A program made the position numbers and the translations under genes. Under the pieces are notes generated by a model. That model was not told where the DNA came from. It saw only the letters and a list, made by a program, of their open reading frames with translations, and searched no databases. A DNA stretch of 64,000 nt from an uncultured Solirubrobacterales bacterium (GTDB lineage: Bacteria > Actinomycetota > Thermoleophilia > Solirubrobacterales > 70-9), in contig CAWCSE010000003.1 in NCBI GenBank assembly GCA_963798165.1, forward strand, positions 178,014 through 242,013, in the 5' to 3' direction. Positions 1 through 64,000 of the stretch are shown in pieces (positions within the stretch are counted from its first letter, which is position 1; the number at the start of each line of letters is the position of its first letter).

Positions 1-300
1 GCTGTAGAACAACTCGTAGGAGTCGGGATCGGAGGCGACCAGCTCGACCTCATAGGAGCCGTCCTCGAGCTCGATCGCGACGGGTCCCTCCGACTCCTTC
101 GCCACGACCGCGTCCTCCTCGGTCATCGCCGAGGCGACCCAGAGCACCTTGCGGTGCGTCGCCAGACCGGTCAGCGCCGTCACCAGGCCGCCACCGCCCC
201 GGCTGATCATGCGCTCGCCGTTGGCATCGCGCTCGAACTGCGCGGGACCACGGTTGGAGACGATTATCAGCGGCTGCGACTCACTCACCGATCTCTCCAT
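1..300 (-). CDS. GT20 trehalose-6-phosphate synthase-like protein, N-terminal 100 codons (gene runs off the window)
   Basis: My reverse translation from ATG 300-298 gives MERSVSESQPLIIVSNRGPAQFERDANGERMISRGGGGLVTALTGLATHRKVLWVASAMTEEDA... The IVSNRGP...GGLVTAL pattern is the OtsA/GT20 N-terminus. It is absent from the ORF track because there is no stop in the window. Confidence 0.6.
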   Translation of the reverse strand, partial: MERSVSESQPLIIVSNRGPAQFERDANGERMISRGGGGLVTALTGLATHRKVLWVASAMTEEDAVVAKESEGPVAIELEDGSYEVELVASDPDSYELFYS

Positions 301-321
301 CCAGCCGTCATGGCATCCAGG

Positions 322-1191
322 CTATCCGGACTCGCGCAATCGCTCGATCCCGCCGTCGAGCGACTCGACGATCGCCCGATGGAGCACCGGGTTCGCCGCA
401 CACACGCAGGACATCTGGAATTCGTGCCCGGAGCCGAGCAGACGCCGATTCCCGAGGCCGTTGCCGCAGGCATCGGTGACGACCGCACCCGCCTCCTCGA
501 GGATCAGCGCGGCGGCGGCGAGGTCATAGGGGGAGTTGTTGAGGATCGCCCCGCGGCCGACCCGCTCGAACTCGGCACGCACCCACTCGACCTCGTCGAT
601 CATCCGCGGGCCCGGCTCGACGTAGGCATCGAGTTGCCCGGTCACCAGCCGCGTCATGTCGTAGGTCGCCGATCCGAGGTCGAACGTCCCGCCGGCGACG
701 GACGAGCTGTCGATCAACTCCTCGATCACGATCGCCGTGGGGACGACGGGGCGACCCCGGAAGCCGTAGGTCCAGAGCATCCGCTCGATGCTCGTCTGGG
801 AGGACAGGCGAGGCGCCGGCTCGAGGCCCTGGCCACGAACGGCCAGGAAGCGCTCTCCCGACTTGATCTCGACGACACAGCCGACCTCGACGTCGTCCAT
901 CGTCGGCTCGCCCTCGAGGGATGCGGCGGCGACGGAGACGCATGCCGACTCGAAGCCGGCCATGGCGGGCCTCGTCCCGTCGATCGGGTCGACGACGAGC
1001 ACCCAGCGCGGGTCGCCCGCCGGCGTCACCATGCCGCGGTCCTCCGAATAGAAGGCCACGTCAGGCGCCCGCTCGGCGAGGAACTCCTCCATCCGCGCCT
1101 CGGCGCGCTCGTCGATCGCGAACGTCACATCCCCGCCGGCGCCGTCGCCGGAATGCTCGCGGCCCTCCATGCGGCCGAGCTCCGGGAGCAC
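322..1191 (-). CDS. inositol monophosphatase/FBPase family protein
   Basis: 289-aa ORF with WVLVVDPIDGTRPAMAG (the DPIDGT metal-binding motif) and the upstream YSEDRG motif. It ends 21 nt upstream of the otsA-like start. Confidence 0.75.
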   Translation of the reverse strand: MLPELGRMEGREHSGDGAGGDVTFAIDERAEARMEEFLAERAPDVAFYSEDRGMVTPAGDPRWVLVVDPIDGTRPAMAGFESACVSVAAASLEGEPTMDDVEVGCVVEIKSGERFLAVRGQGLEPAPRLSSQTSIERMLWTYGFRGRPVVPTAIVIEELIDSSSVAGGTFDLGSATYDMTRLVTGQLDAYVEPGPRMIDEVEWVRAEFERVGRGAILNNSPYDLAAAALILEEAGAVVTDACGNGLGNRRLLGSGHEFQMSCVCAANPVLHRAIVESLDGGIERLRESG

Positions 1192-1273
1192 GACCTCGCG
1201 CAGATCGGCCGCCAGGTCGGCGACCAGCCCGGTCAGCGGATGGGCGTCGAGGCCGGCGATGGCGGCGTCGCGA

Positions 1274-2485
1274 TCAGGACTCGGGACGGGCGCCGAGCGT
1301 CACGTCGACGTCCATCGTCTTGCCGTCGCGGATGACCTCGAGGGTGACGTCATCACCCGGCTGGTGCAGTGCGATGAGCCGCGAGAGGTCGTTCTCGGCG
1401 ACGAGCTTCTGGCCGTCGACCGCGACGATCACGTCACCGCCCGTCGAGACCTTGCGGCCCTGGAACTCGATCGACGAATCGGAGCCGTCGGACTTGCCCT
1501 GCAGCCCCGCCTTCTCGGCCGGACCGCCGGGAACGACCGTCGAGATCAGCGACCCGGTCGGCGCGTCGATGCCCAGCTTCTCGGCGAGCTGCGGGAAGAG
1601 CGGCTGGCTCTTGACGCCGATGTATGCGTATTCGACCTTGCCGTTCTCGCGAAGCTGGTCGACGGAGCGCTTGACGAGATTGATCGGTACCGCGAAGCCG
1701 ACGCCCTCGTTGCCGCCGGAGGTCGTGTTGATCTGCTGGTCGATGCCGATCACCTTGCCGTCGGCGCCGATCAGCGGGCCCCCCGAGTTGCCGGGGTTGA
1801 TCGAGGTGTCGGTCTGGATCGCACCGTCGATCTTGAACTGGGTGAGCGAGTCGATCGAGCGGTCGGTCGCCGAAACGATGCCGACCGAAAGCGATTGCTC
1901 CTGCCCGAATGGGCTGCCGATCGCGGCGACCGGCGCGCCGACCTGAATCGAGTCCGAGTCGCCGAGCCCGATCGGCTTCAGGTCGAGGCCGTCGGGATCG
2001 ACCTTGATCAGCGCGACGTCGGCGTTCAGGTCGGTGCCGAGAATCTCCGCGGGCACCTGGTTGCGGTCGCCGAACTCGACGTAGACCTCGTCGGCCTCCT
2101 TGATCGCCTGATCGCCACCGGCCTCGGTCGCGTTCGTGACGACGTGGGCATTGGTGACGATCTCGCCGTCGTTGCTGACGACGAAGCCGGATCCCTGGCC
2201 GGCCTGGGAGGTCGGGTCGGACGGGTCGCCGATGACCGAGAGGATCGTGACGACGCTCGGGGAGGCGTCGGCGTAGATCTTCTGCGGATCGAAGTTGGGG
2301 CTGGCGGCGACGCTCGGCAGCTTGCCCGCACCGTCGCCGGTCGTCGCCGCGGTCGAGACCGTGCTGCTCGTGGAAGTCACCGTCGAGCCGGCGTCGCCGC
2401 CGCAGGCGACGAGGGAGAGGGCGAGCACCAGCACGGCCGCCCCGGCGATCAGCGCGGGGCGGATCCTGCCGCTGAGGCTGCTCAC
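1274..2485 (-). CDS. HtrA/DegP-like S1C serine protease with C-terminal PDZ domain, secreted
   Basis: 403 aa. GSGFVVSNDGEIVTNAHVV (His), GNSGGPL (Ser), a hydrophobic N-terminus ending LVACGG, and a PDZ-like C-terminus. It overlaps the kinase stop by 4 nt. Confidence 0.85.
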   Translation of the reverse strand: MSSLSGRIRPALIAGAAVLVLALSLVACGGDAGSTVTSTSSTVSTAATTGDGAGKLPSVAASPNFDPQKIYADASPSVVTILSVIGDPSDPTSQAGQGSGFVVSNDGEIVTNAHVVTNATEAGGDQAIKEADEVYVEFGDRNQVPAEILGTDLNADVALIKVDPDGLDLKPIGLGDSDSIQVGAPVAAIGSPFGQEQSLSVGIVSATDRSIDSLTQFKIDGAIQTDTSINPGNSGGPLIGADGKVIGIDQQINTTSGGNEGVGFAVPINLVKRSVDQLRENGKVEYAYIGVKSQPLFPQLAEKLGIDAPTGSLISTVVPGGPAEKAGLQGKSDGSDSSIEFQGRKVSTGGDVIVAVDGQKLVAENDLSRLIALHQPGDDVTLEVIRDGKTMDVDVTLGARPES

Positions 2486-4029
2486 GCCTTGGCCTCCAGG
2501 GAGCCCCCGATGCCGCCGGATCGCGAGGCACCTCCGGCGGCGGGAAGGATCAGGCTCAGCGAGGCACCGCGGCCACGCCGCGGCTCGAGGACGACGTCGC
2601 CGCTCATCGCGCGGGCGAGCTCACGGGCGATCGCCAGGCCGAGGCCGGACCCCCCGACCGAGTCGGCCGTATAGAAGCGCTCGAAGATTCTCTCCCTGGC
2701 CCGGGTCTCGATGCCGGGACCGTCGTCGGTGACGGTGACCCGTGTCCGGGAAGGGGAGGGCGGGGGCGTTGTTGAGGCGGTGATTGCGATCTCGGTTCCG
2801 GGTGCGGTGTGCTTGAGGGCGTTGTCGATGAGAATACGCAAGATCTGGCCTGTCCTCGTCCGATCCGCTTGGGCAAGCGGTTCCTCGCCCGCGGCGGTCT
2901 CGACTCGTATCGCCGAATCGTGCTGCTCGGCCGCCGCGGCGAACTCGGAGGCGACCTCCCTGGCCACCTCCGCGAGGTCCACCGGCTCACTCTGCAGGCT
3001 CAGGGCGTCGGCGTCCAGCCGAGACAGATCCAGGAGCGCGGTCGAGAGTTTGGTCAGCCGATCGATCTGGCCGCGCATCGTCCGCACGAACTCGCGGCGG
3101 GTCTCGGCATCCGGCTCGGGATCGTCATCGAGCAGCTCGATGAAGCCGCCGAGCGACGCGATCGGCGTGCGCAACTCGTGGGATGCGTTCGCGATGAACT
3201 CGCGCCGGGCGCTCTCGAGGCCGCGCAGGCGGCGGCGCATCTGGTCGAGCGTCTCGGCGAGCTGTCCGACCTCGTCGTGCGAGCCGACGGGGATCGGCAC
3301 GGTGAAGTCGCCCTGAGCCACACGCTCGGCGGCCTCCTCGAGCCGGCGCAGGCGTCGCGTGTGGTATCCGGCGACGACGAACGCCGCCAGCAGCGACGCC
3401 GCCAGCGCGATCCCTCCGGCGATCAGGGTCTGGCGGCGGATCAGTGCGACGTTCGCCTCGACGTCATCGAGCGGCGTCGAGAGCACGATCACCCAGCCGG
3501 GTCCCGCCGTGGCTGCCGGATCCTCCGCCGCCGGGCCCTTCCCGCCCGGCACGTCCCCGGCGACGGGGAACGCGGTCTCGCCGACCGGACTGCCGTTGAC
3601 CGTCTCGACCCCGGAGCGAACGTCACCGCTCGCCGCCGCGCCGGTGGCCGCCGGGTAGTTGCCTTCGATCGCGTCGCTCTCGAGCTCGGAGTCCGCGATC
3701 ACGAACGCGGGCTCACCGTCGCGCAGGCCGAGCAGGGTTATCCGCGAATCGACGTTGGCGGCGCTCTTGCGGACCAGGGTCGCGAGCTCACGCTGCTCGA
3801 GCCCGCGGGCGGCGGCGGTCCGCAGGCGGTCGAGCTCGTCGCCGCCCTGCTGCTCGAGCCGCTCGAGCCGCTCCGAGGTGAGGCTCGAGCTGAGCTGCGG
3901 GACGACGTACAGGTAGACGAACCCGACCGCCGTCGCCGTGATCGCGAAGAACAGGAGGACGAGCCGCGTCCGGACGCTGTTGACCCGCGGCGCCGGCCGG
4001 CGTCCGCCCCGCTCGCTCGAATCGCTCAC
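2482..4029 (-). CDS. two-component sensor histidine kinase (TM-HAMP-HisKA-HATPase)
   Basis: 515 aa. H-box ASHELRTP, DDGPGI and GGSGLGLAI ATP-lid motifs, and two hydrophobic segments. The order RR-HK-HtrA on one strand matches mprA-mprB-pepD-type synteny. Confidence 0.9.
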   Translation of the reverse strand: MSDSSERGGRRPAPRVNSVRTRLVLLFFAITATAVGFVYLYVVPQLSSSLTSERLERLEQQGGDELDRLRTAAARGLEQRELATLVRKSAANVDSRITLLGLRDGEPAFVIADSELESDAIEGNYPAATGAAASGDVRSGVETVNGSPVGETAFPVAGDVPGGKGPAAEDPAATAGPGWVIVLSTPLDDVEANVALIRRQTLIAGGIALAASLLAAFVVAGYHTRRLRRLEEAAERVAQGDFTVPIPVGSHDEVGQLAETLDQMRRRLRGLESARREFIANASHELRTPIASLGGFIELLDDDPEPDAETRREFVRTMRGQIDRLTKLSTALLDLSRLDADALSLQSEPVDLAEVAREVASEFAAAAEQHDSAIRVETAAGEEPLAQADRTRTGQILRILIDNALKHTAPGTEIAITASTTPPPSPSRTRVTVTDDGPGIETRARERIFERFYTADSVGGSGLGLAIARELARAMSGDVVLEPRRGRGASLSLILPAAGGASRSGGIGGSLEAKA

Positions 4030-4736
4030 GAGACCGGTACGTCGTCGCGGAAGCGGTAGCCGACACCGCGCACCGTCAGGAGGTACTCGGGCTCGCGCGG
4101 CTCCGTCTCGATCTTCTCGCGGAGGTGGCGGATGTGGACGTCGATCGTGCGGGGATCGCGATAGGAGCTGTCGCCCCAGACCCGCTCCAGCAGTGCGGGG
4201 CGATCGAAGACGTGACCGGGGCTGCGCGCCAGCGCGGCGAGGATCTCGAACTCGACATACGTGAGCTGGGCGCGGTCCCCGCGCACCGTGACCTGGCGAC
4301 GCGCCGGGTCGACGGTCATCTCACCGGCCACGATCGGGCCCTCGACCGGCTCGTCGCCGGCGAAGCGCGTCCGCCGCAACGCCGCCTTGACGCGGCTGCG
4401 GAACTCGCGGACGCTGAACGGCTTGGTGATGTAGTCGTCCGCGCCGATCTCGAGGCCGAGCACCTTGTCCACCTCGTCGTCGCGGGCCGTGAGCATGATG
4501 ATCGGGACCTGGCTCCGCGATCGCAGACGCCGGCAGACCTCGATCCCGTCGATGCGCGGCATCATCACGTCGAGGACGACCAGATCGAAGCGGCTCTCGG
4601 CGAACAGGTCCAGGCCCTCGCGCCCGTCACGAGCGATCACAACCTCGTAGCCCTCCTTGCGCAGCGGGTACGCCAGCAGGGTCTGGATCGACTCCTCGTC
4701 GTCGACCAGGAGGATGCGAGCCGAAGCCTCAGCCAT
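4026..4736 (-). CDS. OmpR/PhoB-family response regulator
   Basis: 236 aa. Receiver domain (ILLVDDEE, VVLDVMMP, ITKPF) plus a winged-helix C-terminus (LLTVRGVGYRF). 4-nt overlap with the kinase. Confidence 0.9.
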   Translation of the reverse strand: MAEASARILLVDDEESIQTLLAYPLRKEGYEVVIARDGREGLDLFAESRFDLVVLDVMMPRIDGIEVCRRLRSRSQVPIIMLTARDDEVDKVLGLEIGADDYITKPFSVREFRSRVKAALRRTRFAGDEPVEGPIVAGEMTVDPARRQVTVRGDRAQLTYVEFEILAALARSPGHVFDRPALLERVWGDSSYRDPRTIDVHIRHLREKIETEPREPEYLLTVRGVGYRFRDDVPVS

Positions 4737-4765
4737 GACGAGAGGTTAGTTTCAGCGGCGCACCG

Positions 4766-6538
4766 ATGTTCGACCCCCGGATATACCGCGCTGCCCTGAT
4801 CCCCGCCGTGGCGGCGTTCATCGTGCTCATGTTCTCCTTCGAGCCGATCCCGAACACGCTCCCCGAGCCGGTTTCCACTCCAACCTTCGACGGCGCCGCG
4901 GCCGCGCGGCTGACTCGATCGATCGTCCAGCTGGCCCCCGAGCGCACGCCCGGCTCCCCCGGCGACAACGCCGTGGCCGACCTCGTCCGCGAGCGCTTCG
5001 GCGCGATCGAGGGTGGGCAGGTGACCGAGCAGTCCTTCGATTCGAGCTACGACGGCGAGGACGTGAAGCTGCGCAACGTCATCCTGACGCTGCCCGGGTC
5101 GTCGCAGCAGACGATTCTCGTGCTCGCCCACCGCGATGCCGCCGAGGGTTCCGGGGCCGCAACATCGGCCGCTGCGACCGCGACCCTGCTCAGCCTCGCC
5201 GACGACCTCGGGCGTTCCCGCCGCACGAAGACGATGGTCTTCGCCTCGACCGACGGCGGCAGCGACGGTGCCGAGGGGGCCCGCAAGCTGATCGAGGATC
5301 TGCCCCATCCCGGTGCGATCGACGAGGCGATCGTGATCTCCCAGCCCGGCGTCAAGAGCCCGGCGGCACCATTCGTGATCAGTTCGGGCACCGATCCCGA
5401 GAGCGCCTCCGCTCAGCTCGTCCAGACCGCCCGCGGCGTCGCGTCGGCAGCCTTCGACCAACGCGATCCGGCGCCGGGCGCCTGGATCGGGCTCTCCCGC
5501 CTCGCGTTCCCGATGGGCATGGGCGAGCAGATGGCGATCCGCGATGCCGGGATCGAAGCGGTCGCGATCAGCGCTCACGGCGAGCGGCAGATCCCCACTT
5601 CTCAGGACGGGATCGACGACGTCTCCGCCGAGACCATCGCCGCCGCCGGAGGAGCGCTGACCGATCTGATCGTGACCCTCGACGAGAGTCCGCAGCCGGA
5701 ACGGGGGCCTGACGACTACGTCCGGGTCGGGGGCAACCTCGTCCCCGGCTGGACGATCTCGTTGCTGGCGGTCTCGTTGCTGATCGCGCCGCTGCTGACC
5801 GCGGGCGACACCTGGTTGCGTGAGCGTCGCAACGACTGGCGGACGCGGCGAACCATCTTCTGGGCGATCGAGCGGGGGCTACTGCCGCTCGCGGCGCTGC
5901 TGCTCGCCTACCTGCTCGGCCTCGTCGGCCTCATTCCCGACCCCGCCTTCCCGTTCGACCCGAACCTCTATCCGGCCGGCTCCGCCGGGCCGATCGCGTT
6001 CGCGGCGCTCGCCGCAGCGGTCGTGCTCGCCGCCCTCCTCGTCCGGCCGATGCGCACCCCTCTCGACATCGAACCGCAGACTCTCGCCGCTGCCGCCGGA
6101 CTCATGACCGGCCTCTCGATCTTCGGGATCTGGCTGATCAACCCCTTCCTGGCGCTGCTGCTGGCACCGGCCGCGCACGTCTGGCTGCTCGCGGCTCGCG
6201 CGGCCGGGCCGCCCCGGCCGCCCGTGCTCGGCGTGATCGCCCTGCTCGCGCTGGCGCCGTCGCTGATCGCCTTCATCACGGTCGCCCGGCAGCTGGAGCT
6301 CGGTGCCGGAGCGCCCTGGCAGTTCCTGTTGCTCATCGAGGACGGACAGGTCAGCCTCCTGATCAGCCTGCTGTGGTGCGGCGTCATCGGCGGGCTGATC
6401 AGCTGCGTCGCCGCCGCCGGAGCGGGCAAGCGCGCCGGCCCGCCCCTCGGCCCGACGGGCAGCATCCGCGGTGCCGGAACTCATGCCGGTCCGGGGGCGC
6501 TCGGCGGTACGCCTCCCGCAACCCGCAATCGCGCCTAG
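4766..6538 (+). CDS. M28 peptidase-like domain protein fused to a polytopic membrane domain
   Basis: 590 aa. The N-terminal TM is followed by ILVLAHRDAAEGSGA and VFASTDGGSDGAEGARKL, which is M28-like, but the usual EE pair is not obvious. The C-terminal half has about 6 hydrophobic helices. Confidence 0.45.
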   Translation: MFDPRIYRAALIPAVAAFIVLMFSFEPIPNTLPEPVSTPTFDGAAAARLTRSIVQLAPERTPGSPGDNAVADLVRERFGAIEGGQVTEQSFDSSYDGEDVKLRNVILTLPGSSQQTILVLAHRDAAEGSGAATSAAATATLLSLADDLGRSRRTKTMVFASTDGGSDGAEGARKLIEDLPHPGAIDEAIVISQPGVKSPAAPFVISSGTDPESASAQLVQTARGVASAAFDQRDPAPGAWIGLSRLAFPMGMGEQMAIRDAGIEAVAISAHGERQIPTSQDGIDDVSAETIAAAGGALTDLIVTLDESPQPERGPDDYVRVGGNLVPGWTISLLAVSLLIAPLLTAGDTWLRERRNDWRTRRTIFWAIERGLLPLAALLLAYLLGLVGLIPDPAFPFDPNLYPAGSAGPIAFAALAAAVVLAALLVRPMRTPLDIEPQTLAAAAGLMTGLSIFGIWLINPFLALLLAPAAHVWLLAARAAGPPRPPVLGVIALLALAPSLIAFITVARQLELGAGAPWQFLLLIEDGQVSLLISLLWCGVIGGLISCVAAAGAGKRAGPPLGPTGSIRGAGTHAGPGALGGTPPATRNRA

Positions 6539-6550
6539 GGGGCTCCCCCC

Positions 6551-6880
6551 ATGTCGGGCGCGCGCCTGGACACGGTTCTGGACGCCTCGCTGGACGCTCG
6601 TCCGAAGGGCCTAAAGCAGTCCCCGCGGGAGCCGATGGGGGCAGGGAAAGGAAGCCGAGATCCGACCATGAATCCAGCAGAGCGAAGTCCGATACGCGCC
6701 GACGACGAGCAGCTCGCGCTCGTGCAGCAGAAGGTCTCCAGAGGCGAATACGAGATCAACGCCCAGCGGGTGGCCATCGCGATTCTCGAGCGGGTCGGCG
6801 TGATGCAGAACACCAGCGTCAGAAACCGCGAAGGTGGTCATGGCCTGATGCCGGAAATGAGCGTCCCCCGGGAAGTCTGA
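6551..6880 (+). CDS. FlgM-like anti-sigma-28 factor family protein (start uncertain)
   Basis: The C-terminal LALVQQKVSRGEYEINAQRVAIAILERV resembles the FlgM signature (G-Y-x-v-d...vA..il). An alternative start is ATG 6668 (MNPAERS). The 3' end overlaps the convergent thiL by 62 nt. Confidence 0.4.
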   Translation: MSGARLDTVLDASLDARPKGLKQSPREPMGAGKGSRDPTMNPAERSPIRADDEQLALVQQKVSRGEYEINAQRVAIAILERVGVMQNTSVRNREGGHGLMPEMSVPREV

Positions 6881-7847
6881 GCCGCACGGCCCCGCCGGGC
6901 ACGACCCGGCCGATCTCGTGCAGTGCGGTCCCGGCATCAGCGACGGCGTCGATGCAATCGGCGAGCGCCGAGCGGGGGACGGCGCAGAGCAGCTCGTAGT
7001 CCTCGCCGCCGGAGACCATCAGCTCATAGGGGTCGCGGCCGGCCGCGTCCGCCACCTCGGCGACTCCCTCGCCCCGCGGCACCCGGTCGACCTCGATCTC
7101 GACACCGACTCCCGAGGCGGCGGCGAGATGCTCGGTCTCGGCGCCGAGCCCATCGGATATGTCGATCATCGCCACCACCCCGGCGGCGGCCAGCGCCCTG
7201 CCGGCGGCGAGCCGCGGCTGCGGCTCGAGCTGCCGGGCGGTCACCGCGGTGCGGACGCGCTCCGACAGTCCCTGACAGAGCTCGGGGTGCTCGAGCAGCA
7301 TCAGTCCGGCGGCTGCGCCCCCGAGCGTTCCCGTCACGCAGAGCGCATCCCCATCGGTGGCCCCGGTGCGGCCGATCATCGCTTCCGCCGAGGGCGCCCT
7401 GCCGATCGCCGTCACGCAGACCGACAGGACTGCCGATGCCGTGATGTCGCCGCCCAGCACCGCGACGCCCGCCTGCTCCGCCAGCTCCGCCAGGCCGTCA
7501 CAGAGAGCCATGCAGTCCTCGCGCTCGAAGTCCTCCGGCATCCCGAGCCAGACGTAGGCGTCGGCCGGCGTTGCGCCCATGGCCGCCAGATCGCTGAGCG
7601 CCGCGCCGATCGCCTTGCGGCCGATCGACTTCGGCGGACACCAGCTGCGGCGGAAGGCGACGCCGTCGACCATCGCGTCGACGGTGACGGCGGTCGCCTC
7701 ACCGTCGCGGCCGACGGTGACGGCGGCGTCGTCGCCGATCCCGATCCGCACCTCGTCGCCGCGGTCGCGCGCCGTCGCCGCCATTCGGTCGCGAATCGCG
7801 CCGATCAGGTCGAACTCCGGCGAACTGCGCAGCCGCGGCTCGTTCAC
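6819..7847 (-). CDS. thiL: thiamine-monophosphate kinase
   Basis: EFDLIGAIRDR..IGIGDDAAV N-terminus and AIR-synthase-like fold motifs (GGDITAS, DISDGL). I place the start at GTG 7847 (VNEPRLRSSPEFDLIG). This forms a GTGA overlap with the upstream gene's stop. Confidence 0.8.
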   Translation of the reverse strand: MNEPRLRSSPEFDLIGAIRDRMAATARDRGDEVRIGIGDDAAVTVGRDGEATAVTVDAMVDGVAFRRSWCPPKSIGRKAIGAALSDLAAMGATPADAYVWLGMPEDFEREDCMALCDGLAELAEQAGVAVLGGDITASAVLSVCVTAIGRAPSAEAMIGRTGATDGDALCVTGTLGGAAAGLMLLEHPELCQGLSERVRTAVTARQLEPQPRLAAGRALAAAGVVAMIDISDGLGAETEHLAAASGVGVEIEVDRVPRGEGVAEVADAAGRDPYELMVSGGEDYELLCAVPRSALADCIDAVADAGTALHEIGRVVPGGAVRLRLPGGRSFPASGHDHLRGF

Positions 7848-9157
7848 AGTGACACCGGGATGGCATTGATCGCCTGGAACACGGTGAACAGGATCGTCGC
7901 ACCGATCAGCACCCGGTCGCGGGAGATCGCCGCCACCGGCAGGAGCCAGATCAAATACCACGGGGCCATGTACGCGGACCCGACCAGGACCGCGAAGCTC
8001 GCCCAGCCCGCGGCCCGGACCCAGTCGAGGCCTCGCGCCGTCGCGACCAGCAGCCAGGCGATTCCGGCGATCGCGGCGATGCCGAGAAGGGCCCTGAAGA
8101 CGTCGACGTCGATCCCGCCCGAGGCCCGCGAGAGGACACCCGGCACGCTCCAGCGGCTGATCCGATCCTGGTTGCCGCCGGCGACGCTCAGCGCCTCGCT
8201 GACGTGCGATCCGAAGACGAGCAGGGAGACGGCGGCGATCAGGACGAAGGCGACCGCCCCTCCCGCGAGCAGCCGGGCGCGGTCTCCCCGCTCGCGGGAG
8301 CCGAGCAACGCGAACGGTGCGTAGAGCAGCCCCGAGATCTTCACCGCGGCCGCGACGACGAAGCCGGCGCCACCGATCGCCGGGCGCGCCGAGAGAACGG
8401 CCGCGACGGCGGCCATCGCGATCGCGACCATCAACCCGTCGTTGTGGGCGCCGCCGACGAGATGGACGAGCACCAGCGGGTTGAGGGCGACGAAGGCGAC
8501 CGCGAGCGCCGGATCGACGCCGCGGACCCGCGCCGTCCGGGCGACGAGGGCCGCCAGGGCCGCAATCGCGAGGCCGGCGATCGCCTTCAGCGACCAGAGG
8601 GCGACCGGAACCGACACCAGGCCGAGCGGATAGCCGGCCAGGGTGAACACGGGGCCGTAGACGGATACGGCGTCCCGGTAGTCGACGACCCGGCTTGCGG
8701 CGTCGTCGGGCATGGGCAGGGCCGACGGCGCGAACTCGTAGGGGTTGAGGCCGTGATCGGCGCCGAGACGCGCGTAGGAGATGTAGCTGTAGACATCGAG
8801 CGAGAGCAGCGGCGGCGCCAGTACGAACAGCACGATCAGCAACCCGGTGATCCAGCCGATCCAGCGCAGGCCGAGATCGCGGGCGAGGGCGAGCAGGGCG
8901 ATCCAGAGCGCGATGGCGACGTACAGCAGGCAGAGGTAGACGACCGGTGTGTTGACGATGCCGTCGCCGAAGATCCCGGTCGTCCAGCCCGGGTCCTTGT
9001 CGGCGTCGCTCGAGCCCGGCACCATCAACCAGCCCGGGGTGGCGAGCGGGATCGAGACGAGGACGAGTGCGATCGCGACGACCCTCGCCGCCGGCCGGCG
9101 CCAGGCGGCGACGGCTGGGTGCGACGTCGGCATCGAGCTGATCTCGGTCTCCTGCAT
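7844..9157 (-). CDS. GT-C fold polyprenol-phosphate-mannose-dependent mannosyltransferase-like membrane protein (MptB/DUF2029-like)
   Basis: C-terminal 438 aa of the 715-aa ORF, starting at ATG 9157 (MQETEISSMPTSH). Polytopic, with SLDVYSYISYARLGADHGLNPY...VSVYGPVFTL, typical of this family. The upstream part of the ORF is a shadow of the HAD gene. Confidence 0.5.
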   Translation of the reverse strand: MQETEISSMPTSHPAVAAWRRPAARVVAIALVLVSIPLATPGWLMVPGSSDADKDPGWTTGIFGDGIVNTPVVYLCLLYVAIALWIALLALARDLGLRWIGWITGLLIVLFVLAPPLLSLDVYSYISYARLGADHGLNPYEFAPSALPMPDDAASRVVDYRDAVSVYGPVFTLAGYPLGLVSVPVALWSLKAIAGLAIAALAALVARTARVRGVDPALAVAFVALNPLVLVHLVGGAHNDGLMVAIAMAAVAAVLSARPAIGGAGFVVAAAVKISGLLYAPFALLGSRERGDRARLLAGGAVAFVLIAAVSLLVFGSHVSEALSVAGGNQDRISRWSVPGVLSRASGGIDVDVFRALLGIAAIAGIAWLLVATARGLDWVRAAGWASFAVLVGSAYMAPWYLIWLLPVAAISRDRVLIGATILFTVFQAINAIPVSL

Positions 9158-9181
9158 CTGCTCCCGGGGGAGAATGTATTC

Positions 9182-9850
9182 ATGCCCGCCCCCTACCGCG
9201 CCTGCCTGATCGACGCGCTCGGCACGATGGTCCGGCTCGCGCCGCCCTGGGAGCGGGTCGATCCGGCCGCCGTCGAGGGACTCGAGCCGGATGTCGTCCG
9301 GGATGCCTTCCGGGCCGAGATGCGCCACTACGCCGCCAACGCCGGTCGCGGCCGCGACCCGGAATCGCTGGCGGCGCTGCGCGCCGAGTGCGCTGACCTG
9401 CTGTCGGAGCAGCTCGGCCGGCGGATCGATGTCGCGACGATGATGGGGGCGATCCACTTCGAGGCCTACCCGGACGCGGCGCCCGCCCTGCGGACGTGGC
9501 GCGAGCGGGGGCTGCGCATCATCTGCGTCTCCAACTGGGACTACGAGCTCGACGAGGTGCTGGAGCGGATCGGCCTCGCCGCGCTGCTCGACGGGGTCGT
9601 CACCTCGGCCGGCGCCGGGGTGCGCAAACCCGATCCCGCGATCTTCGAGGCGGGACTTCGCATCGCCGGTTGCGGGCCGGCCGAGGCGTTCCACGTCGGC
9701 GACAGCGACGACGACGTCGTCGGGGCCCGGGCGGCGGGGATCGAGGTGATCCGGATCGACCGCGACGGGGGCGGCGGCGGGGCGGCGGACGTATCCTCGC
9801 TCGCCGAGATCGTGGACGGAGGGACGCCAATGGGCAGAATGGCCAGATGA
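9182..9850 (+). CDS. HAD superfamily hydrolase (subfamily IA, haloacid-dehalogenase-like)
   Basis: Starts at ATG 9182 (MPAPYRACLIDALGTMV). Motifs: IDALGT (I), VSNWD (II), KPDPAIF (III), VGDSDDDV (IV). Confidence 0.75.
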   Translation: MPAPYRACLIDALGTMVRLAPPWERVDPAAVEGLEPDVVRDAFRAEMRHYAANAGRGRDPESLAALRAECADLLSEQLGRRIDVATMMGAIHFEAYPDAAPALRTWRERGLRIICVSNWDYELDEVLERIGLAALLDGVVTSAGAGVRKPDPAIFEAGLRIAGCGPAEAFHVGDSDDDVVGARAAGIEVIRIDRDGGGGGAADVSSLAEIVDGGTPMGRMAR

Positions 9851-10755
9851 GCATGTCGGAGAGCGCCGGGCCGGAGCGGCCGAACGTCGGATCGACCCCG
9901 CCTCCCGGCTCGTCGGTGGAGGCCGGCGCCGGGCTGCCGGCGGCCACGGCGATCCCGGGACGCTCGACGCCGCCGCCCCTTGCCGGTGCATCCGGACCGC
10001 CCCCGAGGCCCGGAGAGCCGCCCCGGCCGAAGCGGGGTGGCTTCTTCATGACCCGATACGTCGGCATACCCGTGACCGGCTGGCACGGCCTGAACGCCGC
10101 GATCGGCGTGCTGATCGCGGCGCTCGCGATGATCATCGGCACGATCGCCGTCGCGATCTTCGACCCCCAGTTCGACACGACGGCGGGCAAGGACGCGGCG
10201 CAGCTGATGGTCGCGCTGGCCCTCGGGGGCACCGCCCTCGGCTTCGCGCTCGTCGACTCCGGCGGAAGGGTCAAGGATGCGTTCGGCAGGCTCGGGCTCG
10301 GTGCCCGGATAACGCTCGCGGCGGTTGGGCTGGCGCTGCTCGCCTGGGTCATCTACATCGTCCTCGCCGCCGTCCTGACGCCCCTGCTCCAGCCCGATCA
10401 GCAGGACGTGACCAACGAGCTCGGGACCAACAAGGACTCGGCGCTCAGCATCGCGATCGCAGGCTTCCTGATCGTCGTGCTGGCGCCACTGTCGGAGGAG
10501 CTGTTCTTCCGCGGTTTCATGTTCGCCAGCCTGCGCCGCTCGATGCCACTCTGGCCGGCGGCGCTGATCGCGGCGGTCGTCTGGGGCTCGCTGCACCTGA
10601 GCGGCGGCAACATCGGCGTCGCCATCCAGCTCTCGGTGTTCGGCGTGATCCTCGCCTGGCTCTACGAGCGCAGCGGCACCCTCTGGGCACCGATAACTGC
10701 GCACGCACTGAACAACACGATCGCCTTCATCCTGCTCATCAACAACTCGACCTGA
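9847..10755 (+). CDS. CPBP-family intramembrane glutamic endopeptidase (CAAX protease/Abi family)
   Basis: ATGA overlap with the HAD stop. Pro-rich N-terminus, then TM helices carrying LSEELFFRGF, WGSLH and HALNN motifs. Confidence 0.8.
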   Translation: MSMSESAGPERPNVGSTPPPGSSVEAGAGLPAATAIPGRSTPPPLAGASGPPPRPGEPPRPKRGGFFMTRYVGIPVTGWHGLNAAIGVLIAALAMIIGTIAVAIFDPQFDTTAGKDAAQLMVALALGGTALGFALVDSGGRVKDAFGRLGLGARITLAAVGLALLAWVIYIVLAAVLTPLLQPDQQDVTNELGTNKDSALSIAIAGFLIVVLAPLSEELFFRGFMFASLRRSMPLWPAALIAAVVWGSLHLSGGNIGVAIQLSVFGVILAWLYERSGTLWAPITAHALNNTIAFILLINNST

Positions 10756-10800
10756 CCGCTGCGGCGATCGGCCGTTACGCGCCCTACAATCCAACGCCAA

Positions 10801-11889
10801 ATGAGCTCTCGTCACCGTTTCCGTGCCGCCCTGATCCTCACCGTTTCGCTCTTCGCGGCTGCCGCGACCAGCGCCGTCGCCCAGGAGCCGGATGCGACCG
10901 GGCCGATCACGACGGTCCCGACGACGAGCACCGACGCGACGACGAGCACCGAAACGACCACCACGCCAGCGACCCCCTCCCCGCAGAACGGGGGCGCGAA
11001 GCAGGCCCCGGGCGATCAGGCCACCTCGACCGCGATCCGCCTGCACGGCCTCCGCAACGGCAAGGTCACCGCGGGCAAGAGCATCAAGGTCGCCGGCACC
11101 GTTCGCCCGTTCCGCGCCGGCCAGAAGGTGGAGATCGTCCTCTACCGGGCCAAGAAGACCGTGAAGCGCAAGACGGTCAAGGTCAGGGCGAAGGGCAAGG
11201 GCTCCGATCTCGGCCAGTTCAAGTTCTCGCGCCGCATGGTCGGCCCTGGCATCTACCGGGTCCAGGCCATCCTCAAGCCCGGGAAGGGCTACGCGGGGTC
11301 GAAGACTTCAAGCCGCGGCTTCCGGATCCGCTACCCGAGCCTCAACAAGGGCGCCAAGGGTCCCGCCGCGAAGATGCTCAACACGCTGCTCGACAACCTC
11401 GGGTACGTCAACGGCGGCGGCTCCTCCTACAACGACGCCACCGGGCGCGCGGTCCTCGCTTTCCGCAAGGTCAACGGGATGGCTCGCAAGGAGAAGGCGA
11501 CCGGCAGCATCTTCAAGAAGCTGGCCAAGGGCAAGGGCGGCTTCAAGCTCAAGCACCCCGGTGCCGGCAAGCACGTCGAGGCCGACCTCTCCAAGCAGGT
11601 CATGGTCCTCGCCAAGAAGGGCAAGGTCGACGAGATCTACACGATCTCCTCGGGTGCTCCAGCGACGCCGACGATCCAGGGCAAGTTCCGCTTCTACCGC
11701 AAGGACGCCGGCTACAACAGCCTCGGGATGTACTACTCGATCTACTTCATCCGCGGCTACGCCACCCACGGCTACCACGACGTACCGACCTATCCGGCCA
11801 GCCACGGCTGCCTGCGGAACCCGATTCCCGACTCGGTGCACATCTATAACTGGATCGATCTGGGGGATCCGATTTACGTCTACCCCTAA
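10801..11889 (+). CDS. secreted L,D-transpeptidase (YkuD domain) with peptidoglycan-binding domain
   Basis: 362 aa. Signal peptide (LFAAAATSAVAQE), PG_binding-like segment LLDNLGYV...ATGRAVLAFRKVNGM, and the catalytic region GYATHGYHDVPTYPASHGCLRN. Confidence 0.85.
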   Translation: MSSRHRFRAALILTVSLFAAAATSAVAQEPDATGPITTVPTTSTDATTSTETTTTPATPSPQNGGAKQAPGDQATSTAIRLHGLRNGKVTAGKSIKVAGTVRPFRAGQKVEIVLYRAKKTVKRKTVKVRAKGKGSDLGQFKFSRRMVGPGIYRVQAILKPGKGYAGSKTSSRGFRIRYPSLNKGAKGPAAKMLNTLLDNLGYVNGGGSSYNDATGRAVLAFRKVNGMARKEKATGSIFKKLAKGKGGFKLKHPGAGKHVEADLSKQVMVLAKKGKVDEIYTISSGAPATPTIQGKFRFYRKDAGYNSLGMYYSIYFIRGYATHGYHDVPTYPASHGCLRNPIPDSVHIYNWIDLGDPIYVYP

Positions 11890-11931
11890 CGGCGGACTGA
11901 GGCGGCACTGGGCCTCGCCATTATCGACAGC

Positions 11932-12486
11932 ATGAGTGCCAAGGACACACTGATTGAGGAGCTGCGCGAGCACGCGCTCGTGATCGGCGAGGTGACGCTG
12001 ACCAGCGGCGCCACGGCCTCCTATTACGTCGACGCCAAGCGGGCGATCCTCCGTCAGCCGGCGTTCGGCGCCCTCGGCGAGCTCGTCGCGGCCGAGGCGG
12101 GCGCACGCGGTGCGACCGCCGTCGGCGGGATGACCATGGGCGCCGACCCGATCGCCAGCGCCACGATCGCCGATCCGGCGGGGCGCGAGCTACTCGCCTT
12201 CTTCGTCCGCAAGGAGAAGAAGGAGCACGGGCTGCAGCGCTGGGTCGAGGGGCCGCTGCTCGACGCCGGCACGAAGGTGCTGATCGTCGAGGACGTCGTC
12301 ACCACCGGCGGCTCGACCGTGAAGGCGATCGAGCGCTGCATCGAGGAGGGGCTGGAGATCGTCGGTGTCGTCTCCGTCCTCGACCGCCTCGCGGGCGGCG
12401 AAGAGAACATCGAGGCCGCCGCGGGCGGCGCGCCGTACACGGCCCTCGCAACCATCGACGACGTCTACCCCGAGCGCGACGCCTGA
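11932..12486 (+). CDS. pyrE: orotate phosphoribosyltransferase
   Basis: 184 aa. TLTSGATASYYVDAKR and the PRPP-binding motif VLIVEDVVTTGGS. Confidence 0.9.
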   Translation: MSAKDTLIEELREHALVIGEVTLTSGATASYYVDAKRAILRQPAFGALGELVAAEAGARGATAVGGMTMGADPIASATIADPAGRELLAFFVRKEKKEHGLQRWVEGPLLDAGTKVLIVEDVVTTGGSTVKAIERCIEEGLEIVGVVSVLDRLAGGEENIEAAAGGAPYTALATIDDVYPERDA

Positions 12487-12494
12487 GCGCCGGC

Positions 12495-14759
12495 TCAGTG
12501 CTTCTTCTTCTTTTTCTTCTTGTAGGTCCAGGAGTAGTTCGCGGCCGTCAGGTTGCCGGCAATGTCGGTGGCCTGGACAACAAGCCGATGCTTGCCCGGC
12601 TTGACCTTGAAGGTCGGATGGTTGGAGCACGGCTTGGCCGCCTTGCCGTCGAGGGCGCATTCCAGGGTCGCCCCGGATTCGACGGCAAAGGCGAACTTGG
12701 CCTTCTTCGTCTTCGACTTCTTGCTGGGCTTTTTCGTGATCGAAAGCGACGGCGGGGTGTGATCGCCGGCGATCAGAGCAGCGCGGGCGTCGATCAATCC
12801 CGACCCGGCAACCAGGGGCCCGGAGCTGCCCACGGGGACCGCGGTCGACTTCTGGTTGTTCTTCATCTGCGCCTGCGTGAGAGATGGCTCGGCGCTGAGC
12901 TGCAGGGCCGCGACTGCCGCCGCGTGCGGTGACGCCTGTGAGGTCCCGAAGAAGCGGAAGAGCCCGCCGCCGAAATTGGAACCGAAGAACGAGTTCTGAG
13001 CGGCGTCGGTGGCGACTACGTCGGGCTTGTTGATTACCTGCGGACTCCCCAGCGGTGCCGCCGGCGTCAGGCCTGAGACGGGGCCGAACAGATGCGTCAC
13101 GGGGCCCCGTGAGGAGTAGCTCTCGACGACGCCGCTGTTGCTGAACGGCACAGCGCCTACCGTCTGAGCGTCGACCGAGCCGTTGTGGCCGAAGATCGTT
13201 GGGCCGACGGTGTCGCCCCCGGCCGAGGTCGGATATTCGAGGGCGGCTATCGAGCCGGCGCCGTTGTCGGAGTTGACCCACTTGATCCGCGGCGTGGCGG
13301 CGCTGCCGGGCATCCTGCCGATCACGACCTGGTAGTTGAAGGCGGCGGTGCTTCCCGGGCTGAACGCGGCGAACTCGAACGGCTTCTGAGTCGTCGCGTT
13401 CACGTTCGTCGAGTTCGCCTCGATGCTGTTGGTGGTGAGATTGATCACGTAGATGTTGAAGTCGGTGCTGACGCCGAACCACGGCTGTGCCCACTGCATG
13501 TCGAAGCGCAGGCTCGTACCGCCGGCCGTAGCGGTGACCCCGAACTGGTTGTCGGTTCCCCCGGTCGGATCGAAGTCCATGCAGTCGGCCGGAGGACTCC
13601 CGAGCCCCGCGACCAGGGAGGGGCAGGTAGTTGCGCGGTAGGCCGGCGCCTCCCACGAGTTGCTGTCGTTGCCCGCGATCACGCGGTTGTTGTTGAAGGC
13701 CATCGAGAAGTACGCCACACCCTGAGCGGTCACGTCGCTGACGGCCTTCGCGATCACGCTGTCCTGGTAGAAGGGCTCGTTGAAGTAGATGTAGTCGTCG
13801 GCGATCACGTCGGCGCCGGCGTTCGCCAGATCGGCGATGTTGCCGGCGAACGACGTGTCGCTGTTCTCGGCTGTGGCGAACGCAAGCGAAGCTCCCGGAG
13901 CGACGTCGTGCACTGCCTGGAGCATCGCTCGCCCTTCGTCGGCCTTGGAGAACACGGAGCCGTCGTCGAGGACCTGGACGGGCGTCGTCCGGCCGCACGG
14001 GTTCCCTGGTCCGGGCAGGTCTCCCGCCGCAACGTCCCCGGCGGCGTGGGTTGCCGCCGCCCCCCTCAGGTCGTACGAATCGGAGAGGATCCCGACCTTG
14101 ACACCGGAGCCATCGATGTCGTAGAGGTTGCGGGCGGCGACCGCGTTCAGCTGGGTTGTCGCCTCCGAGGTCGCGTTGCCGGTCGCGCAGGTGTTGTTGG
14201 AGCCAGCCGCGCTCGCCGGGCCGTCTGGGATATCGGCCGCCCCGCTCATCGGTGCGATCACCTCCTCGACCGAGACGACGCCGGGGATAGCCCCGACGGT
14301 CCGAAGGTTCCGCTCCTGGATTGCTGCCGTGACTGTGTTGTAGTCGGGGCTCACGTCAATGACGTCGGCGCCCGCGTCTCTGATCGCCCCGAGGCTGCGG
14401 GACGGGCTCGCGTCGGTACGGATCTGGACGACGAGCCTGCCACCATCGCGCGTCAGGCTGCCCGCGCCGCTGGGCAGCAGCGAAACGGCATCGGCCTGTT
14501 CGGCCGGCGAAGCGCTCCGGAGTCCCTTGCCGGCCAACGCGTCGAGCCGCGTCGAGAGCGAATCGGGATCGGCAACCGCCGTAGCCGGGATCAGCAATCC
14601 GAAGACGGCAAGCAGAACGGGAACGAACGGAACGCTGCGACGAGACACGGGACTCCCTATTCGGTCTGTTGAGACCCGGCCCCCAACGACCGGACTTACG
14701 GGTCCGTTATATACGTTGCGTCGAAGCTGCGCAATCGGAAATCGAAGCTTTCGGGGCAA
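12495..14759 (-). CDS. secreted subtilisin-like (S8) serine protease with C-terminal Ig-like domain and poly-Lys tail
   Basis: 754 aa. Asp region GVKVGILSDSYD, His region MLQAVHDVAPGA, Ser region FFGTSQASPHAAAVAAL. A signal-like VPFVPVLLAVFGLLIPATAVA means the true start may lie internal, near 14650. Ends TYKKKKKKKH. Confidence 0.8.
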   Translation of the reverse strand: MPRKLRFPIAQLRRNVYNGPVSPVVGGRVSTDRIGSPVSRRSVPFVPVLLAVFGLLIPATAVADPDSLSTRLDALAGKGLRSASPAEQADAVSLLPSGAGSLTRDGGRLVVQIRTDASPSRSLGAIRDAGADVIDVSPDYNTVTAAIQERNLRTVGAIPGVVSVEEVIAPMSGAADIPDGPASAAGSNNTCATGNATSEATTQLNAVAARNLYDIDGSGVKVGILSDSYDLRGAAATHAAGDVAAGDLPGPGNPCGRTTPVQVLDDGSVFSKADEGRAMLQAVHDVAPGASLAFATAENSDTSFAGNIADLANAGADVIADDYIYFNEPFYQDSVIAKAVSDVTAQGVAYFSMAFNNNRVIAGNDSNSWEAPAYRATTCPSLVAGLGSPPADCMDFDPTGGTDNQFGVTATAGGTSLRFDMQWAQPWFGVSTDFNIYVINLTTNSIEANSTNVNATTQKPFEFAAFSPGSTAAFNYQVVIGRMPGSAATPRIKWVNSDNGAGSIAALEYPTSAGGDTVGPTIFGHNGSVDAQTVGAVPFSNSGVVESYSSRGPVTHLFGPVSGLTPAAPLGSPQVINKPDVVATDAAQNSFFGSNFGGGLFRFFGTSQASPHAAAVAALQLSAEPSLTQAQMKNNQKSTAVPVGSSGPLVAGSGLIDARAALIAGDHTPPSLSITKKPSKKSKTKKAKFAFAVESGATLECALDGKAAKPCSNHPTFKVKPGKHRLVVQATDIAGNLTAANYSWTYKKKKKKKH

Positions 14760-14779
14760 CCGCTGAAATGCCGGCGACG

Positions 14780-16510
14780 TCAGGCGGGAGCGGCCCCCGC
14801 CGTTCGTTCGGCGGCGGACTTCACGAACCGGCGATCACCAGCGATTCGGGAGTCGAGGACGGCGGCGAGCTGCCGCTCGCAGATCGCCGCGGCCAGATGC
14901 TCGTCGGCGGCCCGGAGCCGGCCCGCCTCCCACTCGGAGTCGATCCAGTGCAGGGCCCGGCCGATCACCTCGCTCTGGATCGTGATCGGGTCGATCCCGG
15001 ATTCGACCGCCTCGGCGACCACGACCTCGGCGGATTTCGCGTCGCCGGCAAGCAGGGTCTGGCGGAAGGCCTCGCGGGCCGCCGTCAGCGCCCGCGTCTC
15101 GGGAGTCCGCGTCGACTCGAGCGGGCCCTGGCCGATCAGGCGGGCGGCGTCGGCGGGCGGCCCTGGCCGCGAGAGCATGTAGCCCTGGCCCTGGCGATAG
15201 CCGAGCGCGAACAGGTGGGCGAGCTGACCCTCCGTCTCGATCCCCTCGGCGACGACCTCGATGCCGAGGGCCCGGGCGAGCGGCAGGACGCCGGCGGCGA
15301 GGGCGGCGTCGGCTGACGCCTCCCCGAGGCCGACCACGAAGGAGCGGTCGAGCTTGATCTGGTCGATCGGCAGGGAGCGCAGCTGCGCGATCGAGGTGGA
15401 CGCGGTGCCGAAGTCGTCGAGCGAGATCCGCACGCCGAGAGCGCGCAGCTCGGTGACGCGTTGCAGGTAGGCCTCGGCGGCGCCGCTCAGGGCGGACTCC
15501 GAGATCTCGACGATGACCCGGGAGGGCTCGACGTCGAGCGTCTCGACCAGTTCGCGGATCGACGCGATCAGCGGGTCGGAGGTGAGTTGGCTCGACGAGA
15601 CGTTGATCGCGAGCGACAGCCGGCCCGTCGGATCGGCGGCGGCGATCGGCGGGAAGTCGGCGGCGGCGTGGCCGAGCAGGCGGGTGAGGAGATCGGCGCC
15701 CGAGCCCGTCTCCTCGGCGATCGGCACGAACAGCTCGGGGGAGATGGCCCCGCGCTCGGGGTGCAGCCAGCGCGCCAGCACCTCGACGGAGGCGATCCGG
15801 CCCGAGGCGATGTCGACGATCGGCTGATAGTGGAAGGCGATCTCGTCGGCCTCGAGCGCGGCGGCGAGCTCGCGGCCGATCTCGGCTCGGTAGCGGATCC
15901 GCTCCCTGAGGGCGGTGTCGAAGATCTCGAAGCGGCGGCTGCCGGAACGATTGCGCTCGAGGGCGGACTCGGCGTCGGTGACCAGGGACTCGGCCCGAAC
16001 CGACGGCTCGTCGGCGACCACGAGACCGACCGACACCGTTGCCGCCAGCTCCTCGAAGCCGAGATCGAATGGGTCGTCGAACGCGCCGAGGATCGTCCTC
16101 GCGAGTTCAACCACCTCGGGGCTGCTGGCGTGTCCCCGACTCATCACGACGAACTCGTCACCGCCGGCTCTGGCGACGATGTCGCCCGTCCGGACCGCCG
16201 AGAGGAGCCGCCGACCTGCCGAGAAGAGGAGCTGGTCGCCGACCACGTGGCCGAGGTCGCGGTTGATCCGGCGGAAGCCATCGATGTCGACGAGCAGAAC
16301 CGCGATCGACCCCTCGCCCTCCTCGAGGCCCTCGATCTCGATGCCGAGCCGATCGAGGAACTGGCGGCGGGTCGGCAGAAGGGTCAGGGGATCGGGCTCA
16401 GCGCGATCGGCCACAGGTTGGCCTGCAGGCTGGGGCGCCTGCCCTTGGGTGCTCACGGTGTCCACCCCGCCCCCTTCGCGACGGAGGGAGGGTGTCCTGC
16501 CCGGGCCCAC
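14780..16510 (-). CDS. GGDEF/EAL c-di-GMP signalling protein with a C-terminal B12-binding_2-like helical cap
   Basis: 576 aa. AGGDEFVV in the GGDEF domain; EVLARW...DDFGT..KLDRSF in the EAL domain. The last ~90 aa (LLAGDAKSAEVVVAEAVESGIDPITIQSEVIGRALHWIDSEWEAGRLRAADEHLAAAI) resemble the cobalamin-domain cap. Confidence 0.85.
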   Translation of the reverse strand: MGPGRTPSLRREGGGVDTVSTQGQAPQPAGQPVADRAEPDPLTLLPTRRQFLDRLGIEIEGLEEGEGSIAVLLVDIDGFRRINRDLGHVVGDQLLFSAGRRLLSAVRTGDIVARAGGDEFVVMSRGHASSPEVVELARTILGAFDDPFDLGFEELAATVSVGLVVADEPSVRAESLVTDAESALERNRSGSRRFEIFDTALRERIRYRAEIGRELAAALEADEIAFHYQPIVDIASGRIASVEVLARWLHPERGAISPELFVPIAEETGSGADLLTRLLGHAAADFPPIAAADPTGRLSLAINVSSSQLTSDPLIASIRELVETLDVEPSRVIVEISESALSGAAEAYLQRVTELRALGVRISLDDFGTASTSIAQLRSLPIDQIKLDRSFVVGLGEASADAALAAGVLPLARALGIEVVAEGIETEGQLAHLFALGYRQGQGYMLSRPGPPADAARLIGQGPLESTRTPETRALTAAREAFRQTLLAGDAKSAEVVVAEAVESGIDPITIQSEVIGRALHWIDSEWEAGRLRAADEHLAAAICERQLAAVLDSRIAGDRRFVKSAAERTAGAAPA

Positions 16511-16523
16511 CCGGGGCCGGCGC

Positions 16524-18131
16524 CTAGGCGATCTGGTGCAGGGTCGGGTCCCCGGCGTCGATCTCGAAGCTGGCCAACGTCTCCGGGGTGGAGGCGCCCT
16601 TCGTCAGCGCGTCGACGGCCTTGTATTCAGCCTTGATCTTGTTCTTCGTCACCTTCAGGACGGCGTACCCGCGACGGTCGTAGTCGGCGTACTTGATGTG
16701 CGGGTCGTTGGCCACCTGCAGGGCCTCCAGCACCGACGAGGGCACTCCGAGGTACTCGGGCAGGCCGAGCGACGTCGCCGAGCCGCCGACCAGTTCGACG
16801 CCGATCGGATCGCCGCCGACGCGGCCGGTGGTCGTCAGGTCGCCGGCGATGAACGTGTGGATGTCGCCGGTGAGGACGACGAGGTTCTTGAGGTCCTCGT
16901 CCTTCCACTTCGTGAGGATCTCGCCGCGCTCGGCCTGGTAGCCGTCCCACGAGTCGAGGATGGCCGCCTGCCCCGGGGCGGGGGCGTCGACGCTCATCAC
17001 CATCAACTCGCTCGCCCACAGCTTCCACCTGGCGCTCGAGGCCGGGACCGCCTTCTTGAACCACTTCTTCTGGTCGGCGCCGAGGAACGTGCGGCCCGGC
17101 GCCTCCGCGTCCGGGCAGGGAGTGAGGATCCCGTCCGCGCACGGCTGCGGATCGCGGTACTGGCGCTGGTCGGTCAGGAACAGCTCGGCGAGGCCGCCGA
17201 GGCGGATGCTCCCGTAGATCTGGTTGGCGCTCATCCCCTTCTGCTGGAGCCGCGGATGTGCCTCGAAGTACGCCTTGTAGCCGTTGCGGCGCCGCCGCAG
17301 GAACGGAACCCGGCGCGGGTAACCGCTGTTTTCGAGGTGCGGATCGGTCTGCTTGGAGTCGGCCTCGTCGCCGGCGTAGTTGTCCTCGACCTCGTGGTCG
17401 TCCCAGATCGTCACCCACGAGTGGGCCGCGTGCAGGGCCTGCAGCTGCTTGTCGGACTGATAGAGGTGGTACTTCTCCCGGAACTCGCTCAGCGTCTGGA
17501 CGTCGCCGTCGCCGTTCGGACCGGTCGTGTCGGCCCTGTCCTCGGGACCGGGGTAGTAGTTGTGCTCGTAGATGTAGTCACCGAGGCAGATGACGAGGTC
17601 GACGTCCTCGTTGGCCATCGCTGCCTGAGCGTTGAAGTAACCGGCCTCGTAGTCCTGGCAGGAGAAGTAGGCGATCTTGAGCGGCTGCTTGGAGTCGGAC
17701 GGGGGCAGCGTCCGGAACTTGCCGACCATCGACTCCTTGTGCTTGGTCTCGAACCGGTAGTAGTACTGGTGGCCGGGCCGGAGCCCCTTGATGCGCTCGT
17801 GGACCGTGTAGTCCTCGTGCTTTCTCGCCGTCACCTGGTGGCGCCTGACGACCTTGCGGAAGCCGGGGTCCTTGGCGACCTCGAGGGTCAGCCGGGAGCT
17901 GCGATCGAGCTCGGAGACGCGGGTCCAGAGGGTGACCGCCTTCGCGGTCGGGAAGCCCGAGGAGACCCCGTGGGCGAACTTGCCGCCCTTCGCCGCTGGG
18001 AACGCAGCGCTGCGGGCCATCGCCGCATAGTTGAGGGGGACGGCCGCTGCCGCTCCCACGGCCGCGCCGGCGACCAGGAACTCGCGACGCCTCAGGTTCG
18101 CGCCACCGATGATCTCGCTCTCGTCAGCCAT
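16524..18131 (-). CDS. phoD: alkaline phosphatase D family protein, Tat-exported
   Basis: 535 aa. Twin-arginine signal RRREFLVAGAAVGAAAA and PhoD-like metallophosphatase motifs (GDYIYE, WDDHEVEDN, VLTGDIH). Confidence 0.85.
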   Translation of the reverse strand: MADESEIIGGANLRRREFLVAGAAVGAAAAVPLNYAAMARSAAFPAAKGGKFAHGVSSGFPTAKAVTLWTRVSELDRSSRLTLEVAKDPGFRKVVRRHQVTARKHEDYTVHERIKGLRPGHQYYYRFETKHKESMVGKFRTLPPSDSKQPLKIAYFSCQDYEAGYFNAQAAMANEDVDLVICLGDYIYEHNYYPGPEDRADTTGPNGDGDVQTLSEFREKYHLYQSDKQLQALHAAHSWVTIWDDHEVEDNYAGDEADSKQTDPHLENSGYPRRVPFLRRRRNGYKAYFEAHPRLQQKGMSANQIYGSIRLGGLAELFLTDQRQYRDPQPCADGILTPCPDAEAPGRTFLGADQKKWFKKAVPASSARWKLWASELMVMSVDAPAPGQAAILDSWDGYQAERGEILTKWKDEDLKNLVVLTGDIHTFIAGDLTTTGRVGGDPIGVELVGGSATSLGLPEYLGVPSSVLEALQVANDPHIKYADYDRRGYAVLKVTKNKIKAEYKAVDALTKGASTPETLASFEIDAGDPTLHQIA

Positions 18132-18167
18132 TTGCTCTTCCTCCGGTTGGGATAGCCCTTCGGCAAC

Positions 18168-19625
18168 TCATCTGTTGCCCTTCTTGCTCTTGACGTTCAG
18201 TTCCAAGCTGTAGCGGGCGCTGCCGCCGTCGTCGCTGGTGACGTCGATGTCCACGCTGTAGGAGCCGCCTGCCCGGCGCTTCGCCCGGATCGGGATGCGC
18301 GTGGTCTTCGTCGTCTCAGCGGTGACGATGTCGGCCCTGCCGCACCGCCCCGGCTTGACCCAGCGGGACGCCTTGCCGGAGGCGGTCGCGCACGACTCGG
18401 TGCCGTTCAGGTCGATGTTGCCGGCGTTGCTGACCGGGACTTCGATGACGACCCTCTGGCCGGCCTTCACCCTGGCCGTGGTCGCATGCGGGTCACCGAG
18501 CGCGAGGATCGGTCCGATGCCGGGAAGATCGGGATTGGACGTGCAGTGCGAGGAGCCGTCCGGGCGCGGCACGCCCTGCGCACAGAGAAACGCCGCGAGC
18601 TCGCTCGGCTTCTGGGAGAAGAAGCCCTGGACGTTCGCATCGAGCATGCGCTGGTAGAGGGCGTCGTTCTCGACGGTCGCATCGGCGCCCCAGACGTGGA
18701 TCGCGTAGTCGTTGCCGCGCTGCTCGTCGATCGCCTTCAGGAACTCCGGGGCCGGGATGAGGGTTCCGCTGATGTCGTAGACGTCGGGCGGCTGCAGGGC
18801 CTGCGGCGCCGGATCGATCACCTCGTTGTTGAGCGCGTAGCCGCTGGTCGCCGCGAGGCTGGCCGAGAGCGAGTCGTGCTGCGGGAGGTCGGCGTGGAAG
18901 GCCTCGACCTCGGCTTGGCCGAACGAGGCGGCCATGACGTTCTCGTTGTCGCCGCCCGGCTGCTGGGCGAGCAGCGCTGCCAACTCGTGAGCGGCTTCGA
19001 TGCCCTTGTCGGTGAACCCGGACTGATCCTTCATGTCGATGTTGATCCGCGTCTGCGGCAAGGCATCGAGGACCTCGGCGAACGTCGGGATCTTGAAGTC
19101 GTTGGCGGTATAGCCGGCCGGCGGGTCGACCGTGCCGTCGGCGACGCCGCGGAACACGTAGGCGTCATCGGGGAGCCCGTGGTTGTACTGGCCCGTTCCC
19201 GGTGCGTACCAATAGGCGTCGTCGAGCTTCTTCAGATCGGCGAGGGTGTAGTCCCAGATCTTGTTCGATGCACCCGGCGCGTCGAACGGCGGCGGCGCGC
19301 TGGGAGTGCCGAAGTTCGTCGTGCCGGTCAGCGACGAGTCGTGGCTGATCACGAGGTGGCCGTCGGACGTCGTGTAGGAGTCCATCTCGATCGAGTCGGC
19401 GCCGCGCTCTCGCATCGCCGTCTTGAACGCGTAGAGCGTGTTCCCGGGAGCCTCGAGCTCGCCGCCCTGGTGCGCCATGTTCAGGAACTGGTCGGCCGGC
19501 GTCGTCCACGGGTTCGTGTTCGCCGACGCCGCCTCCACCGGGCCGGCCGCGACGGCGATCAGCACTGCGACGAATCCGCCCGCCCAGAGCCGGAACCCAC
19601 GCATCGATTGCCTCTCCCTCTCCAT
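18168..19625 (-). CDS. secreted glycerophosphodiester phosphodiesterase family protein with C-terminal beta-sandwich domain
   Basis: 485 aa. Signal peptide, then the GDPD signature MAHQGGELEAPGNTLYAF...ADSIEMDSYTTSDGHLVISHD. Confidence 0.8.
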   Translation of the reverse strand: MERERQSMRGFRLWAGGFVAVLIAVAAGPVEAASANTNPWTTPADQFLNMAHQGGELEAPGNTLYAFKTAMRERGADSIEMDSYTTSDGHLVISHDSSLTGTTNFGTPSAPPPFDAPGASNKIWDYTLADLKKLDDAYWYAPGTGQYNHGLPDDAYVFRGVADGTVDPPAGYTANDFKIPTFAEVLDALPQTRINIDMKDQSGFTDKGIEAAHELAALLAQQPGGDNENVMAASFGQAEVEAFHADLPQHDSLSASLAATSGYALNNEVIDPAPQALQPPDVYDISGTLIPAPEFLKAIDEQRGNDYAIHVWGADATVENDALYQRMLDANVQGFFSQKPSELAAFLCAQGVPRPDGSSHCTSNPDLPGIGPILALGDPHATTARVKAGQRVVIEVPVSNAGNIDLNGTESCATASGKASRWVKPGRCGRADIVTAETTKTTRIPIRAKRRAGGSYSVDIDVTSDDGGSARYSLELNVKSKKGNR

Positions 19626-19690
19626 CGCGATCCGTACCGGAGCGTGACACTACTCCGAACCGACACGGTTAAGCGCTGGTTACAGGTCGG

Positions 19691-20632
19691 CTATTTGGGC
19701 TGGCGGGCGATGCCGATGCCGCCGAGCACCAACAGCAGACCGCCGACGCCGACGGCGAAGATGCCCGTCGATGCCGTTGCGTTGACGTCGGCGCCACTGC
19801 CGCCGGCAGCAGCCGCAAGGGCGCCGGCCGCCTTCGGGTCGACGCCCTCTATCCCGGCTGGGAGGACGACTTCCGGGGTCAGGTTGTCGAGGCCGGCCAG
19901 GCCCACGTAAGCGGCGATCCCGACGATCACGGCGCCGAGCAGGATCGGCAGCCACGTGCTCTTCGCCTTCAGGTAGTAGTAGGCGGCGACGACGGCGCCG
20001 AGGGCCGCCAGCGCGATCACGGCGATGCCGTAACCGGACGCGAACAAGGTGTTGTCAGCGATATCGACGGTGTCGATATCGCTGGTCGCCATCGGCAGGA
20101 ACGATCCGACGATCGCGACGACGGCGCCGAGCAGGCAGAGGACGAGGGGCAGCGAGCTGTCGGACCGCTTGGCCTCGGTCGCCGCCGCGGACGGGACCGC
20201 GGCGTGAGGCTGCGTGGCCGGATCGACCGCCTGGCTGGAGGGAACGGCCGCGCCCTCGGTCGAGGCGGCGGCCGGGACCGCTGCCACCGCACCTGCGCCT
20301 GCGGAGGGAACGGCCGCGGCGGGCTGCTCCTGCTGGGCGTATTGCTGCTCGGTGGGCTGCTCCTGCTGGGCGTGCTGCTGCTGCTCGGCGGGCTGCTCCT
20401 GCTGGGCGTACTGCTGCTGCGCGGCTGCCGGCTCCTGCGCGGCGGCGGGTTCGGCGGCGGCGGCCTGTGCCGGGCGCGTCTCGGCGCCCCAGGCGGCTCC
20501 GTCCCAGTACGCCTCCCAGCCGGGAGCGGTCGGGTGCGGATACCAGCCGGCCGCAACGGCGGGCTGCGCGGGTACGGCGGGCTGCTGCTGGGGGTCGGCG
20601 CCCCCTCCTGAAGTCGGCGGTCCCTGACTCAT
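19691..20632 (-). CDS. DUF2510-like membrane protein with Gln-rich tandem repeats
   Basis: Start at ATG 20632 (MSQGPPTSGG). GWYPHPTAPGWEAYWDGAAWG is the DUF2510 motif. QQYAQQEQPAEQ-type repeats are followed by 4 predicted TM helices. Confidence 0.6.
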   Translation of the reverse strand: MSQGPPTSGGGADPQQQPAVPAQPAVAAGWYPHPTAPGWEAYWDGAAWGAETRPAQAAAAEPAAAQEPAAAQQQYAQQEQPAEQQQHAQQEQPTEQQYAQQEQPAAAVPSAGAGAVAAVPAAASTEGAAVPSSQAVDPATQPHAAVPSAAATEAKRSDSSLPLVLCLLGAVVAIVGSFLPMATSDIDTVDIADNTLFASGYGIAVIALAALGAVVAAYYYLKAKSTWLPILLGAVIVGIAAYVGLAGLDNLTPEVVLPAGIEGVDPKAAGALAAAAGGSGADVNATASTGIFAVGVGGLLLVLGGIGIARQPK

Positions 20633-20852
20633 GCCCAGCAGAGTCGCATAAACCGGCCGAATCCGGAAGCGACGTTCTTGGACGCGACCGCCCTCTGGTT
20701 CAAGCCTTGCATCGCGTCCCCCGACCACCACTGACATGGCCCCCGAAAGTCGTCGACACCTCCTACATCACCGACGGCGACAGGTCCGGTCCGGGGTGGT
20801 CGGATTACATGCGGCCTTCGAAAGGGTTCAGGGCCCGGCACCCGAAGGGGCT

Positions 20853-21473
20853 CTAGAGGCCCGTCAGCGCCGCGAGGACTCCTGCCGCCACGGGGTCGTC
20901 GGGTGACCCGTCGCCCTGGGTCATCGCGAAGAAGGTGTCCATGTCAGTGGACAGCTCTCCGTCGGGATCCTCGACGGCACCGTGACGAACCTCGGCTCTG
21001 TGGCCATCGCTGCGGATCACAAAGCGGTCGCCGTCGATGTCGAAGTTGACGGCCCTCGTGCCGACGCGCTCGAACGATCCCGCCTCGGCGGCGGTGGCCA
21101 GGGTGCTCGCCAGCCAAGACGGCCTGGACATCCACCCCTGAGCATGTTGCTCTTCGGGCTCGACTAGGTCGAAGCCCCAGACCGAGAGCGCTTCCATGGT
21201 CGGCCTCAGGCCCTCGCCGCGCTCGGTCAGCGCGTAGGCGGCGACGGACGCGGGGGCGGGCAGCTGGACGTGCTCGACGAGGCCGGCCCCGGTCAGCGCC
21301 TTCAGCCGCGCGCTGAGCAGGTTGGCGCTGATGCCCGGAAGGGTGTCCTTGAGCGCGCCGAACCGCTTCGGGCCGAGCAGCAGCTCGCGGATCACGAGCA
21401 GCGTCCAGCGCTCGCCCAGGAGGTCGAGCGCCTGGGCGACGCCGCAGATCTGTTGGTAGCTGCGCTGCGCCAT
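20853..21473 (-). CDS. HxlR-family transcriptional regulator with C-terminal extension
   Basis: 206 aa. CGVAQALDLLGERWTLLVIRELLLGPKRFGALKDTLPGISANLLSARLKAL is a canonical HxlR winged helix. Confidence 0.85.
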   Translation of the reverse strand: MAQRSYQQICGVAQALDLLGERWTLLVIRELLLGPKRFGALKDTLPGISANLLSARLKALTGAGLVEHVQLPAPASVAAYALTERGEGLRPTMEALSVWGFDLVEPEEQHAQGWMSRPSWLASTLATAAEAGSFERVGTRAVNFDIDGDRFVIRSDGHRAEVRHGAVEDPDGELSTDMDTFFAMTQGDGSPDDPVAAGVLAALTGL

Positions 21474-21478
21474 CTGGT

Positions 21479-21492
21479 CACAGTCTACTGTG
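21479..21492. promoter_or_regulatory. candidate operator palindrome CACAG-TCTA-CTGTG in the HxlR/MFS divergent intergenic region
   Basis: Perfect 5-bp inverted repeat read directly, in a locally AT-rich 68-nt divergent promoter region, 6 nt from the regulator start. Confidence 0.3.
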
Positions 21493-21541
21493 CTACCTGA
21501 TATAAAACCATCCGCTATCTGTTTTTAAACTAACCGAGGAG

Positions 21542-23029
21542 ATGCCGAGCATGAAGAACCGATCCGTAGCGCTGGCAGTGCTCCTCCTCTGCGCGTTCGC
21601 CGTCACCGTCGATACGACCATCGTCAACGTGACGCTGCCGACCCTCTCCACGGTCCTCGGTGCCTCGACCCGAGAACTGCAGTGGATCGTCGACGCCTAC
21701 ACGCTCGTCTTCGCCGCCCTCGTCCTCGCCGCGGGCGGCCTGGGGGACCGCTTCGGCAGGCGGCGCATGCTGCTGATCGGCCTCGCGGTCTACTTCGCGG
21801 CGAACGGCGGCGCGGCACTTTCGGACTCCAGCGGCGCCCTGATCGCTTGGCGGGCGGTGATGGGACTCGGCGCGGCGATCATCTTCCCGGCCACGCTCTC
21901 GACGATCGTGCACCTGTTCAGCGAGCGGGGGCCGCGCGCCAAGGCGATCGGCCTCTGGGGCGCGACGACGGGGATCGCGGTGGCGCTCGGCCCGATCGTC
22001 GGCGGCGCGGTGCTCGAGTCGAGCGGCTGGCAGGCCGCCTTCTGGCTCAAGTTGCCGCTCGCCGCCCTGGCCTTCGCGCTGGTCATCGCGTTCGTGCCCG
22101 AGTCCGGCGACCCCTCTCGGCCGAGGATCGATCGAGCCGGCCTCGTCCTCTCCTCGCTGGCGGTGTTCGCCCTGGTCTTCACGATCATCGAGGCGCCCGA
22201 GTACGGCTGGCTTGCCGCCCGCTCGGTCGCCGGGTTCGCCGTCGCGGTGCTGGCGTTCGCCGCCTTCGTCGCCCAGGAGATCCGCACCGAGGCGCCCCTC
22301 CTCGACGTCCGGCTGTTCCGGAATCCGCGCTTCAGCGCCGCATCGGCGGCGATCACGTTCTCGTTCTTCGCGCTCTTCGGCTTCATTTTCCTGATCACCC
22401 AGTACTTCCAGGTACTGCGCGACTACGGGGCCCTGGAGACGGGCGTCCGGTTGCTGCCGGTGGCGATCTCGACCGGAGCCGCGGCGGTGGCGGGAACGAT
22501 CCTCGCCGTCCGGATCGGCAACAAGGCCGTGGTCGGATCGGGATTGGCCATCGCGGCCGTGATGTTCGCGTGGACCTCGCAGGTCGACGGCAGCACCTCC
22601 TACCTCGAGATCGCCGCCCAGATGGTCCTGCTCGGAACCGGCATGGGGTTCACCTCGGCGCCGGCCACCGAGTCGATCATGGGAGCCGTCCCCGAGGCCA
22701 ACGCCGGCGTCGGGTCGGGCGTCAACGACACGACCCGCGAGCTCGGCGGAACGCTCGGCGTCGCGGTGATCGGCTCGGTGTTCGCGTCCCTCTACGCTTC
22801 CGGCGTGGACCGGCTTCCCGACGGCGTACCCGCTGCGGCATCGGACTCGATCGGTGCCGCGTTCGCGATCGCCGACCAGATCGGCGGCGCGCCGGGTGGC
22901 GTGGTCAGAGACATCGCCAGCGCCGGCTTCTACGACGGACTGACGGCGGGCTGCCTGGTCGCCGCCGGCGTCTGCGCCGTCGGCTCGATCTTCGTCGCAA
23001 TCCTGCTGCCCTCCCGCCCGCGCGGATGA
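21542..23029 (+). CDS. MFS transporter, DHA2 (EmrB/QacA-like, 14-TM) drug:H+ antiporter family
   Basis: 495 aa. Motif GGLGDRFGRRRMLLIG and about 14 hydrophobic segments. Divergent from the HxlR regulator. Confidence 0.85.
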   Translation: MPSMKNRSVALAVLLLCAFAVTVDTTIVNVTLPTLSTVLGASTRELQWIVDAYTLVFAALVLAAGGLGDRFGRRRMLLIGLAVYFAANGGAALSDSSGALIAWRAVMGLGAAIIFPATLSTIVHLFSERGPRAKAIGLWGATTGIAVALGPIVGGAVLESSGWQAAFWLKLPLAALAFALVIAFVPESGDPSRPRIDRAGLVLSSLAVFALVFTIIEAPEYGWLAARSVAGFAVAVLAFAAFVAQEIRTEAPLLDVRLFRNPRFSAASAAITFSFFALFGFIFLITQYFQVLRDYGALETGVRLLPVAISTGAAAVAGTILAVRIGNKAVVGSGLAIAAVMFAWTSQVDGSTSYLEIAAQMVLLGTGMGFTSAPATESIMGAVPEANAGVGSGVNDTTRELGGTLGVAVIGSVFASLYASGVDRLPDGVPAAASDSIGAAFAIADQIGGAPGGVVRDIASAGFYDGLTAGCLVAAGVCAVGSIFVAILLPSRPRG

Positions 23030-23095
23030 GGTGCTCGGAGGAGCCCGCGCTGGCCGTCGCCGGGTGAGCGAGCACGCTGCCGGTAGGTTCCTCGC

Positions 23096-23893
23096 ATGGA
23101 CGGAAACTTCACGCCCTCGCACCGGGGAGGCGAGGGCACACCGATGGTCTGCCTGCACGGCTTCACCGACACGTGGCGAACCTGGGAGCTGGTGCTGCCG
23201 AGCCTCCAGGATCAGCACGACGTCCTCGCGCCGACGCTGACCGGCCACATGGGCGGCCCGCCGATCGAGGGCGAGATCAACGAGGAGATGCTCGCCGAGG
23301 GCGTCGAGCGGGCGATGGACGAGGCCGGATTCGAGACGGCCCACATCGTCGGCAACTCGCTCGGCGGCTACGTCGCCCTGCAGCTGGCGGCTCGCGGTCG
23401 CGCCGAGTCCGTCGTGGCGCTGGCCCCTGCCGGCGGCTGGGCCGATGGAGACGAGGCGTACAAGGACACGCTCGCCTTCTTCGTCTCGATGCAGGAGCAG
23501 TTGAAGGCCGCTCTCCCGCACGCCGAGGCGCTGCTCTCGACCCCCGAGGGCCGGCGGATGGCGACCGGATTCATCGTCACCAACTACGAGCACATCCCGA
23601 CCGAGCTGCTGCTCCACCAGTTCCGCGGCGCGGCGGAGTGCGAAGCCGCGGCGCCGCTCATCGAATACGCGCTCGAAAACGGCTGGAGCCTCGACGCCGA
23701 GCGGATCGACTGCCCGGTTCGGATCGTCTGGGGCACCGACGACAAGATCCTCGCCTGGCCGCGATCGGCGGCCCGTTACCGCAACGACCTGCTGCCCAAC
23801 GCCGACTGGATCGAGCTCGAGGGCATCGGCCACTGCCCGCAGCTCGACGTCCCGCTCGAGACGGCCCAGCTGATCCGCGACTTCACCCGCTGA
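23096..23893 (+). CDS. alpha/beta hydrolase fold protein
   Basis: 265 aa. VCLHGFTDT, nucleophile elbow GNSLGG, and C-terminal His in GIGHCPQLD. Confidence 0.75.
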   Translation: MDGNFTPSHRGGEGTPMVCLHGFTDTWRTWELVLPSLQDQHDVLAPTLTGHMGGPPIEGEINEEMLAEGVERAMDEAGFETAHIVGNSLGGYVALQLAARGRAESVVALAPAGGWADGDEAYKDTLAFFVSMQEQLKAALPHAEALLSTPEGRRMATGFIVTNYEHIPTELLLHQFRGAAECEAAAPLIEYALENGWSLDAERIDCPVRIVWGTDDKILAWPRSAARYRNDLLPNADWIELEGIGHCPQLDVPLETAQLIRDFTR

Positions 23894-23896
23894 CGC

Positions 23897-24742
23897 TCAG
23901 AGCGTCGCGAGCGGCACGCCGATGATGTCGAGCCGGCGGGTCAGCCCGCCGAGCGCGAACTCGCGGATGTCGTCGGTGCTGACGCCGAGCTTCTCGATGT
24001 CCGGCCCGCCCGCTTCGCCGGCGCCGCCGAGCGCCTCGGCGACCGACGGCAACAGATCGCGGAGCGTCTCCCTGACCGTGTCGGCGATGTCTGGATGCTC
24101 GCGCACGGTCTCGCGGAGGAACCAGACGCCGTAGCCGATGTGGCGGGTCTCGTCGTGGTGGATCTTCGAGTAGCCGTCGACGAACCCCGGCAGCAGATCC
24201 TCTCGCTCCATGTATTCGGTCGCGAACCGGAAGGTCGTCAGGCCGAGCGTGCTCTCGAGGATCAGGTGGTAGATGGTCACGAACCGGACCTTGGCGTCGA
24301 GATCGCCGGGCGCGGCGACCAGTCGCTCGTGCGCCTCGACGAGCTCCTCGTCGAAGATCTTCCGGAAGGCCGGTGAGATCTGCTCGCGGGCCCGCTCGAC
24401 GTGGGCCGCCACGGTCGCCGGGGAGGCGACGACCTCGTCCTGGAAGCGCGCGTAGAACTGCATGTGCCGCGCCTCGTCGACCTGCTGCGTCGACAGGAAC
24501 GTCGCCTCCTCCTCGGTCCCGTAGGCGCCGACGAGCCCCGAGAACTTCGTCGTGATCCGTTCCTCGGCGACCATCAACGAGGCGAGCACCCAGTAGACGA
24601 GGTCCCTGTCCTCCTGGGCCATCGCCGCCCACTGCTCCCGATCGGTGTCGAGATCGACCGCGAAGGGATTCCACTGCGAACCCTCCCAGCGCTCGTAGAG
24701 CGTCTGCGGGTCGTTGAGCTGAATCTCGTCGTCGTCGCTCAT
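23897..24742 (-). CDS. ribonucleotide reductase R2-like/ferritin-like di-iron carboxylate protein
   Basis: Starts at ATG 24742 ([11 protein letters not shown]) inside the 440-aa fused ORF. Two ExxH motifs ([16 protein letters not shown]) plus single Glu ligands (VAEERI, ILESTLG). Confidence 0.65.
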
Positions 24743-25517
24743 CGAGGCAGGCTGGCCCGGACGATGGCCGAGGCGGCCTGATCGTGGACGCGATGGGTCT
24801 CCTCGATCTCGATGCTCCTCGAACCCGGCCGCGGCGAGATGCCGCTCGAACTCCTCGCGGGTCAGGGCGCCGGCGATGCAGCCGGTCCACTGCTTCATGT
24901 CGCGGCGGGTCGCCTCGTCCATGTCGGGGTCGGCGATCACGTCGGAGACGGCGAACCGGCCACCGGGGCGGAGCACGCGCGCCGCCTCACGGAGGACCTG
25001 CGGCTTGTCGCCGGAGAGGTTGATCACGCAGTTGGAGATGACGACGTCGACGGAGTCGTCGGGAAGCGGGATCGCCTCGATCTCGCCGCGCAGGAACTCG
25101 ACGTTGTCGACCCCGGCCTCGCGCTGGTTGGCGCGGGCGAGCTCGAGCATCTCGTCGGTCATGTCGAGCCCGTAGGCCTTGCCGGTCAGGCCCGACCCGC
25201 CGGGCGGACAGGAGGACATCGATGCCGCCGCCCGAGCCGAGGTCGAGGACGGTCTCCCCCGCCTCGAGCTTGGCGATCGCAGTCGGGTTGCCGCAGCCGA
25301 GCGAGGCGAGCTCGGCCGCCTCGGGAAGCGACTCCCGGTCGTCGCCGGAGTAGAGGCTGGAGCCGAACACGTCGCGCTGCTCGTCGGTGATCACGGCCGC
25401 CTCGCCGCCACAACATGACGAGTCGCGCGAGCCGGGATTGGTCGCCGCAGCCGCGTAGCGGTCGCGGACCGCCTGCTTGACGTCGACCTTGTCGTCGTCG
25501 GTATCTAGTTCAGCCAT
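24739..25517 (-). pseudogene. arsM: arsenite S-adenosylmethyltransferase, disrupted by two +1 frameshifts
   Basis: Frame 1 (25517 down): ...[38 protein letters not shown]. Frame 2: [21 protein letters not shown]...[23 protein letters not shown]. Frame 3: [24 protein letters not shown]-stop. The shifts lie near 25212 and 24815. The stop TGA overlaps the next ATG. Confidence 0.75.
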
Positions 25518-25858
25518 CCGGCCAGTTCCTCCAGCGCATCGGTTTTGACGTAGTAGTAGGCCCAGAGGCCTTGCCGCTCGGAGCCGACGATGCCGGCCTC
25601 GCGGAGCTTCTTCAGGTGGTGGGAGACGGTCGACTGGGAGAGGTCGAAGAGCGGGACCAGCTCGCAGACGCAGACCTTGCCGGCGTGCTTGCGCAGGACG
25701 TCGACGAGCTGCATGCGCACGGGATCGCCGAGCGCCTTGGCGACCTCGCCCATCCGCTCGGCCTGGGCACGCTCGATATCGGGATAGACGACCGGCTCAC
25801 AGCACGGCTCCCCGTTCGGGCTCTTCTGCTTCGGCGAGAGTTCCAGATCGACAGCCAT
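25505..25858 (-). CDS. arsR: ArsR/SmtB-family metalloregulator
   Basis: 117 aa from ATG 25858 (MAVDLELSPKQ). LGDPVRMQLVDVLRKHAGKVCVCELVPLFDLSQSTVSHHLKKLREAGIV, including the CVC metalloid site. Overlaps the arsM start by 13 nt. Confidence 0.85.
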   Translation of the reverse strand: MAVDLELSPKQKSPNGEPCCEPVVYPDIERAQAERMGEVAKALGDPVRMQLVDVLRKHAGKVCVCELVPLFDLSQSTVSHHLKKLREAGIVGSERQGLWAYYYVKTDALEELAGWLN

Positions 25859-25895
25859 CAATTTATGTATATCGATTGAAATGATGATTGTCAAT
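25858..25895. promoter_or_regulatory. candidate ArsR operator / divergent ars promoter (TCAAT-N12-ATTGA-N11-TCAAT)
   Basis: AT-rich 90-nt divergent intergenic region. Three TCAAT/ATTGA half-sites were read directly. GGTGGAGGA lies upstream of the GAPDH ATG. Confidence 0.35.
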
Positions 25896-25948
25896 GTAAT
25901 AGGATCCGCGACGTCCTGAAACACCACCGGGGCAGGTGGAGGAAACAA

Positions 25949-27013
25949 ATGCAGGCAGATACCGGGGAACGCGGGCCGCGAGCGGCCGGCGAGGGCGTCC
26001 GCGTGGGGATCAACGGATTCGGCCGGATGGGGCGACTCGCGCTCCGGGCCGGCTGGGGAAGTCCCGGCCTCCGCTTCGACGCCGTCAACGAGATCACGGG
26101 CGGCGCCGAGACCGGCGCCCACCTGCTCGAGTTCGATTCGGTCCACGGCCGCTGGGATCGCGAGATCGTCGCCGGCCCCGAGGCGATGTCGGTGGACGGC
26201 ACCCCGATCCCCTACACCCGGGAGAAGGGGATCGCCGAAGGCCCCTGGGCCGGCGTCGACGTGGTCCTCGAGTGCACCGGGAAGTTCCGGACGATGGAGT
26301 CGCTGCAGCCCTACTTCGACCAGGGCGTCCGGAAGGTCGTGGTCGCCGCCCCCGTCAAGGACGACGCGGCGCTCAACATCGTCATGGGCGTCAACGACGA
26401 CCTCTACGACCCGGCCGTCCACGACGTCGTCACCGCGGCCTCCTGCACCACCAACTGCCTGGCCCCCGTCGTCAAGATCGTGCACGAGGGGATCGGGATC
26501 CTGCGCGGGTCGATCACGACCCTGCACGACATGACGAACACGCAGACGGTCGTCGACGCCCCCCACAAGGACCTGCGGAGGGCCCGGGCCTCCTCGCTGT
26601 CGCTGATCCCGACCACGACCGGCTCGGCCACCGCGATCGGCCTGATCTTCCCGGAGCTGCAGGGCAAGCTCGACGGCCTCGCCGTCCGCGTGCCGCTGCT
26701 CAACGCGTCGCTGACCGACTGCGTCTTCGAGGTCGCGCGGCCGACGTCGGTCGAGGAGGTCAACGGCCTGCTCGAGACGGCCGCGTCCTCGCCCGAGCTG
26801 GCCGGGATCCTCGGCTACGAGGACCGGCCGCTGGTCTCGGTCGACTACCGCCACGACCCACGTTCGTCGATCGTCGACGCGCTCTCGACCATCGTCGTCG
26901 ACGGAACCCAGGTGAAGGTCCTCGCCTGGTACGACAACGAGTGGGGCTACGCCAACCGGCTGATCGAGCTTGCCGCCAAGGTGGGCGCCGGGCTCCGCGC
27001 GAACGATGACTGA
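25949..27013 (+). CDS. glyceraldehyde-3-phosphate dehydrogenase, ArsJ-coupled type
   Basis: 354 aa. [11 protein letters not shown], active site [18 protein letters not shown]. Its 3' end overlaps the start of the arsJ-like MFS gene by 8 nt, which is the known gapdh-arsJ arsenate resistance pair. Confidence 0.85.
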
Positions 27014-28280
27014 GGCGGCGGCCAAGGCCGGCGGGGACCTCCGCAACTACGCGCTCGTCACCGGCGCCTACTGGACCGACACGCTTGCCGACGGGGCGAG
27101 CCGGATGCTCGTCCTCTTCTACTTCTACGAGCTCGGCTACTCGCCGTTTCAGGTCGCGATGCTCTTCCTCTTCTACGAGGTCTTCGGGATCATCACCAAC
27201 CTCGTCGGCGGTTGGCTGGCCGCGCGGCTCGGCCTCAAGGCAACCCTGTTCATGGGCCTGTCGGTGCAGATCGTCGCCCTCTCGATGCTCGGGCTCGCGC
27301 CCGACGCCTGGCTCGTCGTCCCCTACGTGATGGCCGCCCAGGCACTCTCGGGGATCGCCAAGGACCTGACGAAGATGAGCTCCAAGAGCGCCGTCAAGCT
27401 CGTCGTTCCCGAGGGTTCGGAATCGTCGCTCTACCGCTGGGTGGCGATCCTGACCGGCTCGAAGAACGCGCTCAAGGGCGTCGGCTTCTTCCTCGGCGGC
27501 CTGCTGCTCACCGTGGTCGGCTTCCAGACCTCGATGCTGATGCTGGCGGCGATGGTCCTGACCGCGCTGCTGACCACGGCGGCGCTGATGCACGGCGGGC
27601 TCGGCAAGACGGACGGCAAGGCCAAGTTCCGCCACATGTTCTCCAACGACCGCGCCGTCAACATGCTCGCGGCCGCTCGCGTCTTTCTGTTCGCCTCCCG
27701 CGACGTCTGGTTCGTCGTCGGCCTGCCCGTCTACCTGCGCAGCGTCCTCGGCTGGAGCTTCTGGGAGGTCGGCACCTTCCTGGCGGTGTGGGTGATCGGC
27801 TACGGGATCGTGCAGGCATCGGCGCCGCGGTTCGTGCGCCAGCGCGCCGAGGGCGGCGGCGCGGAGCCCGACGGTGCCACCGCCCGCTGGCTGGCCTTCG
27901 TGCTGGCCCTCTTCCCCATCGGCATCGCGGTCGCGCTGACCGCCGACTTCGACCCGACCACCGTCCTCGTGGTCGGCCTGATCGCCTTCGGCTTCGTCTT
28001 CGCCCTCAACTCGGCCGTCCACTCCTACCTGATCCTCTCCTACGCGAACGACGAGAAGGTCGCGATGAACGTCGGCTTCTATTACATGGCCAACGCCGGA
28101 GGACGCCTGATGGGGACCGTCCTCTCGGGCCTCCTCTACCAGTGGCAGGGGCTGACCGCCTGCCTCTGGGCCTCGGCCATATTCGTCCTCGCCGCCGCGG
28201 TCATCTCCTCGTTCCTGCCAGCCCGGCCGCGGGGAGCCGGCGACCGCGAGACCATCCGCCACTACGCTGAGCCGGCATGA
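27006..28280 (+). CDS. arsJ: organoarsenical efflux MFS transporter ArsJ
   Basis: Start at ATG 27006 ([18 protein letters not shown]). [33 protein letters not shown] is the ArsJ-type N-terminus. About 12 TM helices. Confidence 0.75.
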
Positions 28281-28648
28281 CCGGCAACGCGATCATCCGG
28301 CGGGACGACCGCGAGGCCTTCGTGACGAAGGACGGCTCCCTCGTCACCGAGTTGGTGCATCCGTCGTTCGCCTCCAACTCGGCGCAGAGCGTCGCCGAGG
28401 CGACCGTCCCGCCCGACGGCGAGACGATCGCCCACATCCACCGACGCTCCGAGGAGATCTACCTCTTCACCTCCGGCGCCGGCCGGATGACGCTCGGCGA
28501 GGAGACGTTCGACGTTGCGGCCGGCGATGCCGTTGCGATCCAGCCGGGCACGGCCCACAAGCTCACCAACGGCGGCTCCGACCCGCTCGTCCTGCTCTGC
28601 ATCAGCGCCCCGGCCTACTCGCACGAGGACACCGAGCTGCTCGAGTAG
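28277..28648 (+). CDS. cupin domain protein
   Basis: 123 aa. ETIAHIHRRSEEIYLFTSGAGRM...GDAVAIQPGTAHKLTN (cupin motifs 1 and 2). ATGA overlap with arsJ. Confidence 0.7.
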   Translation: MTGNAIIRRDDREAFVTKDGSLVTELVHPSFASNSAQSVAEATVPPDGETIAHIHRRSEEIYLFTSGAGRMTLGEETFDVAAGDAVAIQPGTAHKLTNGGSDPLVLLCISAPAYSHEDTELLE

Positions 28649-28655
28649 CGGCCGA

Positions 28656-29426
28656 TCAGCCCGGCACGGTGCCGCGTGCGAACCACGCCCGCGCCTCGAG
28701 CGAGAACGGCCCGCCGGGGAGCGCAGCTCGGCAGGCATCGCGGACGACGGCCCGCTCGTCCTCGCTCAGCGTTGCCAGCGCGGCCCCGGTTGAACCGACC
28801 CCCTGCGTGAACGGGATCCAGTAGTCGTCGAAACCCGTGTAGTCGGCGGAGATGGTCAGCGCGTCGTCGACGACGGACTCGAGGCCGGCACGCTCGAAGA
28901 GCTCGGCGATCTCACCGCGCCCGGTTCCGGCGGGCTGCTCCCCGCCCCCCAGGTCGGGATTCACATCGCGGACGGCCGTCCAGAAGATCTTCAGCATCGT
29001 CATCCCACCCCCGGCGAAGTCCCACATGCAGGAGGCGACCGTTCCCCCCGGCCTCGTGACCCGGGCCATCTCGCGCACGCCCGCGTCGGCGTCCTCCATG
29101 TAGGCAATGACCAGACACGACAGGACCGCGTCGAAATCGTCGTCCGGCCAGGGCAGCCGCTCGGCATCGCCCACGCGGACGTCGGCGCCGGGGTTGCGTC
29201 TCCGGCACTCCTCCACGAACTGCTCGGCCGGGTCGAGGGCGGCGACGTTGTCGGCACCGACCGTCGCCGCCAATGCGGTGGCCAGCCCTCCGGGGCCGCA
29301 GCCGACGTCGAGGGCCCGCATGCCGTCGGAAATGCCGGAGGCCTCGACGAGCGCCGGCGCCAGCCGGGCGGAGTAACGCCCGATGAAACGGTCGTAATGT
29401 CCGGTCGCGGCAGCGAAGAGGTTCAA
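28656..29426 (-). CDS. class I SAM-dependent methyltransferase
   Basis: 256 aa. SAM motif I ALDVGCGPGGL and motif FDAVLSCLVIAYM. Confidence 0.75.
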   Translation of the reverse strand: MNLFAAATGHYDRFIGRYSARLAPALVEASGISDGMRALDVGCGPGGLATALAATVGADNVAALDPAEQFVEECRRRNPGADVRVGDAERLPWPDDDFDAVLSCLVIAYMEDADAGVREMARVTRPGGTVASCMWDFAGGGMTMLKIFWTAVRDVNPDLGGGEQPAGTGRGEIAELFERAGLESVVDDALTISADYTGFDDYWIPFTQGVGSTGAALATLSEDERAVVRDACRAALPGGPFSLEARAWFARGTVPG

Positions 29427-29482
29427 GGCAAGGCAGGCTATCTCGCCTCACCCCAGGCGGGCCACGACGAGGCGACGCCGAA

Positions 29483-29863
29483 CTAGACGGCGAGGTCGAG
29501 GCCGAGCCAGACGACCACGAGCGTCAGCAGGAAGATCGCCGCCTGCAACGCGTGGGCGCGGGGGAAGCGGAGGTGGACGAGCGTGAGGACGATCAGGATC
29601 CCGACGAGGATCAGCTTGATCTGCAGGGTGCTCGAGCTCCAAAGGCCGTCGTGGTCGGCCATCGCGATGCCCGTCACCAACAGGACACCCAATGCGATCG
29701 CCGAGCCGATCCCGAACCGGCGGGCGACGGCGCGGAGCCGTTCGGGGTCCGGATTGAGGCGCTCCACCGGGACGAGCGCGAACGCGATCATCAGCTGGCC
29801 GCCGAGGAAGTAGGCCATTGCAAGCAGGTGGACGTAGAGGACGGCCTGCCAGAACCCGGTCAA
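29483..29863 (-). CDS. small integral membrane protein (4 TM, CopD/DUF-like)
   Basis: 126 aa with four hydrophobic helices. 4-nt overlap with the hemerythrin gene stop. Confidence 0.5.
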   Translation of the reverse strand: MTGFWQAVLYVHLLAMAYFLGGQLMIAFALVPVERLNPDPERLRAVARRFGIGSAIALGVLLVTGIAMADHDGLWSSSTLQIKLILVGILIVLTLVHLRFPRAHALQAAIFLLTLVVVWLGLDLAV

Positions 29864-30306
29864 ACCGAGCCCCCGGATGCGCTCTCCGCGGCTTCGATCT
29901 CCGCTCCGATCCGAGCCAGCTCGTCCGCCGCGACCCGCTGCTCGATCAGCGGGAAGAGCACCCGCTCCTCGAACCGCACGTGGTCGTTCAGCTGCTCGCC
30001 GAGGCGATGCAAGTCGTCAAGTCCCGCCTGACCCGAATCCACGAGGCGGACCGCGGCGCGGATCTCGAGGTGCTCGCGCGCCACCCTGGCGGCGGCCTCC
30101 AGATCGGCATTCTCGTCGGCCGCCAGCCACCCGGGCAGGAGAATGCCCTCCTCGATCTCGAAGTGCCTGCGGCCGTGTTCGTTCCAGTAGCCCATCAACG
30201 CGGTCGCGGCCTCCTCGACGACATCGGCGCGGCGCAGGCTCATGGCAACGAACAGGGCCTGGTGATGGTCGTGGGAGAGCGGAGTGAGCTCGTCGCTCCG
30301 CTTCAT
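29860..30306 (-). CDS. hemerythrin HHE cation-binding domain protein
   Basis: Start at ATG 30306 (MKRSDELTPLSHDHHQALF). HFEIEEGILLP, HLEIR and HVRFEERVLFP are His/Glu motifs of the hemerythrin fold. Confidence 0.7.
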   Translation of the reverse strand: MKRSDELTPLSHDHHQALFVAMSLRRADVVEEAATALMGYWNEHGRRHFEIEEGILLPGWLAADENADLEAAARVAREHLEIRAAVRLVDSGQAGLDDLHRLGEQLNDHVRFEERVLFPLIEQRVAADELARIGAEIEAAESASGGSV

Positions 30307-30421
30307 ACGGCACCTGTAGGCATCGGGGGTCAAGGCCGGTCAATCGTCGTACCCAGACACCCCCGGCCGCATCCGTGGCAGCTACGGGAACAGCGGCCGA
30401 GAGCGGCCGGCCCCCTCGTCA

Positions 30422-30495
<74 letters not shown>

Positions 30496-30646
30496 GCGTG
30501 GGCAGAATACCGCTCTAGCAAGCGGGTTCTGGGAGGTCGGTGATCGGCGGGATGAGCGACCTCATTGGGCAATATTCGGCTCCAGTGACTTTTAGTGACC
30601 AAAAGGGGTTGGAAATGGGCCCGAACAGGGCAGGACCAACGACCTA
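30496..30646. repeat. right arm (tRNA-upstream arm) copy 1 with two AGTGAC repeats
   Basis: GCGTGGGCAGAATACCGCTCTAGCAAGCGGGTTCTGG...TCCAGTGACTTTTAGTGACCAAAAGG...GGGCCCGAAC. Homologous to 34368-34512, 41124-41250 and 41774-41900. Confidence 0.8.
30504..30509 (-). promoter_or_regulatory. -10-like hexamer TATTCT, 8 nt upstream of tRNA-Arg +1
   Basis: Read on the minus strand. The same position holds TAATCT (34376-34381 and the copy near 41132), GAATCT (near 36285) and TATTCT (near 41782) in the four partial copies. Confidence 0.4.
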
Positions 30647-30702
30647 GGTTCTGGCCATAGCTCCTACTCAGCCGGTCCAGGCCAAAGCGAGATACTTAGG
30701 CG

Positions 30703-31096
30703 ATGTCGCAAAAGAACGTGGACGTAGTCCGAGCGGCCTTCGACGGCTGGCTTCGGGGTGATCCGGCAACGCTCGAGCTGATTGACCTGATGTCGTTTAG
30801 TGCCGGGCCCAGGGATGCTGGGTGGCGGCATCTACCGTGGCCACGAGGGCGTGGTCCAGTGGTGGGTCGATTGGCGGCGCGAGTGGACGGACTACGAGAT
30901 CGAGGTCGTACGGCTGGAGGACGTTGGTGATCGAGTATTCACTGCGGAGCGCAGCCAGGCGAAGGGCAAACGCAGTGGAGCCTCCGTGAACTTCGAGACC
31001 TATTCCGTCTGGACCCTGCGGGACGGGAGAATCGTTCGCTGGCAGGGCTATGAGAGTGAGACAGAGGCCCTCGAAGCCGCTGGGCTGTCGGAGTAG
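30703..31096 (+). pseudogene. NTF2/SnoaL-like cassette A, frameshifted
   Basis: N-terminus MSQKNVDVVRAAFDGWLRGDPATLELIDL in one frame. GGIYRGHEGVVQWW...RDGRIVRWQGYESETEALEAAGLSE follows in another frame, with the shift near 30791-30810. Preceded by an L1 leader. Confidence 0.75.
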
Positions 31097-31164
31097 ATCG
31101 GTTCTGGCCGTGAAATAACTCCTACTCAGTCGGTTCAGGGCCAAAGCGAAATACTGCGTGAGCG

Positions 31165-31569
31165 ATGTCGGAGGAGAACGTGGAGCTTGTGGGGCGCATG
31201 ATCGAAGCGTTCAACCAAGGCAGCGTTGACGGCATCCGACCGTTTCTCCACCCCGAGATCGAATGGCACGAGGATCCATCGTTCCCGGAAGCAGGGGTCT
31301 ATCGCGGCGTTGAAGCATTCGAGGAGTACTCGCGGCAGTTTCTCGCAGAGTTCTCTGACATCCGTTACGAGGCTCGGGAGACTGTCGAGATCGGTGACGA
31401 CGTGATTGCCAACATGCAGATTCGGGGACGGGGGAAGACAAGCGGAGCAGCGTTCGAGCTCTCAGCTTGGTGGGCGATCACGTTCCAAGACCATCGGATG
31501 ATCCGTTGCTTTGCTTACCTCGACCGGGATCGGGCTCTGAAAGCCATCGGAGCCGACGGCTCCGAGTAG
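31165..31569 (+). CDS. NTF2/SnoaL-like cassette B (intact, 134 aa)
   Basis: MSEENVELVGRMIEAFNQG...YRGVEAFEEY...RGRGKTSGAAFE...LDRDRALKAIGADGSE. Has its own L1 leader (31097-31164). Confidence 0.75.
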   Translation: MSEENVELVGRMIEAFNQGSVDGIRPFLHPEIEWHEDPSFPEAGVYRGVEAFEEYSRQFLAEFSDIRYEARETVEIGDDVIANMQIRGRGKTSGAAFELSAWWAITFQDHRMIRCFAYLDRDRALKAIGADGSE

Positions 31570-31647
31570 ACCAGTAGGCAGCGTTCTGGCCGTTTCATAG
31601 CTCCTACTTAGCTAGCTCACGGCCAAAAGCGAGATACTGCGTAGACG

Positions 31648-31710
31648 ATGTCGGAGGAGAACGTCAAGACTCTGATTAGCGCCTCGAAGGCCGCGAGTTC
31701 TGCGGCTACG
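31648..31710 (+). pseudogene. NTF2/SnoaL-like cassette C, 5' fragment only
   Basis: An L1 leader followed by ATG TCG GAG GAG AAC GTC AAG (MSEENVK). The family sequence then breaks off and runs into an L2-type leader. Confidence 0.6.
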
Positions 31711-31820
31711 GTCAAGGATGAGTCCCTCCCGTTTATCTGTGAATGGGTGGAGACTGTGGCACTGGCGCCCCCGACGGTCGAGCGAGATACTGGATGGCAA
31801 AGAGCGATACTCAGTGGGCG

Positions 31821-32234
31821 ATGGACTACGAAGAAAAGCTGACGGTCGTTCGCCAGTCCTACGAAGCGTTCAGCCGCAATGATATTGAAGCGCTTCTCTC
31901 TGTCTACGCCCCAGATTGCGAGTGGCTTATGTCGAACTTCGCAGGCTGGCCCGAGAAGCAGCTCTACGTAGGCCGACAGGGTCTCGCCGAGTTCTTCGAA
32001 ACCTGGTTTGAGCCCTGGGAGGACTTCTACGTAGAGATCAGAGAAACGATCGACCTGCCGGGTGATCGCTGCCTTGTGATCGGGGACGCCCATGGGCACG
32101 GCCGACTCAGCGGCGTCGCAGTTGATTTGCCGCCCCTCGCCCAGATCGTCGACTTCCGTGATGGACAGCTTCTGCGTGTCGATAACTATTCGGATGTCGA
32201 AGCGGGCCGAAGAGCCGCCGGGCCGTCGGAGTAG
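31821..32234 (+). CDS. NTF2/SnoaL-like cassette C' (intact, 137 aa)
   Basis: MDYEEKLTVVRQSYEAFSRNDIEALLSVYAPDCEW...YVGRQGLAEFF...GHGRLSGVAV...RDGQLLRVDNYSDVEAGRRAAGPSE. Preceded by an L2 leader. Confidence 0.7.
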   Translation: MDYEEKLTVVRQSYEAFSRNDIEALLSVYAPDCEWLMSNFAGWPEKQLYVGRQGLAEFFETWFEPWEDFYVEIRETIDLPGDRCLVIGDAHGHGRLSGVAVDLPPLAQIVDFRDGQLLRVDNYSDVEAGRRAAGPSE

Positions 32235-32353
32235 CTGCTCGGTCACGCCGCGACCTCGATTACCGGCAAAGCGAGTCCCTCCCGTTTATCGGTGAATGGG
32301 TGGCGGCGCTGGCACTGGCGGTCCCGACGGCCGAGCGAGATACTGGACGGGCG

Positions 32354-32759
32354 ATGTCTCACGAGAACGTGGAACTGGCGGAACGCGCATATGCAGCGTT
32401 TAAGGAAAGAGGATGTGCCGACGGTCATCGAGCTGTTCGATCAAGACATCGGATGGAATGCCTCCGACGTCTTCTTCGACGAGCCGCGGGCCTATCGCGG
32501 CCGAACGGAGTGGGCGCAGACCTTCCTTCGAGACCTGATCGCACTGTTCGAGGACTACCGGGCCGATCCCGAGGAGATCATTGACGCTGGCGACCATCTA
32601 GTGGCCATCGTTCGGGTTGGCGGGCGCGGGAGACACAGCGGCGCGATGGTGACGGCACGTGTTGCACACGTCATGACATTCAGAGATGGCGGAATCGCTA
32701 CCTTCACAGAGTTCAAGGATGTCCCTGAGGGCCGCGAAACCGCCGGGCTGACGGAGTAG
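32354..32759 (+). pseudogene. NTF2/SnoaL-like cassette D, frameshifted near 32400
   Basis: MSHENVELAERAYAAFKE in one frame, then (K)EDVPTVIELFDQDIGWNAS...GGRGRHSGAMV...FRDGGIATFTEFKDVPEGRETAGLTE in the next. The shift is at the GGAAAGAGG run. An internal ATG could still give a truncated product. Confidence 0.65.
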
Positions 32760-32762
32760 GCG

Positions 32763-33179
32763 ATGTCGGGTGAGAACGTCGAGATCGTGCGCCGAGCCAT
32801 CGAGGCGTTCAACCGCGCCGGTACCGCCGGGGCGGTTAGCTCTGGCCTCTACGCGGATGACGTTGAATGGGATGGCACACGAAGCGGGGTCCCCGGAGCC
32901 GGCGTCGAGCGAGGCATCGATGACGTAGTTGCCTTCTTCGAAGAGAACTGGTTCGCCGCGTTTCCGTTCGAAGATTGGGAGATCCACATTGAGGAGGCGA
33001 TTGATAACGGAGATAAGGTGGTCTTCACTTCCCATCAACGAGCGCGAGGAGCATCCGAGCGGGGCGGAGAGTCCCTCGCCCTTGGAAGCATCTTCACGCT
33101 CCGCAACGGACAGATCGTGCGGATGCAGGTCTTCCAGCGCCCGGAAGATGCCCGCAAAGCCGCCGGGCCGACGGAGTAG
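32763..33179 (+). CDS. NTF2/SnoaL-like cassette E (intact, 138 aa)
   Basis: MSGENVEIVRRAIEAFNRAG...FPFEDWEIHIEEAIDNGDKVVFTSHQRARGASERGG...LRNGQIVRMQVFQRPEDARKAAGPTE. Chained 3 nt after the stop of D. Confidence 0.75.
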   Translation: MSGENVEIVRRAIEAFNRAGTAGAVSSGLYADDVEWDGTRSGVPGAGVERGIDDVVAFFEENWFAAFPFEDWEIHIEEAIDNGDKVVFTSHQRARGASERGGESLALGSIFTLRNGQIVRMQVFQRPEDARKAAGPTE

Positions 33180-33182
33180 TCG

Positions 33183-33591
33183 ATGTCGGAGGAGAACGTG
33201 GAGATCGTGCGCTGGCTTCACGAGAAGGGACACGCAAGGCGAACAGTCGAAGTGCCTGGTGTCGAGGATCGGATTGCCTCCGACTATCGCTTCCACCCGC
33301 GATCCGACTTTCCGGGTCGTTCCACCTACCGCCTTGACGAATTGGTCAATTTCTGGGCCGATCTCGACGCGACCTTTATTGACTACAGCCTGATTCCCCA
33401 AAGCTACGAATCGATTGGTCCTACCCACGTCTTGGTCACGCTGCGACAGACGACGCTCGGCCCGGGGAAGCGACCAGTTGCTCACCGAACTCATCTACAT
33501 GCTCTGGGAACTGGTCGAAGGAAGGGCCAAGGAGACATGGACGTCCAGCGAGAGGGAGCAAGCCCTCGAAGCTGCCGGGCTGTCGGAGTAG
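33183..33591 (+). pseudogene. NTF2/SnoaL-like cassette F, frameshifted
   Basis: MSEENVEIVRWLHEKG...THVLVTLRQT in frame 1. The family C-terminus LTELIYMLWELVEGRAKETWTSSEREQALEAAGLSE lies in another frame. The length is 409 nt, not a multiple of 3. Confidence 0.7.
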
Positions 33592-33594
33592 GTG

Positions 33595-34002
33595 ATGTCG
33601 CAAAAGAACATGGAGGCATTCAAGCGATCGGTTGAGGCGGGCAGCCGCCACGACTTTGACGCGATGCTGGAGGAGCTTGACCCGGCGGTGGAATGGCATC
33701 CGGCGGTAGGCGTGGCGTTGGCAGGTGAAGCGACGGTGCTTCGGGGACGGGAGGAGGTGCGGAAGTGGTTTCAGGACCTGTTCGGAGCGTTCGAGGATCT
33801 TCGCTTCGAAGCCTCGGAGTTCCGGGACCTCGGAGATGAACTGCTCGCGTTCGGTCGGGTGCAGGCCCATGGCACCGCAAGCGGTGTCGAGATCGACTCG
33901 GCATTGGCGTGGCTGGTCCGAGCAAAGAACGGGAAGGCGATTTGGGTCCGGAGCTACATGGATCCGAAGGAAGCTCTCGAAGCGGCCGGACTTTCGGAGT
34001 AA
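33595..34002 (+). CDS. NTF2/SnoaL-like cassette G (intact, terminal cassette of module 1)
   Basis: MSQKNMEAFKRSVEAGSRHDFDAMLEELDPAVEWHP...LRGREEVRKWF...AHGTASGVEI...KNGKAIWVRSYMDPKEALEAAGLSE. It ends in TAA, the only non-TAG stop in the array. Confidence 0.75.
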   Translation: MSQKNMEAFKRSVEAGSRHDFDAMLEELDPAVEWHPAVGVALAGEATVLRGREEVRKWFQDLFGAFEDLRFEASEFRDLGDELLAFGRVQAHGTASGVEIDSALAWLVRAKNGKAIWVRSYMDPKEALEAAGLSE

Positions 34003-34189
34003 CTCCGCCATCAGACCAGGGCGTGAAGCCGGGCAGCAGGAGATGCCTGCCTAGGAACTGGTCCGTAACAGTGATCAAGAGATCCGGTGCCGCACCATGC
34101 CGTCGTCCACGGTGACCGCCCGTTGCAGGGTCAGGTAAGGATGATCAGGGCGATCCCGCAGGTACTGCACGGGAACGCCAGAACTGAGC

Positions 34190-34512
<323 letters not shown>

Positions 34513-34572
34513 GGTTCTGGCCATTTCACCTACTTAGTCGGTTCAGGGCCTAAGCGAGATACTGCACAGACG

Positions 34573-34951
34573 ATGTCGCAGGAGAACGTGGACCTCATCA
34601 AACAGGGCTACGAGGTACTGGAAGGCCACTGGTGAGGTCAACGCGCATCCTGACCTGGTCTGGGATGTGACCAGACCGGCTGGCCAGGCCAGCAGATCTA
34701 TCCGGACCTGACGGAGCTAACGGTTCAACGCAGAGTGGGCGGATGCTTGGGATGACTGGGAGGTCGAGCTCGAGGACTGCCTTGACTTCGGGGAGCGAGT
34801 AGTAGCATCGTCAATCAGCGGGGACGTTCGAAGGTAACGGGATTCCGTGGACATGCACTTCGCTCAGGTGTGGTGCTCGCGACGGACTGGCGTTCAGGAT
34901 GAAGATGTACGCGAGCGGAGGAGGCCTCGAAGCCGCGGGCTGTCGGAGTAG
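34573..34951 (+). pseudogene. NTF2/SnoaL-like cassette N, heavily decayed
   Basis: An L1 leader, then MSQENVDLIKQGYEVLEGHW-stop. Family remnants (WDDWEVELEDCLDFGERVV..., ...EAAGCRSR) sit in shifting frames. Ends at the ..GGCTGTCGGAGTAG junction. Confidence 0.6.
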
Positions 34952-34990
34952 GCGCGCAGAGGGCGTTCCGGCCTTTGTGCGCGAGATAGG

Positions 34991-35400
34991 GTGCGCGACA
35001 TAGAGGGAAGAGACGAAGAAATCATCGCCAGCCTGCGCCGCACCTACGAGGCGACAACCGAGGCGACTTCGACTCCGCTGTCGAGATTGCTGCACCCTGA
35101 CGTTGAACTGGTTACAACCGGTGGCTTCACGAGCCTCGCGGGACCGACAAGCTCCGTGAGTGGTTGGAGCCAGAGACGATGGAGGACATAACGATGGAGC
35201 CGTAGTATTTCGAGGTTGCGGGCAACAACGTGCTGGTACGCCAGAGAAGTCGAGGCCGTGGAGTGACGAGCGGAGCTAAAGTCGAGATGGACTTCTGGGT
35301 GGGTTACACGATTGACGACGAGGGTCGCGTGACTAGGATGGTCGCTTATAACCACGATCAGGAAGTCAGAGCTCGAACGGATACCGGGCTATCGGAGTAG
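34991..35400 (+). pseudogene. NTF2/SnoaL-like cassette O, decayed (frameshifts and stops)
   Basis: EEIIASLRRTYEA...LLHPDVELVTTGG and ...NNVLVRQRSRGRGVTSGAKVEMDFWVGYTIDDEGRVTRMVAYNHDQEVRARTDTGLSE lie in different frames. 410 nt. Confidence 0.55.
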
Positions 35401-35403
35401 GCG

Positions 35404-35748
35404 ATGTCGGAAGAGAACGTGGAGATCGTTCGTCGCTGCTATGAGTTCTTGGAGAACCGCGACGAGTCGTTGATCGTTGAACTGATTGATCCCGACGTCG
35501 TCTACGACCTCTCGAGGAATGTATTCAACCCCGACGTCTATGTAGGTCACGAAGGGCTCAGGAGCTTGGTCGAACAGGTCGATGCGATGTGGGAGGGCTT
35601 TCGCATTGAGCCAGAAGAGTTCTCCGATGGTGGCGAATATGTCGTCTGCGCAGCTCGGATGACTGGACGGGGTAGAAAGAGAGGAGTCCCCACGGAGATG
35701 CGCCTCTTCCAGGTCTGGCAGCTTCGCGACGGCAAGGTACTGCGATAG
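35404..35748 (+). CDS. NTF2/SnoaL-like cassette P, truncated by an in-frame TAG 18 codons before the family stop
   Basis: MSEENVEIVRRCYEFLENRD...YVGHEGLRSLVE...TGRGRKRGVPTEMRLFQVWQLRDGKVLR-TAG. The same frame continues TGGYREHAEALEEAGLSE-TAG, ending at 35805. Confidence 0.65.
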   Translation: MSEENVEIVRRCYEFLENRDESLIVELIDPDVVYDLSRNVFNPDVYVGHEGLRSLVEQVDAMWEGFRIEPEEFSDGGEYVVCAARMTGRGRKRGVPTEMRLFQVWQLRDGKVLR

Positions 35749-35887
35749 ACGGGCGGCTACCGAGAGCATGCCGAAGCCCTCGAAGAGGCCGGGCTGTCGG
35801 AGTAGGGCGCTCACTCCCGGCATCAGACCGGGACGCCGAAGCCGGGGCAGCAGGGGATGCCCTACAGAAATGGGTCCATAGCCGTGG

Positions 35888-36010
35888 TCAAGAGATCCGT
35901 TGCTGCACCATGCCCTCGTCCACCGTGACCGCCCGTTGCAGGATCAGGTAAATGATGAACAGGGCGACGACCGCCGATGCCGCGATCAGCACCTTTTTTC
36001 CGATGCTCAT
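35888..36010 (-). CDS. 40-aa hydrophobic peptide in the module-end region (hypothetical)
   Basis: MSIGKKVLIAASAVVALFIIYLILQRAVTVDEGMVQQRIS, with GGAGAGG 1 nt before the ATG. The homologous stretch in module 1 (34075-34190) carries an internal deletion that removes the start. Confidence 0.35.
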   Translation of the reverse strand: MSIGKKVLIAASAVVALFIIYLILQRAVTVDEGMVQQRIS

Positions 36011-36099
36011 GCCTCTCCTTCGATCGAGTTCTACGACCGCGATCGTATTCTCGGCTCCACCTTCGCGCAGGTATTGCACGGGATCACCAGAACGTTGCG

Positions 36100-36310
<211 letters not shown>

Positions 36311-36522
36311 CTAGCGTAGCCGCCGGAGCCAAAATCGCGGGGCTTGGCCGGGAGGCGGGCTCGATTGTGCCCATTGCTGCCCATTCAACGCCCAACTGAA
36401 CTCTCATGCAACAGCACCATCTCGTCATGCGCTGACGTCGGAAACCCGGTTGTGCGTTGACTGCGCGATGACTTTGTCAATAGGATCGCGCAGTCCAAAT
36501 CGGGAATCCAAACGGGAGACTT

Positions 36523-37413
36523 GTGAGCAACTTCAATCGACGCCGTTCGCGCAATTCAGAAACGAAGCGGCGGAGGTTGAGCAAGCCGAGCCCGGCGATG
36601 GCCGTGGCCCTTGCTGCCCTGTTCTTCGCGATGACCGGAATGGGCATCGCCGCCAAGTCCATGATCACGGGAAAGCAGATCAAGAATGGGACGGTGACCT
36701 CGAAGGATCTCGCCAAGGGCGCGGTCAAGGCGAAGAACCTCGCCGACAGCGCGGTCACGCCCGCCGCCCTCGCAGACAGTGCCGTCACGGCCGACAAGCT
36801 CGCGGGCAGCTCAATCACCGCTCGTGCCATCGACGGCTCCTTGCCGGCGAGATCCGCAGGGCGAGTTATCAATCAGGGCTCGGTCCCCAAAATCTGTCCT
36901 GGCGGCATCATCACCTTCGGCGCAGCGTGCCCTGCCATACCCGAGCGGGCGAACATGCGCTACGCGGAAGTACTGAACTTCGACAGCTGGTACGCCCTTC
37001 AAGGATTACCCTGCAGCGGCAGCGGCGGCGACCTGCCGCTGACTTCTATCTCGCAGTCTCCCGATTTGGCGCCCTACCCGGGCTTGCCAACGACTGGTGA
37101 CCGATTCACAATCGAGAAGACGGGGAACTACACGGTCACTGTCAACGCCACCTGGGACGCGGGTCCCGGCGATTACCGCGCAATCCAAGCAGACAAGCAC
37201 CTTGGCAGCGGCCCCAACCAAGGCGAGAGTGTCAAAATCGGATACGTGATCGATGCACCCGCGCCTGGTCTGGAGACCATGCAGTCGGGGACGTTCGACT
37301 TCACGGCCAACGCGGGGGACACCATCCACTTCAGTGCCTCGCAGTGCGGCCCCAATATGGTCAAGCTCCAGGAGCTGAGGGCTAACGTCTTGCCGGAGCA
37401 GGCCGTTCAGTAG
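36523..37413 (+). CDS. membrane-anchored hypothetical protein with short tandem xLAxSAVT-type repeats
   Basis: 296 aa. GTG start with GGGAGA 4 nt upstream. Basic N-terminus, one TM (MAVALAALFFAMTGMGIAA), then ITGKQIKNGTVTSKDLAKGAVKAKNLADSAVTPAALADSAVTADKLAGSSIT. I recognise no catalytic motif. Confidence 0.5.
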   Translation: MSNFNRRRSRNSETKRRRLSKPSPAMAVALAALFFAMTGMGIAAKSMITGKQIKNGTVTSKDLAKGAVKAKNLADSAVTPAALADSAVTADKLAGSSITARAIDGSLPARSAGRVINQGSVPKICPGGIITFGAACPAIPERANMRYAEVLNFDSWYALQGLPCSGSGGDLPLTSISQSPDLAPYPGLPTTGDRFTIEKTGNYTVTVNATWDAGPGDYRAIQADKHLGSGPNQGESVKIGYVIDAPAPGLETMQSGTFDFTANAGDTIHFSASQCGPNMVKLQELRANVLPEQAVQ

Positions 37414-37528
37414 CCGGGGTTGCCGGGGACGCTGGTTCTCGGCGAAGCCTCATCGCAGCGGTAACCTGCCGCGGGTCGGTTCGCCGTACCCGGGCATCGG
37501 CGCTAGTGGCCAATGGAGGGCCGAAATG

Positions 37529-37676
37529 GCGGGTGCAGGCCCATGGCACCGCAAGCGGTGTCGAGATCGACTCGGCATTGGCGTGGCTGGTCCGAGCAAA
37601 GAACGGAAAGGCGATTTGGGTCCGGAGCTACATGGATCCGAGGGAAGCCTTCGAAGCCGCCGGGCTGTCGGAGTAG
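37529..37676 (+). pseudogene. 3' fragment of an NTF2/SnoaL-like cassette (G'), near-identical to the 3' end of cassette G
   Basis: CGGGTGCAGGCCCATGGCACCGCAAGCGGTGTCGAGATCGACTCGGCATTGGCGTGGCTGGTCCGAGCAAAGAACGG matches about 33856-33935 with 1 mismatch by eye. It is fused upstream to a right-arm fragment (37503-37528). Confidence 0.75.
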
Positions 37677-37679
37677 GCG

Positions 37680-38096
37680 ATGTCGGAGGAGAACATCGAG
37701 ATTGTCCGGCGAGTCATTACGGCGCTCAACCGAGGCGGACCCGCCGCAGTAGTGAACACCGGCCTCCTCGCGGACGAAGTCGTGTTCGACGGCACGCAAA
37801 GCGGCATCCCTGGAGTCAGCGTCTTCCGAGGCATCGATGCCGTCCGGGATTTCTTCGAGGAGGACTGGTTCGATGTGTTTCCGTTTGAGGACTGGGAGAT
37901 TCGCATGGAGGAGCCGATCGACAACGGAGAGCAGGTGGTCTTCACTTCTCACCAACGAGGGCGGGGAGCGTCCAGCAGGGCGGGAACGGTGCTCACGGTC
38001 GGCAACATCTTCACTGTCCGCAACGGAAAGCTCGTGCGCATGCAGATCTTCCAGCGACCCGACGAAGCCCTCGAAGCCGCCGGGCTGTGGGAGTAG
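37680..38096 (+). CDS. NTF2/SnoaL-like cassette H (intact, 138 aa; closest paralog of E)
   Basis: MSEENIEIVRRVITALNRGG...FPFEDWEIRMEEPIDNGEQVVFTSHQRGRGASSRAG...VRNGKLVRMQIFQRPDEALEAAGLWE. Confidence 0.75.
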   Translation: MSEENIEIVRRVITALNRGGPAAVVNTGLLADEVVFDGTQSGIPGVSVFRGIDAVRDFFEEDWFDVFPFEDWEIRMEEPIDNGEQVVFTSHQRGRGASSRAGTVLTVGNIFTVRNGKLVRMQIFQRPDEALEAAGLWE

Positions 38097-38099
38097 AAG

Positions 38100-38501
38100 A
38101 TGTCGGAGGAGAACGTAAAGATCGTTCGCCGATCCTTCGACACCTTCAATCAACGCGACAAGGTTGCGTGGATGGCCGACGCCGATCTGGAATGCGAGGT
38201 GTTTCCCCCTGCCGAGTGGCCCGAGAACACGCCGATTCGAGGAGCCGCGGCCTGCTGGGAGTTCTACCTCGACAACGCAAAGGCCTTCGAGGAGGGCTCG
38301 TTTGAGCTTCGGGAGGTTCGTGACGTCGGTCACGGCCGGGTGATCGCGAACCAGCATCGGGAGATGCGGGGCAGGAAGAGTGGAGCAGCCGTGGTCTATG
38401 ACTTCTGGGCCGTGATCACGCTCCGGCATGGGAAGCACGTCCGCTGGGATTGGTTCAGCACCCGATCCGCGGCCCTGGAGGCCGCCGGGCTGTCGGAGTA
38501 G
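38100..38501 (+). CDS. NTF2/SnoaL-like cassette I (intact, 133 aa)
   Basis: MSEENVKIVRRSFDTFNQRD...EMRGRKSGAAVVYDFWAVITLRHGKHVRWDWFSTRSAALEAAGLSE. Followed by a 73-nt fragment of the module-end region. Confidence 0.75.
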   Translation: MSEENVKIVRRSFDTFNQRDKVAWMADADLECEVFPPAEWPENTPIRGAAACWEFYLDNAKAFEEGSFELREVRDVGHGRVIANQHREMRGRKSGAAVVYDFWAVITLRHGKHVRWDWFSTRSAALEAAGLSE

Positions 38502-38631
38502 GCGCTCACTCCAGCCATCAGACCGGGACGTGAAGTCGGGGCAGCAGGGGATGCCCTGCCGAAATGGGTCCATAACCGTGGTGGCCCTGGCACTGGCGCC
38601 CCCGACGGCCGAGCGCGATACTGGACGGGCG

Positions 38632-39033
38632 ATGTCGCAGGAGAACGTGGAGATCGTGCGCGCCTACATCGACGCGTACAACGGGGGCGATCTCGAACCC
38701 GCGCTCGGCCTTCTCGCTGACGACTTCGAGTACGACGGCTCGCGCGCGCTTGGTCCGGACAGCAGTCGGGCCTATGACCGCGACGGGTTCCGTGACTTCC
38801 TTGTCGACTTCGCATCGAACTGGGAGTCCCCGGTGCGGATCGAACCGCACGAGTTCATCGACGCCGGAGCGCGCGTGGTCGTCCCCTGGACCTTCCATGC
38901 GACCGGACGCGACGGGCTCGACCTAGACGCGCGGGTGACGATGGTGTTCACGGTCCGCGACGAGGCCATCGCGGGGATCTGCATGCACCAGGATCGCAGC
39001 GGAGCCCTCGAAGCCGCCGGGCTATCGGAGTAG
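38632..39033 (+). CDS. NTF2/SnoaL-like cassette J (intact, 133 aa)
   Basis: ATG 38632. MSQENVEIVRAYIDAYNGGDLEPALGLLADDFEY...ATGRDGLDLDARVTMVFTVRDEAIAGICMHQDRSGALEAAGLSE. Preceded by a partial L2 leader. Confidence 0.75.
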   Translation: MSQENVEIVRAYIDAYNGGDLEPALGLLADDFEYDGSRALGPDSSRAYDRDGFRDFLVDFASNWESPVRIEPHEFIDAGARVVVPWTFHATGRDGLDLDARVTMVFTVRDEAIAGICMHQDRSGALEAAGLSE

Positions 39034-39036
39034 GCG

Positions 39037-39459
39037 ATGTCGCAGGAGAACGTCGACTTTGTGACCGGTCTCTTCTCGGGGGCACTCGAGATGGAGAAGG
39101 ACGATCTCCTCGCCGCGCTTCCGGAGATGACTCGGCAAGCATGTGACCCGGAGATCGAATGGATCGAGGACCCGCAGCGTGCAGACTCGCGTACCTACCG
39201 CGGGCACGAGGGCGTCCTCGAGTCGTGGACCCAGTGGCTCGAGGGATTCGAGGAATATGGGGTCGAGCTCGAGGCGATCCGCGATTGCGGCGACAAGGTC
39301 TTGGTCACGATGCGGGAGGAGGGGCGAGGAGGGGCGAGTGGCGCATCCGTGTCAGCGCGTGTCTACGCGGTCCTGACCTTCCGAGACGCCAAGGTCCTGC
39401 GTTACCAGGAGTTCTACGACGAGCGAATGGCTGGCGAGGCCGCCGGCCGCTTGGAGTAG
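39037..39459 (+). CDS. NTF2/SnoaL-like cassette K (intact, 140 aa)
   Basis: MSQENVDFVTGLFSG...YRGHEGVLESWTQWLEGFEEYGVELEAIRDCGDKVLV...GRGGASGASV...FRDAKVLRYQEFYDERMAGEAAGRLE. Confidence 0.7.
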   Translation: MSQENVDFVTGLFSGALEMEKDDLLAALPEMTRQACDPEIEWIEDPQRADSRTYRGHEGVLESWTQWLEGFEEYGVELEAIRDCGDKVLVTMREEGRGGASGASVSARVYAVLTFRDAKVLRYQEFYDERMAGEAAGRLE

Positions 39460-39462
39460 CCG

Positions 39463-39855
39463 ATGTCGAAGGAGAACATTGAGACTGTGCGACGCCTGCT
39501 CGAGGTCACCAGTGCTGAGGACGCCTCAGGTGCCGTGCCCTTGCTCGATCCGGACCTCAAGTGGATTCCGTTACGTGCCGCAACGGAAGGGGCATATCAC
39601 GGCATCGATGGCTATCTGAAGTTCGTGGCTGACACGGACGAGAGCTTCGAGATCTTCGAGCCTCACCTCGAGCTTCGCGACGCTGGCGACCGAGTGCTGG
39701 CCTGGGGCACGATTCACCTGCGGGGCGGCGGCAGCGGGGTGGAGATTGACGTTCCAGTTGGGGGCATCTTCGATCTTCGCGACGGAAGAATCATCCGCTG
39801 GCAGGACTTCGGTTCTAGGGAAGCAGCCCTCAAAGCCGCCGGGCTGTCGGAGTAG
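39463..39855 (+). CDS. NTF2/SnoaL-like cassette L (intact, 130 aa)
   Basis: MSKENIETVRRLLEV...YHGIDGYLKFV...LRGGGSGVEIDVPVGGIFDLRDGRIIRWQDFGSREAALKAAGLSE. Confidence 0.75.
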   Translation: MSKENIETVRRLLEVTSAEDASGAVPLLDPDLKWIPLRAATEGAYHGIDGYLKFVADTDESFEIFEPHLELRDAGDRVLAWGTIHLRGGGSGVEIDVPVGGIFDLRDGRIIRWQDFGSREAALKAAGLSE

Positions 39856-39975
39856 ATGAGCAGTCACAGGGCGACCTCGATCACCGGCAGAGCGAGACCT
39901 CCGGCTTATCCGCAGATAGGAGGGCGGGCCGTGGTAGTGAAGGCCCAGAGGGCTAAGCGAGATACTGCGTGAGCG

Positions 39976-40389
39976 ATGTCCGACCAGGAAGATCTCGCCA
40001 TCCTCCGGGAGGCATACCTCGCCTGGAATGACCTTGGGGTCGGTGGGGACGGCGTCGCGCGGTTCTTTCACCCGGACGTCGAGTGGATCAACCCGCCGGA
40101 AATGCCCGGCGGGGGAACCCGGATCGGCAAAGACGCCGTCTTGGCTTTCCTGAGGGAGTGGGAAGGGACGATGGGGATCATGAACGTGACCTTCAACGTC
40201 GAGCAGATCATTCCGGCCAACGGCGAGTACCTCGTGGTCTCGGTCGTCACCGCAACGAGCGGGCATGGGGTGGCCATTCCTCCTCAGAACGTGTTTCACT
40301 TGTTGCGAATCGAAGACCGCCGGGTGGGCAGAGTGCGGTTCTTTTTCGATCGAGCGGCGGCCCTCGAAGCCGCCGGGTTGTCGGATTAG
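39976..40389 (+). CDS. NTF2/SnoaL-like cassette M (intact, 137 aa)
   Basis: MSDQEDLAILREAYLAWNDLG...RIGKDAVLAFLREWEG...TSGHGVAIPPQNVFHLLRIEDRRVGRVRFFFDRAAALEAAGLSD. Has its own hybrid L2/L1 leader. Confidence 0.7.
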   Translation: MSDQEDLAILREAYLAWNDLGVGGDGVARFFHPDVEWINPPEMPGGGTRIGKDAVLAFLREWEGTMGIMNVTFNVEQIIPANGEYLVVSVVTATSGHGVAIPPQNVFHLLRIEDRRVGRVRFFFDRAAALEAAGLSD

Positions 40390-40464
40390 GCCAATAGACA
40401 GCGTTCTGGCCGCCGCGTAGCCCCACCCAGCCGGTTCAGGCCAAAGCGAGATACTGCACAGACG

Positions 40465-40851
40465 ATGTCGAAGGAGAACGTGGAAATCGCTCGCCGCGCC
40501 TACGCGGCCTTCAACCGGCGCGACTTCGACGCTGCCCTGGAGTCTTTTGATCCCGGTGTCGAGTGGCACCAGATAACGCAGTTCCCCGATCGAAGCGTCT
40601 ATCGCGGACTTGACGACATGAGAGACCGCTTCTGGAACCGACAGCTGGTCGAGCAGTTCGGGGATTTCAGGATCGACGTTGAGGAGTTCGTTGACGCTGG
40701 TGATCACGTCGTGATGATCGGGCACATCGTCGCCCACGGAAGCGGCAGTGGGGTGCCGATCCGTCAGCGGGTCGTCAACATCCTGGAGTTGCGCGACGGG
40801 AAGACCATTCGCGCATACGACGTTGCTGGGCCGAGCGAGAGCGAGAGTTAG
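40465..40851 (+). CDS. NTF2/SnoaL-like cassette Q (intact, 128 aa; divergent C-terminus)
   Basis: MSKENVEIARRAYAAFNRRDFDAALESFDPGVEWHQ...YRGLDDMRDRF...AHGSGSGVPIRQRVVNILELRDGKTIRAYDVAGPSESES. L1 leader at 40390-40464. Confidence 0.75.
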   Translation: MSKENVEIARRAYAAFNRRDFDAALESFDPGVEWHQITQFPDRSVYRGLDDMRDRFWNRQLVEQFGDFRIDVEEFVDAGDHVVMIGHIVAHGSGSGVPIRQRVVNILELRDGKTIRAYDVAGPSESES

Positions 40852-40954
40852 GCCGAAGTAACCGACGTCCATCCTGGGATCTCGATCCGCTCGTCGGCGT
40901 CAGCCACCACGCCGTTGTCAGCGAGGCGTCGGCGATCATCCTGACTACTTCCCT

Positions 40955-41250
<296 letters not shown>

Positions 41251-41290
41251 TGGCGCGAGTCAGGAGCCGATGCAGCTGGCCGGCCGGGTC

Positions 41291-41569
41291 CTAGGCCCTG
41301 CGTCGTGCCCGAAGCTCTCGCTGGCGTTGCCGCTCCGCTTTGAGCCGAGTCGTCTTCTGGCCTTCCCATACGTGGAGGGCAACGACGGCTAGCACGATGA
41401 TGACCGCGAAAACGCCAAGCGGGCGCGGGAGCAACGTCATCGCGCCTATTGCGAGCGGTAGTCCGACGAACAGGCTGATAAGCAGATCGCGGCCGGGACC
41501 GCCGTACTGCTTGAAAACTGCTCGCCGGATCGGAGTGCTGCGCTCGGCCATCGGGAATGCAATCGACAA
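41291..41569 (-). CDS. small membrane protein (2 TM, basic C-terminal tail), hypothetical
   Basis: 92 aa. LLISLFVGLPLAIGAMTLL and GVFAVIIVLAVVALHVW, followed by KAERQRQRELRARRRA. It is the only ORF of module 4. Confidence 0.4.
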   Translation of the reverse strand: MSIAFPMAERSTPIRRAVFKQYGGPGRDLLISLFVGLPLAIGAMTLLPRPLGVFAVIIVLAVVALHVWEGQKTTRLKAERQRQRELRARRRA

Positions 41570-41608
41570 AACGTCCCGCTGGCCTTAGAGCCGCATTCAA
41601 GAACTTCG

Positions 41609-41634
41609 CCAGGGCGCAGAGAAAGCGCCCCTGG
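41609..41634. terminator. GC-rich hairpin CCAGGGCGC-AGAGAAA-GCGCCCCTGG (terminator-like, no clear U-tract)
   Basis: 9-bp stem with one bulge, read directly. It lies about 140 nt downstream (minus sense) of tRNA-half copy 5 and its promoter. Confidence 0.25.
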
Positions 41635-41639
41635 TTAGG

Positions 41640-41900
41640 AGATCCGGTGCAGAATCCCGGAACGGGTATCTGAAATCGGGCTAACCTCGCCGCCTGGCGG
41701 GGTGGCCAGATGGAGTCTCGGTCTACACCGCTGCCGTCAGGGGAGTCGCTCTATCCAGCTGAGCTATCGGGGCCTGGGAGCAGAATACCGCTCTGGTAAG
41801 CCGATTCCGAGAGGTCGCCGATCGGTGGGATGAGCCATCTCATCGAGCAAATCTCGGCTCCAGTGACTCTTAGTGACCAAGGGAGGGCGGAAAGAGGCCC
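41640..41900. repeat. junction 5: diverged left arm + shortened tRNA-Arg 5' part (41741-41773) + right arm
   Basis: GGGAGTCGCTCTATCCAGCTGAGCTATCGGGGC equals tRNA nt 1-33. The anticodon-loop part is replaced by GCCGTCA. The left arm keeps GAGATCCGGTGC, GCCAGATGG and ACACCGCT islands. The right arm has TCCAGTGACTCTTAGTGACCAAGGGAGG. Confidence 0.7.
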
Positions 41901-41954
41901 CTCCGCCCCAGACCGCCCACGGCCAGGGATACTGACGTCGATGGAGGAATCGGG

Positions 41955-42170
41955 TTGATCGTCGCGGACATCGGTGCGGAGAGCGTCATCGTCATCGCCT
42001 TGATCGTCGCCGTCGTGATGGCCGTTCTCGTCGCCTACTTCGCCATCTCAATCTCCCGGAACGGTCCCAGCAGGAATGGCTACTCGCAGCTTTGGGGCAG
42101 CCTGTTTTTGGCTGCCGTCAGTCTCGGCGTCGCTGCCGTCGTCGGGGGCTTGTTGGCGAACGTGAACTGA
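41955..42170 (+). CDS. small membrane protein (2 TM), hypothetical
   Basis: 71 aa. TTG start with GGAGGA 7 nt upstream. VIVIALIVAVVMAVLVAYFAI and LFLAAVSLGVAAVVGGLL. Confidence 0.4.
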   Translation: MIVADIGAESVIVIALIVAVVMAVLVAYFAISISRNGPSRNGYSQLWGSLFLAAVSLGVAAVVGGLLANVN

Positions 42171-42304
42171 CGGGTCGTCTCCGCTGAATCCGGCGACTGC
42201 TGAGGTCAGTTTGCAAGCAGGCCCACGAGCCGCTCACGAGGCCTCCTGAGCGGTCTCAGGGGCGGGGCTCAGTTCCCTGAAGTGGGACAGCTGGAGCCAG
42301 TGGC

Positions 42305-43690
42305 TCAGGGCGCGAACTGAAAGCGATAGACGTTCGTGGCTGGGGGGAAGTTGCCGTGGTAGGCGGGTTGCCCGGGCGGGTCGATGTTGTCGGCAGGGGT
42401 GTAGAAGGCGGCGAACTTCCCGTCGCCGGCGATCGCCGGCTCACCGGCATACTCGTTCGCTCCCGGCCCCCCGCCACCGGCCCGGGAGATGAGGGTTGCC
42501 CGCTTCTTCTTGCGGTCGTAGACGTAGGAGTTGAGCGGGGACATGACCGGCCCGCCCAGGTTGGTGGCGCTGGTCTGGAAGGTGACGTAGCGGCCGGTGT
42601 TCGAAAGGGATGCGCTCGAGGCGGACCCGTTCACCCCCATTCCCCCGGCCACCTTCGACTGCCGCGAGATGAGCACCGTCCTGCCTTTACGCCGATCGTG
42701 CAGGTAGAGGTTGATCTGATCGGGAGCCGGCAGCACGGGCCCACCGAGGTTCGTGGCCGTGGTCTGGAAGACGACGTAGCGGCCGTTTGCAGAGATGTCC
42801 GGCACGTCGGCGTTGTCGTTGACGCCCGAGCCTCCTCCGGAGCGGCGTGAGGCGAGGCTGATCCGGCGCTTGCTCCAGTCGTAGGCGTAGACGTTGGCGC
42901 TGGCACCCGGCTTGATCGGTCCACCCAGGTTTCGGGCCTGACTCTCGAAGGCAACCACCGGCGCCCGCGGCGCGATCGAAGGCTCGAAGGAGTCGTCCTT
43001 GCCGCCCCGGCCCCCGTGCGAGCGTCGCGAGACCAGGAAGGTTCGATTCTTCTTCAGGTCTCGAACGTAGACGTTGGTGAAGCCGCCCTTGGTGATCGGT
43101 CCGCCGAGATTGGTCGATCGCGTCTGAAAGGAGACGTAGCGGCCGTTCGCCGAGATCGAAGGTCCGTCCGAGTTCTGATCCGCGCCTCCCCCACCGGCGT
43201 TTGCAGAGCGCCGCGAGACGAGCTCGACGGTGTCCTTGCGGCGGTCATAGACGTAGACGTTCTGCTCCGCGACGATCGGCCCGCCCAGGTTTTGCGCGTC
43301 GGTGCGAAAGACCACGAACCTTCCATTGCCCGAGATCTGCTCCTCCCGCGAATCACCATCAGCACCGACGCCGAGGTTCGACTCGCGCGACACCGTCTCG
43401 ACCGTGCGGTTCTTGAAGTCATATACGTAAACGGTGGTCTCGAAGGAACCGCTGGCGTGGACACCGAGGTTGGTCGCCTCGCTGCGGAAGGCGACGAAGC
43501 GGCCGTCGTCTGAAACCGATGAGCCATAGGACCAGGAATTGGCACCGGCGCCCCCGTCGGCGTCGGATTGACGGCTGACCAGCTCCAGGTCCCCCTTCGC
43601 GCCGAAAGCCGAAGCTGCCAGCAAGCAGAAGGCAAGGCCAGCGAGGCCGATGCCGGCGGCGCTGAGACGCGTGTGATCGCGTTCCCTCAT
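42305..43690 (-). CDS. secreted TolB-like/PD40 beta-propeller repeat protein
   Basis: Start at ATG 43690 (MRERDH..., AGGAGAGAG upstream). Signal peptide, then about 8 repeats of S.DGRFVAF.S.ATNLGG type (ISGNGRFVVFRTDAQNLGG, ISANGRYVSFQTRSTNLGG...). Confidence 0.7.
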   Translation of the reverse strand: MRERDHTRLSAAGIGLAGLAFCLLAASAFGAKGDLELVSRQSDADGGAGANSWSYGSSVSDDGRFVAFRSEATNLGVHASGSFETTVYVYDFKNRTVETVSRESNLGVGADGDSREEQISGNGRFVVFRTDAQNLGGPIVAEQNVYVYDRRKDTVELVSRRSANAGGGGADQNSDGPSISANGRYVSFQTRSTNLGGPITKGGFTNVYVRDLKKNRTFLVSRRSHGGRGGKDDSFEPSIAPRAPVVAFESQARNLGGPIKPGASANVYAYDWSKRRISLASRRSGGGSGVNDNADVPDISANGRYVVFQTTATNLGGPVLPAPDQINLYLHDRRKGRTVLISRQSKVAGGMGVNGSASSASLSNTGRYVTFQTSATNLGGPVMSPLNSYVYDRKKKRATLISRAGGGGPGANEYAGEPAIAGDGKFAAFYTPADNIDPPGQPAYHGNFPPATNVYRFQFAP

Positions 43691-43749
43691 CTCTCTCCTG
43701 CCAAACCGTACCACCGGTCCCCAGGGCAAGCCCGCATCTTTCCGGTGAG

Positions 43750-43945
43750 AACTCGATTCCTACTTGTCGGCGACATCAACTACGACGACGCCGACTTCCA
43801 GGCGGTGATCCAGGACTTCAAGCTCCGGTTCTTCGTCGACAACGGCAACGGCGAGGAGTCAGCCGGCGCCGTGTCGAGGATCCGCGCCTACAAGGGCGCT
43901 CTGAGTTCCAAGCAGGTCAAGAAGATCTACAAGAAGGGTCACTGA
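43750..43945 (+). pseudogene. C-terminal remnant of a LamG/concanavalin-like domain protein
   Basis: LLVGDINYDDADFQAVIQDFKLRFFVDNGNG...VSRIRAYKGALSSKQVKKIYKKGH resembles the end of LamG_3 domains (..riy.raLs..ei..ly). There is no plausible start or N-terminal part. Confidence 0.3.
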
Positions 43946-44007
43946 GGAGCGTTGGCACCGGCGCTGCGGCGCTTCGCGACAACCGCGCTCGTCGCTAGGT
44001 TCTGGAT

Positions 44008-44409
44008 ATGGAATCGGAGAGTCACGGACACACGCCGAAGCGCCGCAAGGACGCCGCGCCCGTCGCCCATCCGCGCGACGACGAGTTCGCCGGCAACGCC
44101 CATGCCCACCCGCTGACGCACGAGGAGGTCCTCGCCTGGGTGGGATTCAAGGTCACCGACGAGAACGGGCATGCGATCGGCAAGGTCGATGACGTCTACG
44201 CCGTCGCCGGCAATCCCGAGTGGGTACTCGTCAGACACCACCGATCGCACCACTTCCTCGCGCCGCTCGGGGATGCGATCGCAGGCAACGATCAGGTCTT
44301 CCTCCCGTTCGCCAAGGAGACGATCGAGTCGGCGCCCGAGGTCGACCCCGGCGCTGCCGCGAGCGAGGAAGTCATCGCCGCGGCCCGCGCCCACTACGGG
44401 CTTGGCTGA
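44008..44409 (+). CDS. PRC-barrel domain protein
   Basis: 133 aa. VLAWVGFKVTDENGHAIGKVDDVYAV...WVLVRH...FLAPLGDAIAGNDQVFLPFAKETIESAP fits the PRC-barrel pattern. Confidence 0.5.
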   Translation: MESESHGHTPKRRKDAAPVAHPRDDEFAGNAHAHPLTHEEVLAWVGFKVTDENGHAIGKVDDVYAVAGNPEWVLVRHHRSHHFLAPLGDAIAGNDQVFLPFAKETIESAPEVDPGAAASEEVIAAARAHYGLG

Positions 44410-45091
44410 CTCCCCCCTTCCCCACGAGGAGCTCGTGCCGGGCCTGTGGCGCTGGGCACGGCGCCACCCGGACTGGCATCCCGGCGACTTCGGCGCCGCG
44501 GTGGCCAGCTTCATGGCGAGCGCCGGTGGCGAGACCGCGCTGGTCGATCCCATCCTCGAGGACGCAGACGATCCGGCCTGGGAGCTGATCACCGCCGACG
44601 CCGGCGACGCGATCAGGGTCTTCGTGACGATCCCCTACCACGTGCGCAGTGCCGAGGCGATCCGCGACCGCCTCGGCGGCGACGTCCCGGTGACGATCCA
44701 TGGACATCCCTCCGTCGCCAAGCGGCTGGCGTCGGCGCGCGGTTTCAAGCCGTTCAACGCCGGAGACGAGTTGCCGGCCGGCGTCAGCGCTCACCCGATC
44801 GGCAGGCCACGGCGCTACGAGACGCCGCTGCTCCTCTCCTCCCACGACGCCCTCGTCTTCGGCGACGCCGTCGTCGGGACCGATGAGGGGCCCAAGATCT
44901 GGGCGCAGGAGAGGATCGACGAGAGGGTGCTGCGATTCAATCGGGAGCGGTTCGGGCCATCCCTCGAACCACTGCTGGAGCTGGAGTTCGACCGCCTCCT
45001 GATGACCCACGGACCATCCCTGCTCTCGGGTGGAAAGGCCGGCCTGCGCGAGGCCCTCGACTCCCGTCCCTGGTACCACCGGCCCATCTGA
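44402..45091 (+). CDS. MBL-fold-like hydrolase family protein (motifs degenerate), start uncertain
   Basis: C-terminal about 230 aa of the 306-aa ORF. Candidate starts are TTG 44402 or GTG 44435. VFVTIPYHVRSAEAI...TIHGH...LMTHGPSLL. Weak call. Confidence 0.3.
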   Translation: MADSPLPHEELVPGLWRWARRHPDWHPGDFGAAVASFMASAGGETALVDPILEDADDPAWELITADAGDAIRVFVTIPYHVRSAEAIRDRLGGDVPVTIHGHPSVAKRLASARGFKPFNAGDELPAGVSAHPIGRPRRYETPLLLSSHDALVFGDAVVGTDEGPKIWAQERIDERVLRFNRERFGPSLEPLLELEFDRLLMTHGPSLLSGGKAGLREALDSRPWYHRPI

Positions 45092-45109
45092 GCGGGCCGA
45101 TCCGCAGGA

Positions 45110-45784
45110 TCAGTCGGCGGCCTCTTCGTCCTCGGGTGACTCGCCCTCTTCGGCGTAGAGGCTCTCCGAAGCGATCTCCTGGAGCTTCCGGTTCCAGAGC
45201 TTGATCTCGAGGAACATGTCGTCGCCGAAGCCGTGCACGGCGTCGACCGCCATCAGCGTGAAGCGTCCCTCGTTGACGGCGGCCTGATCGAGGACCTCGC
45301 CGTCGAGCTCGGCTGTGACCGCCAGCGCCCCGCGGACCAGCGGCGTTCCCCAGATCAGCGTGACCTCGCCACCGCGACCGCCGTCGGCTCGCCAATCGCC
45401 GACCACGTCGTCGTTGAGATCGACCTCCCAGTCGGGATTCTCACCAGCGGTCACGTCGGTGAAGTCGGCGACGGCGCTCATGTCGGTCGGCTCCTCGGAG
45501 TCGTCGCGCTTGAACGAAACGTGGCCGAAGAACTCCGGGACGACGCCGTCGACCTCGTCGTGGCCGTGCCCGACGGCAGGGACGTACGTGCGCCCGCCCC
45601 AGGTCCGCTCCGGGAAGAAGCGCACGGTCTCGGCATCGAGCGTCGTGCCTGCATCGCCGGCGAGATCGCCGCAGGCCGCGGCGAAGGCCTCGCCGAGGCG
45701 CCCCTCCCAGCGACCATAGGGGCGCGAATCCTGGGCGCTGTCGGAGATGAATCGGGGAAAGGGGCGTGCGAGGGGTGGGCTCAT
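45110..45784 (-). CDS. hypothetical acidic protein
   Basis: 224 aa from ATG 45784 (MSPPLARPFPRF). I recognise no motif. Codon usage is typical of the flanks. Confidence 0.45.
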   Translation of the reverse strand: MSPPLARPFPRFISDSAQDSRPYGRWEGRLGEAFAAACGDLAGDAGTTLDAETVRFFPERTWGGRTYVPAVGHGHDEVDGVVPEFFGHVSFKRDDSEEPTDMSAVADFTDVTAGENPDWEVDLNDDVVGDWRADGGRGGEVTLIWGTPLVRGALAVTAELDGEVLDQAAVNEGRFTLMAVDAVHGFGDDMFLEIKLWNRKLQEIASESLYAEEGESPEDEEAAD

Positions 45785-45794
45785 GCGGCGGAGG

Positions 45795-46829
45795 CTATAT
45801 GGACCGGGCCGGCGGCTCGGCGGCAAGGGCCTCACGTAGGTCGGCGGCGGCCCGCTCGGGTGGATAGGAATCGATGTCGACCCCGGTGCCGAGCTCGAAG
45901 CCGGCCCGCACCGAGAGCCGCGGGGCGATGTCGAGATGCCAGTGGAACTCCTCGGTGCCACGCGGCGCCGTCCGCACCCAGAGATTGAGCTGCAGGCCAT
46001 CGCCGAAGATCACCCGCAGGCCGGCGAGCGCCCGGCCGAGCATCGCCGCCCCACGATCGTCGCGCTCGAAGTTGGTCTGCACCGAACGCGGTACGAGGCG
46101 CAACTCGAACGGCGACCGCGACGCCCACGGGCAGAACAGCGCGGCCTCGTCGTCGATGGCGACGAGACGATCGCGCCGGCGCACCTCCTCGACGAGGACG
46201 TCCTCCAGCAGGTGGCCGCCCATCGTCCGCTCGTGGTAGGCGTTGAAGCGCTCACGCTCGCGGGCGATCTCGGTCGGGACGAACGGCAACGCGAACAGCT
46301 GGGCGTGCGTGTGAGGAAGGGTCGAGCCGGCCCTCGGACCCTCGTTGACGCAGAGGTGGACGTAGGCGGCCTCGTCCTGATGAGCGGCGAGGCGGATGCG
46401 CCAGGCGGAGAGAGCGCCGGCGAGCTCGTCGTCGCCGAGGTCGGCGAGGGCGCTCACGTGCCGGGGTGAGTTGACGATCACCTCGTGACCGCCATGGGCC
46501 TCGGCGGTCCGGAAGAGCTCCGGCTCGGCCGCCCGGGCGGAACCCCTGAGCGGGTCGGCGGGGCTGCTCAACCCCGAGTCGCGAGCCGGGCCGGCGCCGC
46601 GCTCGTCGGGCCCGGTCAGGACCGGGTAGAGGTTCGGGACCGAACGCTGCAGCCAGCCGGGCGTGTCGGGGCCTCCGGCAGGGCGGTTCGCCCAGACCTC
46701 GGGCGGCGTCCGCTCCTCCCGCCCCTCGCAGAACGGGCACGAATCGGCGGCGCCGGGCTTCGGCTCGGGCGCCGGCTTCTCGTAGGCGTGGGGGCGCTCG
46801 CCGCGCCCCGGCGCGAGCAGCGTCCGCAT
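45795..46829 (-). CDS. galT: galactose-1-phosphate uridylyltransferase (HIT family), 5' end uncertain
   Basis: CPFCEGRE zinc motif and HTHAQL (HxHxQ) active site. Conserved IRIDQLTG lies upstream of the first ATG (46829) with no ATG/GTG/TTG before it, so the real start may be a non-canonical codon near 46850-46904. Confidence 0.75.
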   Translation of the reverse strand: MRTLLAPGRGERPHAYEKPAPEPKPGAADSCPFCEGREERTPPEVWANRPAGGPDTPGWLQRSVPNLYPVLTGPDERGAGPARDSGLSSPADPLRGSARAAEPELFRTAEAHGGHEVIVNSPRHVSALADLGDDELAGALSAWRIRLAAHQDEAAYVHLCVNEGPRAGSTLPHTHAQLFALPFVPTEIARERERFNAYHERTMGGHLLEDVLVEEVRRRDRLVAIDDEAALFCPWASRSPFELRLVPRSVQTNFERDDRGAAMLGRALAGLRVIFGDGLQLNLWVRTAPRGTEEFHWHLDIAPRLSVRAGFELGTGVDIDSYPPERAAADLREALAAEPPARSI

Positions 46830-46900
46830 GCCCGTCAGCTGGTCGATCCGGATCTCGGGTGGGGCCGCGTCGCCGGCCCCGGGGCTCTCGGGGGAGGCGC

Positions 46901-47740
46901 TCAGGACCCGGTCGGGGGCTCGGGCGCCTCGGGATCGGCTGCCGGCTCGGGCGGAACGACCGGAGGCGGGATGACGGTCTTGCCCTGGGCGCCGGCGATG
47001 TTCTTGAAGGCGTCCATCAGGTCGATCGGCAGCGGGAAGACGATCGTCGTGTTGTTGACGCCGATCTGCAGCAGCGTCTGCAGGTAGCGGAGCTGCAGGG
47101 TGGCGGGGTTCTGGCTGATGATGTCGGCCGCATCGGCGAGCTTCTGCGCCGCCTGGAACTCGCCCTCGGAGCCGATGATCTTGGCCCGCCGTTCGCGTTC
47201 CGCCTGCGCCTGCAGCGCGATCGCCCGCTGCATGTCCTGAGGGAGCTCGACGTCCTTGACCTCGACCGTCGAGACCTTGATCCCCCACGGCTCGGTCTGA
47301 TCGTCGATGATCGTCTGCAGCTCCGCGTTGAGCGTCTCCCGCTCAGAGAGCAGCGCGTCGAGCTCGGCCTTGCCGAGGACGGAGCGAAGGGTCGTCTGGG
47401 CGATCTGAGAGGTGGCGACGAGGTAGTTCTCGATCTCGGTGATCGCCTTGTCCGGATCCATGACGCGGAAGTAGGCGACGGCGTTGACCCTGACGGTGAC
47501 GTTGTCGCGGGTGATCACCTCCTGCGGCGGCACGTTGAGCGTCACGGTCCGCAGGTCCACACGGACCATCTGGTCGATGAAGGGGATCAGGAAGCGGAGT
47601 CCCGGGCCCTTGAGGGCGATCAACCGGCCGAGCCGGAAGACGACACCGCGCTCGTACTCACGCAGGATCCGGATGGCGGAGGCCGCGATCAGCAGACCGA
47701 TGACCACCACCGCTCCAACTACAACCAATGCGACCATCAA
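46901..47740 (-). CDS. SPFH/band-7 (stomatin/slipin-like) protein
   Basis: 279 aa. N-terminal TM, then [18 protein letters not shown]...[14 protein letters not shown]... and a coiled-coil [12 protein letters not shown]. Confidence 0.85.
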
Positions 47741-48969
47741 CCCGCTCCTTCCGATTTGTTGTCGGCGGCCCCGGCGGTTGACGCCTCCGGGGTGTCCTCA
47801 AGGGGAGAGACGACGAGGTTGAGCCCGTCGATCTCGTCGACTCTGACTCTATACCCGGCCTCCTGCGGGCCAGCGGGCGGCGCGACGCGCGCCTCCCACA
47901 GGGCGCCGTCGACGAACACCTGGCCGGCCGGGGCGAGCGGCGTTCGCACCGTCGCGATCTCACCGATCAGCGCCTCCGGTCCGCTCGCCACCGGTCGGTG
48001 TCGAGCCTGCACCGCCTTGGCGCCGACGAACACCGTCGCCAGGCCGAGCGCCCCGGCCACGCCGATCACCAGGCCCGGACTGACCTCGATCTGGCTGTTG
48101 TCGGTGTCGAAGATCAGCAAACCGCCGCCGATCAGGGCGGCGACACCGAGAATGCCGAGTATCCCCGCCGTGGGGAGGTGGCTCTCGGCGACGATGAAAG
48201 CGATCCCGGTGAGCAGGAGCAGCACGCCGATCGCAGCCACCGGGAGGTGAATCGCGCCGATGATCCCGAGGGTCAGGGCGACCCCACCGATCACGCCCGG
48301 AATGAGCGTGCCGGGCGCGAAGGCCTCCAGCGTCAGCCCGAGCAGCCCGACCAGAAGCAGCAGGAACGCGACGTTCGGATCGACCAGGACGTCGAGCACC
48401 TGGTAGAGGACGGTCATCCCCTGATCGTCGATCTCGACCCCCGAAGTCTCCAGCGTCGTCGACTTCGGGCCGGTGACCTGAAAGCCGTCGAGCTCCTGCA
48501 GGAGCCGGTCCTGGTCGGGCGCGACGAAGTCGATCTGACCCTTCGCGAGGGCGGTGTTCTCGCTCTCCTGATTGCCGGGGACACCGATCGCCGTGGTCGG
48601 TGCCATCGCTCTGACGTCGGCGGCGGCGACGATGGCGGCACCCTGGCCGATGGCTTCGGCGCCACTCGGCGAGACGTAGACGACGACGGGTATCGGGGCG
48701 GAGCGGATGTCGCTGACGATGTCCTCGGCCGAGGACTGCAGGCCCCCCGGCGTGTCCAGCCGGATGATCGCGAACGGTGCGCCCTCGTCGGCCGCGGAGC
48801 CGAGGGCGTGGCCGACCCAGCCCGCTTCGGCCGCATTCAGCTCGCCGCTCAGCTCGATCGACGGAACCTTCGCCTGGGCGCCTCCCTGGCCGGAGGACTG
48901 CGCAGCGCCGAACAGGACGAGCCCGAGCACTACCCCCAGGGCCACGAGTCCGGTAACGCGAGGGCGCAT
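47737..48969 (-). CDS. NfeD-family membrane protein (ClpP-like N-domain, TM block, C-terminal OB domain)
   Basis: Start at ATG 48969 ([12 protein letters not shown]). [39 protein letters not shown], 4-5 TM helices, and C-terminal [13 protein letters not shown]. 4-nt overlap with the SPFH gene. Confidence 0.8.
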
Positions 48970-49022
48970 GCCCCAATTATCAGCAGCCTCCCTAAACGGG
49001 GTCGAACCGGGCAACCGCGGAC

Positions 49023-49625
49023 TCAGCCGAGCGCGTACTTCTGGATGTCGGCCTCGAGCGCTGCCTGGTCGGCATAGACGCCCTGGTGGGCGTAGACGAG
49101 CTCGCCGTTGGCGTCGAAGAAGAGGGTGTTCGGGAACGCCCCGATCAGATTCGCGCCGGTCTCGTTGGCGAGGTCCTTGCCGGGGTCCGCGAAGCTCGGG
49201 TAGGGGATCGGGTGACCGTCGAGGAAGGTCTTCGCCGCGGAGTCCTCGTCATCGCCGTCGACGCCGATGAACGCGACCTGATCGAGGTGATCGGCTGCGG
49301 CCTGCTGGAACCAGGGCCATTCCGTGCGGCAGGGGCCACACCAAGACGCCCAGTTGTTGACGACGGCCGGGTAGCCCTTGACCGCGGCGAGCTGGGCCTT
49401 GAAGGCGTCGAGGCCGCCCGGCGCGAGTGCACCGCCCTGGTCGTAGAGGGGCTTCAACTGCGCCGGGGCCTTGGCGAGCGCCGGCTTGTAGTCGGGGGCG
49501 TCGGAGGCGCTGCCGGGGTCGGTTCCGGAATCGCCCGAACCGCAGGCTGTGAGGAGGACGGCGAGGATCAGCACGAGCAGTGCCGCTGCCGGTTTTCCTG
49601 CGCGCTTGTGGTGTCGGTTGCTCAT
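49023..49625 (-). CDS. TlpA/ResA-like thiol-disulfide oxidoreductase lipoprotein
   Basis: 200 aa. Lipobox LLTACGS and thioredoxin motif WASWCGPCRTEWP. Confidence 0.8.
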   Translation of the reverse strand: MSNRHHKRAGKPAAALLVLILAVLLTACGSGDSGTDPGSASDAPDYKPALAKAPAQLKPLYDQGGALAPGGLDAFKAQLAAVKGYPAVVNNWASWCGPCRTEWPWFQQAAADHLDQVAFIGVDGDDEDSAAKTFLDGHPIPYPSFADPGKDLANETGANLIGAFPNTLFFDANGELVYAHQGVYADQAALEADIQKYALG

Positions 49626-49782
49626 TCGGCCGTTTCCCCTGCTTTAATGGTCGTGCGGTCCGAGGGGAATGTTGGACCGCGGGGCCGCGGCCAGCACAGA
49701 AGCCTGACCGCCTCGCCCCATCGAGCTTACTGCGCCGCTCGCTCCGTCTTGGATCGAACGGCGCGGCCACGAAGCCTTTCTC

Positions 49783-52476
49783 ATGGCAGAAACCACCGCT
49801 ATCGCCGCCGACGCGGCCAACGCGCTTTCCAGCGCCGACCTCGAACGCGTTCAGAAGTTCACGCGTGAACCGATCCTGCTCGAGGGCGAGACTCCCGAGG
49901 ACCTCGTTCCCGGCGCCGCCCGGCGGCTCGCCTTCGATGCTGCGCTTGCCGAGATCGAGGAGGGCTTCGAGGAGCCCTCCCCCGCGTGGCGCCAGAACTT
50001 CTCGCTGCTGCTCGGCCTCGAGCGGATCCTGGCCGAGGAGCGGCCGCTGCTGCTCGACGGCGCCGAGCTCTCCGAGCATCAGGTCGACGCGCTGTCGGGA
50101 ACGCTCGCGGCGATCATCTCCGAGATCGAGGAGCCGGGGTCGAACCGCGGCAATGGGCCGAACGGGGGCGCGGGCGGGTCGGGCAACGGCGGGAACGGAG
50201 GCGATTCGACCGCCGACGAGGACGACGCGCTCGCCGAGGACGAGGAGCCGCAGGACTGGGACGAGGAGCCGATCGACTCCGAGGAGGAGGATGTCGTCAC
50301 CGAGGCCGCCGACGACCCCTACGCCAGTCGTCGCTTCTGGTTCGAGCACGCGACCGGCGCCGGCAAGACCGTCGCCGCGGTCGGGTTCGTCGAGTCGTCG
50401 CGCACCGGCGGCATCCTGATCCTCACCCATCGCCGCAACCTCGTCGACCAGTTCATCGGCGAGATTTCCGACCGCGGCTATGCCGATCGCCTCTCCCCGC
50501 CGCTGCTGAAGGGCAGCGACAACGCCTACGGGCCGGTCACGGTGGAGACGTACCAGTGGTTCGTGCGCAACGCCGGCAAGATCTCGAGCGCCTATTCGAT
50601 CGTGATCTGCGACGAGGCCCACACGGCACTCGGCGAGAAGACCAGCGCCTGCATCCGCAACTGGCAGGGACCGGTGTTCATCGGCATGACCGCGACCGGC
50701 GCACTGATCGCCCGTCACGTCGCCGATCTCTTCCCGACCCAGACGTCGCGATTCGATCTCGCCCAGGCGGCTCGCCGCGGGGTGATCGCACCGCTGCGAT
50801 GCATCCGCATCCCGCCCGGCCCGGGGGTGAGGACGCTCGCGAACGTGCCCCTGCGCAAGGGGGAGGTCGACCAGGACTTCGACCAGGAGGAGCTGGCCAA
50901 GCTGCTCGACCAGGGGCCCTTCAACGTCGCCGTCGCCGATCTCTACAACTCACGCTTCAAGCGGGTTCCCGGCGTCGTCTACACCGCCGGCGTCAAGCAC
51001 GCCAACAACGTCGCCGAGGCGATGCGGGGATTCGACATCAACGCCCGCGCCGTCTCCGGTGAGACCCCGAAGCGGGAGCTCGCCGAGACACTCGCGGCCT
51101 TCGAGCGCGGCGAGGTGGACGTGCTCTGCAACGCGATGCTCCTCGCCGAGGGCTGGAACTCCCCGCGCGCCACCATCTGCATGCACCTCGCCCCGACCGC
51201 CTCCAAGCGGATCTACCAGCAGCGGGTCGGGCGCGTCACGCGCCGCAATCCCGGCAAGGAGGCCGGCCTCGTGATCGATCTGGTCCACCCCGCCACCCGC
51301 CACGACGAGGCGATCGTGACGCTGCACAGCCTCCTCGATCGCGACGTCTACCGCGGCGGCGCGATCGTCGTCGGTCCCGTGCGGCGTGGCCGCGGACGCC
51401 GCGTCCGGGTCGAGAAGCGGGTCGTCCCGGTGTCCGCCGATCCGGAACGCCGTCTGCAGGTGCTCGAGCGCGAGATGTGGCGGATCGCCGTCGAGCGCCT
51501 CGACTATTCCGAGCAACACGTCTGGGCCGCCCTCGCCGGTGCACGCGTGCAGCCGAACTCGTGGCGCAAGGCGAAGGCCATGCTCCAGCACGACCAGGCC
51601 AAGGAACTGCGGCGCCGCTTCCTGCTCACCTGCATCCAGCGCAACCGCTCGACCCAGCTGAAGCTGAAGGCCCTCGGCGAGCTCGCGGTGACCCGCGAGG
51701 CCGAACCCTTCGACGAGGCGATCGACATGGTCGGGACCTGGCAACGCGACCAGCGCCGGGCCGGGGTGCGGATCCTCCTGCAGGCGCTGGCCGAGAACCG
51801 GATCGGGCGCCGCGACCAGGCTCAGGCCTGGGTCTGGCGACTCGCCGAGTTCACCCGCGACTCCCACGAGGAATACGCGGTCGCCCGCTGGCCCGAGACG
51901 AAACGACTGCTCGGCCTGTTCGTCAACTCCTCCGGTCGCGCCCACGGCAAGAACGCCCGCCGGCTCGTCCAGGCCGCGCGCGGGCAGGACCGCCGGCTCG
52001 CGGTCGCCCTGCTCGCAGCGGCGGTCGCCCACACGCCCGAGGCCGAGGAGGTCCTTCGCGGTGCCCGGATGCGCATGGCGCGGAAGCCGTCGGCGGTGGC
52101 CCGTGAGTTGCTTCGCAACCTCCCGAAGGGGAGCGGCAAGAAGCGCCGTCGTCGCAGCAAGCGCTCCCGCGAGAACGAGGGCGAGAACAAGAACGGCAAG
52201 GACGCCGAGCTCGAGGTCGAGGCGATCGAGGAGAACGATCTGACTGCGGACGGCGACGACGGCGGCATGCCGGGAACCGCCGAGGAGGGCCCGCAACCCG
52301 AGGGCGAGAAGGTCGACCTCAGCGACCTCGAGGACGAGGACGACATCGCGGCCTCGTCGCCCCCGATCTCCGCCTCTGACCACGACAAGCCCGCCGGCGG
52401 CGCCAAGGGCGGCGGCGGCAAGGGCGGCAGTCGTCGACGGTCGCGATCGAGCCAGCGCCGCCGCAAGTCCTCCTAG
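49783..52476 (+). CDS. superfamily-2 DEAD/DEAH-box helicase with acidic insert and long basic C-terminal extension
   Basis: 897 aa. Walker A HATGAGKT, DEAH box ICDEAHT, motif III MTAT, motif VI QQRVGRVTR. The N-domain has a Gly/Asp/Glu-rich insert. The tail is Lys/Arg/Glu-rich. Confidence 0.8.
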   Translation: MAETTAIAADAANALSSADLERVQKFTREPILLEGETPEDLVPGAARRLAFDAALAEIEEGFEEPSPAWRQNFSLLLGLERILAEERPLLLDGAELSEHQVDALSGTLAAIISEIEEPGSNRGNGPNGGAGGSGNGGNGGDSTADEDDALAEDEEPQDWDEEPIDSEEEDVVTEAADDPYASRRFWFEHATGAGKTVAAVGFVESSRTGGILILTHRRNLVDQFIGEISDRGYADRLSPPLLKGSDNAYGPVTVETYQWFVRNAGKISSAYSIVICDEAHTALGEKTSACIRNWQGPVFIGMTATGALIARHVADLFPTQTSRFDLAQAARRGVIAPLRCIRIPPGPGVRTLANVPLRKGEVDQDFDQEELAKLLDQGPFNVAVADLYNSRFKRVPGVVYTAGVKHANNVAEAMRGFDINARAVSGETPKRELAETLAAFERGEVDVLCNAMLLAEGWNSPRATICMHLAPTASKRIYQQRVGRVTRRNPGKEAGLVIDLVHPATRHDEAIVTLHSLLDRDVYRGGAIVVGPVRRGRGRRVRVEKRVVPVSADPERRLQVLEREMWRIAVERLDYSEQHVWAALAGARVQPNSWRKAKAMLQHDQAKELRRRFLLTCIQRNRSTQLKLKALGELAVTREAEPFDEAIDMVGTWQRDQRRAGVRILLQALAENRIGRRDQAQAWVWRLAEFTRDSHEEYAVARWPETKRLLGLFVNSSGRAHGKNARRLVQAARGQDRRLAVALLAAAVAHTPEAEEVLRGARMRMARKPSAVARELLRNLPKGSGKKRRRRSKRSRENEGENKNGKDAELEVEAIEENDLTADGDDGGMPGTAEEGPQPEGEKVDLSDLEDEDDIAASSPPISASDHDKPAGGAKGGGGKGGSRRRSRSSQRRRKSS

Positions 52477-53192
52477 TCCAGCTTCAGCTGGACCTCGCCC
52501 GAGCCGAGCGAGTTGAGGGCTCCATCGGCTCCACGGACCAGCAGGTTGCCCCGCTCGTCGATCCCCTCGCCGATCCCCGATCGCCCATCTCCCTCCGGGC
52601 CGCCCTCCCAGCTCAGCTCCCGGCCACGCAGGGCGTCGCGGGCGGCGAACTGCTCGCGGACGAGGGTGGGATCGGATTCGACCCAGCGGCTGAGCGCGCC
52701 GTCCAGCGCCTCGCGCATCGCGTCGGGGCCCACCCCGTTGCCGAGCGAGACGGCCGGCCAGCGCAGGTCGTCGGGGAAATCGGCGGGCGCGATCGCCAGG
52801 TTGATCCCGATCCCGATCACCGCCCAGTGCGGCGGTCGCGCCTCGATCAGGATCCCGCTGAGCTTGCGCTCGTCGATCCAGACGTCGTTCGGCCACTTGA
52901 TCGCACAGCTGACCGGCGCGAGCGATTCGCACGCTTCGCAGACGGCGACGGGCACCGCCAGCGGCAGCAGCAGGTGGGCGAGATCGAGCGGCCGCAGGAT
53001 CGCCGAGTAGAGCAGGGCCGCGTTCGCCGGAGCGGTCCAGATCCGATCGCCGCGTCCGCGTCCGGCCGACTGCTCGGCGGCGGTGACGACGGTTCCCGAG
53101 GGCGCGCCGCCGATCGCCAGATCCTTCGCCTGCGAGTTGGTCGAGTCGGTGAGCTCGTGATGGTGGTGCGGGGAGCCGAACGTGGTTGCCAT
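52473..53192 (-). CDS. birA: biotin--[acetyl-CoA-carboxylase] ligase (group I, no HTH)
   Basis: 239 aa. ELTDSTNSQAK, GRGRGDRIWTAP (GRGRxGRxW), KWPNDV. Confidence 0.85.
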   Translation of the reverse strand: MATTFGSPHHHHELTDSTNSQAKDLAIGGAPSGTVVTAAEQSAGRGRGDRIWTAPANAALLYSAILRPLDLAHLLLPLAVPVAVCEACESLAPVSCAIKWPNDVWIDERKLSGILIEARPPHWAVIGIGINLAIAPADFPDDLRWPAVSLGNGVGPDAMREALDGALSRWVESDPTLVREQFAARDALRGRELSWEGGPEGDGRSGIGEGIDERGNLLVRGADGALNSLGSGEVQLKLD

Positions 53193-53233
53193 GGCTGGAA
53201 CCTAACCGGGACGGAATCTATGCTGGCCACGCG

Positions 53234-53968
53234 ATGAGCGAAGCTGCCGCCCCCCTCGCCGTCTCGATCCGGGATCTCAACGTCGTCAGGGGCAACAACC
53301 ACGTGCTCAGGGACCTCTCGATCGAGATCGAGCCGGGCCGCGTGACCGGCCTGCTCGGCCCCAGCGGCTGCGGCAAGACGACGCTGATGCGAGCGATCGT
53401 CGGCGTCCAGGTCGTCGCGGGAGGATCAATCGACGTCCTCGGGCTCCCCGCCGGATCCCCCGAGCTGCGCGCCCGCGTCGGCTACGTCACCCAGGCGCCC
53501 TCGGTCTACGGGGACCTGAGCGTCGAGGAGAACCTGCGCTACTTCGGCGCGATCGTCGGCGCCGGCCCGGAGCGGATCGCCGAAACGATCGATTCGGTCG
53601 GCCTGGCGGGATTCGAAGCCCGGATCACCGGGTCGCTCTCGGGCGGGCAGCGATCGCGCGTCTCCCTGGCCTCGGCTTTGCTGGGCGGGCCGCCGCTCCT
53701 CGTCCTCGACGAGCCGACGGTCGGTCTCGACCCCGTGCTTCGCGCCGAGTTGTGGGGAATGTTCCACGAGCTGGCCGCCGCCGGGACGACCCTGCTCGTC
53801 TCCAGCCACGTCATGGACGAGGCGAGGGAGTGCGACGCGCTGCTGCTCATGCGCGAGGGCAGGATGCTGCGCAGGACCACACCGCAGGGCCTCCGCGACG
53901 AGACGGGCGAGGACGATCTGCAGCGGGCGTTTCTGGCCGTGATCCAGTCCGAGGAGCTCCGGACATGA
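53234..53968 (+). CDS. ABC transporter ATP-binding protein (ABC-2/DrrA-like)
   Basis: ATG 53234 (MSEAAAPLAV). Walker A GPSGCGKTT, signature LSGGQRSR, Walker B LLVLDEPT. Confidence 0.9.
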   Translation: MSEAAAPLAVSIRDLNVVRGNNHVLRDLSIEIEPGRVTGLLGPSGCGKTTLMRAIVGVQVVAGGSIDVLGLPAGSPELRARVGYVTQAPSVYGDLSVEENLRYFGAIVGAGPERIAETIDSVGLAGFEARITGSLSGGQRSRVSLASALLGGPPLLVLDEPTVGLDPVLRAELWGMFHELAAAGTTLLVSSHVMDEARECDALLLMREGRMLRRTTPQGLRDETGEDDLQRAFLAVIQSEELRT

Positions 53969-54702
53969 CCCTCACAGCCAGCCTCGCGACCGCCCGGCGC
54001 GTGCTGTGGCAGATCCGCAGGGATCCGCGGACCATCGCCCTGCTGCTGATCGTCCCGGCCGCGCTGCTGGTCCTCCTCTACTTCATCTTCGACGGCCGCG
54101 AGGCCACGTTCCAGACCATCGGCCCGCCGCTCTGCGGGCTGTTCCCGTTCATCGTCATGTTCCTGATCACCTCGATTGCGATGCTCCGCGAGCGCACCAC
54201 GGGAACCCTGGAGCGGCTGATGACCCTGCCGCTCGGCAAGGCCGACATCCTCTTCGGATACGGGGTCGGCTTCGGGCTGCTCGCGGCGCTCCAGGCGGTC
54301 GTGATCTGCGCCGTCGGTTTCATCCCGCTCGGGCTCGACGCCCCCCACGGCACATGGTTGATCGCGCTCCTGGCGATCGGGAACGCGACGCTCGGGATGG
54401 CACTCGGCCTGCTCGCCAGCGCGTTCGCCCGGACCGAGTTCCAGGCGGTGCAGTTCATGCCGGCCTTCATCTTTCCGCAGCTGCTTCTCTGCGGGCTCTT
54501 CGCCGCGCGCGACCAGATGGCCCCGGCGCTCGAGGCGGCCTCCTGGGCGCTGCCGCTCACCTACGCCTACGACGCGCTCGCGAGGGCGACGAGCCCGGCC
54601 GCGCTGGGTGGCGGGTTCGCCGTCGACGTTGCGGTGATCGTCGGGGCGACGGTCGCATCCCTCGCCCTCGGCGCCCTGACGCTCCGTCGCCGAACGACCT
54701 AG
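53965..54702 (+). CDS. ABC-2 type transporter permease
   Basis: ATGA overlap with the ATPase. MTLTASLATARRVLWQIRRDPRTIALLLIVP, 6 TM helices, ERTTGTLERLMTLP motif. Confidence 0.85.
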   Translation: MTLTASLATARRVLWQIRRDPRTIALLLIVPAALLVLLYFIFDGREATFQTIGPPLCGLFPFIVMFLITSIAMLRERTTGTLERLMTLPLGKADILFGYGVGFGLLAALQAVVICAVGFIPLGLDAPHGTWLIALLAIGNATLGMALGLLASAFARTEFQAVQFMPAFIFPQLLLCGLFAARDQMAPALEAASWALPLTYAYDALARATSPAALGGGFAVDVAVIVGATVASLALGALTLRRRTT

Positions 54703-55511
54703 GGCGCCGGCTCGAGCTCGACGACGTCGCCGACGCGGATGTCGAGCACCTCGCTGGCGTCGCCGCGGTTGACGGCGATCGCCATCCGCCCGGACGAGTC
54801 CTCGTAGAAGAGGAAGCCGCCGTCCGGCACCTGCTCGAAGGCGGCCGCCCGGGTGGCGGTGCGGCGGCGCTTGCGAGAGCCGACCGAGACGCGGCCCGAA
54901 CCGGCGAGCGGATGCCCCTCCAGGTCGCCGCGACTGAGGTCGAGGGAGATGTTGCCGAAGCCGTCGATCCGCTCGGCATGAGCAAACGCGCGCAGCTGCT
55001 CGAGGCGGGGCCGGGAGACGGGCTGCCGCTCGAGGCTCGCCGGGTCGATCGGCAGACCCGCCGCCGAGAGCGCATCGCCGCGAGCGAGGTGAGCGGCGAC
55101 CGGCGCGAAGAGATCGCGGCCGTGGAAGGTGGCCGAGGGATGCTCGAGGCGGAAGTCGGAGTCACTGATGTCGACGGCCTCCACCGCGCCCCCGAGGACA
55201 TCGATCGCCGGCGGCAGCAGCCCGTTGTCGGGGCCGACGAGCAGATGCCCCTCGCCGCCGGTGCGGACCGCGATCGCGCGGCGCGGCCCGCCGACCCCGG
55301 GATCAACGATCGCGAGGTGGACGCCGATCGGGGCGTAGGGAAGGGCGTCGGCCAGGACGGCGGCTGCCTCGCGGACGTCGTGGCGGCCGATCCCGTGGCT
55401 GAGGTCGATCACGTCGGTGCCGGGCGAGATGCGTGCGATCACGGCGCGGCAGACGCCGGCGAAATCGTCCGCGACGCCGTAGTCCGTCAGGAAGGTGATC
55501 GGAAGGCCCAT
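54699..55511 (-). CDS. SAM hydroxide adenosyltransferase / chlorinase-fluorinase family (DUF62) protein
   Basis: 270 aa. ITFLTDYGVADDFAGVCRAVI...VIDLSHGI...VHLAIVDPGVGGPRRAIAV. Confidence 0.8.
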   Translation of the reverse strand: MGLPITFLTDYGVADDFAGVCRAVIARISPGTDVIDLSHGIGRHDVREAAAVLADALPYAPIGVHLAIVDPGVGGPRRAIAVRTGGEGHLLVGPDNGLLPPAIDVLGGAVEAVDISDSDFRLEHPSATFHGRDLFAPVAAHLARGDALSAAGLPIDPASLERQPVSRPRLEQLRAFAHAERIDGFGNISLDLSRGDLEGHPLAGSGRVSVGSRKRRRTATRAAAFEQVPDGGFLFYEDSSGRMAIAVNRGDASEVLDIRVGDVVELEPAP

Positions 55512-55621
55512 GTCCCTGGTTTCACTGTAGATGGTCGATTCCGCCAGGGTGCGTGAGGGGCGTCACGGCCGTGCATCACCGCCGAGCGGGCGGAAAACCG
55601 TCCTCGGAAGCGATTTTCCGG

Positions 55622-57157
55622 CTACGGAGATGCGTCGCCGAGCAGCGCCGCCACGAGTCCGTCGGGATCGTGCTCGGAGGCCTCGACGGCGACCGTGAGG
55701 CCCGCCTCGCGGGCCGTCTCGCTCGTCACCGGGCCGATCGAGACGACGCGGGCGCCGGCCGGGAAGCGATCGCCGACCGACTCCAGGAAGTAGCGGACGG
55801 TCGACGACGACGTGAACGTCACGTAGTCGGCGTCGGCTGCGGCGTCGATCAGGGCGTCGTCCGCCGGCTCGCGGACCGTCTCGTAGAGAGCGACGACGTC
55901 GACGGCGGCGTCGCGCTCGGCGAGCGCCTCGGGGAGGACGTCCCGGGCCTCGGCGGCGCGGGCGATCAGCACCGGGCGGTCGGCGACGTCCACCTCCCGC
56001 AACGACTCCACCAGCGACTCGGCGATCGATCGCGGCGGGACGATGTCGGGGATCAACCCGTGCGAGCGCAGCGCCCGCGCCGTGCCCGGGCCGATCGCCG
56101 CGATCGTCGCGTTCGCGAGCGCGCGGCCGTCGAAGCCACGGTCGGCCATCGCGCGGAGCAGGAGATCGACGCCGTTGGGGCTGGTCAGGCAAACCAGCGC
56201 GTAGGAATGGAGGTTCTCGACCATCGCCGACACCTCGGCCGAGTCGATCCGCGGCTCGATCCTGATCGCCGGCAGCACCACCACCTCGGCTCCGAGGCCC
56301 CGCAGGCGAGCGGCGAGCGAGCTGGACTGGGCGCGGGCGCGGGTGACCACGATCTTGCGGCCGTGCAGAGGTCGCTGCTCGAGCCAGGCGATCTTCTCGC
56401 GGCGGGCGGCGACGGGTCCGAAGATCAGGATCGCCGGAGCCTTGAGGCCGGCCTCGGCGACCGCGTCCGGCAGCGTCGCCGCCGTCGCGAGGACCGTGCG
56501 CTGCCCCGGCCACGTGCCGCGCTCGATCGCGGCGGCGGGCTCGGCGGGATCGCGCCCGGCATCGATCAGCCGCGCCGAGATGCGCGGCAGGTTCCTGACT
56601 CCCATGTAGAGCACGAGGGTGCCCGGGAAGGCGGCCAGTGCCGGCCAGTCGATCGCCGACTCCGGCTTGTCGGGATCCTCGTGGCCGGTGACGAAGGCGA
56701 CCGCCGAGGCGTCCTCGCGATGGGTGACGGGGATTCCGGCGTAGGCCGACGCGGCGATCCCGGCCGTGACGCCCGGCACGACCTCGAACGGAACCCCGGC
56801 GGCGACCAGCGTCTCGGCCTCCTCGCCGCCGCGGCCGAAGACGAACGGGTCGCCGCCCTTGAGCCGGACCACGGAGCGGCCCTGCCGGGCGATTTCGACC
56901 ATCCGCCGCTCGGTCTCCTCCTGCTCCATCGCCACCGAGCCGGGAGCCTTGCCCACGTAGATCAGCTCGGCGTCGGCGCGGGCGCCGTCCAGGGCGCCGG
57001 CGGGGATCAGCCGGTCGTAGAGAATCGCGTCGGCACCGGCGATCAACTCGAGCGAGCGAGCGGTCATCAGGCCGCGGTCACCGGGCCCGGCACCGACCAG
57101 GTACGCCACCCCGGGCTCGGGCCCGGGTCCCTTCGGTGTCGTCTCGCGGCGGCTCAT
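55622..57157 (-). CDS. bifunctional uroporphyrinogen-III C-methyltransferase / uroporphyrinogen-III synthase
   Basis: Start at ATG 57157 (MSRRETTPKG). VAYLVGAGPGDRGLMT..ADAILYDRL..RLKGGDPFVFGRGGEE is the CobA domain. The C-terminal half is HemD-like (RKIVVTRA...LTSPNGV). Confidence 0.85.
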   Translation of the reverse strand: MSRRETTPKGPGPEPGVAYLVGAGPGDRGLMTARSLELIAGADAILYDRLIPAGALDGARADAELIYVGKAPGSVAMEQEETERRMVEIARQGRSVVRLKGGDPFVFGRGGEEAETLVAAGVPFEVVPGVTAGIAASAYAGIPVTHREDASAVAFVTGHEDPDKPESAIDWPALAAFPGTLVLYMGVRNLPRISARLIDAGRDPAEPAAAIERGTWPGQRTVLATAATLPDAVAEAGLKAPAILIFGPVAARREKIAWLEQRPLHGRKIVVTRARAQSSSLAARLRGLGAEVVVLPAIRIEPRIDSAEVSAMVENLHSYALVCLTSPNGVDLLLRAMADRGFDGRALANATIAAIGPGTARALRSHGLIPDIVPPRSIAESLVESLREVDVADRPVLIARAAEARDVLPEALAERDAAVDVVALYETVREPADDALIDAAADADYVTFTSSSTVRYFLESVGDRFPAGARVVSIGPVTSETAREAGLTVAVEASEHDPDGLVAALLGDASP

Positions 57158-57164
57158 CGACCAA

Positions 57165-58070
57165 TCATGACGCTGCCCGGGCGAGCAATCCGAGCGCGCC
57201 GGCCGCCGCCATCCGTTCGACGAGCGCCTCACCGAGTGCGGCGGGCTGGTCGGGGTCGCCCTCGACCTCGTCATAGACGTGCTCGCTTCCGTCGGGCATC
57301 CCGGCGTAGCCGCGGAGGACTAGCAGCCCGTCCCGGTGGCGAGCGCAGACGCCGACCGGCGTGTCGCAGCTCGCGCCGAGACCCGCGACCGCGGCCCGCT
57401 CCGCGGTCAGCTCGATCAGCGCGTCGCGCTCGGTCAGGTTCGCCGCGGCGTCGAAGGGGCCGGGATCCCCGTCGCGGGCCTGCAGAGCGAGCGAGCCCTG
57501 CCCCGGCGCCGGGGTCAGCGCGCGGAGCCCGAACCGGAAACCGATCTCGGAATCGCGTCCCAGCCTTCTCAGCCCGGCGGCGGCGAGGACGACCCCGTCG
57601 ACCTCCCCGTCGGCGAGCTTGCGCAGCCGCGTGTCGACGTTGCCGCGGATCTCGATCACCTCGAGATCGGGCCGCAGGGCGAGAAGCTGGGAACGGCGGC
57701 GCAGGCTCGCCGTCCCGACCCGGGCACCCTCGGGGACGTCGAGCAGCGAGTCGCCGGCGCCGATCCAGACGTCGGCCGGGTCCTCGCGGGCCGGGACGCC
57801 GGCCAGGACGAGGCCACCGGGGATCTCACCGGGGAGGTCCTTGGCGCTGTGGACGGCGAGGTCGATATCGCCGTCAAGGAGCGCCCGCTCGATCTCGCGG
57901 ACGAATCGCGACTTGTCGGCGGGGTGGGCGCCCCGCTCGGGCGCCGCCGGCCCTCCCTCGTCGCCGGAGGTCCGGATCACGACCAGCTCGGCGTCGCCGA
58001 GCGCTTCCGCGACGGTCCCGGCCTGTGCCAGCGCCAGCGCACTGCCACGAGTGCCGATCCGCAGGCTCAG
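57165..58070 (-). CDS. hemC: hydroxymethylbilane synthase (porphobilinogen deaminase); start codon unresolved
   Basis: LSLRIGTRGSALALAQA...IRTSGDE...AVHSAKDLP...LRGNVDTRL. The conserved N-terminus extends 30 codons upstream of the first GTG (57980). The only candidates are CTG codons at 58070 and 58064, just after the hemA stop. Confidence 0.8.
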   Translation of the reverse strand: MSLRIGTRGSALALAQAGTVAEALGDAELVVIRTSGDEGGPAAPERGAHPADKSRFVREIERALLDGDIDLAVHSAKDLPGEIPGGLVLAGVPAREDPADVWIGAGDSLLDVPEGARVGTASLRRRSQLLALRPDLEVIEIRGNVDTRLRKLADGEVDGVVLAAAGLRRLGRDSEIGFRFGLRALTPAPGQGSLALQARDGDPGPFDAAANLTERDALIELTAERAAVAGLGASCDTPVGVCARHRDGLLVLRGYAGMPDGSEHVYDEVEGDPDQPAALGEALVERMAAAGALGLLARAAS

Positions 58071-58074
58071 GGCG

Positions 58075-59436
58075 CTAGTCCCCTGATCTCTCGGGCCCGG
58101 AGCCGCCGGACCGGTTGACGCGAGAGTGGATCTGCGTGACCTCGGCGCCCGTGCCCTCGGGCTCGGTGCCCACGTCGAGCCCGAACAGCTCGCGCAGCGC
58201 GGCGACCTGCTGATAGGCGTCGGCCTCCTCGGCGGCGCGCTTGAGGCGAAGGGTCGGCTCGTGCAGGAGCCGGCCGGCGATCGCCCGCGCCATCGCCTCG
58301 ATCCGCATCCGGTCCTCGTCGTCGATGCTGTTGAAGCGATTGGCGTTCTCGGCGAGGACGCGTTCGACGATCTCGTCGGCGCGCAGGCGCAGGGAGGCCA
58401 CCGTCGGCAGCACCTCCAGGGATCCGAGCCAGCGCTCGAAGCGGGAGAGCTCCGCGGCGACCAGGACCTCCGCCCCGCGCGCCTCGACCTCCCGGCCGGT
58501 CGCGTTGCGATCGGCGACCGACTGAACGTCGTCGACGTCGCGGACGACCACGCCGGTCACCTCGCGGCAACTCGGGTCGATGTCCCGGGGCACGGCCAGG
58601 TCGATGAGCAGGAGAGGCCTGTGGCCGCGGGCGGCGGCGACGAGCTCGAGCTCCTCGCGCTCGACGATGTGATGAGGGGAGTTGGTCGAGGAGACGACGA
58701 TGTCGGCGGCCTCGAGCTGTACGGGCAGGTCCTCGAGGCGAACCGCGCTGCCGCCGAACCGCTCGGCGAGTCCGATGGCCCGGTCGTAGCGGCGGTTGGC
58801 GACGAAGACCGCCTCGACGCCGCGGGCGGAGAGGGCTCGGGCGGTCAGCTCGGCGGTTTCCCCGGCGCCGATCAGCAGGACGTGGCGGCCGGTCAGATCG
58901 CCGAGCGTCCGCGTCGCCAGCTCGACGGCGGCGGAGGGAACGCTCGTCCCGCCCTCGCCGATGCGCGTCTCGTCGCGGACCCGCTTGCCGGCCGCGAGCG
59001 CGCCGCGGAAGAGGCGGTTGAGGATCGCGCCGGTGGCACCCTCGACGAGCGCCAGCTCGTAGGCGCGCTTGACCTGGCCCTGGATCTCGGCCTCGCCGAC
59101 GATCATCGAGTCGAGGCCCGCGGCAACCCGGAAGAGATGCCGAGCGGCGTCGATACCGCGATAGGAGTAGAGGCTCTCGATCAGCTCCGTGGGCCTGATG
59201 CCCGCCTGGCGGGAGAGGGCTCCCAGCGCGAGGTTCTCGGCCTCGACCGGGTCGGAGACGACGAGGTACAGCTCGGTGCGATTGCAGGTCGAGATCGCGG
59301 CGGCCTCACTGACCTGATCGTGGGAGCGGAGGTCGTTGAGGACCCCCGCGGCGCGGCCCTCGGTCAGGGCGAGCCGCTCCCGCAGCTCCAGCGGAGCGGT
59401 CTTGTGGGAGATGCCGAGGGCGAGCAGGTCGCTCAT
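58075..59436 (-). CDS. hemA: glutamyl-tRNA reductase
   Basis: 453 aa. LALGISHKTAPLELRE, STCNRTELY, LLIGAGETAE (NADPH site). Confidence 0.9.
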   Translation of the reverse strand: MSDLLALGISHKTAPLELRERLALTEGRAAGVLNDLRSHDQVSEAAAISTCNRTELYLVVSDPVEAENLALGALSRQAGIRPTELIESLYSYRGIDAARHLFRVAAGLDSMIVGEAEIQGQVKRAYELALVEGATGAILNRLFRGALAAGKRVRDETRIGEGGTSVPSAAVELATRTLGDLTGRHVLLIGAGETAELTARALSARGVEAVFVANRRYDRAIGLAERFGGSAVRLEDLPVQLEAADIVVSSTNSPHHIVEREELELVAAARGHRPLLLIDLAVPRDIDPSCREVTGVVVRDVDDVQSVADRNATGREVEARGAEVLVAAELSRFERWLGSLEVLPTVASLRLRADEIVERVLAENANRFNSIDDEDRMRIEAMARAIAGRLLHEPTLRLKRAAEEADAYQQVAALRELFGLDVGTEPEGTGAEVTQIHSRVNRSGGSGPERSGD

Positions 59437-59654
59437 CGGGCGGACTCTCCGACGGACTCGGGCTCCGGCTCCGGCTCCGGCTCGGCGGGATCTTCCGGAG
59501 TGCGCTCGGCGATGTTCGCGAGCTCCTCGAGCTCGTTCGAGATGCGGCCGAGCTTGGCGGCCATGATCCCGATGTAGACGACGAGCAGGACCACGAAGAT
59601 CACGTAGGCGGCGGCGACGTACTTGCCGGCCTCGTCGAGGGGAAGCGCCGGCAT
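59433..59654 (-). CDS. ccmD: CcmD-like small membrane protein
   Basis: 73 aa from ATG 59654 (TGATG overlap with the ccmC stop). Single TM YVAAAYVIFVVLLVVYIGIMAA, then an acidic PEPEPEPE tail. The call rests on position after ccmC. Confidence 0.5.
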   Translation of the reverse strand: MPALPLDEAGKYVAAAYVIFVVLLVVYIGIMAAKLGRISNELEELANIAERTPEDPAEPEPEPEPESVGESAR

Positions 59655-60394
59655 CAGCGCGCTCCCGCGCCGCCCGGCGCGATCCGGGTCGCGACGCCGG
59701 CCGACGGGGGCGGCCGATCGTCGAGCGCCCGCCGCAGCCGTGAGATCTGGGACTTCGTCCGCTTCGCGGTCAGCTCGAAGCCGACGAGCGTCACCCAGAG
59801 CGCCAGGATGCCCGCGAAGCAGACGAGGAAGGCCACCCACATGTCGCCCGGGAGGCCGCCGTCGACGGTGCCGAACGTGCGCGGGTGGACGAGCGACTGC
59901 GCGGCGCGGACGGCCATGAAGTTGAGCGGGACGAAGGCGCCGGCGGTGATCGCGAACACGGAGGCGTAGCGGGCCTGCCGCTCGCGATCCTCGATTGCGT
60001 AGCGCAGCGGGTAGTAGGTGCAGTAGAGGAGGAAGACGATCAGGAAGCTGACGAGGGTCGGCTCGTCCCAGACCCACCAGCGGCCCCAGGAGGCCTTGGC
60101 CCAGATCGCGCCGGTCAGCAGCACGGCGACGCCGAAGATCACCGACGTGTGGATCGAGACGTAGGAACGGGCGTCGTGGACGGCGTCGCCCGTGCGGAGA
60201 TGGCGGATCGCATGGATGCCGCCGACGATGAAGCCGCCGAGGGCGACGATCGCGAGGGGGACGTGCAGGTAGAAGATCTTCTGGATGAACCCCTGATCGG
60301 CCTCGTTGGGCGCGTAGAAGAACACGAGCGCGAAGCCCGCCCCGATCAGCAGGGCGGTGAGCAGCGCGAGTGTCCTCAGAGTGGACGCTTTCAT
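59654..60394 (-). CDS. ccmC: heme exporter protein CcmC
   Basis: 246 aa from ATG 60394 (MKASTLRT). Trp-rich motif WAKASWGRWWVWDEPTL and conserved His residues (YLHVP). Confidence 0.8.
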   Translation of the reverse strand: MKASTLRTLALLTALLIGAGFALVFFYAPNEADQGFIQKIFYLHVPLAIVALGGFIVGGIHAIRHLRTGDAVHDARSYVSIHTSVIFGVAVLLTGAIWAKASWGRWWVWDEPTLVSFLIVFLLYCTYYPLRYAIEDRERQARYASVFAITAGAFVPLNFMAVRAAQSLVHPRTFGTVDGGLPGDMWVAFLVCFAGILALWVTLVGFELTAKRTKSQISRLRRALDDRPPPSAGVATRIAPGGAGAR

Positions 60395-60441
60395 GGGTTC
60401 AGTTCGGGTGGCTTCGCTACGAGACCGGGGCCCCGGCGGGG

Positions 60442-61149
60442 TCAATCCTCGAGGAGGAAGTCGAACGCCGCCCAACCGATCAGCAGGAAGATCAGATCGT
60501 ACAAGCCGAGAACCGCCAGCCAGGTTCCGTACTGCTCGTAGGACGGCCCGGCTGCAGCCAGCAGGTGCTGGCCGGCCCCGGCGGCGGCGATCATCGCCGG
60601 GATCAGGAGCGGCAGGAGGATGAGCGGACCGATCAGGTCGCGGGCTCGCGAATTGGTGGCCATCGGGGAGATCAGCGCGCCGGTCGTCGCGAGGGCGGCG
60701 TCGAGGAGCAACAGGATCGGGATCATCGGCACGAGCCCCGAGCCGGAGTCGAGGAAGAACAGCCAGAAGATCGGCAACGCGAAGAGCTCGAGCACGACCA
60801 GGTAGACGAACAGGGCGGCGAGCTTGGCGAAGAACAGCGCGGTCCCGTCGACCGGCGCCAGGCGGATCGCCTCGAACCCGCCCTGCTCGCGCTCGGCCAC
60901 GAAGATCCGGTTGATCGCGAGCAGCGCCGCGAACAGGATCGTCACCAGCAGCACCCCGGCGGCCAGCGCGCCGGCGAGCCGGGTCCGGTCGAGCCCGAAC
61001 CGGAAGATCACGAAGACCGTCGTCGCGAAGAGGACCATCGCCGGCAGCGACTGCAGCGTCCGCAGCTCGACCCGCAGGTCCTTGGCCAGGATCGTCACCA
61101 CCACCCGGCGGGTCGGCGTCTGGTCGTTGCCGGGCCCGGCGCCGCTCAC
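60442..61149 (-). CDS. ccmB: heme exporter protein CcmB
   Basis: 235 aa with 6 TM helices. FVAEREQGGFEAIRLAPVDG is typical of CcmB. 4-nt overlap with ccmA. Confidence 0.75.
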   Translation of the reverse strand: MSGAGPGNDQTPTRRVVVTILAKDLRVELRTLQSLPAMVLFATTVFVIFRFGLDRTRLAGALAAGVLLVTILFAALLAINRIFVAEREQGGFEAIRLAPVDGTALFFAKLAALFVYLVVLELFALPIFWLFFLDSGSGLVPMIPILLLLDAALATTGALISPMATNSRARDLIGPLILLPLLIPAMIAAAGAGQHLLAAAGPSYEQYGTWLAVLGLYDLIFLLIGWAAFDFLLED

Positions 61150-61886
61150 GAGGCGCTCCCCGTCCGCTCCGAGTAGATGACCCTGGCGCGCTCGGCGTCG
61201 ACCTCGCCGGCGGGCAGCTCGAAGGCGACGCTGCCGTCACGTTCGAGGCCGAGGACACGATCGGCGTCGTCGAGCGCCGCGCCGACGTCATGGGTGACGA
61301 GCACCCGGGTCCGTCCCGGCGCCGGACCGAGCAGGGGGGCGACGATCTCCGCTCCGGCCGGATCGAGGTTGGCGAGCGGCTCGTCGAGGATCATCAGCTC
61401 CGGCTCGTGGAGCACGGCCCGGCAGACGGCCAGCCGCTTGACCATGCCCGCCGACATCTCGTCGAGCCTGGTCGAGGCCCGGTGCGCGAGCCCGACCCGG
61501 TCGAGCAGCTCGGCGATCCGCTCGCGCCCGGCGTCGGGGAGGCCGAACAGGCGCGCGTGGAAGGTCAGGTTCTCGACCGCGTCGAGGTCGCGATAGAGCA
61601 GCGGCTGGTGGCCCAGGTAGCCGATCCGGCCGCGCAGCTTCCAGGCCTCTCGCGGCAGCTCGCTGCCGAACACCGCGATCGACCCCTCCGTCGGCCGCAG
61701 CAGCGTCGCGACGATTCGCAGCAGGGTCGACTTGCCGGCACCGTTGGGGCCGAGGACCGCGAGGGTGCTGCCCGGCGACAACTCGAGCGTGAGATCGCGC
61801 AGTACCCAGCGCTCGCCGTAGGCGAGGCTCAGCTCCGCCGCTTGGATCGCGGGCGAGGCGGCGGGCTCGGGAACCGGATCCGTCAC
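61146..61886 (-). CDS. ccmA: heme ABC exporter ATP-binding protein CcmA
   Basis: 246 aa. Walker A GPNGAGKST, signature MSAGMVKRL, Walker B LMILDEP. Confidence 0.8.
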   Translation of the reverse strand: MTDPVPEPAASPAIQAAELSLAYGERWVLRDLTLELSPGSTLAVLGPNGAGKSTLLRIVATLLRPTEGSIAVFGSELPREAWKLRGRIGYLGHQPLLYRDLDAVENLTFHARLFGLPDAGRERIAELLDRVGLAHRASTRLDEMSAGMVKRLAVCRAVLHEPELMILDEPLANLDPAGAEIVAPLLGPAPGRTRVLVTHDVGAALDDADRVLGLERDGSVAFELPAGEVDAERARVIYSERTGSAS

Positions 61887-61968
61887 GCCCGCAAGGCTAG
61901 AGCGAGGTTGCCCGGACGGGACCCGCGCTTGAGGACCGGCTTAGGAGGGCCGGCCAGAATCCGCACCG

Positions 61969-62457
61969 ATGGCGAAGCCCGACGGACGCAACGAGAGTGC
62001 CGTGAAGAGGCGAATCGCCGCCACCGCAGCCACCGCCGCGCTCGCCCTGAGCGGGCCCGCGGTCGCCGCGCGCCCCGCCTCGGCCCGGACCGCGCCGCCG
62101 CCTCGCAGCGCCGGCAACCCGATCACCCGCTTGGCCAATTCCGACCAGGCAGGCGCCGCCACCTCACTCGAGGTTTCACGGCGGGCGGAGCTGGCCTCCC
62201 ATCGCCGGCTTCTCGCCGGCGCGCTCGCCGCCGAGGTCGGCGGCTCCGGTGCCGCGCCACGGCTCGAGCGGGCCCTCGCCGACGCCGACGCCCGGATGAG
62301 CACGGCATATTCACGCGGCGAGCGACCGCAGTTCTCGGGTGGCCTCCCGGCCGAGCTGGCCGCATCCGCGGGCATGACCGAGAGCGAGCTCGCCGATGCC
62401 TTCGAGGCGATGTCCCGCCGGGCGCTGGAGCGGCGGCGCGGCGGCTCCGGCGGCTGA
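61969..62457 (+). CDS. secreted hypothetical protein (Ala/Arg-rich)
   Basis: 162 aa. N-terminal RRIAATAATAALALSGPAVAARPASA is signal-like. No recognised domain. Confidence 0.4.
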   Translation: MAKPDGRNESAVKRRIAATAATAALALSGPAVAARPASARTAPPPRSAGNPITRLANSDQAGAATSLEVSRRAELASHRRLLAGALAAEVGGSGAAPRLERALADADARMSTAYSRGERPQFSGGLPAELAASAGMTESELADAFEAMSRRALERRRGGSGG

Positions 62458-62475
62458 CCTCGATAGGTTCGGGGC

Positions 62476-62985
62476 GTGGACTTCCGTTACTGCCCGCGCT
62501 GCGCCACCGCGCTCGAACTGCAGCCCCCGCACCCGCCGGATCCGCCGCGGCCGGCGTGCCCGAGTTGCGGATACGTCCACTACGACAATCCGTCACCCAC
62601 GGTGCAGGCATGGATCGAGCGTGACGGCGCCTACCTGGCCCTGCGACGCGGCCAGGAGCCCCTGAAGGGGAGATGGAACATGCCCGGCGGGTTCGTCGAG
62701 CCCGGTGAGAGCGGCCCGGAGGCGATCGCCCGCGAGGTCCGCGAGGAGACCGGGCTCGAGGTCGAGGTCGGCGACGTGCTCGGGATCTTCTCCTCGACCT
62801 ACGGCGACGGCGACGACGCGCAGCCGATCTTCGACGTCGCCTACCGGTGCCGGATCACGGGCGGCACCTTCGCGGTCTCCGACGAGTCGGAGGAGGCCGG
62901 GTGGTTCCCGCTGGCCGAGTTCCCCGAGCCGGCCTTCGCGGGCGAGCGGCTGGCGCTCGCCGCGTTGCGGGCGACCCGCGACTAG
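62476..62985 (+). CDS. NUDIX hydrolase with N-terminal zinc ribbon
   Basis: 169 aa. CPRC...CPSCG zinc ribbon and Nudix box GGFVEPGESGPEAIAREVREETGL. Confidence 0.85.
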   Translation: MDFRYCPRCATALELQPPHPPDPPRPACPSCGYVHYDNPSPTVQAWIERDGAYLALRRGQEPLKGRWNMPGGFVEPGESGPEAIAREVREETGLEVEVGDVLGIFSSTYGDGDDAQPIFDVAYRCRITGGTFAVSDESEEAGWFPLAEFPEPAFAGERLALAALRATRD

Positions 62986-63860
62986 GCGAGCGTCGAGCCG
63001 AGCAGCTCGACGATTCGGCGAGCGCTCTCGCCGTTGCGATCCTTCTCCGGGTTGAAGCAGACGAGATTGAGGCCGAGGCAGCAATCATCCGCCAGCAGCG
63101 GCCCCGCCAGGTCGGCCAGCTCCTCCCAGTCGAGCCCGTCGGCGACGAACGCGTCGGTCGCCGGGAAGACGGCCTCGTCGAGGACGTCCAGATCGATGTG
63201 CACCCAGTAGCCGCCGCGCTCGGCGAGCCGCTCGGCCACCGCGGAGGCGACGGCCCCCGGGCCCGCCTCGCGGACGGCCGGAGTGTCGGTGAACGTCCCG
63301 CCCGGCAGATCGTCCGGCAACAGCGACCCGAGGTCGCGCGCCTCCTCGAGGTCCCGGAATCCGAGGATCGCCAGGTCCGCGGGATCGAGGCGGTAAACGC
63401 CGGCGGCCTCGAGCCAGCCGTCCGGACCGCGGCCGAGCGCGACGGCGAGGGGCATGTCCGCCGCCTCGCCGGTCTCCGAGTTGGTGCCGTCGTAGAGGTC
63501 GAGGTGGCCGTCGACGTAGGCGATCCGCGGGGTCCGGCCGGTGTCGGCGAGACCGCCGAGCACGGCCGGCACGAGCGTGCAGCAGCCACCGAGCACCAAC
63601 AGTGGCTCGTCACGAGCCGCGAGCTCGGCCGTCTTGGCCCTGATCTCCCGCGACAGGTCGAGAACCTGATCGAAGGCGACGACGCCGGACCGCGGGTCGC
63701 GGTGCGGGTCGCGCAGCAGGGTCAGGGTCGCATCGCGCTCCCGCAGTTCGACCGCTTCGGCCAGGCCCGCGTCGAGCAGCGCCTCCGGCGCCAACTCCGT
63801 GCCCCCCGGCCTGCCGACCGAGTCGATCGGCACGCTGAGCAGGTTCCAGGTCCGCGACAC
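62982..63860 (-). CDS. arginase/agmatinase/formiminoglutamase family protein
   Basis: 292 aa. VDGHLDLYDG (DxHxD) and HIDLDVLDEAVFPA Mn-binding motifs. Confidence 0.7.
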   Translation of the reverse strand: MSRTWNLLSVPIDSVGRPGGTELAPEALLDAGLAEAVELRERDATLTLLRDPHRDPRSGVVAFDQVLDLSREIRAKTAELAARDEPLLVLGGCCTLVPAVLGGLADTGRTPRIAYVDGHLDLYDGTNSETGEAADMPLAVALGRGPDGWLEAAGVYRLDPADLAILGFRDLEEARDLGSLLPDDLPGGTFTDTPAVREAGPGAVASAVAERLAERGGYWVHIDLDVLDEAVFPATDAFVADGLDWEELADLAGPLLADDCCLGLNLVCFNPEKDRNGESARRIVELLGSTLA

Positions 63861-63892
63861 AGCTTCAATCTATCGGCAGCGGTTATCTACCC

Positions 63893-64000
63893 CTGATCGT
63901 CCGCGCTCCGGTCTTCAGGAGCGAGCCCCCGCCGTCGCGGAGGATCTTCACCTTGGAGCCGTTGCCGCCGTAGAGCAGACCGGCGCTCGCCCGCACCGCC
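63893..64000 (-). CDS. 3' end of an unidentified CDS (runs off the window)
   Basis: My reverse translation gives ...AVRASAGLLYGGNGSKVKILRDGGGSLLKTGARTIRGR-TAA (stop at 63893-63895). Too short to name. Confidence 0.3.

Follow-up and report, generated by a model that had tools for sequence, protein, structure and literature searches.

A shuffled-looking array of SnoaL_2 gene cassettes with conserved ends beside a tRNA-Arg gene in a Solirubrobacterales genome

How a long row of small, diverged genes of a single family comes to stand beside one tRNA gene, and what such a row serves for, is the question raised by positions 30703-40851 of the 64-kb stretch of DNA analysed here (the window). The account that we regard as probable, although with reserve, is that of shuffled SnoaL_2 cassettes, organised in tRNA-Arg modules and forming a diversified recognition repertoire. 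No published description of this gene-cassette system was found.

A single-family array at tRNA-Arg(CCT)

A profile built from nine intact copies was run against the 64-kb window in six-frame translation and yielded 19 SnoaL_2 (PF12680) copies, all on the + strand and confined to 30703-40851. The initial annotation had recognised 19 same-strand copies of one small family, and its count holds, as does its tally of 11 intact copies, one with an in-frame TAG, five frameshifted (A, D, F, N and O, each split over at least two frames) and two fragments; should the contig stem from a metagenome bin of long reads, sequencing errors could account for some of the frameshifts. The NTF2-clan match in Pfam that it had proposed as a check was obtained, with 9 of 9 copies tested exceeding the SnoaL_2 gathering score (E 1e-7 to 3e-17). 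Its picture of highly diverged interiors between nearly invariant termini is likewise confirmed: E and H, taken as the closest pair at roughly 60% identity, are 64% identical, the other copies share 23-37% with H, and the MSxENVE and ALEAAGLSE termini scarcely vary among the array copies. As it had also noted, G+C is lower in the array (0.58-0.65) than in the flanks (about 0.70); GC3 is 0.71-0.81 in the cassettes vs 0.87-0.96 in flanking genes.

Array loci in other genomes were located by scanning for the junction motif described below, which is hence also the ascertainment pattern. The motif was found in more than 120 stretches of genome, which contain 519 HMM matches, up to 10-20 per 8 kb; almost all of those listed carry the label Solirubrobacterales, Thermoleophilaceae or unclassified actinomycete MAG. 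Such spread through the lineage had gone unmentioned in the initial annotation. The array proteins form one SnoaL_2/NTF2-fold subfamily, found by this genome scan in Thermoleophilia-type MAGs, and cassette arrays are a lineage-wide system of these MAGs.

The island is anchored by an intact tRNA-Arg gene (anticodon CCT; 30422..30495, - strand; ARAGORN; Rfam tRNA, 71.6 bits), with the array on its 5' side. The tRNA upstream region (30496..30702) recurs at module boundaries (repeat families D5, D7 and D14, and alignment) and passes into cassette A's leader, whose GATACT is at 30691. According to repeat families and alignment, a tRNA-Arg 5'-half repeat bounds each module. Boundary 1 (34040..34462; repeat families D5, D13, D14 and D17-D19, and alignment) is composed of a shared element end of about 250 nt, the 5' half (core about 34327-34367) and the upstream repeat; boundary 2 (35866..36311) of an element end and the 5' half (core about 36237-36277); and boundary 3 (40941..41218) of an element end, the 5' half (core about 41083-41123) and the upstream repeat. 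Boundary 4 (41715..41900; repeat families D5 and D7) carries the last 5' half with the upstream repeat, and may be the original site because its left flank differs. Three or four tandem modules without integrase, accreted at tRNA-Arg(CCT), carry the array as cargo. Elsewhere, locus L082 has the same architecture as the window island, loci L052 and L120 are islets that hold SnoaL genes only, between tRNA-Val 3' repeats, and a tRNA gene is present in 36 of the 120 array tiles.

Starting from the tRNA, cassette A (30703..31096) is frameshifted from frame 0 to frame 1 (HMM matches 30703-30768 and 30797-31093), and is followed by the intact B (31165..31569; 134 aa, own leader; HMM E 1e-53, SnoaL_2 E 3.8e-16) and by C (31648..31719; leader at 31633-31650), a 5'-end fragment fused to a truncated spacer (ORF translation MSEENVKTLIS...). 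Right after C, at 31720, begins a high-identity block common to the window and locus L001; the intact C' (31824..32234; alternative start 31794; HMM) comes next. A long spacer (32235..32353, + strand; alignment and repeat families D12 and D16) ends in the leader GCGAGATACTGGACGGGCG, and forms one spacer family with 38502-38631 and 39856-39975. The frameshifted D (32354..32759; two HMM matches, in frames 1 and 2) and F (33183..33591; HMM matches 33183-33464 and 33520-33588 in different frames) are both linked by TAG-NNN-ATG junctions (repeat family D1) to the intact E (32763..33179; 138 aa; SnoaL_2 and HMM). The final gene of module 1, G (33592..34002; intact; SnoaL_2 and HMM), has at its 3' end a TAA stop and more synonymous changes than the others (D2 copy, 33946-34004).

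Between boundaries 1 and 2 lie N (34573..34958; decayed, split over frames; HMM), O (35012..35400; frameshifted; HMM) and P (35404..35805; HMM), full length except for its in-frame TAG at 35746-35748. Beyond boundary 2, a non-SnoaL passenger ORF (36523..37413, + strand; 296 aa, N-terminal stretch hydrophobic by eye) matched no Pfam, NCBIfam or PADLOC family; it has weak similarity to an ORF of locus L080. There follow G' (37530..37676; HMM and repeat family D15), a 3' fragment coupled to H and matching the 3' end of G at 95% identity; H (37680..38096) and I (38100..38501), coupled in frame with each other; J (38632..39033), with a leader; K (39037..39459) and L (39463..39855), both coupled in frame; and M (39976..40389), with its own leader; H to M are all intact and detected by SnoaL_2 and HMM. 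The last cassette, Q (40465..40851), is intact with its own leader and without the canonical C-terminal end.

Cassette ends and exchange between loci

A cassette start is preceded either by the stop of the previous cassette, in frame (GGAG TAG NNN ATG), where GGAG is spaced as a Shine-Dalgarno sequence for the next ATG, or by a leader of about 20 nt, GCGnGATACT-N9-ATG. Leader conservation (190 copies, with a spacing of 9 nt to the ATG in 170) starts abruptly at GCG-GATACT; no -35 element was seen and the sigma-70 scan did not detect the leader. The genes themselves are conserved at the nucleotide level at the 5' end (ATG TCG CAG GAG AAC) and over their last 30 nt (GCC CTC GAA GCC GCC GGG CTG TCG GAG TAG). 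In a codon-level analysis of the profile columns of 298 intact copies, codon identity is 0.89-0.96 in columns 2-5 and 0.45-0.96 vs expected 0.30-0.64 in columns 124-132, which include the non-preferred codons GAA (95%) and GGG (78%); TAG is the stop in 281 of the 298. The conserved glycines of the interior, columns 48 and 110, give 0.33 and 0.36 vs expected 0.30. Synonymous sites are frozen at the cassette ends and saturated in the interior, and the excess at the ends is unchanged with or without a coupled neighbour. Since the loci were found by junction pattern, some profile columns are biased; this was countered in one control analysis, where every copy touching the pattern was removed and one copy per locus resampled, and where the excess persisted (z 2.3-5.7). 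The initial annotation had seen conservation of the termini at the protein level only, and missed that of synonymous sites.

Part of the end conservation is ordinary purifying selection, since the wider family, too, keeps both terminal peptides at the protein level. The constraint on synonymous sites might act through translation or RNA: it could reflect the initiation region of the gene that follows, a site for mRNA processing or for a regulator, or a small GCCC...GGGC hairpin, which is maintained without covariation.

Comparison between loci gives a mosaic on the scale of single cassettes. Between loci, the longest stretches with an identity of 88% or more measure 400-515 nt, one cassette long, and their limits fall no further than about 5-35 nt from the ends of cassettes; the distance from one handle, or conserved end, to another peaks at 360-389 nt (275 cases). 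Single-cassette blocks are 88-97% identical between species, next to unrelated cassettes, and in the 9 of 28 close pairs with an intact downstream neighbour on both sides these neighbours are only 57-61% identical. From the window, C' (97% nucleotide identity to an L001 cassette in unrelated context), N (95% to an intact cassette of L025, a Solirubrobacterales MAG) and H (88% to an L001 cassette) recur elsewhere in different order and context. Cassette content across relatives, which the initial annotation had wished to see compared, varies among related genomes with no fixed ordered set; hence, given also the NTF2-clan match, what it had named as undermining a repertoire was not seen.

Comparison with over 100 genomes of related soil actinobacteria indicates that the copies are probably swappable cassettes with ends conserved at the DNA level. 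Ordinary paralogue expansion, in which immobile cassettes arise by tandem duplication and keep their termini through protein function and translational coupling, is the simplest origin for same-strand, in-frame copies, and agrees with termini that are peptide-conserved across thousands of family clusters and with a last-codon GGAG at Shine-Dalgarno distance from the following ATG. It is at odds with a synonymous constraint of about 30 nt that is equally strong without a following cassette, with the 88-97% blocks amid unrelated neighbours in different species and with the same cassettes appearing in differing orders and contexts, and we hold it to be quite unlikely.

In the shuffling that we favour, the conserved ends would act as recombination handles through which whole cassettes may be duplicated, deleted, reordered and exchanged with their reading frames kept intact, most likely by homologous recombination or unequal crossing-over, a site-specific system also being possible. 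The outcome would be a repertoire of NTF2 scaffolds that turns over by birth and death, varies in the interiors and differs between species, and where coupled cassettes would be expressed through translational coupling and leader cassettes would be probable starts of new, nearly leaderless transcripts. We infer this mechanism from sequence comparison, not from directly observed recombination events, and the cassette-sized identity blocks could partly be due to unequal evolutionary rates of orthologous cassettes.

An integron-like variant, with a site-specific recombinase encoded elsewhere inserting and excising cassettes at the conserved junction or leader, appears highly unlikely. It would suit the compact, same-orientation cassettes, mostly without own promoter and with conserved boundary sequences, the sharp onset of conservation at the leader, the arrays within att-bounded islets and the truncated tyrosine recombinase gene divergently upstream of the L001 array. 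However, no integrase gene was found in the 64-kb window and one lies nearby in only 4 of 120 loci; the boundaries show no attC-like imperfect palindrome or significantly stable fold, and the conserved junction holds direct repeats (TGTCGGAG), not inverted ones. In addition, integron arrays carry heterogeneous cassettes, whereas these are essentially of one family.

Fold, selection and possible function

The AF2 model (pLDDT 88.6) is an NTF2 cone with a C-terminal helix; in the PDB, Foldseek matches it best to TerC, 3ebt, ketosteroid isomerase and limonene epoxide hydrolase (TM-scores to top matches about 0.6-0.8). The interior dN/dS has a median of 0.34 (55 close pairs), relaxed compared with expectation for housekeeping genes. 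No conserved catalytic Asp, His or Tyr column appears in the 298 intact copies, and no recurrent partner gene among 690 flanking ORFs of 120 loci. Because neither conserved catalytic residues nor partner genes were found, we think that the array serves to recognise small molecules or proteins by means of a diversified repertoire, and is not an enzyme set for one defined pathway. The weakest step is to take the cassette proteins as non-catalytic or promiscuous binding scaffolds, as their conserved glycines and turns and variable interior suggest.

A possibility that we entertain tentatively is that the cassettes encode a repertoire of proteins that bind small molecules, or of promiscuous enzymes (isomerase-, hydrolase- or cyclase-like), for soil natural products or xenobiotics, where sequestering or detoxifying diverse compounds amounts to a form of chemical immunity. 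The nearest structural relatives of the SnoaL_2 family bind steroids, epoxides, polyketides and digoxigenin in the cone pocket, the interior varies against conserved scaffold glycines and purifying selection acts on every type of cassette; among 149 immediate neighbours there are P450, SDR, cupin and Vgb-lyase-like genes, but only 2-3 of each. The lack of conserved catalytic Asp, His and Tyr columns and of consistent pathway neighbours speaks against it.

Concerning the orphan-immunity idea of the initial annotation, the architecture that it described is supported, with copies of a single family densely packed, diversified and decaying at a hot spot of recombination; an immunity function, with no Imm-NTF2 match, toxin or partner, is not. 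The array would then be an orphan or acquired repertoire, a homogeneous poly-immunity locus on mobile islands, each cassette neutralising one polymorphic-toxin variant from competitors. Cassettes that turn over rapidly and decay, that diversify strongly while the scaffold stays fixed and that are exchanged between species all fit, as do the interior dN/dS of 0.34 and the arrays in att-bounded islands beside tRNA genes, and NTF2-fold immunity families are on record (PMC3482391). Those families are, however, defined by conserved tryptophans, a signature absent here (highest Trp column at most 42%), and Actinobacteria are not given among Imm-NTF2 hosts (PMC3482391). The Imm-NTF2 profile test that had been suggested gave no match of any copy to Imm-NTF2 or Imm-NTF2-2 (Pfam) at E <= 0.01, and PADLOC had none for the array. 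No recurrent toxin was found among the 690 flanking ORFs, nor a recurrent WXG, LXG, RHS or nuclease-toxin domain in the 25 most frequent Pfam families of 149 immediate neighbours. With nearest solved structures that are small-molecule enzymes or binders rather than immunity proteins, we consider this function unlikely.

Comparison with known systems

At the level of single proteins, the SnoaL_2/NTF2-like PDB entries 3ebt, 3fgy and 3ec9 share Pfam family and fold (profile E 1e-17 to 1e-19), but were deposited as individual proteins whose function is not known, without described cassette behaviour or ALEAAGLSE tail context. Integron arrays (sedentary chromosomal integrons, CALINs) are alike in their dense, small, same-orientation, mostly promoterless cassettes, conserved boundary sequences and content differing among relatives; the SnoaL array differs in having no IntI, attI or attC hairpin sites, in conserved boundaries lying inside the coding ends, and in being one protein family in a Thermoleophilia host.

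Poly-immunity loci (SUKH/SuFu-type arrays, PMC3482391) and the islands of acquired interbacterial defence (AID) systems share with it tandem small paralogues, fast diversification, decay, horizontal movement and residence in islands. Unlike both, the SnoaL array has no toxin linkage, immunity-family match or adjacent recombinase. AID systems are recombinase-associated, and to our knowledge nucleotide-conserved intragenic ends are not a described feature of poly-immunity or AID loci. In Neisseria minimal mobile elements and pilS/vls silent-cassette arrays a variable segment between conserved sequence is exchanged by homologous recombination, and the likeness extends to tandem same-orientation arrays; unlike in these, each SnoaL cassette is a complete, potentially expressed gene that has a start and a stop of its own, no single site of expression exists, and the products have a small soluble NTF2 fold.

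Finally, tRNA-linked islands and integrase-less cis-mobilisable elements have in common with this island the part-tRNA direct repeats, several tandem modules and no internal integrase. The SnoaL island differs from them in that its repeat is the tRNA 5' half with the upstream region, which places the island 5' of the intact gene, and in that its cargo is almost exclusively one family.

The cassette family in the window

ORF listing, together with a scan of the 64-kb window in all six frames using a profile derived from nine intact cassettes, identified 19 gene cassettes of one family (A to Q, plus C' and G'), all on the + strand between 30703 and 40851, with no further copies outside this interval. 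The intact cassettes number eleven (B, C', E, G, H, I, J, K, L, M and Q). In P an in-frame TAG at 35746-35748 interrupts an otherwise full-length gene; the reading frame of A, D, F, N and O is split, C is a 5' stub and G' is a 3' fragment displaying 95% identity to G. Some of the frameshifts in A, D, F, N and O may be assembly or sequencing errors. E and H share 64% identity, and the remaining copies show 23-37% identity to H. The G+C content drops from ~0.70 in the flanks to 0.58-0.65 in the array, and GC3 from 0.87-0.96 in the flanks to 0.71-0.81 in the cassettes. Start-to-start spacing for E/F, H/I, J/K and K/L is 405-426 nt, in each case a multiple of three. The initial annotation had described 19 same-strand copies of a single family (11 intact, P with a TAG, five frameshifted or decayed and two fragments), with E and H as the closest pair at roughly 60% by eye and a G+C below that of the flanks, and was right on all points that could be checked. 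Long antisense ORFs of 298-433 aa on the minus strand (32598-33494, 37503-38573 and 39571-40872) were also considered, and failed a GC3 test; such ORFs across the arrays read the cassette junction as ...LLRHRLLRQPGGFEGF... and are almost certainly artefacts of G+C-rich sequence.

The expected NTF2-clan membership was confirmed with Pfam, all nine copies tested scoring 32.6-63.7 bits against SnoaL_2 (PF12680; gathering cut-off 27), and no specific NCBIfam model was matched by the cassettes. An AlphaFold2 model of H (pLDDT 88.6, pTM 0.84, from an 89-sequence alignment) displays the alpha+beta NTF2 cone, in which three helices pack against a curved sheet, and an additional C-terminal helix made by EALEAAG. 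Comparison of this model with the PDB using Foldseek yields TerC, 3ebt, ketosteroid isomerase (KSI) and limonene epoxide hydrolase (LEH) with probability 1.0 and TM-scores of ~0.6-0.8; the top matches, from Foldseek and the sequence profile, also include the uncharacterised NTF2-like proteins 3fgy and 3ec9 and engineered digoxigenin binders, and no immunity protein appears near the top of the Foldseek list. Among 298 intact copies, the only interior columns of the family profile alignment conserved at 70% or more are Gly48, Gly77, Val80, Gly90, Ser93, Gly94, Arg108 and Gly110. These are glycines and residues of turns; no interior Asp, His, Tyr or Trp column of the alignment reaches this level. 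In SnoaL, KSI or LEH enzymes proper, the pocket holds a conserved Asp, His or Tyr as catalytic acid or base.

When 1.84 billion cluster representatives were searched with the profile, 1,371 clusters matched at E <= 1e-30, rising to 18,121 at E <= 1e-10; the single-domain cluster members have the termini MSQENVE...VRR and ALEA[AV]GL[SR]E in common. The matches P0121-P0268 include many two-domain fusions of ~265 aa; some of these have the ALEAAGLSE tail directly continuous with the next domain. Giant proteins with 8-14 matched SnoaL stretches also match the profile. Read-through of an array was considered as the origin of such proteins and rejected for the one examined (P0121, 1945 aa, 14 stretches), whose linkers differ and which is therefore not a read-through.

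Modules bounded by tRNA segments

An intact tRNA-Arg(CCT) gene on the minus strand (30422-30495), the only match of an Rfam scan of 29.5-43 kb, has its 5' end ~200 nt from the beginning of the array. Four extra copies of its 5' half, which extends to the anticodon loop, are present together with some of the upstream sequence (at ~34327, ~36237, ~41083 and ~41741) and have an invariant core of ~33 nt; the repeated segment, comprising the 5' half and ~130 nt upstream, occupies 30455-30622, 34327-34462, 36237-36311, 41083-41218 and 41741-41900. A shared element end of ~250 nt precedes the first three tRNA-half copies, and AGTGACCAA repeats located ~110 nt to each side of the core look like integrase arm-type sites. 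Since it is the tRNA 5' half that is repeated, the island is situated 5' of the intact gene, opposite to usual tRNA-gene islands, which duplicate the tRNA 3' end. As in other tRNA-integrated islands and cis-mobilisable elements, for which mobilisation would come from an integrase acting in trans, direct repeats of a tRNA segment bound the element, and because both the tRNA-half repeats and the shared element ends recur, the region gives the appearance of tandem accretion, at the tRNA, of three or four related elements whose cargo is almost only SnoaL cassettes. No integrase was detected in the 64-kb window by tblastn with three tyrosine recombinases, and sequences at the ends of the modules that might be remnants of an integrase had no Pfam match even at E <= 1.

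Analogous repeats are found in three comparison loci. In L082, from a different Solirubrobacterales MAG, the tRNA-Arg 5' half is present as three perfect copies of 44 nt (346-389, 3881-3928 and 6515-6558), and a seven-cassette SnoaL array occupies the interval between the first two; another species therefore has the same type of module. L052 and L120 hold SnoaL-only islets of five (5382-7697) and seven (1046-4022) cassettes, each bounded by a tRNA-Val(TAC) gene and a direct repeat of its 3' end, of 22 and 17 nt, respectively, and with no integrase inside. More generally, 36 of the 120 genome tiles carry a tRNA gene, of many different identities and often 50-400 nt from the array end; typical tRNA numbers would place one in ~9% of tiles. 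Synteny between the window and L001, another array locus, was considered and rejected; the hemerythrin genes of the two are not orthologous.

The modules also contain a passenger ORF of 296 aa (36523-37413, + strand), between the second module boundary and cassette G', which combines a hydrophobic N-terminal stretch, as judged by reading the sequence, with a repetitive K/A/V/T-rich one. It belongs to no Pfam, NCBIfam or PADLOC family and shows weak N-terminal similarity to an ORF family of four other array loci (e.g. L080, 4226-4852). Just past the island, a 474-aa protein (42305-43729, minus strand) is visibly repetitive and matches the PD40 (TolB-like beta-propeller) repeat; G+C is still lowered up to ~44 kb, a stretch spanning this gene.

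Conserved cassette ends and probable exchange between genomes

Many cassettes are coupled to the next one through the junction ...CTG TCG GAG TAG NNN ATG TCG NNN GAG AAC.... The junction pattern GGAGTAGNNGATGTCGNNNGAGAAC, searched in one genome per species over 185,579 species, matches at least 120 genome stretches; among the matches listed, nearly all carry the label Solirubrobacterales, Thermoleophilaceae or unclassified actinomycete MAG, and soil surveys are the source of many. The arrays are thus distributed throughout the lineage. All comparison loci were recovered through this motif, and their tiles of up to 8 kb yield 519 profile matches, many of them fragmented, with up to 10-20 per tile. 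Several assemblies supply two tiles, so a genome may carry more than one array. Full-text searching of the published literature turned up neither a report of SnoaL arrays from Thermoleophilia nor one of SnoaL gene cassettes.

To characterize the ends at the nucleotide level, the 298 intact copies were codon-aligned and, for each column, codon identity among copies with the consensus residue was compared with the expectation from family codon usage. The interior Gly columns 48 and 110 show identities of 0.33 and 0.36 against an expected 0.30, i.e. near expectation, which means that synonymous sites in the interior are saturated. The nine final codons (GCC CTC GAA GCC GCC GGG CTG TCG GAG) reach 0.45-0.96 against an expected 0.30-0.64, with the non-preferred GAA (95%) and GGG (78%) in use; codons 2-5 (TCG CAG GAG AAC) reach 0.89-0.96, and TAG is the stop in 281 of 298 copies. 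The excess is equal with or without a coupled downstream cassette (149 vs 145 copies) and with or without a coupled upstream one (131 vs 165). As an ascertainment control, copies touching the junction pattern were dropped, leaving 91 copies from 48 loci, and one copy per locus was resampled. In this set interior columns show an excess of 0.005 (spread 0.09), columns 124-132 an excess of 0.21-0.52 (z 2.3-5.7), and columns 2-4 z values of 2.7-4.8. Both cassette ends are thus constrained as DNA.

Uncoupled cassettes are preceded by a leader, GCGnGATACT-N9-ATG, found in 190 copies, with the exact 9-nt spacing in 170 of them and conservation that sets in abruptly at GCG. These 190 copies show no -35 element, and a sigma-70 scan did not detect the leaders. 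A leader-like GATACT-N7-ATG (41928-41943, + strand) also lies after the last tRNA-half repeat of the window, ahead of a hydrophobic-looking 71-aa ORF (41955-42170, + strand) that has only sub-threshold Pfam matches, to membrane families; the leader is therefore not confined to SnoaL cassettes. In several other loci non-SnoaL ORFs begin with TAGGCGATGTCGCAG.

The constraint on the ends could be due to translation or RNA processing, instead of or besides recombination. A small hairpin is maintained in the 3' end; however, its outer stem pairs in only ~50% of copies and it displays no covariation, and junctions and spacers fold no better than shuffles (z -2.0 to +1.0), with no significant RNA structure. 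RNA structure was considered as the cause of end conservation and not adopted. A third type of post-cassette spacer (L002, L024, L067, L099, L104 and L109) contains paired hairpins of the type CTGCTTTGGACGAGAAGCAG and CTGCTTTGCATGGAAAGCAG, which may be terminator-like or REP-like elements.

Cassettes act as units independent of one another. When the window and 122 loci were compared all against all by megablast, the longest blocks shared between loci at 88% identity or more measured 400-515 nt, i.e. one cassette length, with ends lying within ~5-35 nt of a start or stop codon. Nine of 28 close pairs have an intact downstream neighbour on both sides, and these neighbours are only 57-61% identical. 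The initial annotation had proposed comparing cassette content across related strains, and the comparison between loci finds C' and H again in L001 at 97% and 88%, respectively, and N in L025 at 95%, where the copy is intact, in a different order and with unrelated flanks. Mosaicism between species is, in other words, cassette-sized. The distance between the conserved ends shows a sharp peak at 360-389 nt (275 cases). Empty cassettes were considered as an excision footprint, and only ~7 of ~350 pairs of ends lie less than 300 nt apart; these are compatible with ordinary deletions and so were not counted as evidence for excision. The median interior dN/dS of 0.34 over 55 close pairs indicates that selection on the interiors is purifying and fairly relaxed.

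Taken as recombination handles, which is how we interpret them, the conserved ends would allow whole genes to be duplicated, deleted, reordered and exchanged with coupled neighbours kept in frame, the coupled junction offering ~58 nt of near-identical sequence. Since the arrays come without an integrase and their junction repeats are direct, not inverted, homologous recombination seems to us more likely than the action of a dedicated recombinase.

Neighbours, possible function and relation to known systems

Clustering of 690 flanking ORFs identified no recurrent partner, the largest cluster being shared by 8 loci and a cluster of integrases by 4 of 120. Among the 149 ORFs directly beside arrays of at least two genes, Pfam assigns STAS (4), RTX repeats (3), SDR (3) and cupin (3), and toxin domains are absent from the 25 most frequent Pfam families of these immediate neighbours in tiles of up to 8 kb. 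Small ORFs with RTX calcium-binding repeats are present in 7 of 120 loci (e.g. L057, 6006-6323; HemolysinCabind, E 5e-22), too few for a partner.

These data bear on the immunity repertoire put forward in the initial annotation. Imm-NTF2 and Imm-NTF2-2 have a conserved W,W,W (or Y,W) signature and are linked to a cognate toxin (Tox-NucA or Tox-JAB-2) or a polymorphic-toxin locus (PMC3482391). Nine copies gave no Pfam match to either family at E <= 0.01; Trp ranks first in just four columns of the profile (24-42% of 298 copies), which does not correspond to the signature; and no such linkage was found among the 690 flanking ORFs or the 149 immediate neighbours in tiles of up to 8 kb. The idea is, consequently, unsupported. 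PADLOC returned no match for four cassettes or the 296-aa ORF, and no homologue was found among 50,697 phage records.

A fixed scaffold whose interior varies, conserved columns with no evident catalytic residue, rapid turnover and placement in an island would fit a recognition repertoire; function constitutes the weakest step of the argument. Small-molecule binding may be ranked slightly above toxin immunity, since ligand binders are the closest relatives in structure and no linkage to a toxin emerged. In its most complete form the proposal, which we put forward tentatively and consider rather improbable as a whole, is that Thermoleophilia possess a new, integron-independent cassette system, in which complete genes for NTF2-fold binders, with intragenic handles conserved at the nucleotide level, are swapped in frame within and between species, producing a hypervariable, horizontally shared recognition repertoire, directed to toxins or natural products, in integrase-less islets beside tRNA genes.

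Thermoleophilia (Solirubrobacterales) are abundant in soil, barely studied and rarely cultivated, and a fast-turnover, lineage-wide cassette family would represent a major, undescribed share of their accessory genome. If the ends are recombination handles, they would define a third route to cassette arrays, besides integrons and toxin/immunity loci, in which no dedicated integrase is needed and every swapped unit stays a complete gene, in frame with its neighbour. The cassette scaffold is also one favoured for designed small-molecule binders, and a natural hypervariable library of NTF2-fold binders could reveal the recognition needs of soil actinobacteria.

Concerning known systems, integrons have an adjacent integrase and attC inverted-repeat hairpins after their cassettes, whereas the window has no integrase by tblastn, few loci show the integrase cluster, and SnoaL junctions are direct repeats without folding above that of shuffles. 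Although they lack the defining features of both integrons and Imm-NTF2, the SnoaL arrays have features in common with each of the nearest concepts, i.e. integron arrays, poly-immunity or acquired-defence islands, homology-flanked cassette exchange and tandemly accreted integrase-less islands.

Follow-up and report, generated by a model that had tools for sequence, protein, structure and literature searches.

Nucleotide-level conserved end modules of NTF2-like gene cassettes arrayed beside tRNA genes in Thermoleophilia

Integron arrays (IntI, attI, attC) consist of tandem, co-oriented, mostly promoterless single-gene cassettes with a conserved element at every junction; the cassettes are reassorted singly between genomes and expressed from upstream. 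The locus described here shares these traits, probably including expression from upstream, but it has no integrase gene at the array and no attC-type imperfect palindrome or folded hairpin. Its conserved element lies within coding sequence, its cassettes all belong to one protein family, its breakpoints are spread across the conserved ends, and its hosts are Thermoleophilia. Silent-cassette gene conversion systems (Borrelia vls, Neisseria pilS and Anaplasma msp2) and polymorphic toxins, which swap their C termini at conserved coding motifs, offer a second comparison. In these systems, as here, short coding stretches with nucleotide-level conservation flank variable coding segments, and the conserved stretches are the recombination substrate, as we propose here. 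Unlike in silent-cassette systems, each cassette here forms a whole gene equipped with a start, stop and ribosome-binding site of its own, the arrays have no one expression site, and the products are small cytoplasmic-type proteins rather than surface antigens or toxins. Coupled operon junctions (ATGA and TGATG overlaps, termination-reinitiation) likewise place the stop a few nucleotides from the next start and a Shine-Dalgarno motif among the final codons of the preceding gene. Here, however, the gap is fixed at 3 nt with a conserved GCG spacer and a fixed TAG stop, the pattern spans hundreds of non-orthologous gene pairs, and the end sequence persists even in the absence of a following gene.

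By gene content the locus resembles homogeneous polyimmunity loci, which are tandem arrays of paralogous immunity genes (Zhang et al. 2012, PMC3482391); immunity families with the NTF2 fold are known. Both contain distant paralogues of one small domain family in tandem, presumed to share a single message, with content that varies between related genomes and with fused multi-domain versions. In contrast to those loci, the present arrays had no toxin gene, secretion system or XerC/D-type recombinase in their vicinity, and the nearest solved structures belong to small-molecule enzymes and not to immunity proteins. Nucleotide-level conserved ends are absent from the description of polyimmunity loci (PMC3482391). 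Tycheposon-type islands also occupy tRNA-gene sites and grow by tandem accretion (Hackl et al., bioRxiv 10.1101/2020.12.28.424599); as here, their elements are flanked by partial tRNA copies, newcomers push older elements deeper into the island, and degenerate remnants mark older integration events. The array islands studied here adjoin tRNA genes and are built of tandem units, each bounded by a half-tRNA copy. Unlike tycheposons, these putatively mobile units measure 0.65–5 kb, have no integrase, carry mainly one gene family and duplicate the 5' half of the tRNA gene at tRNA-Arg and at one tRNA-Met site.

The window, a 64,000-nt stretch from an uncultured soil bacterium of the Solirubrobacterales (GCA_963798165.1, contig CAWCSE010000003.1, positions 178,014–242,013), contains an 11-kb island beside tRNA-Arg(CCT), of which the region shown is a part. 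As shown in Table 1, about 18 single-gene cassettes lie in the island in the same orientation, all from a single hyperdiverse SnoaL_2/NTF2-like family.

Table 1. Features of the cassette island in window coordinates
Feature	Coordinates	Strand	Basis or remark
Intact tRNA-Arg(CCT) bordering the island	30422..30495	-	ARAGORN; Rfam tRNA, 71.6 bits
Promoter-like head (GCGAGATACTTAGGCG) immediately 5' of A	30687..30702	+	motif family shared with other heads
Cassette A, SnoaL_2 family, family-type 3' end with TAG	30703..31096	+	profile match; an extra base between 30788 and 30823 disrupts the frame
Cassette B, head 31146-31164, 3' module degenerate	31165..31569	+	profile match, head scan
5' cassette fragment, head 31629-31647	31648..31719	+	cut off by copy of long spacer module
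Cassette C, head 31802-31820	31821..32234	+	profile match; protein 96% identical to L003+6, whose neighbours differ
Cassette D, head 32335-32352	32353..32759	+	profile match, head scan; one base missing between 32380 and 32403
D-E junction	32730..32783	+	27-nt 3' module, TAG 32757-32759, GCG, 21-nt 5' module
Cassette E, 138 aa, intact	32763..33179	+	Pfam SnoaL_2, 4.7e-13
E-F junction	33150..33203	+	TAG TCG ATG; TAG 33177-33179
Cassette F	33183..33591	+	one extra base at 33461-33463 within CCCGGGG
F-G junction	33562..33615	+	TAG GTG ATG; TAG 33589-33591
Cassette G, last of first unit, non-consensus 3' module, TAA stop	33595..34002	+	profile match
tRNA-Arg 5' half, copy 2, first-unit boundary	34328..34367	-	40 nt, 100% identical
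Decayed cassette, head 34554-34572, ends GGAGTAG	34573..34951	+	90% nt identical to L003 14984-15395
Cassette O, decayed	34955..35400	+	profile match; only profile positions 77-132 recognisable
O-P junction	35371..35424	+	TAG GCG ATG; TAG 35398-35400
Cassette P, in-frame TAG at 35746-35748	35404..35805	+	sequence reading; 19 codons past this TAG keep frame and end with consensus 3' module
tRNA-Arg 5' half, copy 3	36238..36277	-	copy of tRNA half
G', 3' fragment of G-like cassette, consensus 3' module	37529..37676	+	comparison with G
G'-H junction	37647..37700	+	TAG 37674-37676; sole exact 23-nt core match
Cassette H, 138 aa	37680..38096	+	profile match
H-I junction	38067..38120	+	TAG AAG ATG; TAG 38094-38096
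Cassette I, 133 aa, then 130-nt spacer ending in head	38100..38501	+	profile match
Promoter-like head before J (GCGCGATACTGGACGGGCG)	38613..38631	+	head scan
Cassette J, 133 aa	38632..39033	+	93% nt identical to L001 1732-2137
J-K junction	39004..39057	+	TAG 39031-39033
Cassette K, 140 aa	39037..39459	+	profile match
K-L junction, most diverged	39430..39483	+	TAG CCG ATG; TAG 39457-39459
Cassette L, 130 aa	39463..39855	+	profile match
Cassette M, 137 aa, head 39957-39975	39976..40389	+	profile match, head scan
Cassette N, 128 aa, head 40446-40464, 3' end not family type	40465..40851	+	profile match
tRNA-Arg 5' half, copy 4	41084..41123	-	copy of tRNA half
tRNA-Arg 5' half, copy 5, outer island edge	41741..41773	-	33 nt

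The first-pass annotation had described eight cassette-to-cassette junctions with TAG-NNN-ATG spacing, and we located all eight in the window, each of the form ...GCCGGGCTGTCGGAG-TAG-NNN-ATGTCGSAGGAGAAC. A search with the 23-nt core TGTCGGAGTAGNNNATGTCGGAG gave 7 matches at no more than 3 mismatches in the window, against 0.00 expected from shuffled sequences; a ninth, decayed junction at 34949–34954 reads TAG GCG followed by CGCAG, without ATGT. The octamer repeat noted earlier (TGTCGGAG...TGTCGGAG) is exact at G'-H and has 1–3 mismatches elsewhere. The GGAG said to lie 7 nt before the next ATG is present; it ends at -7, so that 6 nt (TAG plus spacer) separate the two. TAG was borne out as the usual stop in 15 of the 17 profile matches in the window, the exceptions being G (TAA) and a reading of F (TGA); the latter is frameshifted, and the family-type end of F also stops in TAG. 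The reported contrast between G and G' was also reproduced, with 1 mismatch in ~112 nt followed by 7–8 differences over the final 36 nt, among them the stop codon (TAA versus TAG).

The same junction was found again in 83 related loci, almost all from Thermoleophilia. Family matches numbered 506 in 84 sources; adjacent genes were exactly 3 nt apart in 178 of 324 pairs, and the spacer was GCG in 154 of these 178. Full-length family genes ended in TAG in 335 of 369 cases (91%), versus roughly 45% of neighbouring genes. Short-read assemblies from soil contain the exact junction 25-mer in at least 120 contigs, so the junction is not an assembly artefact. The cassettes look functional, judging from a median body dN/dS of 0.27 and a confident predicted protein structure (mean pLDDT 90).

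In these small, very diverse genes the first ~20 and last ~30 bases are nearly letter-for-letter constant. The 5' module reads GGCG-ATG-TCG-SAG-GAG-AAC-GTG-GAG and the 3' module GCC-CTC-GAA-GCC-GCC-GGG-CTG-TCG-GAG-TAG. Given the same amino acid, the probability of the same codon was 0.755 (76%) in the first 10 codons (0.51 expected) and 0.78 in the last 10 (0.40 expected), compared with 0.45 in gene interiors (0.43 expected). The glutamate at -7 is encoded by GAA in 232 genes and by GAG in 8, whereas GAG makes up 78% in interiors, and the GGG codon of the module stands at 79% versus 26% in interiors. Synonymous sites at the ends are thus conserved far above what protein constraint and codon usage predict, in agreement with the earlier suggestion that the ends are maintained beyond the protein.

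That suggestion had also pictured stop, Shine-Dalgarno and start as one fused module of ~45 nt, which our data contradict. Position by position, the 3' block was equally conserved in the 163 genes whose next cassette begins 3 nt on and in the 174 other genes, the 5' block was conserved to the same degree behind a promoter-like head as in junctions, and both modules of junction genes are also present in isolated genes (16 bear both blocks) and in the first and last genes of arrays. Because the blocks are conserved equally outside junctions, the junction is two autonomous modules side by side, and the anatomy of a cassette is GCG plus ATG...TAG with these two modules conserved at the nucleotide level. 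Equal conservation in single-copy members had been proposed as the sign of mere protein constraint; single-copy members are indeed as conserved, but that conclusion does not follow, because the conserved codons include rare ones. Module identity within a locus versus between loci was 0.746 versus 0.741 in a first pair of values and 0.827 versus 0.817 in a second. This lack of spatial structure has the appearance of purifying selection acting directly on specific letters.

In place of an upstream gene end, first and isolated genes carry a conserved promoter-like head, GCGAGATACTGCGCGGGCG-ATG. All spacers of 17–264 nt end with this GATACT head, and only two kinds of sequence precede cassettes, the GATACT head or the previous cassette's end. 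A head scan of the window gave 8 matches against 0.16 expected, solely in front of cassettes. The head looks like the -10 region that precedes the tRNA copies; it fails an E. coli-type two-hexamer promoter scan. GCG precedes ATG behind heads too, indicating that the 3-nt spacing comes from the modules themselves. Three GGAG motifs surround the cassette start, and GGAG was present in 91% of junction genes versus 84% of others; translational coupling at junctions, proposed earlier, is plausible on this sequence pattern, but the junction-specific signal is small.

Cassettes 75–98% identical in protein between genomes had neighbours that were 0–40% identical and almost always unrelated. The alignment of J with L001 1732–2137 spans exactly -4 to the stop codon, and the L001 counterpart lies 3 nt behind another cassette, with a 124-nt spacer downstream. 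We mapped breakpoints from the mismatch rate of pairs with similar bodies relative to random pairs, in partly interdependent samples of 18 and 24 pairs. The relative rate was 0.1–0.15 in the body, rose between +30 and +6 at the 5' end, and rose from -18 at the 3' end to at least 1 from the stop codon onward. G and G' follow the same decay, no fixed crossover point was found, and next-cassette 5'-module remnants past last cassettes end at scattered points. These comparative data show that reassortment of cassettes takes place at the modules, and they back the role in shuffling that the first-pass annotation had suggested. Its overall interpretation thus holds for nucleotide-level conservation and shuffling, fails for the fused module, and keeps only a small signal for coupling.

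Taken together, these data lead us to favor, with a rough probability of 0.45, the possibility that the two modules combine signals for expression, through either a restart coupled to GGAG or a nearly leaderless start, with short homology arms for body swapping. The head GCGAGATACTGCGCGGGCG would set the transcription start within about 3 nt of ATG, so close that the message would be leaderless or nearly so. Within arrays, TCG-GAG in the last codons of the previous cassette would supply GGAG 6 nt before ATG, so that internal cassettes would be translated by coupled restart. Homologous recombination or gene conversion between 20–30-nt modules would swap gene bodies or cassette runs between arrays and genomes; arms of this length are near the lower limit for RecA-type recombination. 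Because such exchange would copy an existing TAG-GCG-ATG junction unchanged, uniform spacing and spacer could arise without a dedicated recombinase. The preference for TAG over TGA is accounted for by neither coupling nor homology.

The best-surviving alternative, itself unlikely, is that the modules chiefly serve as one RNA-level control element common to the family, recognised by a shared protein or small-RNA regulator, by a processing enzyme or by the ribosome, with recombination as a by-product of similarity. Letters uniform across species without local structure are the signature of direct purifying selection, isolated genes too conserve synonymous sites, the head is family-specific, and the GGAG motifs around the start, with their slight excess at true junctions, would fit as well. 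However, RNAalifold gave no consensus structure over 160 junctions, single-sequence junction folds had z-scores near 0 and were no stronger than shuffled sequences, no Rfam family matched even at E-values up to 1, the 3' module is conserved equally with nothing following, and no candidate regulator came to light.

That the modules are targets of a site-specific recombinase encoded elsewhere, in an integron-like manner with sites inside coding ends, appears improbable. Cassettes are reassorted one at a time and gain new neighbours on both sides, the junction is exact and does not vary, identical letters are kept in all genomes, and the units bounded by tRNA halves themselves imply an integrase in trans; nevertheless, junctions lack dyad symmetry and any conserved RNA or DNA hairpin, no recombinase recurs among 147 adjacent ORFs or 20 others near arrays, and relatedness decays gradually rather than stepwise across the modules, with scattered remnant ends. 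Even less probable is concerted evolution only, that is, frequent local gene conversion among tandem copies with the letters unselected. It would explain crossover zones inside the modules and a G/G' difference sharply limited to the last 36 nt, like a conversion tract, but not why ends within a locus resemble each other no more than those of loci from different species do, why isolated genes keep the consensus, or why rare codons are fixed in all lineages.

Readthrough of the in-frame TAG into single chains with several NTF2 domains is very hard to sustain. TAG-NNN-ATG leaves the next gene in frame, TAG is the predominant stop, and natural fused two-domain proteins exist (P0020, ...GLSE-SP-MSRENVEI..., and P0058, ...GLSE-QA-MSQED...); yet TAG is an ordinary stop codon here, because about 45% of neighbouring genes end in it, it is equally frequent where no cassette follows (148/161), frame-breaking gaps of 2 and 4 nt occur (15 cases), and GCG also precedes ATG behind heads. 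Ordinary similarity, meaning protein constraint on two terminal peptides (conserved as protein, and in the predicted model the beginning of helix 1 and a short helix at the C terminus) plus GC-biased codon usage, is refuted by codon identities of 0.76–0.78 at the ends against 0.40–0.51 expected and 0.45 in interiors, by the fixation of GAA and GGG, which are non-preferred codons, and of TCG, a minority codon, and by conservation of the non-coding GCG spacer and 19-nt head.

Exchange alone is not an obvious source of selection on letters, and a trans-acting factor that reads the module sequence may therefore exist. The arrays would travel on putative small integrase-free units bounded by tRNA halves, stacking in tandem at tRNA genes. 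Under the homology-arm and expression-signal reading, every cassette would need ends that work in every context, and the continual movement of cassettes to new positions and hosts would keep the modules alike across species.

All eight cassette-to-cassette junctions in the window were found to carry the TAG-NNN-ATG spacing and the flanking sequence described in the first-pass annotation, and a 23-nt junction core matched seven times in the window with 0 matches expected; a ninth, decayed junction is listed in the table. Two details were corrected. The octamer said to be duplicated at the junctions is exactly so only at G'-H and at no other junction, and the GGAG ahead of the next ATG is present at a gap of 6 nt rather than 7. 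The comparison between the terminal cassette G and the internal fragment G' also held, with one difference in ~112 positions followed by 7-8 across the last 36.

The cassettes lie in an island of ~30.5-41.8 kb that adjoins the tRNA-Arg(CCT) gene and in which GC content drops to 58-65%, compared with 69-70% in the flanks. A single family accounts for ~18 genes, pseudogenes and fragments in the island, and the plus strand carries all of them (17/17 family profile matches in the window are on one strand). All nine intact cassettes scored above the gathering cut-off of Pfam SnoaL_2 (PF12680; 32.6-63.7 bits, cut-off 27). Protein identity to cassette J is just 25-34% among the window copies, and all of them begin with MSxENVEIVRR and end with EALEAAGLSE. 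An AlphaFold2 model of cassette J (mean pLDDT 90) has the NTF2-type cone-shaped alpha+beta fold, and Foldseek searches with this model returned TerC, limonene epoxide hydrolase, ketosteroid isomerase and SnoaL-like cyclases with TM-scores of about 0.7-0.8; the N-terminal module is predicted to form the start of helix 1, and the C-terminal module a short last helix and tail. The cassette bodies are under purifying yet relaxed selection (median dN/dS 0.27) and are very diverse, with 314 clusters at 70% identity among 364 full-length cassettes. Assignment to a defence system was dropped, since a PADLOC search gave no match and the sole NCBIfam match, 'ketosteroid isomerase-related', was below threshold. 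In a check against polyimmunity loci, toxin and secretion domains were absent from the most common neighbour families of the arrays. A literature search returned nothing on the cassette family, its terminal peptides or arrays of this kind.

The pattern is confirmed and generalised beyond the window. The relatives comprised metagenome contigs (L001-L003) and one genome per species (L004-L083), almost all of them Thermoleophilia, namely metagenome-assembled Solirubrobacterales and Thermoleophilaceae. A family profile search of 84 sources gave 506 matches, 369 of them full length. TAG is the stop codon of 335 of the 369 full-length genes, compared with ~45% of neighbouring genes; exactly 3 nt separate 178 of 324 adjacent family pairs, and the spacer is GCG in 154 of these 178. 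Among soil contigs assembled from short reads, at least 120 contain the exact junction 25-mer. Carriage by a phage or plasmid was rejected, as the 25-mer had 0 matches in viral contigs and the family consensus had none among PLSDB plasmids.

The proposal that stop codon, ribosome-binding site and next start form one fused junction module was contradicted by the behaviour of its two halves. The 3' block, the conserved last ~30 nt of a cassette ending in TAG, has the same conservation at each position whether a cassette follows 3 nt downstream (163 genes) or not (174 genes); the sole difference is a small one, in GGAG before the stop (91% of junction genes vs 84% of others). The 5' block, the conserved first ~20 nt, is equally conserved behind both of its upstream contexts, the end of a previous cassette or the promoter-like GATACT stretch that we call the head, and 16 genes that stand more than 2 kb from any other family member have both blocks. 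It is the two ends of each cassette that are conserved, rather than a junction element fused from them. The first-pass interpretation was partly right, in placing conservation at the DNA or RNA level and linking it to shuffling, yet the signal is not junction-specific.

We aligned 290 genes to the family profile and calculated, for each column, how often gene pairs sharing an amino acid also share the codon. This rate was 0.45 in the interior (0.43 expected from codon usage), 0.755 in the first 10 codons (0.51 expected) and 0.78 in the last 10 (0.40 expected), indicating conservation of the ends beyond that of the protein. Several non-preferred codons are fixed: for Glu at -7, 232 genes use GAA and 8 use GAG, compared with 78% GAG in interiors; for Gly at -4, 79% use GGG (26% in interiors); and Ser at codon 2 is TCG in 96% (28% in interiors). 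The non-coding parts, the junction spacer and the 19-nt head, are likewise conserved. If the reading proposed below holds, the cassette ends would offer a clean natural example of strong synonymous-site selection.

Cassettes that are 75-98% identical in protein across genomes almost always have neighbours on both sides at 0-40%, the family background. Cassette J shares 93% nucleotide identity with a cassette of L001 over a stretch that opens at -4 and closes with the stop codon. The window copy is preceded by a head and followed by a 3-nt junction, and in L001 the contexts are reversed. L003 is the closest relative of the window, yet its cassette order is not the same. Breakpoints were mapped in pairs with bodies at least 85% identical, using the mismatch rate relative to random pairs. 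The ratio was 0.1-0.15 within the body; at the 5' end it climbed from +30 to +6 and stood at 0.6-0.9 upstream, and at the 3' end it was 0.65-0.7 between -18 and -1, rising to 1 or more at the stop codon and beyond. Therefore, exchange involves gene bodies and at times several consecutive cassettes, with crossovers inside the conserved modules. Within the window, G and G' show the same pattern as these pairs. The suggested link to cassette shuffling is thus supported both by near-identical cassettes between unrelated neighbours and by the position of the crossovers.

Two further observations concern individual loci. After genes L066+11 and L054+1 lie 'empty' cassettes, in which the 5' module is almost directly joined to the 3' module (GCGATGTCGCAGGAG|GGCTGCGGGAGTAG), consistent with deletion between short ..TCG-SAG-GAG / ..TCG-GAG repeats. 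L026 and L068 share a cassette 92% identical in protein, their bins being assigned to Solirubrobacterales and Ilumatobacteraceae (class Acidimicrobiia), respectively; this reflects either between-class transfer or a binning error.

The head, GCGAGATACTGCGCGGGCG-ATG, terminates every spacer of 17-264 nt and occurs in the window solely before cassettes (8 matches vs 0.16 expected). GATACT ends 9 nt upstream of the ATG in every head, and heads have no GGAG. The head resembles the -10 region that precedes the tRNA copies, agagcgGTATTCT at ~8 nt from the tRNA 5' end, where the upstream region reads GTATTCT, and from this likeness we infer that it is probably a promoter with a start within ~3 nt of the ATG. 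A promoter of the E. coli type was not supported, as a scan with the two-hexamer consensus detected none at the heads. The layout is that expected of a translationally coupled gene pair, in which stop and next start lie a few nucleotides apart and a Shine-Dalgarno motif stands 5-9 nt ahead of the start: TAG-NNN-ATG is present at 8/8 window junctions and in 178/324 pairs overall, and GGAG precedes the stop in 91% of junction genes, leaving 6 nt to the ATG. We consider it most likely, with moderate confidence, that the end modules have a dual role: they would act as expression signals, for a putative coupled restart or a near-leaderless start, and also as short homology arms for gene-body exchange. 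No publication describing such a dual-role cassette-end system was found in a literature search.

The main point left unaccounted for by exchange through homology arms is that end identity within a locus equals that between loci and species. This suggests direct selection on the letters of the modules, and because of it a trans-acting reader of the modules, either a regulator or a distant recombinase, is possible. Local homogenisation by pure gene conversion is contradicted by the same comparison, since ends from one locus resemble each other no more than ends from different species do. A fixed crossover point was rejected, since remnants of the next cassette's 5' module past the last cassettes have scattered end points and any length from 10 to 32 nt. 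A conserved fold of the junction, whether as RNA or as DNA, was likewise rejected: RNAalifold gave no consensus structure for 160 junctions, and single DNA and RNA folds had z-scores near 0, with energies no better than those of shuffles. Folding of the long spacer modules was not significant, and tRNA was the sole Rfam match at E-values up to 1. No recombinase was found in the window flanks or in 10 further ORFs, and none recurred among 147 array-adjacent ORFs.

At 13 loci a tRNA gene lies within 500 nt of the array. Exact 30-45-nt copies of tRNA halves, accompanied by conserved flanking arms, bracket the arrays: four in the window (tRNA-Arg 5' half), five at L066, four at L074 (tRNA-Ala 3' halves) and single copies at L026, L027, L061, L077 and L079. 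The window contains up to four tandem units, each edged by an exact tRNA-Arg(CCT) 5' half that breaks directly after the anticodon loop, and ~100-160 nt of tRNA-upstream sequence lies alongside the 5' half copy at the unit boundaries. No integrase was found in these 0.65-5 kb units, which are filled by cassettes. Judged from sequence, the arrangement appears to be the signature of small integrative units accumulating in tandem. Tycheposon islands pile up in tandem likewise (bioRxiv 10.1101/2020.12.28.424599), the units here being without an integrase. On both sides of the tRNA-half copies are short direct repeats, AGTGAC-N4/5-AGTGACC(AA), to which a recombinase or its accessory protein might bind. 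The tRNA-Arg anticodon arm and the cassette junction have the 9-mer GGAGTAGGC in common, and in the tRNA this is the very point where the duplicated half stops; the sharing is probably a coincidence.

Positions of features discussed in the text (window coordinates unless a locus is named)
Feature	Position (nt)	Strand	Remark
tRNA-Arg(CCT)	30422-30495	minus	borders the cassette island
tRNA-Arg anticodon arm	30458-30470	minus	on its own strand reads ..CCTAAGGAGTAGGCC..
Tandem units	30422-41807		up to four
AGTGAC repeats	~30550-30570, 34205-34225, 34455-34475, 36115-36135, 41180-41200		
Frameshift, cassette A	30788-30823		1-nt indel
Frameshift, cassette D	32380-32403		1-nt indel
Frameshift, cassette F	33461-33463		1-nt indel, in a CCCGGGG run
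Conserved ~85-nt stretch	34003-34090, 35806-35890, 38502-38590		also in L001 and L003 spacers
Truncated copy of small ORF	34075-34160	minus	after cassette G
Ninth junction	34949-34954		decayed
In-frame TAG, cassette P	35746-35748		
Small ORF (MSIGKKVLIAASAVVALFIIYLILQRAVTVDEGMVQQRIS)	35888-36013	minus	segment after cassette P
296-aa ORF	36523-37413	plus	N-terminal hydrophobic segment, repeated SAVT..A.LA motifs; inside the island
'Empty' cassette, L066	~7695-7735		after L066+11

Other contents of the island and its relatives were also recorded. An ~85-nt conserved stretch (..CCATCAGACCGGGACG.GAAG.CGGGGCAGCAGGGGATGCCCTGCCGAAATGGGTCCATAACCGTGG), whose predicted folding was not significant, lies in the ~120-130-nt spacers and in the segments after last cassettes. 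The small minus-strand ORF may be what is left of a flanking gene that came along with the unit, and the 296-aa ORF had no match in Pfam, NCBIfam or PADLOC. One 1-nt indel apiece is enough to bring cassettes A, D and F back to full length; many of the related genomes are long-read assemblies, and these frameshifts could mark real pseudogenes or long-read assembly or sequencing errors. The in-frame TAG of cassette P, at a position where the family usually has W, Y or M, is followed by 19 codons still in frame with a perfect 3' module at the end, and is likely a recent nonsense mutation. Since the junction spacing is in frame, a two-domain fusion is one mutation away; the database proteins P0020 (..GLSE-SP-MSRENVEI..) and P0058 (..GLSE-QA-MSQED..) are natural fusions of this kind, with a sense codon replacing the junction stop. 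One subfamily (L026, L068, L083) has CAA for TAG and continues for 7 further codons (QDAHADS) to TGA, and there the head and next ATG always follow 23 nt on.

Judging by their single strand and unrelated neighbours, these arrays appear to share co-orientation and individually mobile cassettes with integrons. Integrons differ in having an intI tyrosine recombinase beside the array and attC imperfect inverted repeats, which fold into hairpins, at cassette boundaries; the recombinase was not found at these arrays, nor was such a structure at their junctions. To our knowledge, integrons have not been reported in the actinobacterial phylum. We tentatively propose, at odds of roughly one in three, that Thermoleophilia hold a lineage-wide pool of hundreds of distinct NTF2-like bodies that can enter any array by means of short recombination arms, contained in the ~7 opening and ~9 closing codons, the arrays passing between tRNA genes on miniature integrase-less units. 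Such a pool would parallel integron cassette pools in an actinobacterial setting; it would either operate with no recombinase dedicated to cassettes or rely on a trans-acting one yet to be discovered. The conserved 25-mer could be used directly as a handle for PCR or read mining of the soil cassette pool. If the proposal is true, a gene-cassette system would be added to a major, little-studied group of soil bacteria, one in which, in contrast to integrons, the exchange signals lie inside the coding ends and double as translation signals, and which would give these organisms a means of keeping a very large repertoire of small proteins, ligand-binding or enzyme-like, that reassorts quickly.
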